Shown here in pieces: positions 1 to 19,764 of a stretch of DNA of 19,764 nucleotides. The position numbers and the translations under genes are program-made. Position 1 is the first letter of the stretch, and the number at the start of each line of letters is the position of its first letter. Location of the stretch: assembly GCA_021399345.1 (NCBI GenBank), contig JAAFKI010000132.1:1-19764 (forward strand), in the 5' to 3' direction. The notes below the pieces were generated by a model, which worked only from the letters and a program-made list of their open reading frames with translations, ran no database searches and had not been told where the DNA came from. The DNA comes from Candidatus Heimdallarchaeota archaeon. Its GTDB lineage: Archaea > Asgardarchaeota > Heimdallarchaeia > Heimdallarchaeales > Heimdallarchaeaceae.

Positions 1-353
1 ATATAGTCCATGTTCAAGCGTTCGAGTGTTCCTTCAATAGCATTCAAGATATTTTTTCTACTTAAACCCCATCTGTTAACATCATAATCATTCATTGCCC
101 AGAAAACTTTGCTTGAAATAACTAGATCCTTTCTATTATAGGTTTCATCTGCAAAGAACTCAGCAATTACTTTCTCAGCACCGCCTTTGGCATAAATCTC
201 TGCAGAATCAATGAAATTAACACCATTATCTATTGCAGTTGCCATACATTTCTTAGCTATTTCGTTCTCCACAGAACCTCCGAAGGTTAACCAAGAACCT
301 AATGATAGTTCACTGACCTTCAGACCTGATTTACCTACCTTTCTATACTTCAA
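1..353 (-). CDS. Aldo/keto reductase (Kv-beta/Tas-like), 5' part; runs off the window start
   Basis: Hand translation from TTG at 353: MKYRKVGKSGLKVSELSLGSWLTFGGSVENEIAKKCMATAIDNGVNFIDSAEIYAKGGAEKVIAEFF...LVISSKVFW...GLSRKNILNAIEGTLERLNMDY. It contains the AKR FIDxAxxY and catalytic Lys motifs. A GGTGA SD lies just upstream. Not in the ORF track. Confidence 0.93.
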   Translation of the reverse strand, partial: MKYRKVGKSGLKVSELSLGSWLTFGGSVENEIAKKCMATAIDNGVNFIDSAEIYAKGGAEKVIAEFFADETYNRKDLVISSKVFWAMNDYDVNRWGLSRKNILNAIEGTLERLNMDY

Positions 354-565
354 TATTATCACCTATTAGATATATTTGATATTAGAATTAATAGAGATAA
401 TAAAAACAATTTGGAATTCCAATTTTTATTGCTTTCTTATTGTTTGATAAGAACCTTCAAAAGAAGTATTTGTTCAAATTCTTCGATAGACCTTAGAAAT
501 TGTTTATTATGGGCATGAAATAAACTCCTGAAATTCAGTTAGAATAGGTTTTTCAGCACATCGAT

Positions 566-580
566 AAAAGATTTTTATAA
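566..580 (+). promoter_or_regulatory. Archaeal BRE/TATA promoter (AAAAGATTTTTATAA) for a leaderless 601 ORF
   Basis: Purine run followed by TTTATAA about 25 bp before the ATG at 601. Confidence 0.55.
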
Positions 581-600
581 TTTACTCACTATGTTACCTA

Positions 601-1143
601 ATGAATAAAGAATATGTTCTTGGACTATTGCGGACAACTTTGAACAATTATGTGGTGGGCTGTCTTGCTGGATATTTTGTCACTCATACAGAACCGAATA
701 ATCTTATTGAAACTCTAGAAATGAGAAATCAAAAAGCTCCAGAATTTGCTGTAATGCTTGATCTTAAACCAATGAGAGAAATGTTAAATAATTCAGAAAA
801 AAGAAGCATATTACTATCTGAACAAATGAAATCTATTCTTAGAAGTTTCGTTAAGGACATGTTTGAAATTGTCAAACTTTATGCTAATGAAACTAATCAA
901 TTTAATAAAGTGAAGAAGGCTAATTGGTATAGTTTTGTTCGTGTAATTAGAAATTGCTTAGCTCATGATTTTAGATTGAGATTCAACGATTATGATAAAA
1001 AAACGCTTCCTGTCAAATGGCAAGATAAGGAAATTACTTTAACTATGAAAGACCAACCATTGAAAGTTCAAATCTTGAATGAAGCTATCGCACTTGAATT
1101 ATTCAAGGAAATATTTACTTTTGTAGAAACTGAATTGAGATAA
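601..1143 (+). CDS. Hypothetical protein, putative HEPN-superfamily RNase
   Basis: 180 aa ORF, helical-looking, with RNCLAH (RxxxxH) at 949..966. Confidence 0.6.
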   Translation: MNKEYVLGLLRTTLNNYVVGCLAGYFVTHTEPNNLIETLEMRNQKAPEFAVMLDLKPMREMLNNSEKRSILLSEQMKSILRSFVKDMFEIVKLYANETNQFNKVKKANWYSFVRVIRNCLAHDFRLRFNDYDKKTLPVKWQDKEITLTMKDQPLKVQILNEAIALELFKEIFTFVETELR

Positions 1144-1281
1144 TTTAATATCCAATGATTTATTTTCTCTTATTTTTGGAAAAACATAGCACTGATTTTT
1201 TTTCAAAACTAGTATAACAAGATTTATCTATTTATTTCATATTCCTATTTATTTAATTAAGAAATATGATGATGAATACCT

Positions 1282-2103
1282 ATGACTGGAAATGAAGCGG
1301 AAAACATCAATATCAATAAATTTGAGGAGGAAACCTTTCTTTTTCTAATTCAGAATGTACTTGTTGCATTAGAGGAATTAGAAGACTTAGACAATGACAA
1401 AGTTTTCCAAGTAATTTACAGTAAACAGGAATTCTCCCCAGAACAATTTCACAGGATTCTTAAAGTCATTGAGTTTTTCCAAGATAGTATATCACCCTTC
1501 CCTATCTTTAGTAGAAAAGAAAAAGAAGAAAACGGAATTAGAACCATTAAAATCAGATCTTCAGATGAAGAAGGTTTTTTACATACATGTTACCTCGAGT
1601 TTATCTTTATCATTGATAATGGATACACAATTATTCCCGAAACATGTGGTTGTAGAGGGGAGATTTTTGATTATCTTCTCCCATCAATTCTCTCTTCAGA
1701 TATTTCGAAGATTTGGTTATGTATTAGTTTACAAGAAAACACCCCAGATGAGTTCAAAGAAAGAGTTAATTCACTTCTTAAAATGTATGTCCAAAATAAC
1801 TTCATTGAAGCTTGGACACATATAGGTTTTATAGCTGAAACTCTAACAAAAGAAATTTATCTAAAATCTTATCCTGATAAGACTCTAACAGATGTCAATA
1901 ATATTAGATGGAATAGTCTTCTCAAAAAACTAGAAAATGATAATAATCTTCCAGATATTGAACAATACGCACTACTTCTAGATTCCCTTCGACCAATTAG
2001 AAATGATGTTACTCATAATGATTACAGACCAACATCTGAAGACACAGAATTTGGAATTTCATGTTTAAATAGGATATTCAAATTCTATAAAAAGAAATTT
2101 TGA
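1282..2103 (+). CDS. Hypothetical protein with C-terminal HEPN/DUF4145-like domain
   Basis: 273 aa ORF. The C-terminal helical region has AW...IAE..., then IRNDVTH (1999..2016), then YRPTSED, which matches HEPN domain layout. Confidence 0.65.
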   Translation: MTGNEAENININKFEEETFLFLIQNVLVALEELEDLDNDKVFQVIYSKQEFSPEQFHRILKVIEFFQDSISPFPIFSRKEKEENGIRTIKIRSSDEEGFLHTCYLEFIFIIDNGYTIIPETCGCRGEIFDYLLPSILSSDISKIWLCISLQENTPDEFKERVNSLLKMYVQNNFIEAWTHIGFIAETLTKEIYLKSYPDKTLTDVNNIRWNSLLKKLENDNNLPDIEQYALLLDSLRPIRNDVTHNDYRPTSEDTEFGISCLNRIFKFYKKKF

Positions 2104-2111
2104 CATATCCC

Positions 2112-2119
2112 TTTTTTTT
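2112..2119 (+). terminator. Oligo-T archaeal terminator candidate
   Basis: T8 run just after the stop at 2103, between convergent genes. Confidence 0.4.
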
Positions 2120-2129
2120 GATTTTTCCT

Positions 2130-3845
2130 TTATCTATCTTCTATCCAATAATCCAATGTTTTTTGATATTCATCTTTTGTTATTTTGTTCTTAGCAATTT
2201 CTTCATATTCACTTCGTGCGTATTCGTATAACTTCAGTAATTCATCTATTAGTTTTTTTTTCTTCTCTTTTTCCCGGACTTGCTTAAGAATACTCTGTGG
2301 ATTTAGAAAACAAATCTCTCTATTATTGCGGACCATGATATCTCTTTGACCAAATAAGCACCAAAACTCAAGTTTATTACAGAAATCAATGTAGTTCTTA
2401 ATATCATGTTCTATTCCTGAACTAAAAGCACTGATTTTGGCATCGATAATCAATACACTATTCTTAGTTAAACGAACCAAGAAATCTGGAATTCTACCAT
2501 TCGGTAGTTGGTCTTTTTTCTTTGACTTACTTGGATAAATGATTCTCAAGGCTTTTTCACACCATCTTTCCCATTTCAACCAAGCAATACCTTGATAACC
2601 CACATTAGGATTTAATCCACAGTCAATAACAAGATCAGTCCAAGAAGAGATTCCATATTCTTTCCAACCTCCACTAAAAATATGACTGTGAATGCCTCCT
2701 GGAACTTCTGACGAGTTTGGAGACCTTCCTATTTCTTTATACTTCCTTAGTACAAGTTTCTTAGCTTTTTCAAATCCTTCTTTTCCTTTCCATTTATCAT
2801 GATCAATATTTGGTTCAAATCCGCAGTAACCAAGTAAATCATTCCACGACTCTATACCAAAACCTCTCCAACCTCCACTAAATGCTCGATCCACTATTCC
2901 ATAGTGTACTTCATTTATAGTTGGAACTCTATTGCTTTTCTCGTGAAAATCATTTAGCTCTTTTACTGCTCTTTCTAGTCCTTCTTTTCCCTTCCATGTT
3001 CCTCTTTTAGTATCTGGTTTGAATCCACAATATCTTACAAAACCTGGCCAATCGTTGATTCCAAACTCTTTCCAAACACCTTTTGATATGGGTTTAAGTA
3101 TAGTAGAAATATGGTGTGCTGTTGGTCTTTTTCCAATTTCTTTAGCAATTTTGATGTATTTCTTTTTGGCTTTGTCTAATCCTTCTTTGCCTGTCCATGT
3201 ATACATCTTGGTCTTGGGTTTGAAACCACAATACCTTACAAATTCTTGCCATTCAGTTATTCCAAATTCTTGCCATACACCTCTTTTAATAGCTTTATCT
3301 ATACCTGAAACATGATGAGAGGTTGCTCTTTTTCCAATCTGTTTAGAAATCTCAATGTAATTCTGTTTAGCCTCTTCTAACCCTTCTTTTCCTTTCCACT
3401 TTCTGGGTTCACCTCTAGAATATTCAATCTGTAAATAATCAAGTAAATTAAACCATCCAATAATTCCGAGCTCTTTCCAGTATCTATGTTTTAGAGCTCC
3501 GTGGATACCTCCTGATACCTCAGTGAGTTTTGGTGTTCTTCCATGTTTATCTTTAAACTTGATAATCTCTTTTCTTGCTCTTTCCAATCCTTCCTTACCT
3601 TTCCATGTCCCTCTTTTGGTTTCAGGTTCGAATCCACAATACCTTACAAAATCTGGCCAATCATTGATTCCAAACTCTTTCCAAACACCTTTTGTTATAG
3701 GTCTGATTATACTAGAGATATGCTGTGTTGTCGGTCTTCTTCCAATCTGTTTAGCAATCTCAATGTATTTTTGTTTAGCATTCTCTAATCCTTCTTTACC
3801 TGTCCAATATCCCCTTGGTTTTCGTTTGTTATTCGAATTCAACAT
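2130..3845 (-). CDS. Tandem-repeat (homing-endonuclease-associated-repeat-like) protein with C-terminal PD-(D/E)XK nuclease domain
   Basis: Six repeats WxGKEG(L/F)exA...G(R/K)xP...W(K/Q/R)xxGIxxW...CG(F/L)xP. The C-terminus has WERWCE...NGRIPDFLV...IIDAKIS. A TTTAAAAA TATA lies at 3865..3872. Confidence 0.8.
   Translation of the reverse strand: MLNSNNKRKPRGYWTGKEGLENAKQKYIEIAKQIGRRPTTQHISSIIRPITKGVWKEFGINDWPDFVRYCGFEPETKRGTWKGKEGLERARKEIIKFKDKHGRTPKLTEVSGGIHGALKHRYWKELGIIGWFNLLDYLQIEYSRGEPRKWKGKEGLEEAKQNYIEISKQIGKRATSHHVSGIDKAIKRGVWQEFGITEWQEFVRYCGFKPKTKMYTWTGKEGLDKAKKKYIKIAKEIGKRPTAHHISTILKPISKGVWKEFGINDWPGFVRYCGFKPDTKRGTWKGKEGLERAVKELNDFHEKSNRVPTINEVHYGIVDRAFSGGWRGFGIESWNDLLGYCGFEPNIDHDKWKGKEGFEKAKKLVLRKYKEIGRSPNSSEVPGGIHSHIFSGGWKEYGISSWTDLVIDCGLNPNVGYQGIAWLKWERWCEKALRIIYPSKSKKKDQLPNGRIPDFLVRLTKNSVLIIDAKISAFSSGIEHDIKNYIDFCNKLEFWCLFGQRDIMVRNNREICFLNPQSILKQVREKEKKKKLIDELLKLYEYARSEYEEIAKNKITKDEYQKTLDYWIEDR
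2598..3815 (-). repeat. Six intragenic tandem repeats of 67/69/67/67/68/68 codons
   Basis: Aligned by eye (aa 11-416). A 31-bp block is identical at 3055..3085 and 3664..3694 (offset 609 bp = 203 codons). Confidence 0.95.
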
Positions 3846-3988
3846 AATACATGCAGATTTTCAATTTTTAAAGTTTGATAAATTATTTATGACTAATAGC
3901 ATATATTTTTGCTAAGTGCTGACATAAAAGTATGACCTCAAAATAAAATCAATCTCTATCACAGACAAAGAACTAGATGTAATAATCA

Positions 3989-4813
3989 TCATTTTTTATT
4001 GAAAAATTCTGATAATACTTTTCTCATTCTTTTCTCTACTTCTTCTCCAAAGAATTCTGCTTGTTTCCTCAAATATTCATCATCCGATTTCTGTTCCCAC
4101 TCCTCCTCATCTTCATCTATTCCTTCTTCAGATTCTTGTTCCATTTGCAGTTCTTTTTGAAATCTAATAGGTAACATGGTTGTATTTGGAAATTGATCTA
4201 TAATGTCAATGGTCTTTTCTTTGACAATAGAAGGACAATATTCCAATTCATAATTATACAGATTCTTAACTACCTCTTTTAGTTGTTCTTTGTCTAAAAT
4301 TGCACTTTCATTATTTTTAATTTTGATTACTTGAGAATCTATAAAACTCTTCAGACATGCTCTAAATCTGTAAGCAGAATCTCCTTTTTTTTCCTCACCC
4401 ATCTCCTCAAACCATTTTTTCAGACCCTTGATGCTCTCATTTTTCCCAATTTTTTCTTCCAATAGAATGTCAGTATAATTATAGGAATGAAGATTCATTC
4501 CTAAATCATGCATACATACCCCTTCACAGTCATCTCTATAATTGCAGAAAATAATACTACGTATTCTCCATCTTAGACTCTTAGGAATTTCCTTTCCATA
4601 GACCCATAATTTGGTTGACTTCCAACCACCTGTTAACTCATAGAGTTCTTCTAATTCTGGTGTGATAGCTTGAAAGATTACATACCAAAATCTGTCGTCC
4701 TCTTCATTATCACATTTTTCAATTATGCTATTTATATCAGGCATTGATGCACTTGAGCTTCTCCTATTTATTCTAATCATACACTTAGTTTCATCTAATT
4801 CTGAAATATTCAT
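3989..4813 (-). CDS. Hypothetical protein (Cys/His cluster, acidic C-terminal tract)
   Basis: 274 aa ORF with GAAGGAGG upstream of the ATG, CNYRDDCEGVCMH cluster and EEGIDEDEEE tract. Confidence 0.8.
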   Translation of the reverse strand: MNISELDETKCMIRINRRSSSASMPDINSIIEKCDNEEDDRFWYVIFQAITPELEELYELTGGWKSTKLWVYGKEIPKSLRWRIRSIIFCNYRDDCEGVCMHDLGMNLHSYNYTDILLEEKIGKNESIKGLKKWFEEMGEEKKGDSAYRFRACLKSFIDSQVIKIKNNESAILDKEQLKEVVKNLYNYELEYCPSIVKEKTIDIIDQFPNTTMLPIRFQKELQMEQESEEGIDEDEEEWEQKSDDEYLRKQAEFFGEEVEKRMRKVLSEFFNKK

Positions 4814-4830
4814 AAGATGTAACCTCCTTC

Positions 4831-4871
4831 AACATATTTATACCTTTTATCTATTTTTTGTTGTTTTTATA
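4831..4871. promoter_or_regulatory. Divergent promoter block (copy A)
   Basis: Minus strand AAAAGGTATAAATA (BRE+TATA) toward 4813. Plus strand TTTATA at 4866..4871, about 25 bp before ATG 4895. Similar to 16796..16850. Confidence 0.6.
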
Positions 4872-4894
4872 TTGAAACACCATTGTTACATAAC

Positions 4895-5116
4895 ATGAGT
4901 GAGTATTCTAATTACATGCTTGGTAAAGTTGATCTTGAGACAGAGAAAGCTTATCTAACTATCATTGAGAATTTCACAGATAAAGAAATCTGGGTACCTA
5001 AAGCTGTTGTAGGATCAGATAAGCGTATCAAAAAATGGTTCATAGAACAGAAAGAGAAGGAACTGAAGGGTTTCATGAGAAAGAAAAAACAATCTGATTT
5101 AGATCAATTCTTCTAA
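4895..5116 (+). CDS. Small hypothetical protein with ETEKAYL...IWVPK motif
   Basis: 73 aa from ATG 4895 (track starts at TTG 4883). TATA spacing favours 4895. A paralog lies at 16877..17048. Confidence 0.8.
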   Translation: MSEYSNYMLGKVDLETEKAYLTIIENFTDKEIWVPKAVVGSDKRIKKWFIEQKEKELKGFMRKKKQSDLDQFF

Positions 5117-5137
5117 AGTATATTTTTCAAAAAATGG

Positions 5138-5189
5138 TGAGACGGATGGAGTATGAACTGCTTATTTAATCACAGAAATTTCCGTCTCA
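5138..5189. other. Intergenic stem-loop (terminator or small RNA)
   Basis: Perfect 9-bp IR TGAGACGGA (5138..5146) / TCCGTCTCA (5181..5189) between convergent small genes. Confidence 0.55.
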
Positions 5190-5224
5190 TTATCATTATT
5201 GAAATTTTAGTATTTATACTTGAA

Positions 5225-5380
5225 TTATTTCTTATTCTCATCTTCTGATTCTCTTGAAGAATCATATGATGGATTGTTGGAATTCATTTGATTAGATCTA
5301 TTGTCCCTATCAGCTTTGTAAGCTGGATTGTTTGGATTTTTCGAATAAGATCTATTCGAACTCGATTTGCCTTTGGCCAT
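5225..5380 (-). CDS. 51 aa hydrophilic micro-protein with NPNNPAY / NRSNQMNSNNPSY internal repeat
   Basis: Hand translation MAKGKSSSNRSYSKNPNNPAYKADRDNRSNQMNSNNPSYDSSRESEDENKK*, with AAAGGAGG SD upstream. Below the ORF-track length cut-off. Confidence 0.8.
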   Translation of the reverse strand: MAKGKSSSNRSYSKNPNNPAYKADRDNRSNQMNSNNPSYDSSRESEDENKK

Positions 5381-5381
5381 C

Positions 5382-5447
5382 TGGGTTATACCTCCTTTAG
5401 ATTTTATTTTGTAAAAACAGTTTAGTTCTCAAAATCTGTATAACCCA
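5382..5447 (-). promoter_or_regulatory. Structured 5' leader with the SD bulged out of a stem
   Basis: 5382..5391 pairs with 5438..5447 (10 bp) and 5399..5405 pairs with 5431..5437 (7 bp). The intervening 5392..5398 is AAAGGAG on the minus strand. Confidence 0.55.
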
Positions 5448-5710
5448 TTATCGGTATTACAACTTTGTACCATGTATTTTAGCATCAGGGACATAGAGTA
5501 GTATACGATTCTACTTACCTATAAATTTTCCTCGACTGCTTCTACATAGAACAGAAGCACATTATAGTATATAATATTAACCAAAAACATGGAATACAAA
5601 ATTAACGATACAAGGATAATTGAAAAAACTCAACAAATTTACATGTTCTTGATGTGTTTTTATATTGTTTTTTAGTTGATTTTGTGAGATTAAAGTTTAG
5701 ATAGAACAAG

Positions 5711-8128
5711 ATGATAAACATGGATAGATTATTGGTATTTTTCTTAGTTATTACTATCTCAATCACTCTTTTGTTTTTTCTCTCATTTCCTTACATAAGA
5801 ATAAAAAACCATGAATTCTTCTTGCAAAGAAAGATCTTCTTCCCATTTTACAGATGCAGGATTTTTTTGCTTATTACTAACATAAACAATAACATCAAAC
5901 CAAACTCAGAGGAAATGGCAGAGATTCATGGTAGTTTTAGCACAATTATAGCTCTCAATGTTGAGAGGATCCAGTTAGTTATCTCTAAATATCAGTCAAA
6001 AACTAGTCTTTACATCTTTCTTACCAAAAATGGATTTTCTAAGAAGAAAATTTTCAACTATCTGGAAAAAGAATTGTTACTGGTAACGAATACTCTTTCT
6101 ACTAATTATGGAGGTCATGTGAATATCTTGAATTCAAAGCAATCCAGACTTCTTTTAAGGTTCTTAAAAAAGAAGAAAAACAAGGTTCCAATAGATTTCT
6201 CTTCTCTAGTAGATGCAGAAATAGATGTGATGGATATTTTGTACAGGACTATAGCAGTTGAAAGCTTTCCTGACATAAGTCTAGTAATGAGTGTTAAGAA
6301 AAAAGAAAGCACAAGTAATTATTTCACTGTGTATTTCTCAGCTCTTTCTGATAACTCCAAATCATTAAAGCGCTTTTTACATGCTACGAATACCTTCAAA
6401 AAGATGAAAACATCCTCAGCTCAAGATTCTGAACATGTTCATCTAGATGAATTACCAAAGTACTTTCACATTCCTTTAGATTACCAAGGAACTTCAACAA
6501 CTACTCAATCGAGAAGAAAACCTATCTTCCAACAAGATCAATCTCTTCTTCTTGGATATGAATATATTAACGAATTACTTGATGATGAAATCTCCATCAA
6601 CATTGGTGAGCTGCTCTACAATGTTGAAATCTACGGGATGATAGGTAGGGGGAAAACTAGCTTAGTTAGTAGTATCATAGAACATCTTATCCACAATAAT
6701 ATTCCTAGTTTAATATTTGATATCAAAGGAGAATATGCAACTACATTTACAACTGAATCAAATGTAGAGATTTTTACGATAGGTCCTCCCCACCCGATTT
6801 GTATCAATCTCTTTGATACCAGAGATGAAGATGATGTTAGAGGAACACTTCTGCTCATCGAAGAGATGATAGCTTCCTCTGATCAAAACTTTAGTCCTTC
6901 TATGAAGAATCTCTTTGAAACTGCTCTTTTTCTCACTCACAAAGAAGAAAAGAGAACGTTAGAAGTCTTTGCTGGGCATCTGATTACACTCGCAAAAAGA
7001 AACAAGCGAGTCACTACCATCCAGAATACCTTAGATGCGGTGTTAAACAGATTAAACTTCATCTTCAATCCCAGCAGTTTTGAGATATTAGGAGTCTCTC
7101 AAACAACTTTGAACTTCGATGTTATGGAACAAGGAAAGACCATTATTCTTGACCTTAGTCAATTCCAAAGAAGAGCAGCAAAACCGTCGGATATCTATCT
7201 AGTCTGCAACTTAATACTGAAATTATTCTACAAATTTGCATCATCTAAAGATCTAACTAACAAATTACGTTATGTTGTAGTTTTAGAAGAAGCAATCAAT
7301 ATCATCCCACACATTTATAGAACTCAGAGTTCAGCTTCTTTGATTACAGCTGAGAATAATATTTTATTGGGTAGGAGTTTAGGTATTGGTCATATCTTTT
7401 GTACTCAGATGTGGCATAGTGTGAGTAGAATAGTTCATGCTAACTCTTCCACCAAGATTGTTTTTCGTTCGTGTCAAGAGACGGAGAAGATAGCTAAAGC
7501 ACTCAATCTCCACGATTTTCATTTTGAGCGTCTCCAACAACTCCCTATTCGTCATTGTTTTGTTTGGAAGGATGGACAACATAAAGCTATAGAGATGGTT
7601 ACTAAGGATTTCAATAGAAAACCTCTCAATTACAATCACTATTTGTTATTTCTAAAAAGAAAATACTCCTATGCTGCTTATCCTCTTTTGTTCAACAGTT
7701 TCATTGATATGAGGACTTCCCTCTATGACAAACTAACTCAAAGGAAACATAATCATCAGAAGAAAGAACCAAAGAAAAAGAACATACAACAAACAGAAAG
7801 TAATAAACAGAATCCAAAGAATAGAAAGACTTCACCCAAAAAACAACCTTTTATTCAGGATGATGTCTGCAAAACTTTTTGCTCTTTAAGTAAAAACCAA
7901 GAAGAATGTTCCAAGATTAGAAAAGATGCTGAGATTGTGAGTTCTATTATGTTAAAAAGGTATTCAAAGTTTGAAATTGAACAGGCTATCCTTGGAGAAT
8001 TAGGGACCTCATTAGAAGATTTATTGAAACAGGTTTTAAAAGAGAAGAAACTAAACGAAGATGATAAAGTGGTTTATTGTGCTCAAAGAGAACTAACAAA
8101 TCAGCTGATGAAAATAAAACTAGCATGA
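5711..8128 (+). CDS. HerA/FtsK-superfamily (DUF87-type) P-loop ATPase with N-terminal membrane anchor
   Basis: Walker A GMIGRGKT, FDIKGEY motif, Walker B VVLEEA, GRSLGIG...TQ arginine-finger region, hydrophobic N-terminus and a C-terminal Cys cluster. Confidence 0.85.
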   Translation: MINMDRLLVFFLVITISITLLFFLSFPYIRIKNHEFFLQRKIFFPFYRCRIFLLITNINNNIKPNSEEMAEIHGSFSTIIALNVERIQLVISKYQSKTSLYIFLTKNGFSKKKIFNYLEKELLLVTNTLSTNYGGHVNILNSKQSRLLLRFLKKKKNKVPIDFSSLVDAEIDVMDILYRTIAVESFPDISLVMSVKKKESTSNYFTVYFSALSDNSKSLKRFLHATNTFKKMKTSSAQDSEHVHLDELPKYFHIPLDYQGTSTTTQSRRKPIFQQDQSLLLGYEYINELLDDEISINIGELLYNVEIYGMIGRGKTSLVSSIIEHLIHNNIPSLIFDIKGEYATTFTTESNVEIFTIGPPHPICINLFDTRDEDDVRGTLLLIEEMIASSDQNFSPSMKNLFETALFLTHKEEKRTLEVFAGHLITLAKRNKRVTTIQNTLDAVLNRLNFIFNPSSFEILGVSQTTLNFDVMEQGKTIILDLSQFQRRAAKPSDIYLVCNLILKLFYKFASSKDLTNKLRYVVVLEEAINIIPHIYRTQSSASLITAENNILLGRSLGIGHIFCTQMWHSVSRIVHANSSTKIVFRSCQETEKIAKALNLHDFHFERLQQLPIRHCFVWKDGQHKAIEMVTKDFNRKPLNYNHYLLFLKRKYSYAAYPLLFNSFIDMRTSLYDKLTQRKHNHQKKEPKKKNIQQTESNKQNPKNRKTSPKKQPFIQDDVCKTFCSLSKNQEECSKIRKDAEIVSSIMLKRYSKFEIEQAILGELGTSLEDLLKQVLKEKKLNEDDKVVYCAQRELTNQLMKIKLA

Positions 8129-8376
8129 ATGATGCTTAGATCTCAAAGAACTGATTATAGTTTTCCCTAAGATACTCTTTTACAAGATAACCACTTTGTA
8201 CACCTAGCTTATCATAGTTAAGAAAAGTTGGTAGGACAGAATAGGCAAGAAAAAATTCTCTCTTCGAATATAAATAAGTTTTGCAGAATATAAAAAGACG
8301 TGAAAATATATGTGTAATTCTAGTTTATAATTAGAGCTAAAATTTATATGAATTAACAATATCTAGATTAGTAATT

Positions 8377-9303
8377 ATGTCAAAAGACTTCTGTCAAAAC
8401 TGTGGAAAAGCGAAAGGGAATAGTACCCGCTGTGATTTTTGTGGATTTAGGGAAGAAAAACAACAACCCCAAATTAGTACAGATAAAAATGAGATCAGAA
8501 AAATAGGTGTTTGGTTATCTAAATGTCCAGTATGTAAATTCGGTCAAGTGAACAGATTTACAAAGAAGGTTTTCTTTAATCTCATCAAAAAGAAATTTCT
8601 GGAATGTGAGAGCTGTGGAGCAATTTTTTCTCAATTTGATTCTAAAAATTACAGATTGAAACATGTTATGAAAACCTCTAGTGAAGTGTGGAAATTATAT
8701 GGTGGAGTTGTACTCAGTGAAAGAGAATGGAAGAATATTGCAGTGGGAGGTATGTCCAATAGACTTCAAAGAAAAACTGATATTGAATTGTGGGAAAAGA
8801 AATTTTCCAATGGAGAAGTTTCTTTAAGAGATACAGTACTTGTTCCAGAAGATTTTTCTTCAGAAAACCCTCCTATAATCCTTAAGAAAAACGAAGAATT
8901 ACTTTTTGCATTTAGAAATATAACATTACAAGAAACAAGAATGGTCAGTAATCGAAAACGTATCAATTTAGGGACGATAGGAATTGTAAAGGTAGCAGGA
9001 TATGTTGGTGGATCCAAGCCTGAGATGAGGAAAATCGATGTAGGAGTATTATGCTTGACATCCAACCGTTTAGTTTTTGCTGGTCGGAATAAGAACGTCA
9101 TTTCACAACTTGATAAGATAATGAAAATAGATGAATATTATTCTGGGATTTCAATAGCTAGAGAAGGAAAGACCAAAACACAGTTCTATACGGGGGATGC
9201 TTTTAATAAAGATTTCAAAATTACAATTGAGGGAAGAGGATATGTCCAGAAACTAAGTCCTTCAAGAATTATACAACAAATTCAGAATTTAGTTCGATTC
9301 TAA
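8377..9303 (+). CDS. Double zinc-ribbon protein with C-terminal PH/GRAM-like domain
   Basis: CQNC..CDFC and CPVC..CESC pairs. C-terminal ILKKNEELL...DVGVLCLTSNRLVFAG resembles bacterial PH-like folds. Confidence 0.7.
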   Translation: MSKDFCQNCGKAKGNSTRCDFCGFREEKQQPQISTDKNEIRKIGVWLSKCPVCKFGQVNRFTKKVFFNLIKKKFLECESCGAIFSQFDSKNYRLKHVMKTSSEVWKLYGGVVLSEREWKNIAVGGMSNRLQRKTDIELWEKKFSNGEVSLRDTVLVPEDFSSENPPIILKKNEELLFAFRNITLQETRMVSNRKRINLGTIGIVKVAGYVGGSKPEMRKIDVGVLCLTSNRLVFAGRNKNVISQLDKIMKIDEYYSGISIAREGKTKTQFYTGDAFNKDFKITIEGRGYVQKLSPSRIIQQIQNLVRF

Positions 9304-9352
9304 TTGTTTTATAGTATTACCAATATATTGAATCATGTATAAATTTCTATAT

Positions 9353-9700
9353 CTATTTTGGTAAAAATGATCGTAGATGTTCTTCATTAATCTGTTCTTT
9401 ACAGATTGGGCAAGTACCTTTAACCTTAATCCATTCCTGAATATGATTCTTGTGAAAAACATGATTACAAGCTTCTACTTGAACTATTTTTTCTCCTGCA
9501 ACAATAATGTTCTTGCATATCTCACAATAAGGAGCTTTCTTTCCACAATTTAAACAAACAATAGGTCCTTCATCTTCAATTTCAGCAAGAACAGCTTCAC
9601 AATAAATACATTGGATCTTCTGTTTTTGTTCTTCGATTTTTTCAGTTCTTTCAGATTTAGCTTCTTCCTTAGTATCATCTGTTGTCTCAAAAGTTCTCAA
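9353..9700 (-). CDS. RING-H2 finger protein (E3 ubiquitin ligase-like) with preceding zinc ribbon
   Basis: CEIC...CNHVFHKNHIQEWIKVKGTCPIC RING pattern with the conserved W and P, plus upstream CIYC..CLNC. The TTG start is uncertain. Confidence 0.85.
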   Translation of the reverse strand: MRTFETTDDTKEEAKSERTEKIEEQKQKIQCIYCEAVLAEIEDEGPIVCLNCGKKAPYCEICKNIIVAGEKIVQVEACNHVFHKNHIQEWIKVKGTCPICKEQINEEHLRSFLPK

Positions 9701-9938
9701 ATGAACTGGTTTTCTTATTCACAAAGTAATATCTACTTGAATATGTATTAAACTGTTTGGACTAAATTTAACTTAAATTTGTAAATAGATACTTTCATCT
9801 TTGTATTTTTCAAGATTAATAAACTAAAATCTAAAATTTACCACATTTATAAACCAAACTTCTCATTATATCTACAGAACAGTCTATCTCTCTCTTATTC
9901 TCCCAACCCACTAAAAGAGAAGAAGCAAAAGAAAATAG

Positions 9939-10472
9939 GTGAACAAAGTGGGTTTAAACAATCACGTAAAAATAAAAGAAGAAGTACAAAACTATCAATC
10001 AGCCATAGAACATTTACAAGAAGAGTTAGCACGATTGAAAGAGATGAGGGAACAGCTGAACGAACCAATGAATATGACAATTGATTTATCCGAACCTAAG
10101 GATCTCATGGAAGCAGCGAGAAAATATGAACAGGAACTAAAAACTGGAGAGAAGGATCCAGTCATGTATATGTACAAAGACATGATGATTGAAATTGTCT
10201 TTGAAGCTCAAAGGGAACTAAGCAAGAAACTTCCTTTGTCTTTCCTTACCTCCATACGTGAGAAGGATAATTTGGAAGATTTACTCTCTTATGCTCTTGC
10301 CGAACTTACCATTCTTGAATCTAAACTCTATTCTCTCCATTTAGATGAATTTGATTGTTTGATTTGCGGTGAAAGGAATCTTGTTCTTGATGAGACCAGA
10401 GGAGAACAAACCTGCAAGAATTGTGGAACAGTTAGCAGAGAGAAGATGATAGAGGAAGAAATAATACATTAA
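9939..10472 (+). CDS. Coiled-coil protein with C-terminal TFIIB-type zinc ribbon
   Basis: N-terminal heptad-like IEHLQEELARLKEMREQL and C-terminal CLICGERNLVLDETRGEQTCKNCGTV. The start codon is uncertain. Confidence 0.75.
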   Translation: MNKVGLNNHVKIKEEVQNYQSAIEHLQEELARLKEMREQLNEPMNMTIDLSEPKDLMEAARKYEQELKTGEKDPVMYMYKDMMIEIVFEAQRELSKKLPLSFLTSIREKDNLEDLLSYALAELTILESKLYSLHLDEFDCLICGERNLVLDETRGEQTCKNCGTVSREKMIEEEIIH

Positions 10473-10478
10473 AACAAA

Positions 10479-11489
10479 GTGAATTGGATGAGTACAATGC
10501 AATTACCTCAAAGTGGCAAAGAAAGACAAGAAGCAATAGAAAAGCAACTAGCTCATTACTTGAATAGAGCTTTATTGATTTTCTCAGAAGAAGAGGTAGG
10601 AAAAAAACTATTTCTTAATATGTTAAGTGAAGTCTATGCATCTCATGAGAACCTAGCCCAGAAACACTCTACTAAGTGGGGAGTGATTGAGGAACCTGCA
10701 AAGTATATCAAGGGATTGAAAGTAGAATCATGGGAATACGAAGGGATAAAGAAGCACTATGACACTCTATTCGAGAAATATGATTCAGAAGATTTAGAGC
10801 ACTTGGTCAAACTGTGGTATGTCAAGTTTGAACTCTCAGAGATAAAAGAATTGGTTGAACACTACTATTCAGAAGATGAAGAGGAAAAAGAAATAGCTAC
10901 TGAGATATTGAAAGGATTGGGGGTATGGAGATTAGAAAGATTCCTATGGAAAGAGTTTGGTAGAATCTACAAACTACCACCAGTAGAGTATTTAGAGAAC
11001 TACTATCAATATTGTGCTTCAACAAGGGAGGATAATCCATTAGAAGAGAAGCATTTCATGGCTAAGATTGAGGAAATTCAAGGAAAGTTGTTTGATTGCT
11101 TGGTTTACGATTTGATAGCTGTGGAAGGAGAATTGGGTATAGCAAGAATGGAGAAAATGGCAAAACTAGCTAAAGATTCCTCTACAGTAGAAGAAAAGAT
11201 AACTATACTGAAAAAACTTCTCTATCTCTACCCTTACCATAGAAATTATACACGTAATCCTATTTATGAGGAGAATCCAGGATATTGGATCTATTCAGAA
11301 GTGATAGAAACTTTGGAAGAGATAGGAGGAGAAGAAGCAGAAAAGGTTTTGCAGGAGATCGTTCAAGGAGATTTTCATCATGAAGAAACAAAAGAAGAAG
11401 CAATTAAACAACTTGAGAATATAAGAGAAATACATTATCTTACTAATCTACCTACTTTAGAGGATTTCGTAGAAAAAACAGATACTTAA
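10479..11489 (+). CDS. Acidic helical hypothetical protein with a C-terminal HEAT-like repeat
   Basis: 336 aa, 6 bp after the previous stop. EVIETLEEIGGEEAEKVLQEIV...TKEEAIKQL is HEAT/PBS-like. The stop overlaps the convergent gene's stop (TTAA 11486..11489). Confidence 0.7.
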   Translation: MNWMSTMQLPQSGKERQEAIEKQLAHYLNRALLIFSEEEVGKKLFLNMLSEVYASHENLAQKHSTKWGVIEEPAKYIKGLKVESWEYEGIKKHYDTLFEKYDSEDLEHLVKLWYVKFELSEIKELVEHYYSEDEEEKEIATEILKGLGVWRLERFLWKEFGRIYKLPPVEYLENYYQYCASTREDNPLEEKHFMAKIEEIQGKLFDCLVYDLIAVEGELGIARMEKMAKLAKDSSTVEEKITILKKLLYLYPYHRNYTRNPIYEENPGYWIYSEVIETLEEIGGEEAEKVLQEIVQGDFHHEETKEEAIKQLENIREIHYLTNLPTLEDFVEKTDT

Positions 11490-11713
11490 CTTTCCTTCCA
11501 GAGATCCTTTGTAAATCCATTATATTTTCTCAAAGTATCCAAGATGAATCTATTGACATTAGGGTTTTCTTCTTCAGAGAGAGCATTCCAGAGTGCTTTG
11601 AAAGCTCTCTTATCCTTTATACTGACTATCGCTTTTTCTCTTACTTCCCAATTATCATCTTTCAGCTGTTCTAGCAATTCTTCAAAAGTAGGTTCCTTCT
11701 CTTCTTTACTCAT
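11486..11713 (-). CDS. Short HEAT (PBS lyase-like) repeat protein
   Basis: MSKEEKEPTFEELLEQLKDDNWEVREKAIVSIKDKRAFKAL. Start moved to ATG 11713, 1 bp after the upstream gene's stop, matching the M(G/S)KEE starts of its neighbours. Confidence 0.75.
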   Translation of the reverse strand: MSKEEKEPTFEELLEQLKDDNWEVREKAIVSIKDKRAFKALWNALSEEENPNVNRFILDTLRKYNGFTKDLWKES

Positions 11714-11714
11714 A

Positions 11715-13028
11715 TCAGCCATCCTCATTCGTTTCTGGTTTTTCAATTGATATATTATATAGTTCTAGCAGTTTCTGTTCAATGTAATCTCTTTCCCAGT
11801 CTTGTGGGTATTTCTCTATTGCTTTTTGGACTGGTTTCACTACTTTGTTAAAGCCAGAATCTAGTAACAGATTTACGATTTGGAAACTACTATCAGAGCC
11901 TAAATTTTCGATATTATTATCAATGAATTTTTCAGTTTCAATTGGATCAATTCTCTTAGCAATCTCAAACATTTCTTTTGTATGAGAAGAGTATGGTTCC
12001 TCGAAATTTACTTCAATTGAACCATCATAAACTCCTTCTAGTGTTTCAAGAATTAGTTTCACAAGAGAATTTTCCTTATAAAGCATGAGAGATTCAGCTG
12101 CCATTACTCTGAGAAGACCAAAGCCATTATGTAGATATTCTGTTATGAAAGGGATAGAACTTTCATGTGCTAGCTTTCCTAAAGCTTTGAGTATTACTTC
12201 GATATAGAATGGATTTGAATCCTCACTACATGCTTGTAGACAATCATTAAGGATATCAACAGCCCTTTCATCTGAAGTCTCTCCTAATTTCTCAATTAGT
12301 TTATAATCGACGTATAAATCTTCATTAATGTACTCCTGTGCTTCAACAATTAGTTCTTCAATTTCCTCAGAAGTAAAATCCCAACTTTGGCTTTGCACTG
12401 ACCACTTTATCATTTCAAAATTGCTAAGAATATCATTCATCTCTGAAAGACTACAATGCTGATGCAAAGCATCAAGAGCCAATCTATCACCTGAATCTTC
12501 TAAAGCTTTTATTATCTCAGCTGTTATTTCTTTAGGTATGTTCATATTATTGAATTTCTCTAATGCTTTAACGAGTGCATTTATTGCTTCGTGTGTTTTT
12601 ATTCTTCCCAAAGCTTGTATTGCTTGAAATGTAATTTGCTTATCATCTTCAACGTATCCAAGCAAAATCCATCCCAAGAATTCGGCATTTCTTGGATCGC
12701 CTATTTTATCAAGAGCTTTAACTACGGCAGATTTAACTCCAAAATGCTCATCAGAATCACCTGCATCCACAGCATAGAAAACATTGGTAAGGAATGCTGA
12801 ATCAGTTCGTTCTGTAAGTTTAGGTATAGCATCAAGAGTAATTTTCTTGAAGAACCTATTGATTTTTTCGTCTCCTTGAGGAACAGATTGCACCAATTCG
12901 ATTATATTTTGTGTCCAATCCAGCTTCTGTCTCCTAAAATAATCCTCATAGTATTCGAGAATTCTTCTAGGACTTTGGTTATAAAGTGACTCTAACTCAA
13001 ATCTAAGTTTTTCCTCTTCTTTCCCCAT
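11715..13028 (-). CDS. HEAT repeat (PBS lyase-like) protein
   Basis: Repeats VKSAVVKALDKIGDPR, QAIQALGRIKTHEAINAL, IIKALEDSGDRLALDAL, ILKALGKLAHESSIPFI. Probable ATG at 13028 (MGKEEEK). Confidence 0.85.
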   Translation of the reverse strand: MGKEEEKLRFELESLYNQSPRRILEYYEDYFRRQKLDWTQNIIELVQSVPQGDEKINRFFKKITLDAIPKLTERTDSAFLTNVFYAVDAGDSDEHFGVKSAVVKALDKIGDPRNAEFLGWILLGYVEDDKQITFQAIQALGRIKTHEAINALVKALEKFNNMNIPKEITAEIIKALEDSGDRLALDALHQHCSLSEMNDILSNFEMIKWSVQSQSWDFTSEEIEELIVEAQEYINEDLYVDYKLIEKLGETSDERAVDILNDCLQACSEDSNPFYIEVILKALGKLAHESSIPFITEYLHNGFGLLRVMAAESLMLYKENSLVKLILETLEGVYDGSIEVNFEEPYSSHTKEMFEIAKRIDPIETEKFIDNNIENLGSDSSFQIVNLLLDSGFNKVVKPVQKAIEKYPQDWERDYIEQKLLELYNISIEKPETNEDG

Positions 13029-13043
13029 AGCAGTCAACTTTCT
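13014..13043 (-). repeat. 30-bp direct repeat spanning leader and start of HEAT gene 2
   Basis: AGAAAGTTGACTGCTATGGGGAAAGAAGAG, 28/30 identical to 13822..13851. Confidence 0.85.
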
Positions 13044-13836
13044 ATGTGTTTTTATTTTCGAAATCCTGTAGAATTTCCTTAATTTTATGCTGAAATATTG
13101 AATCTGTTTCTGACGATAATAGTTTCCTTAATGGTTCGATTGATTCCATTGCATTTAATTCTCCCAAGATACTGGCTGAACACCATCTCACTCTTTTGTC
13201 ATCATCTTTCAATGTTGAAATCAAGGGCTCAGCAAACTTCTTACACAGTATAGTTTGATCAAAAATATTCGGATTATTTAGCCTTCTAACAGACATAACC
13301 GCTTCCCATCTTACATCAGCATTTGGGTCATTCATTGCACTAATAATGGGGTCAAATACTCGTTCATCTTTCATTTTGCTTATTGCTTGAAGTATAGACA
13401 TTCTAAGTATACTACTCTCATCTTTCAAGGTTTGAATGATTTGAACCAAAAATGGTTTTCCTAACTTACTCACTGCGAAAATAATACATCTTCTCTTGTC
13501 ATCATCACTGTCTCTTAATGCGTTGAGTAGTTGTTCAATAGCTGGTCTTCTAAGCTTCATTAATGCCCATGCAGCAGTCTTGCAAACATAATTGTCATCC
13601 AAAAGAGCAACTAAAGGTTGTGTAGCTTGTACATCTCCTATCTCTCCTAAAGCTTTTGCTACTTTAGTTCTGACCCACCACATCTCATTTTCTAAGGCAG
13701 TGATTAAAGGTTCAACAGCTCTTGAATCTTGAATTTTCCCTAATCTCATTGCTGCAAGTCTTACCTCATTGTAATCATAGTCATTCAATTTCTCTAGCAA
13801 TTCTTCTAAGCAAGCTTCTTGCTCTTCTTTCCCCAT
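13042..13836 (-). CDS. HEAT repeat (PBS lyase-like) protein
   Basis: VRLAAMRLGKIQDSRAVEPLITAL, VRTKVAKALGEIGDVQATQPLVALL, VRWCSASILGEL. Probable ATG at 13836 (MGKEEQE), with a TATA about 25 bp upstream. Confidence 0.9.
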   Translation of the reverse strand: MGKEEQEACLEELLEKLNDYDYNEVRLAAMRLGKIQDSRAVEPLITALENEMWWVRTKVAKALGEIGDVQATQPLVALLDDNYVCKTAAWALMKLRRPAIEQLLNALRDSDDDKRRCIIFAVSKLGKPFLVQIIQTLKDESSILRMSILQAISKMKDERVFDPIISAMNDPNADVRWEAVMSVRRLNNPNIFDQTILCKKFAEPLISTLKDDDKRVRWCSASILGELNAMESIEPLRKLLSSETDSIFQHKIKEILQDFENKNT

Positions 13837-13851
13837 AACAATCAACTTTCT
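13822..13851 (-). repeat. 30-bp direct repeat spanning leader and start of HEAT gene 1
   Basis: AGAAAGTTGATTGTTATGGGGAAAGAAGAG, 28/30 identical to 13014..13043. Confidence 0.85.
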
Positions 13852-13860
13852 CAGAAATGG

Positions 13861-13905
13861 TTTATAACTCTTCCTTACTTTGGTTGTCTTTTTATAGCTC
13901 TTTCT
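13861..13905 (-). promoter_or_regulatory. Tandem BRE/TATA-like boxes 30 bp apart
   Basis: AGAAAGAGCTATAAA (13891..13905) and AGGAAGAGTTATAAA (13861..13875), 13/15 identical. Confidence 0.6.
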
Positions 13906-13925
13906 AGTAGGTTGTTCACCATATC

Positions 13926-13986
13926 GGTTGAAGGGCAAGTGGGTTCTCCCACAAACACTTTCAACTTTTAGTTCTACCCTTCAACC
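13926..13986. other. Intergenic nested inverted repeat
   Basis: GGTTGAAGGG (13926..13935) / CCCTTCAACC (13977..13986) enclosing a GTGGG-TTCT-CCCAC hairpin (13939..13952). Confidence 0.55.
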
Positions 13987-14092
13987 ATGGGCACTCCTTT
14001 ATAGTGAAAAAGATTTTCTGCTAATGGATAGGTGAGTAAGTTTCTGATTCTTTCCTTGTTTGTGGTATAAGAAAGAACAGCTGGTATGGGAC

Positions 14093-16783
14093 TCACCAAT
14101 CATTAAATCTCTTCTTAATTTTAATGTGAAATATGACAATAACACTTGTAGAAAGGATTGAAAATGATATCCATGAATATTCCTCTACAAGTAGAACTGT
14201 TGTAAAAACATATGTCTTATTCGTCCAATAGCCTAAGTTATCTTGAGCATTAATCTGAAGAATATGTTCTGAGTGTTCAGAAGGTATCAAGAAATCGAAA
14301 GGACTTGTTTTAGTTGTGAAGTTATTTGAATCCCATCTATAAAGAACTTGAGCAATTCCTGAAAAGTCTATTATATCAAAACTAATGATTGTTCCATCAG
14401 GTTGTTCAGTGTTATTTAATATCGTTAGTAGATTAACTGTGGGTGCTGTAGTATCATATACTTCTACTATAACTTGAGAAGTTGCAAGATTTAAGTATTG
14501 ATCATAAGCTTCTATCTCATAGATAAAAGTTCCTGCAGATAAACCATCAAGAACAACAATTATTGGTGTCCCATTTATCCATGTTCCTGTAATCTCTTCT
14601 ATGCCGTTTCGTTTTAGTGTATAATTTCCAGGGTATTTATCGTAAAGATTCCATGTTATAATATTACCTGTCTCTCCCTCGTTAAACTGTATATTTCCTG
14701 AATTAGAAATCATTGGTGATATTTGATCGAAAATATATTCTAATATTAGTACATCATCATCAATTACTGAAGTGATGAAAAGATGGTCTTGTTTGATATA
14801 ATATCCACCATTAATCATGGCGTGTATTAAATTATCATCGATGCTAGTAATTATTCCATTCCCTGTTGAATTCAAACAGATAACATAATCAGTACCAAAC
14901 ATACCAACTATATATAAATTATTTAATTCATCAAGAAATACAATTTCAGCTGTCTCATCTGTTGTAGAATTACCTAGATATGTGCTGAATATTAATCCAT
15001 TCCCTGTTGAGTTTAGTTTTGTTATCACTGCATCCTTCCCTCCTTGAAAAGTTTGATAAGGATTTAAGGTAGGATAATCAATATAATCAGTATACCCCGT
15101 AATATAACAGTTTCCTGCAGAATCTAGTGCTAATCCTACTGAATCATAATTATCACATTCATCCCCAGTTCCACCGATACATGTACTGAAAATTAAATTC
15201 GTTCCATTTGTGTCTATTTTTGCAACAAACAGATCAAAACCACCTTGAGGTGCTTGATACTCATTCACAACTGGGAAATTTGAAGAGTCTGTCACACCAC
15301 TAATATAGATGTTATTGTAAGCATCAAGCACTAGTTCAGATGGTGTATCCCAATGATCTCCACCCAGATAAGTGCAAAAAATACAATTCCCATCACTTTC
15401 AAATTTAGCAATAACACAATCCATTACTCCTGGATCACCTTTAACACTTTGAATAGCATTTTTAACTGGAAAAGATTGTGAAGCAGTTTGACCGTAAAAA
15501 TATGCGTTTCCATTTTCATCTACTTTGAAATTCCTAAATTCATCACTGCTACCACTGCTCCCCAAATAAGTGCTGTATAATAATCCATTTCCAGTTGAAT
15601 TCAAACCAGTAATGAAGATGTCTTTGTATAGTTGGTTATTTTGATATTGATTGAACACAGGAAAATTATCAGAATCTGTTTCTCCACTTATATAGACATT
15701 CCCGTTAGTATCAACACCAATGCCATATCCAATATCAAAATCATTTCCTCCAAGATATGTACTAAATAGGATACTAGTACCATCTGGCTCTAATTTTGTT
15801 ACGAAAGCATCATAATCACCTTGCCAAATAGGTTCATAAGCATTAACAATTGGGAAATTTGGGTAAGAGTTAGTACCTCCAGTTATATAGATGAAACCAT
15901 CTGAATCAACAAAAATACCTTTTCCAGCATCAACTTGATCTCCTCCAAAAGTGTATTCATTTATTTTAATGATAGGATCTATTGTCAATTCCTTTTTAGA
16001 ATCATATTGATTTATTCCAAATCCAAAAGAATTAGATAAACCTCTAGATTTGATGAATTGTGTTTCTACCTCTCTTAGATTATCTTGGAAAACTTTCAAT
16101 CCATTTTCATGATAAACACATTGTCCACTTTTTGCTGAGTATCCGTATATTTCCCCTTCTAAAATTTCCAATTGTATTGAATCACTCATTTGTATTAATA
16201 TATCATTTGGGTCCGCTTCAGGATGAACAATAAATTCGTATTTTAAGCCTTCTTTAGTTAAGATGTATCGTAGATCTATTCCTGAGTATATATCAAAATA
16301 CCAAATTTCCTCATATTCAAAAACATTGGTTATAACAGAACCACTGATGAAATAGTTACTATATCCAGATAATGCTCTTCTACCTACTGGTTCAACATTA
16401 TTTGAACCCGAAAACATAATGGAGATGAGCTCTGTCTGGTAACTAGTTTTATCTACGTAACTTATACTGATTTCTGAAGATTTGAAGAAGAAAACATTTT
16501 CTGGTGATTCCATATAGAATTTTACAGCAGAATTTCCAAATTGACCCTTGTTTTCCTTGAATCCTTTTTGTCTTTCTTTGTTTTGTGAATTCTCAATAAT
16601 GGTCTTAAACTCAGGTTGTGTCCATTCAGTATTGATTTCAAAATTTCTTAAGTGAGAGATTGACATATCATCTCCATTAGTGTTTTTTTGCGTTATTAAT
16701 GAAGCTGGAATTGATATTGTTAATAATATGATGAAAAGTGTAAGTGATTTCAGATTTAGGTGTTTTCCCATGTGACCCACCAT
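14093..16783 (-). CDS. Cell-surface SBBP beta-propeller repeat protein with Ig-like domains and C-terminal TM anchor
   Basis: Signal-like N-terminus; F.ENKGQ and YSGIDLRY...GLKYEFIVHPEADP..I domain; repeated D.F(V/I).K...G..L.FSTYLGG...D..GN.YI.G.T.S.NFP; Ig-like stretches; C-terminal hydrophobic helix followed by KIKKR. Confidence 0.9.
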   Translation of the reverse strand: MVGHMGKHLNLKSLTLFIILLTISIPASLITQKNTNGDDMSISHLRNFEINTEWTQPEFKTIIENSQNKERQKGFKENKGQFGNSAVKFYMESPENVFFFKSSEISISYVDKTSYQTELISIMFSGSNNVEPVGRRALSGYSNYFISGSVITNVFEYEEIWYFDIYSGIDLRYILTKEGLKYEFIVHPEADPNDILIQMSDSIQLEILEGEIYGYSAKSGQCVYHENGLKVFQDNLREVETQFIKSRGLSNSFGFGINQYDSKKELTIDPIIKINEYTFGGDQVDAGKGIFVDSDGFIYITGGTNSYPNFPIVNAYEPIWQGDYDAFVTKLEPDGTSILFSTYLGGNDFDIGYGIGVDTNGNVYISGETDSDNFPVFNQYQNNQLYKDIFITGLNSTGNGLLYSTYLGSSGSSDEFRNFKVDENGNAYFYGQTASQSFPVKNAIQSVKGDPGVMDCVIAKFESDGNCIFCTYLGGDHWDTPSELVLDAYNNIYISGVTDSSNFPVVNEYQAPQGGFDLFVAKIDTNGTNLIFSTCIGGTGDECDNYDSVGLALDSAGNCYITGYTDYIDYPTLNPYQTFQGGKDAVITKLNSTGNGLIFSTYLGNSTTDETAEIVFLDELNNLYIVGMFGTDYVICLNSTGNGIITSIDDNLIHAMINGGYYIKQDHLFITSVIDDDVLILEYIFDQISPMISNSGNIQFNEGETGNIITWNLYDKYPGNYTLKRNGIEEITGTWINGTPIIVVLDGLSAGTFIYEIEAYDQYLNLATSQVIVEVYDTTAPTVNLLTILNNTEQPDGTIISFDIIDFSGIAQVLYRWDSNNFTTKTSPFDFLIPSEHSEHILQINAQDNLGYWTNKTYVFTTVLLVEEYSWISFSILSTSVIVIFHIKIKKRFNDW

Positions 16784-16795
16784 TAAATATATCAG

Positions 16796-16850
16796 AACAT
16801 ATTTTAACCTTTTCTGTTATTTTGTCACTTTTTTTCTTGTTGTTTTAATA
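16796..16850. promoter_or_regulatory. Divergent promoter block (copy B)
   Basis: AACATATTTTAACCTTTT...TTGTTGTTTTAATA resembles AACATATTTATACCTTTT...TTGTTGTTTTTATA at 4831..4871. Confidence 0.5.
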
Positions 16851-16867
16851 CTTCTAACCCTCTCTGT

Positions 16868-17155
16868 TTACTGAAAGTGTTTATGGTTCTCGAAGATATT
16901 CCTCCTAAAGATAGTTCTTTTTCTGATTATTCTATCGATTACCTTCTTGCTGAATCTGCCACCTCTTTCTATGCTACTATTTACGACCTTACTGATGAAC
17001 CTATCTGGATCCCTAATTCTGTCGTTGATGATTTTTGGAGAATCAAACACTGCTTTCATAGCTTTTGCTTTGAAGTCTTGATTCTTTCCAGAATTGTCTG
17101 CCTTGCTTTGTATTTTTCTAGCAGTTTCTTTGGTCATTTTAGTTGATTTTCCCAT
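16868..17155 (-). CDS. Small basic hydrophilic protein (MTKETARKIQSKAD...NQDFKAKA, seed-maturation/SMP-like by recall) with read-through tail
   Basis: The first ~36 aa resemble, from memory, a widespread small protein pattern MT.E.A.RIQS.AD..G.NQDFKARA. The remainder is antisense to the + ORF. Confidence 0.55.
   Translation of the reverse strand: MGKSTKMTKETARKIQSKADNSGKNQDFKAKAMKAVFDSPKIINDRIRDPDRFISKVVNSSIERGGRFSKKVIDRIIRKRTIFRRNIFENHKHFQ
16877..17146 (+). CDS. Paralog of the 4895..5116 protein; tail reads antisense through the neighbouring micro-ORF (possibly pseudogenised)
   Basis: Ungapped 44-aa alignment with 14 identities (TDEPIWIPNSVVDDFWRIK vs TDKEIWVPKAVVGSDKRIK). Similarity stops at about 17048. 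Confidence 0.6.
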   Translation: MFMVLEDIPPKDSSFSDYSIDYLLAESATSFYATIYDLTDEPIWIPNSVVDDFWRIKHCFHSFCFEVLILSRIVCLALYFSSSFFGHFS

Positions 17156-17171
17156 TTAAATCACTTTATTC

Positions 17172-17311
17172 ATTGATTTGGCAAAAAAGGACTATGTTCC
17201 AAATCAATTAACCGTCTTGTAATTCAATATTAAGCTCTCCCGGAAATATCCGCCTTGATATTCAGAATTCCAGTAATTCCTTACATATTGAACATACTTT
17301 TTTTTTGCCAA
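17172..17311 (-). ncRNA. Putative structured leader or small RNA upstream of the 17155 ORF
   Basis: IRs 17178..17188/17301..17311, 17193..17199/17290..17296, 17223..17230/17285..17292 and competing 17172..17181/17199..17208. A minus-strand TTTATAA lies at 17332..17338. Confidence 0.45.
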
Positions 17312-17460
17312 GTATTATTGATTTTTCTCCCTTATAAATCTAGCAAAAACAAATTATCTGAAAATAAAATACTCATCATATCTAAAATTTTTCAGTGATC
17401 AGAGACATCTTGTCATTAAATTTCCTTGGGGCTTATATGGTCAAATTTGGTTTTAACGTA

Positions 17461-17676
17461 GATGAGTGAGAATTACTGCATCTCCACCCCCCGTGGACTG
17501 TTAATTTCTCACTTATCACTAAAAGGAAAAAGGAGTGAAGAAAAGAGGTTTAGTAGTTCTTCTGCAATCTTATTCGAATTCCTGATGCAATTATACACAT
17601 AGTACTAATCAGTGGTTCCTCTACTGGTTTTAGAAATAAGTCTAGAAGAGGAACCATTGGTTTTCGACAATTCGAA
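17461..17676 (+). other. Long hairpins upstream of tnpB (candidate left end or leader RNA)
   Basis: 17461..17475/17502..17517 with inner TCCAC/GTGGA; 17607..17622/17647..17662 (16 bp, both mismatches G-U on the + strand); 17573..17580/17669..17676. Confidence 0.6.
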
Positions 17677-17723
17677 AAAGGTTCAGTGTTTATCAAACAC
17701 TTACAATTTTAGGAGTTGAACTC

Positions 17724-19259
17724 ATGAAAATTGAAGAACTAAATAAACAAGAAGAACTACTAATTGAAAACAATAAACATGGAAAACATGGAGAAGTCAA
17801 AAGCACTACTCAAATACCATTAGTTACATTCTATGAGACTGTTTCTCTGAGAATCAAGACGGAATTAATGACTATTAGAGAGTGTGAAAGGTTGCGAAGA
17901 ATAACCGAACGAGATACCAGAATCATCAGAGACTACCTGCGAATCATCTATCACAACGAGGAGAAAATTCTACGAAAAAATGGTAAAGTAAGTGCATCCC
18001 TATTGGATAAATTGACTTTAACAACTTCAAAGAAGACGAATCATAAGTTACGGACATCTGTACCTCATGACTTAAAGAAGCGTTATCCTCGTTGCTCATT
18101 TGATGAATTACAGGAATGCAGAGACAAAGCTATCTGGACTTATGAAAGCTGGAAAACACAACAAAATGTTTCCAAGAATGAACTGAGTAGACCTTCGTTC
18201 AAGAAGAAAACTCCCAGACCATTGTTCAAAGGAACACAAGGCAGAGGTACGTTTCAAGTTCATCATGAACCTGTTAATACCGATGCTAAACTTTGGCTAG
18301 AGTTAAGAGATTCTCTTGATACGAAACGTTCTAGCAATAGAACCCATAATCGACTATGGCTACCTTTAGCTTATTCACCCTACCACGAGAAGAGGTTAAA
18401 ACTAGAAAACATCAAAATGATGGAACTAGTTCATAAATCCAAAGAACAACAGTGGTGGGCACATTTCACCCTCCAGTATTCTATCCCTCAATACCAATCC
18501 ATCCTTCCACCTGCAGTGTTAGGAGTAGATCTGGGAATAAAGAAAACAGCTGTTGCAGTGTTACTTAACCCTACAGGCAGAGTAATCATGGATGAAATAC
18601 GCTTTATCGTTGATAAGGAGAGACAGTCGAAAATATGGCAAATAAGTAGACAGATCAAGGAAACTCAGAGGAAGTTGAACAAAAGTCTCAACAATGGGCA
18701 ACATACAGAACAGCTTAATGCTACGCTCTTCAGTCTACGTAGAAGACGACGTTCTGTTACTGAACAGGAATTGGGGTATGCTGTTAACCAATTGGTTGAT
18801 TTCATCCTTCAGTTGAAGAAGCGATATAATTTGTTTGTATCTGTTGGCTATCCAAAGAACATTCGGAAACGTCATCGTCGAGGTAGTGGGAACAAATCTT
18901 TACGTAAGAAAGTGCATAAGTGGTGTTTTCGCTACTTTATCACTAGACTGCAATATCAGTTAACTAAGTATGGATTTGAACCCCATCGAGTGGTAGCTGT
19001 TAATGAAAGTTGGACCTCTAAGCGATGTTCTAGGTGTAATTCGCTTAACACTACCCGTACAGGACAAGGACAGTTTAACTGCCACCAATGCAACTACGAA
19101 CTAGATGCAGATCTGAACGGAGCAAAGAATATAGGGAAGAGGTTGATTCGCTATGCGTTGAAACCAAAATTCAGTGGTATAAGAGACACACTAACAGAGG
19201 ACTACCATCCGCTACGACACTACAACTGTTTCCAGCCCTTAGGTCAATGGCTTAAGTGA
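17724..19259 (+). CDS. tnpB: TnpB RNA-guided endonuclease with rearranged (Fanzor-like) RuvC-II
   Basis: RuvC-I LGVDLG (D269); RuvC-II position reads VSVGYP (G375) with alternative Glu in VNESWTS (E428); Zn finger CSRC..CHQC; RuvC-III DADLNGAKNI (D463); AGGAG SD at 17711. Confidence 0.92.
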   Translation: MKIEELNKQEELLIENNKHGKHGEVKSTTQIPLVTFYETVSLRIKTELMTIRECERLRRITERDTRIIRDYLRIIYHNEEKILRKNGKVSASLLDKLTLTTSKKTNHKLRTSVPHDLKKRYPRCSFDELQECRDKAIWTYESWKTQQNVSKNELSRPSFKKKTPRPLFKGTQGRGTFQVHHEPVNTDAKLWLELRDSLDTKRSSNRTHNRLWLPLAYSPYHEKRLKLENIKMMELVHKSKEQQWWAHFTLQYSIPQYQSILPPAVLGVDLGIKKTAVAVLLNPTGRVIMDEIRFIVDKERQSKIWQISRQIKETQRKLNKSLNNGQHTEQLNATLFSLRRRRRSVTEQELGYAVNQLVDFILQLKKRYNLFVSVGYPKNIRKRHRRGSGNKSLRKKVHKWCFRYFITRLQYQLTKYGFEPHRVVAVNESWTSKRCSRCNSLNTTRTGQGQFNCHQCNYELDADLNGAKNIGKRLIRYALKPKFSGIRDTLTEDYHPLRHYNCFQPLGQWLK

Positions 19260-19537
19260 TTCTGCAAAGAATACATCGTTTTACTAAAATCGATGTGCGA
19301 GGTCAAGAATCTGTCATCTCACTAGTTTGACTGATTCGGTAATGAGTGCCCTTTATCGAGAGATGAATCCTTTGAGCAGATTTACAGCAATGTAATTTTG
19401 TTCCAGAGACTGGTACTGCTACACTATGAACTGATTATCTTTTCATTTTGTACAGTTTTACCACTATGCCAACCCTTTGTTACGCCAGTTTAGGAGGAGT
19501 CTTGGAAGGATCTTCACGAAAACTATAACAGGTTTTT
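19258..19537 (+). ncRNA. Putative omega-RNA (scaffold to TTCAC at 19517; guide ~19518..19537)
   Basis: Stems 19273..19278/19291..19296, 19308..19313/19377..19382, 19314..19320/19360..19366 and 19401..19411/19498..19507 (one bulge). ATCCTT 19367..19372 is complementary to AAGGAT 19506..19511. The region ends in TTCAC like IS200/IS605 right ends. Confidence 0.55.
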
Positions 19538-19550
19538 GGGTAGAAAATAA

Positions 19551-19626
19551 CTCATATGTCAACCATGACCCTAAATCTTTCAAATCTGACTTCCCTTCCT
19601 TTTCTTTTTTTTCTTCTGTATTTCAT
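19551..19626 (-). pseudogene. Decayed 5' fragment of an aldo/keto reductase gene
   Basis: ATG 19626 gives MKYRR, then an A-rich insertion with frameshift, then EGKSDLK-D-LGSWLTY, versus MKYRKVGKSGLKVSELSLGSWLTF at 353. Upstream AAGTGATATT vs AGGTGATAAT. Confidence 0.7.
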
Positions 19627-19764
19627 AATATCACTTATCTATTTGTTACTAAGAAGAGTGCAGATTGACACAATAAAAAGTATGTGGATTTTCAATTTTT
19701 TTGACTTACAGTCGGAAGAAAAAACTCTTAATGCTGAATAGTTATTTTTCAATCGGTGTTAAAA

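Follow-up and report, generated by a model that had tools for sequence, protein, structure and literature searches.

The window analysed here, i.e. the whole 19,764-nt stretch of Candidatus Heimdallarchaeota DNA (contig JAAFKI010000132.1), contains on its reverse strand the gene for a modular nuclease of 571 aa, designated P0001 (positions 2130-3845, stop codon included). The ORF is intact, and its reading frame is free of stops and of full length compared with the homologues P0003-P0006. As a preceding sequence-only reading had described, the protein contains six repeats of 67-69 aa, the boundaries of which were located together with a WxGKEG anchor occurring six times (at residues 14, 81, 150, 217, 284, and 352). 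The repeats, all encoded on the reverse strand, are of two subtypes: R1 (A; 3615-3815, aa 11-77), R2 (B; 3408-3614, aa 78-146), R3 (A; 3207-3407, aa 147-213), R4 (A; 3006-3206, aa 214-280), R5 (B; 2802-3005, aa 281-348), and R6 (B; 2598-2801, aa 349-416). The order A-B-A-A-B-B given in that reading agrees with the pairwise identities, which are 63-73% within subtype A (R1, R3, and R4, with 73% between R1 and R4), 37-46% within subtype B (R2, R5, and R6), and 33-42% between A and B repeats.

The scaffold that had been described as fixed proved to be so only in part: three Trp residues and GI are present in all six repeats, but CGF is found in four, being replaced by LQI in R2 and by CGL in R6. 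The reported duplication of the A-to-B junction was recovered as the 15-residue sequence TKRGTWKGKEGLERA at residues 75-89 and 278-292, and at the DNA level the array shows 82% identity over 261 nt between positions 2937-3197 (R4 and the start of R5) and 3546-3806 (R1 and the start of R2). Variation is not limited to the central segment of each repeat, as had been proposed, and exposed positions of helix 1 are just as variable. R5 is the sole acidic repeat (pI 5.6; pI 9.2-9.9 for the other five), and the net charge of P0001 is +37. The tandem array received a score of 468 from TRF, and an HMM built from the repeats matched the P0001 ORF at an E-value of 8.7e-137, with no other match in the 3.27-Mb genome. 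Judged from its sequence, the six-repeat array is far from chance.

The homologues contain six or nine repeats. P0003 and P0004 have collinear arrays. In P0001, by comparison with these two proteins, three repeats are derived from their R2, one from their R1, and one from their R3. R2 of P0001 is closest to R1 of the nine-repeat proteins (51-58% identity), R3 to their R2 (63-66%), and R5 to R3 of the homologues (53-56%). Both the number and the order of repeats thus differ across homologues, and the shuffling suggested earlier is borne out as a rearrangement of the P0001 array by duplication.

The whole protein matches the Pfam family PF18780 (HNH_repeat) with 40.6 bits (E = 3.2e-10), above the gathering cut-off of 26 bits, which is consistent with the earlier statement that the repeats are of a kind associated with homing endonucleases. 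No single repeat of P0001 reaches the PF18780 threshold alone, and a six-frame search of the host genome with the PF18780 model gave nothing at E <= 0.001 because single repeats score too low. An hhalign comparison of the Asgard repeat profile with the canonical repeats of P0032, P0038, P0047, and P0036 gave a weak match (E = 0.003, 32 columns) that is in register, and the G(R/K)xP(T) and FGI..W signature can be recognized by eye in five or six of the six repeats. Precomputed PF18780 matches are also present on the homologues P0003-P0008. The P0001 repeats appear to be a divergent subtype of PF18780. Sequence searches found no solved structure for PF18780 modules, and literature searches found no experimental study of the family. 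Promethearchaeota commonly encode repeat proteins that lack a nuclease and have as many as 13 repeats.

In an AlphaFold (AF2) model of R1-R3 (pLDDT 92.6, pTM 0.51; linkers less confident), each repeat is predicted to form a compact three-helix unit (aa 16-34, 44-51, and 63-69 in R1), with flexible linkers between units. A Foldseek search of the PDB with the three-repeat model returned nothing (best E = 0.27, to designed PPR proteins), and a sequence-profile search of the PDB with the repeats gave spurious spectrin matches only; single repeats resemble LOTUS and winged-helix domains too. TALE repeats are units of 33-35 aa with two helices, differ from one another at little more than one variable pair of residues, and form a rigid superhelix. 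The P0001 repeats are not of this type because they are compact three-helix units on flexible linkers; TALE repeats were also ruled out by the period of 67-69 aa, the 33-73% identity, and variation over both helix 1 and helix 2, and P0001 has no Pfam TALE match. Of the 'TALEN-like' architecture proposed previously, the layout therefore stands, but the units do not, being modules of ~68 aa with three helices and flexible linkers.

The C-terminal domain has a PD-(D/E)XK nuclease core (2271-2597, reverse strand; aa 417-525), delimited by an alignment of 59 family members, an AF2 model, and fold matches. The PD..DAK motif noted earlier is intact: P453-D454 (2484-2489) is located at strand 2 and D468-A469-K470 (2436-2444), the (D/E)xK motif, at strand 3, and both are accompanied by the upstream acidic residue E426 (2568-2570) in helix 1. 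Further core motifs are an NY motif at Y485 and LEFWCL at residues 492-497. All five motifs (E, PD, (D/E)xK, NY, and LEFWCL) are conserved in the alignment of 59 relatives, and conservation of the P, D, and K residues of the nuclease motifs reaches 90% or more across 59-61 relatives. The core was modelled with a pLDDT of 91 in the alpha-beta-beta-beta-alpha-beta order of the canonical fold, and the model aligned best with solved PD-(D/E)XK nucleases, neighbours including McrC, Can2, and Avs4. Motifs, modelled core, and fold matches agree on a repeat array joined to such a nuclease, the architecture previously proposed, and from sequence and model the C-terminal domain is assigned to the PD-(D/E)XK (restriction-endonuclease-like) superfamily. 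None of the curated Pfam families of this superfamily (Mrr_cat, RmuC, PDDEXK_1-11, Tox-REase, etc.) scored at the cut-off, and the domain is thus regarded as an uncurated superfamily member. Sub-threshold matches among the 59 members were to RmuC in six (best E = 0.0016), MmcB in three, Tox-REase-7 in two, and Vsr in two, all of them families with the restriction-endonuclease fold; Mrr_cat and PDDEXK_3 appeared only as feature leads below 0.9. A sequence-profile search of the PDB with the nuclease domain found nothing, and searches of NCBIfam, PHROGs, and PADLOC with the whole of P0001 found nothing meaningful.

The core is followed by a long C-terminal helix in the AF2 model (2139-2270, reverse strand; aa 526-569), at the end of which lies a PIP-box-like tail, Q561-K-T-L-D-Y-W567 (2142-2165), that fits the pattern Qxx(L)xx(W). 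Of the 61 family members, 16 have a PIP-like motif at the very end of the protein, compared with 0.8% of control windows. Prediction of a complex between residues 520-571 and the PCNA of this genome (L012:1078-1860:-) gave a score of 0.01, which is uninformative both ways.

The nuclease domain family comprises 61 representatives, in which the nuclease is almost always C-terminal, behind arrays of small modules. These N-terminal arrays consist of PF18780 repeats in 29 representatives, DUF4379 treble-clef zinc fingers in nine, and C2H2 fingers in two, and others contain HTH_23, Sigma70_r4, or HTH_17. Three paralogues are encoded in the host genome, two of them (C110 and C175) following 7-8 C2H2 fingers and matching the family HMM at E-values of 1e-16 to 1e-19, and one (C55) following DUF4379 repeats. 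A profile search of genome contigs with a 14-sequence family alignment identified a relative of 371 aa in Haloarcula vallismortis (L020:3251-4366), in which the nuclease domain is preceded by five Myb/HTH-like repeats. Since the same nuclease is fused elsewhere to recognized DNA-binding arrays, the P0001 array is, indirectly, likely to be the DNA-targeting part. The domain was not found in GenBank phages, PLSDB plasmids, or IMG/VR contigs (the last searched with a strict pattern only), and literature searches retrieved no description of this PD-(D/E)XK array-nuclease family.

P0001 is encoded in a cassette of ~3.5 kb (2105-5645), which also contains ORF274 and a gene for a small PIP-tailed protein and is not present in the related element of the congener G013. 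ORF274 (3989-4813, reverse strand) encodes a protein of 274 aa that is acidic in its C-terminal third and matches no family; a homologue without the nuclease is found at another locus (G024:C23). The small protein (4883-5116, forward strand; 77 aa) carries a canonical PIP box, QSDLDQFF, at its C-terminus, and its family also adjoins nuclease genes at two other loci. At the corresponding position, G013 carries a stretch of unrelated DNA of ~100 nt, and no direct repeats are present at the cassette junctions; deletion in G013 is as likely as insertion of the cassette. The cassette lies in an insertion of ~19 kb (441-19551) at the 5' end of an aldo-keto-reductase (AKR) gene; the insertion is flanked by a direct repeat of ~150 bp (about 284-440 and 19552-19700; the right copy is decayed). 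Empty AKR sites were found in four congeners (G016, G020, G006, and G009), and the right flank of the insertion has no paralogue in the host genome. Residence in a mobile insertion that is missing from homologous DNA, a criterion for homing endonucleases, is seen here for both the cassette and the island. In the related element of G001, the corresponding place upstream of a HerA-like gene is taken, in the same orientation, by a family member with a DUF4379 array. A P0001-type gene was found in 2 of 25 congeners and in none of the other sampled genera of the family.

Flanking the P0001 gene are two ORFs with HEPN motifs (DUF4145) and a gene for a HerA-like ATPase that matches defence HerA models. 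Pfam and PHROGs identified no integrase in the island, which has a TnpB-like gene only, and a search of the window for RNA genes yielded neither an Rfam family nor a tRNA. No methyltransferase family was detected on window ORFs of at least 90 aa (at least 60 aa in the first 8 kb) or in the loci of the homologues, so that the cognate methyltransferase expected nearby in a type II/IIS restriction-modification system is missing from these ORFs and loci.

Several known systems share features with P0001. Modular homing endonucleases of the I-HmuI/I-TevI type carry NUMOD/HTH modules, whereas their nucleases are HNH or GIY-YIG and that of P0001 is PD-(D/E)XK. I-Ssp6803I-type enzymes are a precedent for homing endonucleases with the PD-(D/E)XK fold, but they are small oligomers of a single domain, and their site is read by the nuclease itself; in P0001, a separate array would read it. 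Tandem DNA-binding modules are the typical architecture of modular homing endonucleases (PMC5714182). P0001 shares with PF18780/modular homing endonucleases the tandem helical modules with a GRxP(T)...FG(x)W signature, the attached nuclease, and a free-standing gene in variable or mobile DNA, but differs from the PF18780 proteins in its divergent Asgard repeats, single units of which are sub-threshold, and in the location of its gene outside an intron or intein. TALENs and ZFNs, which combine a TALE or C2H2 array with the FokI domain, are engineered, whereas P0001 is natural; its cleavage domain belongs to another family, which is not nearer to FokI than it is to McrC or Can2, and its ~68-aa three-helix repeats have no known code and no predicted rigid superhelix. 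No target site is predictable for P0001 because PF18780 is without a recognition code. Unlike the type IIS enzymes FokI and BspD6I, it has no methyltransferase partner in the window. The C2H2/PD-(D/E)XK genes of the same genome share the nuclease family and layout of P0001, encode PIP-like tails as well, and likewise lie in small insertions, but have a zinc-finger array in place of PF18780 modules. P0001 has no sequence-level kinship with the restriction-like endonuclease of R2 retrotransposons, and no reverse transcriptase is present here; nor is it related at the sequence level to NucS/EndoMS.

Together, the sequence and model data suggest that P0001 is probably a modular DNA endonuclease that is targeted by its array and travels as exchangeable cargo on a mobile element. 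The N-terminal ~400 residues would form six PF18780 modules of three helices each, which fold independently, are joined by short flexible linkers, and may bind DNA side by side and together define a long, rare site. The C-terminal 155 residues contain the PD-(D/E)XK domain with a complete metal-binding/catalytic set (E426, D454, D468, and K470), and would cut DNA near the bound site; the long terminal helix and the PIP-box-like tail might, speculatively, serve in dimerization or clamp docking. Duplication, loss, and reordering of modules could generate new specificities. Such an enzyme is most likely a selfish, homing-type, or element-conflict nuclease rather than a housekeeping enzyme.

A role in defence or inter-element conflict, in which the array would read a virus or rival-element sequence that the nuclease then destroys, the host and its own element being spared because they lack the long site, appears rather unlikely to us. 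Homologues are found in defence-island-like settings (pAgo, helicases, and an SLFN/AlbA protein at one locus and HEPN/HEPN_AbiV genes at another), and the position of P0001 between HEPN-motif ORFs and near the HerA-like ATPase, together with the defence nucleases McrC, Can2, and Avs4 among its fold neighbours, points in the same direction, as does the fast module turnover, which would suit an arms race. However, selfish elements also gather in defence islands, a reader of fixed sequence is poorly suited to general defence, and the loci have no conserved sensor, methyltransferase, or partner gene in common; the sole PADLOC match of P0001, to BrxA, is marginal (E = 0.00099, 17.1 bits), with no single supporting stretch.

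Archaeal NucS/EndoMS is a nuclease recruited by the sliding clamp, and P0001 might similarly be a replication or repair nuclease docked on PCNA, with the array binding DNA structures or damage, not sequence. The QKTLDYW tail, its frequency among family members, and the small PIP-tailed proteins encoded close by are consistent with this proposal, but the tail fits the modular, array-targeted endonuclease equally; moreover, the patchy distribution, the mobile island, and hypervariable arrays interchangeable with zinc fingers are a misfit with a housekeeping repair role, and we consider the proposal highly improbable. It is also very unlikely that the repeats bind something other than DNA, such as RNA, a protein, or a ligand of the cell envelope, or that P0001 is a regulator that has been domesticated and does not cut with its nuclease: the missing experimental ligand for PF18780 in the literature searched, the abundance of nuclease-free repeat proteins, and the likeness of single repeats to LOTUS/winged-helix domains, some of which bind RNA, are set against catalytic residues conserved across the family, N-terminal partners that, where recognizable, are overwhelmingly DNA-binding modules, and a strongly basic array.

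A scenario that goes beyond the array-targeted endonuclease, and that we regard as unlikely, is that the nuclease domain serves as a FokI-like general cleavage module which archaeal and bacterial mobile elements have freely combined with at least four kinds of array (PF18780, C2H2, treble-clef, and Myb/HTH), that PF18780 arrays read one module per short sub-site by a decipherable code in variable helix 2, and that the nuclease makes its carrier spread, or be retained, site-specifically without an integrase. The unclean cassette junctions, the weak PF18780 matches of single repeats, and the family not being found in phages, plasmids, or IMG/VR were counted against the explanation favoured here.

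If the array targets DNA module by module, the family would represent a naturally occurring equivalent of ZFNs and TALENs, and evolution would have repeatedly joined one cleavage domain to interchangeable reader arrays. PF18780 would thereby gain its first testable function and, if its modules read sub-sites by a code, would provide a further natural programmable DNA-recognition scaffold; the compact helical scaffold and small cleavage domain would be candidates for engineering, and Asgard archaeal mobile elements would carry an additional class of selfish or conflict genes. The family is within experimental reach, as the Haloarcula vallismortis relative is from the cultured strain ATCC 29715.

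The complement of window positions 2130–3845 is one unbroken ORF of 571 codons, whose product, P0001, contains six copies of a WxGKEG anchor at a spacing of 67–69 residues. The repeats delimited by this anchor (R1–R6; residues 11–77, 78–146, 147–213, 214–280, 281–348, and 349–416, respectively) fall into subtypes A (R1, R3, and R4; 63–73% identity within the group) and B (R2, R5, and R6; 37–46%), which follow one another as A-B-A-A-B-B. Two copies of the junction peptide TKRGTWKGKEGLERA are present. Over 261 nt, the DNA of R4 and the beginning of R5 (its first 23 codons) matches that of R1 and the start of R2 at 82% identity; the Tandem Repeats Finder score of the array was 468. The sequence-only reading described the repeats correctly except for CGF, which was assigned there to the fixed scaffold of all repeats and is found in four of the six. 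Five of the six repeats are basic (pI 9.2–9.9).

Pfam places P0001 in PF18780 ('homing endonuclease associated repeat') with 40.6 bits (cut-off, 26), a score summed over the repeats, none of which individually exceeds the cut-off; this assignment agrees with the earlier proposal that such repeats accompany homing endonucleases. An AlphaFold model of R1–R3, for which 85 three-repeat windows from homologues served as the alignment input, predicted units of one long helix (19 residues) followed by two short helices (8 and 7 residues). The pLDDT was 92.6, but the pTM was only 0.51 and confidence was lower in the linkers, so that the modelled repeats are well-defined beads of undefined mutual orientation. 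Column entropy over 113 repeats revealed a fixed scaffold (W4, G6, GL, A13, P28, I38, G45, W47, FGI, and W55 followed by NDLL) and two variable regions, namely the exposed face of helix 1 and a loop with helix 2. The single variable central segment proposed previously corresponds to the 8-residue second helix in the model, and is therefore only one part of the variation. Proteins P0007–P0015 from Promethearchaeota and metagenomes consist solely of ~68-aa repeats of this kind (6–13 copies), in some cases with an N-terminal HTH-like domain of ~100 aa, and no nuclease domain was found in them; arrays of this kind thus also make up whole proteins by themselves, with up to 13 modules in Promethearchaeota.

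Close homologues with the nuclease carry nine repeats (P0003 and P0004, which are collinear, repeat for repeat) or six (P0005 and P0006). All three A-type repeats of P0001 find their best match in R2 of P0003/P0004 (52–66%), whereas its R2 best matches their R1 (51–58%) and its R5 their R3 (53–56%). These relationships indicate that the P0001 array has been rebuilt via module duplication and loss, as judged from sequence comparison, while the nuclease domain stayed 53–54% identical. In the evolutionary sense, the array is thus 'shuffleable', as had been supposed, with both repeat number and order differing among homologues.

The PD..DAK motif recognized earlier at the C-terminus is intact: the last 155 residues contain P453-D454 and D468-A-K470, in addition to E426. 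No curated Pfam family covers this domain; only sub-threshold matches were obtained, all to restriction-endonuclease-fold families. Residues 405–571 were used as the query for an exhaustive HMMER search, which retrieved 61 proteins from 1.84 billion representatives; in their alignment, W..WE..C, PD, (D/E)AK, NY, and LEFWCL are conserved. The AlphaFold model built on this alignment (pLDDT 91) has the canonical alpha-beta-beta-beta-alpha-beta order; helix 1, strand 2, and strand 3 carry the acidic and lysine residues that are conserved, and a terminal helix of 44 residues comes after the core. PD-(D/E)XK nucleases make up the majority of its top 50 fold matches, and the closest predicted structure in the ESM Atlas is a Bacillota cluster (TM 0.74 over 158 residues, including the terminal helix), every member of which contains PF18780. 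At the level of prediction, therefore, the domain has a restriction-endonuclease fold, and by sequence and predicted fold the PD-(D/E)XK domain is conserved and complete.

Among the 61 representatives, the nuclease is almost always C-terminal, and the N-terminal arrays are PF18780 (29/61), DUF4379 treble-clef zinc fingers (9/61), C2H2 fingers (2/61), or HTH_23, Sigma70_r4, HTH_17 or MerR-type helix-turn-helix units. Examples are P0047 (six canonical 70-aa PF18780 repeats), P0046 (at least six DUF4379 repeats), and P0067 (a string of HTH units), each joined to the nuclease. A family HMM search identified three more members in the source genome, with seven C2H2 fingers (C110:1256–2431, +), eight TGEKP-linked C2H2 fingers (C175:18370–19524, +), and DUF4379 treble-clef repeats (C55:94400–95284, −). 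Most congeners contain a nuclease-family ORF of ~390 aa, which corresponds in length to the C2H2 paralogues. Among named genomes, the domain occurs, for instance, in Pacearchaeota, Aenigmatarchaeota, Omnitrophota, Planctomycetia, and the cultured Haloarcula vallismortis, whose ATCC 29715 member (L020:3251–4366, NZ_AOLQ01000044.1; 371 aa, five Myb/HTH-like repeats, then the nuclease) offers an experimental entry point to the family. Because bona fide DNA-binding arrays take the place of the six repeats in other members, we infer that DNA targeting by P0001 is the task of its array, this substitution being the strongest, though indirect, support.

The window is the whole contig. In four congeners, the 5' end of the aldo-keto-reductase (AKR) gene runs straight into DNA matching window 19614–19764, and window ~441–19551 is therefore a ~19-kb insertion at this 5' end. 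It is flanked by a ~150-bp direct repeat (~284–440 and ~19552–19700, the right copy being decayed and frameshifted), which is the duplicated 5' end and promoter region of the AKR gene. The island encodes two HEPN-motif ORFs, a HerA/FtsK-like ATPase, a RING-finger protein, HEAT-repeat proteins, and a TnpB-like gene, and no integrase was recognizable in it. The HEPN-like pair (601–1143 and 1282–2103, both +; Rx4-6H motifs RNCLAH and RNDVTH), the second product of which weakly matches DUF4145, is 81% conserved in a smaller relative in congener G013 (~5.6 kb; L021, G013:C65, 5187–10768), which also retains a shorter HerA gene, TnpB, and the same right end. That element lies at the 5' end of another gene, with a short duplication including the start codon (5062–5090 vs 10768–10796), suggesting a shared insertion mode. 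Window 17502–19555 (the TnpB-like gene and ~300 nt downstream, to the right boundary) is 84% identical in the G013 element; no Rfam RNA was detected in it.

Missing from the G013 element is window 2105–5645, which comprises the nuclease gene, a 274-aa acidic ORF, and a 77-aa protein; its junctions are not clean and fit insertion and deletion alike. A second block, 8052–17502, is also missing there, and encodes the RING-finger protein (9353–9700), a TFIIB-type zinc-ribbon protein, the HEAT-repeat proteins, and an 896-aa beta-propeller (SBBP/DUF7948) protein; in congener G016, giant HEAT proteins also lie downstream of a homologous nuclease gene. In a related island of congener G001 (HerA gene 74% identical), a different family member, with five DUF4379 repeats and the nuclease, sits at the corresponding position upstream of HerA, in the same orientation. 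PF18780-type nuclease genes were present in only 2 of 25 congeners, and this nuclease domain was not found in any of the other genera of Heimdallarchaeaceae sampled. The gene is thus an accessory one, which mobile or variable DNA carries as exchangeable cargo.

The gene is intact and its product comprises six PF18780-type modules, each folded into helices; together with the family-wide fusion to DNA-binding arrays, the module turnover, and the mobile context, this leads us to regard P0001 as probably an array-targeted endonuclease carried as mobile-element cargo. The array would bind a long DNA site, the nuclease would cut close to it, and the gene may act selfishly (homing-type) or in inter-element conflicts. 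Nuclease joined to tandem DNA-binding modules is a textbook architecture of homing endonucleases (PMC5714182), an association for which PF18780 is named. The 'natural TALEN-like architecture' of the sequence-only reading is retained for layout only, in which P0001 also resembles ZFNs; its repeats were rejected as TALE repeats, having failed every defining feature. New elements are a cleavage domain of a PD-(D/E)XK family uncurated in Pfam, the promiscuity with which this domain is combined with at least four types of array, a divergent Asgard repeat subtype, and a cassette-like placement within related mobile islands; no description of this nuclease family was found in the library searched.

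Other homologues adjoin a pAgo with helicases, or HEPN/AbiV genes, and P0001 might likewise be viewed as a defence nuclease, which we consider unlikely. That the repeats bind a non-DNA ligand, or that the nuclease is inactive, appears improbable beside the array substitutions and the conserved catalytic-type motifs. P0001 ends in QKTLDYWIEDR, and Qxx[LIMV]xx[FYW] occurs within the last 20 residues of 16 of the 61 family members, compared with 0.8% of internal control windows; a clamp-linked repair nuclease is nevertheless a still more doubtful reading than either of these, and an array-targeted endonuclease remains the preferred one.

The 77-aa neighbour (window 4883–5116, +) ends in a canonical PIP box, QSDLDQFF, and its family recurs adjacent to nuclease genes at two other loci, three in all, with many copies elsewhere in the genus. 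Members are ~75–105 aa long with canonical or near-canonical PIP boxes (QSDLDQFF, QTKLSLF, and QKKLKHFF), and may be element-encoded PCNA binders. Further copies are located at window 16877–17146 (+, decayed), L011:4295–4561 and 2289–2615 (both −), L004:4274–4591 (−), and, in the source genome, C115:31230–31514 and C132:8614–8865.

Follow-up and report, generated by a model that had tools for sequence, protein, structure and literature searches.

What an intact TnpB with a displaced catalytic glutamate does in the genome of a Heimdallarchaeial archaeon, and whether it bears on the origin of the eukaryotic Fanzors, is the question raised by the right-hand part of the window, the whole stretch of 19,764 nucleotides analyzed here (contig JAAFKI010000132.1, Candidatus Heimdallarchaeota archaeon). 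An earlier note on this DNA had described a "solo" TnpB with a "Fanzor-type" rearrangement. We consider it probable that the locus, taken as a whole, is an intact Ealt TnpB of an Asgard clade that would work with a 3' omegaRNA and a guide drawn from the flank, in the homing or retention of cargo islands.

The plus strand at 17724-19259 carries a stop-free ORF whose translation gives a TnpB of 511 aa, with a WED/REC lobe, a split RuvC, a zinc finger, and a C-terminal tail. The product scored 103.7 bits against the NCBIfam TnpB model NF040570 (cut-off 100) and 60.4 bits against the Pfam TNB model PF07282 (cut-off 26.3), and the PADLOC and PHROGs searches returned generic HerA, Cas12f, and transposase matches only. 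The AlphaFold2 model of the 511-aa protein (pLDDT 86, pTM 0.77) has the WED-REC-RuvC fold, and its top structural matches were Cas12f and TnpB, with OsCas12f at Z 19.3 (381 residues aligned, rmsd 5.5) and ISDra2 TnpB at Z 16.7 (352 residues aligned, rmsd 5.9), these matches spanning residues 34-486. The genome holds 3 tnpB copies, 47-82% identical and none of them near-identical, and the family is distributed patchily, in 13 of the 25 genomes of the genus. Measured against 5 relatives, the dN/dS of tnpB was ~0.2; judged by these sequence comparisons, purifying selection maintains an Asgard-specific TnpB lineage that is without any transposase. Contigs from the RNA libraries of 3 studies, which belong to related strains and are 90-95% alike, span the ORF and the 3' region; strand, transcript ends, and the RNA nature of the material cannot be read from them, and we take them as a hint of expression.

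The active site was read in the same way here as in the earlier note, which had given the residues, the length of 511 aa, and the shift of 53 residues correctly. The RuvC-I Asp, D269 (codon at 18528-18530, plus strand), lies in the motif GVDLG, that is, D-L-G and not D-P-G, and the RuvC-III Asp, D463 (19110-19112, plus strand), in D-A-D-L-N-G-A, both placed by motif reading and the family alignment. At the site of the catalytic Glu of canonical TnpB stands G375 (18846-18848, plus strand, in FVSVGYP), at the end of the predicted strand 369-376, and the predicted alternative catalytic Glu, E428 (19005-19007, plus strand, in VNESWTS), comes directly after the predicted strand 423-427 and six residues before C435. 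The zinc finger, CxxC (435-438) and CxxC (453-456), is intact at 19026-19091 of the plus strand, as seen from motif reading and the PF07282 match. D269, E428, and D463 were invariant in the family alignment of 61 sequences, in which G375 was at least 90% conserved. In 91 representatives taken from an exhaustive profile search for a comparison of layouts, 79 had no Glu in the 375 column (mostly Gly) and a Glu in the 428 column, and 12 had Glu in the 375 column with Pro or Ala in the 428 column, the canonical and the alternative layout thus being mutually exclusive. Because the triad is invariant in the 61 sequences and the 2 layouts exclude each other in the 91, the relocated Glu is not a chance pattern. 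By our own assignment, strand 369-376 is beta-4 and strand 423-427 is beta-5 of the RNase H fold, and the predicted secondary structure around G375 and E428 agrees with the relocation of the RuvC-II Glu from beta-4 to beta-5 described by Altae-Tran et al. 2023 (PMC10691335). The sequence also conforms to the published pattern D{P}G x(120-160) E x6 CxxC x(12-18) CxxC x(4-8) D (PMC10711439). The predicted catalytic triad is D269-E428-D463, and enzymes of the Ealt layout are known to be active: the E467A mutation abolishes the activity of ApmFNuc, and TvTnpB is able to cleave (PMC10530073).

Prokaryotic TnpBs with a rearrangement of this kind, archaeal and Asgard-linked groups among them, have been in the literature since 2023 (PMC10691335, PMC10530073), as "TnpB2" by Jiang et al. 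2023, with TvTnpB of Thermoplasma volcanium as an example (PMC10530073), and as the RIIr branches by Altae-Tran et al. 2023 (PMC10691335). According to Yoon et al. 2023, the fingerprint of Fanzors and pro-Fanzors is a RuvC-I DPG together with Ealt, and Ealt TnpBs with D-Phi-G form a clade apart from them (PMC10711439). On its motifs, the Heimdallarchaeial TnpB is a member of this Ealt/D-Phi-G class published as TnpB2/RIIr, with which it shares the replacement of the canonical Glu by Gly, the alternative Glu six residues before the zinc finger, the RuvC-I D-Phi-G, an N/D-A-D-x-N motif at RuvC-III, the compact size, and the guide RNA at the 3' end. Unlike the TvTnpB-type proteins, it is ~100 aa longer and Asgard-restricted. 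In the tree it nests in a clade whose named members are all Asgard, with Thor-, Odin-, Loki-, and Heimdall-labeled members (the distant ones being Thorarchaeota, Odinarchaeota, and Lokiarchaeia-type), and the related loci are labeled Heimdallarchaeota or Heimdallarchaeaceae. An Asgard host, as supposed earlier, is borne out by these labels, and by its nesting the protein is not a recent bacterial import; as the tree has it, the clade is Asgard-restricted and lies inside the known Ealt TnpB class.

The Heimdallarchaeial host and the alternative Glu, which precedes the zinc finger by six residues just as in Fanzors, invite the reading that this TnpB belongs to the lineage that founded the Fanzors, or is its closest prokaryotic relative, passed on through an Asgard ancestor of the eukaryotes. 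Fanzor1 and Fanzor2 do share the Glu position and the overall fold, and Fanzor2 of Acanthamoeba polyphaga mimivirus (9b0l) is a clear structural match (Z 14.8). We nevertheless regard this descent as extremely unlikely. The residue after the RuvC-I Asp is hydrophobic and never Pro in this TnpB (D-L-G) and in all 79 Ealt relatives, so that the published combination of DPG with Ealt (PMC10711439) occurs in 0 of the 79. Pro-Fanzors are IS607 elements of cyanobacteria and have a serine recombinase, and Fanzors sit in IS607 or eukaryotic transposons of eukaryotic or giant-virus hosts, whereas the host here is an archaeal genome bin, and none of its 3 serine recombinase (resolvase) genes lies beside the TnpB family. 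Run against the PDB, the family profile matched Cas12f at E 6e-21 and ISDra2 TnpB at 0.006; its matches up to E = 10 included no Fanzor chain. By structure, Cas12f and ISDra2 TnpB both stand above Fanzor2, and the top 50 structural matches of the model did not include Fanzor1. Cas12f (OsCas12f 9nzs/9nzq, AsCas12f 7wju/8j12) and ISDra2 TnpB (8h1j, 8exa) have the same miniature WED-REC-RuvC-zinc-finger architecture and gave the best structure and profile matches, although, unlike the protein studied here, they keep the canonical beta-4 Glu; Cas12f uses CRISPR arrays, and ISDra2 travels with a Y1 TnpA. The term "Fanzor-type" suggests a special Fanzor link that is not supported by the sequence and structure comparisons. 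With D-Phi-G instead of DPG, no Fanzor profile match, Cas12f and TnpB ranked higher by structure, and the class already published in 2023, this Asgard member adds little on Fanzor origins, where the earlier note had expected it to be informative. Since the Asgard family has the widespread Ealt/D-Phi-G layout and not the Fanzor fingerprint, it offers no evidence for a vertical descent of Fanzors from the archaeal ancestor of eukaryotes.

Past the stop codon, the plus strand carries a conserved, structured non-coding region of 296 nt (19260-19555), taken as the omegaRNA scaffold, which ends sharply at ...AATAACTCAT. The 5' end of the scaffold may lie within the tnpB ORF. The region could be aligned in 13 loci, and in all of them similarity ends at 19555. 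We predicted 62 pairs, with 95.7% of their cells paired; compensatory changes were found at 19 of the 62 predicted pairs, against 1-7 with the partners slid, and 0 of 500 shuffles attained the observed pairing values. Rfam matched no family in 17300-19764. The flanking DNA at 19556-19589 (plus strand), read as the guide with its first 16-20 nt or more, is unrelated in sequence between loci, and the genome contains no other full match to it. In a sister genome, the sequence that follows the right end of 2 copies was identical to the empty site of the genome studied here at 19 of 19 and 36 of 37 positions. The candidates for the TAM at 5 sites are non-uniform (..CCAT, ..TCAT, ..CTTT, and ..CCAA). 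Two loci, C115 and L013, depart from a guide equal to the native flank in that the unit has a near-copy of the target next to it, and at another (L006) the first bases past the right end have the opposite orientation to the empty site.

Beyond the guide lies a pyrimidine tract (19590-19617, plus strand) with a run of 8 T (19605-19612), which, given the T-run statistics, is likely an archaeal terminator of the omegaRNA-guide transcript: runs of at least 7 T occur within ~110 nt past the right end in 10 of 12 loci, compared with 3% of random 100-nt genome windows. Among the RNA-library contigs, one of a related strain stops at 19599, a weak observation. At a further locus (L010), a second right-end fragment stands 182 nt downstream; as a single case, it was rejected as an array. 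On the minus strand, 19556-19628 is the decayed 5' end (~24 codons) of an aldo/keto reductase paralog, truncated where the TnpB unit ends on the right, with a promoter-like region further right. The pyrimidine tract here takes the place of purines of this reductase coding remnant.

The conservation extends upstream of tnpB into a leader or spacer (17393-17723, plus strand), which opens with a relic of the last HerA-like codons (17393-17416) and contains a TATA-like sequence (TTATAT, 17433-17438), hairpins, of which the longest spans 17608-17662, and an AGGAG preceding the ATG. At 4 related loci (L007, L010, L012, and L013), the HerA ORF ends at GTCATAA/AATTTCC, the start of the conserved block. 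The window has its own HerA/FtsK-type ATPase gene (5711-8128, plus strand; 805 aa, DUF87, N-terminal hydrophobic segment), 9.3 kb upstream of the TnpB unit; homologs stand directly upstream in most relatives, and a HerA gene or fragment was found upstream of nearly all assessable TnpB copies. Unlike the TnpB2/RIIr elements, the unit is without an IS605 TnpA, and a conserved 310-nt spacer ties it to a HerA-like ATPase gene; in decayed loci the HerA-like C-terminal domain is the part kept beside TnpB. A complex prediction for TnpB with this conserved domain scored 0.00, below the mark, a value that speaks neither for nor against binding. "Solo" describes the locus in one respect, since there is no transposase gene in or beside the conserved unit, but TnpB is not isolated, its relatives being linked to the HerA-like ATPase gene.

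Comparison of occupied and empty sites in sister strains identified paralogous TnpB units that close multi-kb insertions. The only fully bounded island (6 kb) is an insertion of 6,052 bp on contig C115, which terminates in a paralogous unit and is absent from 3 sister genomes with flanks that are 91-96% identical. The islands carry the HerA-like ATPase or a remnant of it together with other cargo, including a defense-like HEPN_AbiV on C115. Flank searches in 30 relatives for the empty site of the window's own copy gave weak or paralogous matches only, and no left island boundary of this copy was found. The aldo/keto reductase 5' ends at the contig ends were considered as attachment sites of a 19-kb island, an idea that we dropped because the left copy is 77-78% identical to the relatives' gene throughout and the true ortholog of that gene is intact on contig C169. 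A target-site duplication was likewise rejected as the source of the island-flanking repeats because the left copies are ~70-80% identical to the right copies, compared with 91-96% for the host flanks between strains.

A TnpB with a right-end omegaRNA and a sharp boundary is the classic layout of an IS200/IS605-type element, and with hairpins at both ends and simple insertions in 2 relatives, where the guide equals the flank, the unit could be taken for a non-autonomous, IS1341-like insertion sequence of ~2.1 kb (17404-19555) that a Y1 TnpA mobilizes in trans. We find this very doubtful: a search for the Y1 transposase (PF01797) gave no match in the genome studied here and was positive in 0 of 25 genomes of the genus (72-92% complete), with the control genomes positive, and what looks like a left end is no defined transposon end next to a TAM but the close of the HerA ORF, with its final codons and its stop, followed by an intergenic spacer. 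What varies between strains is, moreover, not a short unit but a stretch several kb long with its cargo, and near-identical copies are missing. Membership in the published aCas1-associated Asgard TnpB transposons (Cas1H-Asgard-1/-2; PMC10691335) would agree with the Asgard restriction of the clade and its Thor-, Odin-, Loki-, and Heimdall-labeled members, with the variable stretch after the conserved 3' RNA region, and with a Thorarchaeota relative that adjoins a divergent 1,881-aa gene, but it is highly improbable given that Cas1 (PF01867) had no match in the genome (88.6% complete) or in the window, where the neighbor is a HerA/FtsK-type ATPase. The motif GTTCACTCA, reported after the hypervariable region of the aCas1-TnpB loci, is absent downstream of the unit, with 4 one-mismatch matches elsewhere in the window, at chance level; and because the 1,881-aa neighbor gave no Pfam or NCBIfam match, Cas1 is unconfirmed even at the Thorarchaeota locus.

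The TnpB might also have been immobilized and exapted as an RNA-guided regulator or defense nuclease that serves the host or the island together with the HerA-like ATPase, with no part in homing. Its copies are few, old, and diverged yet under purifying selection, the linkage to the HerA-type ATPase persists, the cargo is in part defense-like, as with the HEPN_AbiV of the C115 island, and several groups of exapted TnpBs have been described (PMC10691335). Most exapted groups are inactivated, however, whereas the predicted catalytic triad is kept here; the guide differs from locus to locus and equals the local flank instead of a fixed target, and the patchy distribution over the genus (13 of 25 genomes) comes with presence and absence between close strains. 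We therefore consider exaptation unlikely.

We favor homing or retention of cargo islands as the likely role of the TnpB unit. Observed for it are the integrity of the gene, the conserved residues, the RNA structure, and the sharp boundary, and, in the relatives, the insertion polymorphism and the identity of guide and empty site. The intact TnpB would be an RNA-guided double-strand DNA endonuclease, with the 296 nt past the stop codon as its omegaRNA scaffold; the transcript would continue past the right end (19555) into the flanking DNA as the source of the guide, and would probably halt at the oligo-T tract 35-60 nt beyond 19555. With TnpB units at the right-hand end of multi-kb, transposase-less cargo islands, as seen in relatives, the ribonucleoprotein would cut island-free alleles that match the guide, and recombination with the occupied copy would then restore or spread the island, the mode of homing proposed for TnpB in IS200/IS605 elements. 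The parts of this explanation that we infer are the activity of the protein as a nuclease, its TAM, its role in homing, and the enzyme responsible for the initial insertion of the islands.

A wider model for the Heimdallarchaeia is possible, and we offer it tentatively. TnpB and omegaRNA would form a module for homing or retention, placed at the right end of islands (~6 kb or more) that have no transposase, carry a HerA/FtsK-type ATPase and cargo, some of it defense-like, and sit in, or just before, the 5' ends of host genes. The left end would bring an already diverged copy of the start of the displaced gene, which would keep the gene intact; the original start, now orphaned, would become the guide, and a pyrimidine or oligo-T tract, probably a terminator, would evolve in place downstream.

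As a compact editor, which the earlier note had seen in it, the protein qualifies by its compact Ealt layout but is one candidate among many; published Ealt enzymes are without collateral activity, which may be useful for editing, and the TnpB of this locus is a predicted enzyme. The context is the more interesting lead, with an Asgard TnpB tied to a HerA-type ATPase, strain-variable islands, and guides that match the empty alleles of sister strains. The islands make the homing role proposed for TnpB testable outside IS200/IS605 elements, and the wider model, if true, would be a new use of TnpB, one that resembles an integrative element targeted to genes more than it does an insertion sequence.

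The tnpB ORF ran for 511 codons without a stop on the + strand (17724-19259), and the motif positions and the length of 511 aa claimed for it in the earlier note were all exact on translation and motif checking, with the RuvC-I aspartate D269 in GVDLG, a glycine (G375, in FVSVGYP) at the canonical RuvC-II position, the alternative glutamate E428 in VNESWTS, the RuvC-III aspartate D463 in DADLNG, and zinc finger CxxC motifs at 435 and 453. The protein matched the NCBIfam guided_TnpB model at 103.7 bits (curated cut-off 100) and Pfam Cas12f1-like_TNB at 60.4 bits (curated cut-off 26.3), and the Pro of I-D-P-Q-Y-T-S in AsCas12f, a canonical relative, aligned with E428. A word-indexed search recovered approximately 90 full-length relatives; in the 61 that were aligned, D269, E428, and D463 were invariant and G375 was conserved in at least 90%. 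When 1.84 billion representatives were searched exhaustively with a profile, 104 proteins were identified at E <= 1e-30, and 93 of at least 340 aa, including 2 truncated rows, were aligned. Of these, 79 had the alternative RuvC-II Glu (Ealt) layout, in which column 375 lacks Glu (Gly in most) and column 428 carries it, and 12 had the canonical layout, with column 375 occupied by Glu and column 428 by Pro or Ala. Apart from the 2 truncated rows, no aligned representative had both glutamates or neither, and this mutual exclusion is the evolutionary mark left by one catalytic residue taking the place of the other. In a confident AlphaFold2 model (pLDDT 86, pTM 0.77), G375 ends strand 369-376, E428 comes directly after strand 423-427, and helix 462-479 has D463 at its start; the predicted placement of G375 and E428 would be the beta-4 to beta-5 relocation of Altae-Tran et al. 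2023 (PMC10691335). The dN/dS of the family was approximately 0.2. The original observation was correct, and it concerns a real and intact Asgard gene.

All 11 related loci in species-representative genomes came from records labelled Candidatus Heimdallarchaeota or Promethearchaeati, the protein relatives from the word-indexed search had Heimdallarchaeaceae or Heimdallarchaeum as source names, and the more distant relatives, where named, were all Asgard (Thor-, Odin-, Loki-type, and Heimdall). In a FastTree phylogeny of 91 sequences, the window's protein fell in a 5-member clade (support 100) whose named members were all Heimdall-labelled, nested in a larger clade of 38 members (support 100), all of them Ealt and, where named, all Asgard. 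The loci, the names, and the clades bear out the proposed Asgard host, and the window's tnpB is not a recent bacterial import, a transfer that the earlier note had considered, as the named members of its clade are all Asgard.

The rearrangement had also been described as Fanzor-type and informative on Fanzor origins. Fanzors do have the alternative Glu, but it is also present outside them. A prokaryotic group with this Glu was named TnpB2 by Jiang et al. 2023 (PMC10530073), with TvTnpB of Thermoplasma volcanium active and the alternative Glu of a Fanzor essential. RuvC-II rearrangements occur in 2 principal clades and in 8 sizeable branches, with some of the rearranged groups archaea-specific and 2 Asgard-linked (Altae-Tran et al. 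2023, PMC10691335). The Fanzor fingerprint combines D-P-G in RuvC-I with Ealt, and the Ealt/D-Phi-G TnpBs (Phi, hydrophobic) form a separate clade (Yoon et al. 2023, PMC10711439). The RuvC-I motif of the window's protein is D-L-G, whereas that of Fanzors is D-P-G, so the Fanzor-origin reading fails the published fingerprint despite the shared Glu; none of the 79 Ealt relatives had Pro after the RuvC-I Asp. The family profile matched Cas12f chains at 6e-21 and ISDra2 TnpB at 0.006, with no Fanzor chains among its matches up to E = 10, and the structural ranking placed both Cas12f (Z 19.3) and ISDra2 TnpB (Z 16.7) above mimivirus Fanzor2 (Z 14.8). On the tests run, namely fingerprint, profile, and structural rank, the window's tnpB belongs to the known Ealt/D-Phi-G class with no special tie to Fanzors, and its catalytic rearrangement is that of an already described class.

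Of 25 genomes of the genus, 13 carried the TnpB family, in 1 to 6 diverged copies each, nearly all intact, and the window's genome holds 3 copies (100, 82, and 47% identical). Y1 TnpA was identified in none of the 25 genomes, control genomes being positive, and neither Cas1 nor extra solo ends of the TnpB unit were found in the window's genome. Its 3 resolvase genes lie away from this family, with 1 adjoining a different, 645-aa TnpB type. TnpB zinc-ribbon matches in the same genome numbered 21 and fell into at least 3 types, with approximately 14 copies in a 410-450-aa type, many of them located at the ends of contigs, and 4 of the 645-aa type, 1 of which adjoins a broken serine recombinase on contig C89. 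At the locus of a Thorarchaeota relative (L041), a 1,881-aa ORF (2105-7750, - strand) with no match in Pfam or NCBIfam lies head to head with the TnpB gene.

Thirteen loci were alike from approximately 17404 to exactly 19555, where similarity ended after ...AATAACTCAT and the flanks became unrelated. The consensus fold of the 296 nt from the stop codon to 19555 had 62 pairs, with 95.7% of cells paired (32-48% with slid partners) and compensatory changes at 19 pairs (1-7 with slid partners), values reached by 0 of 500 shuffles; an internal AUGAGU is the pairing partner of the final 6 bases. The region had no match in Rfam and is the omegaRNA scaffold that was to be expected here, its guide beginning at 19556. 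RNA-library contigs from 3 sediment studies, 90-95% alike, covered the ORF and 3' region, with 1 passing the right end and stopping at 19599; they are weak evidence of expression because strand and true ends cannot be read from them.

At 15-110 nt past the right end, 10 of 12 loci (L004-L014 and the window) had a pyrimidine tract that includes 7 or more consecutive T, such runs occurring in 3% of random 100-nt windows of the genome. In the window, the tract (19590-19617) stands in place of purines where an aldo/keto reductase paralogue formerly had its coding start. Compared with the empty site, a sister-strain copy (L008) has it as a 20-nt insertion, and in another locus (L013), it is a 28-nt stretch before host sequence resumes, each from 19 nt past the right end. 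We infer that the tract is a terminator evolving in place. At locus L010 (4843-5024), a second 39-nt copy of the omegaRNA 3' end, 182 nt past the first and behind a T tract, seems to be left over from an older insertion at an ...AACTCAT site in the host. Upstream of the reductase genes, a 24-nt motif (AATAAAAAGTATGTGGATTTTCAA, 19672-19695) was 100% identical in 4 other genomes of the genus, with surrounding DNA only approximately 70% alike, and may serve in regulation.

The conserved block upstream of the ATG was rejected as a transposon left end, as a HerA-like stop codon lies inside its first bases. The HerA-like ORF ends ...LMxKDLS-stop at GTCATAA/AATTTCC in 4 loci (L007, L010, L012, and L013), and a relic of its final codons remains in the window at 17393-17416. 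In the spacer of approximately 310 nt upstream of tnpB are a TATA-like box and hairpins that are conserved and show some covariation. A HerA-like homologue lies directly upstream of the TnpB unit in most assessable copies, and only a C-terminal fragment is left in the remainder; in the window (5711-8128; 805 aa, DUF87/HerA, hydrophobic N-terminus, weak CedD-like and HerA matches) and 1 relative, the gene lies 7-9 kb upstream with other genes between. The HerA-like family numbers 3-7 copies per genome and has a conserved C-terminal domain of approximately 90 aa with 4 Cys (C-x3-C ... C ... C), which persists as a fragment beside TnpB where the remaining gene is lost. Between the HerA-like gene and TnpB are a small RING-finger protein (9353-9700, - strand; zf-RING_2, E 3.8e-9), with paralogues on 4 further contigs, and a protein with a terminal TFIIB-type zinc ribbon (9939-10472, + strand). 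Elsewhere in the window, a 571-aa protein (2130-3845, - strand) with approximately 6 tandem homing endonuclease associated repeat units (PF18780) and a possible nuclease-like C-terminus adjoins a DUF4145 protein (1282-2103).

The window's genome also carries, at C115:31066-37117 (locus L061), a 6,052-bp stretch ending in a paralogous TnpB unit; this stretch was absent from 3 sister genomes with flanks 91-96% identical, and a fourth genome retained a 31-nt footprint of its left edge. This island encodes a HEPN_AbiV protein, a small membrane protein, a HerA C-terminal fragment (an intact 120-aa ORF with the C-terminal domain only), a metallophosphoesterase, TnpB, and the omegaRNA, and no recombinase. 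Conversely, the window's genome carries empty sites for 4 copies of one sister genome, and in 2 of these, the DNA after ...CTCAT was identical to the empty site at 19/19 and 36/37 positions, the classic guide-to-flank relation. Their left junctions were on other contigs, and the insertions are therefore larger than the flanks examined. At the left junctions of 2 copies (L058 on G013:C132 and L060 on G013:C84), host identity stopped exactly at the target's 5' edge, past which came a copy of the target region that was only approximately 70-80% identical and took in the interrupted host gene's start codon; in 1 case, the N-terminus that it encodes is similar to that of the interrupted minus-strand gene (MSLKFDSFRQPV vs MSLRFDSYRSPV). 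The gene therefore retains an N-terminus and promoter-like region, and the islands thus themselves supply a diverged version of the displaced gene start, which rules out a target-site duplication. Candidate TAMs at 5 sites were not uniform (CCAT, TCAT, CTTT, and CCAA). Flank searches in 30 relatives found no empty site for the window's own copy, and its left boundary was not found either.

The window's TnpB is most likely an active RNA-guided nuclease with the predicted triad D269-E428-D463, and would use the flank from 19556 onward as its guide. By cutting island-free alleles, it may lead recombination to copy or keep the island, a homing role that would carry over to a larger, transposase-free element what has been proposed as the function of TnpB in IS200/IS605. 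The findings that merit follow-up are the island context and the comparisons with empty sites.
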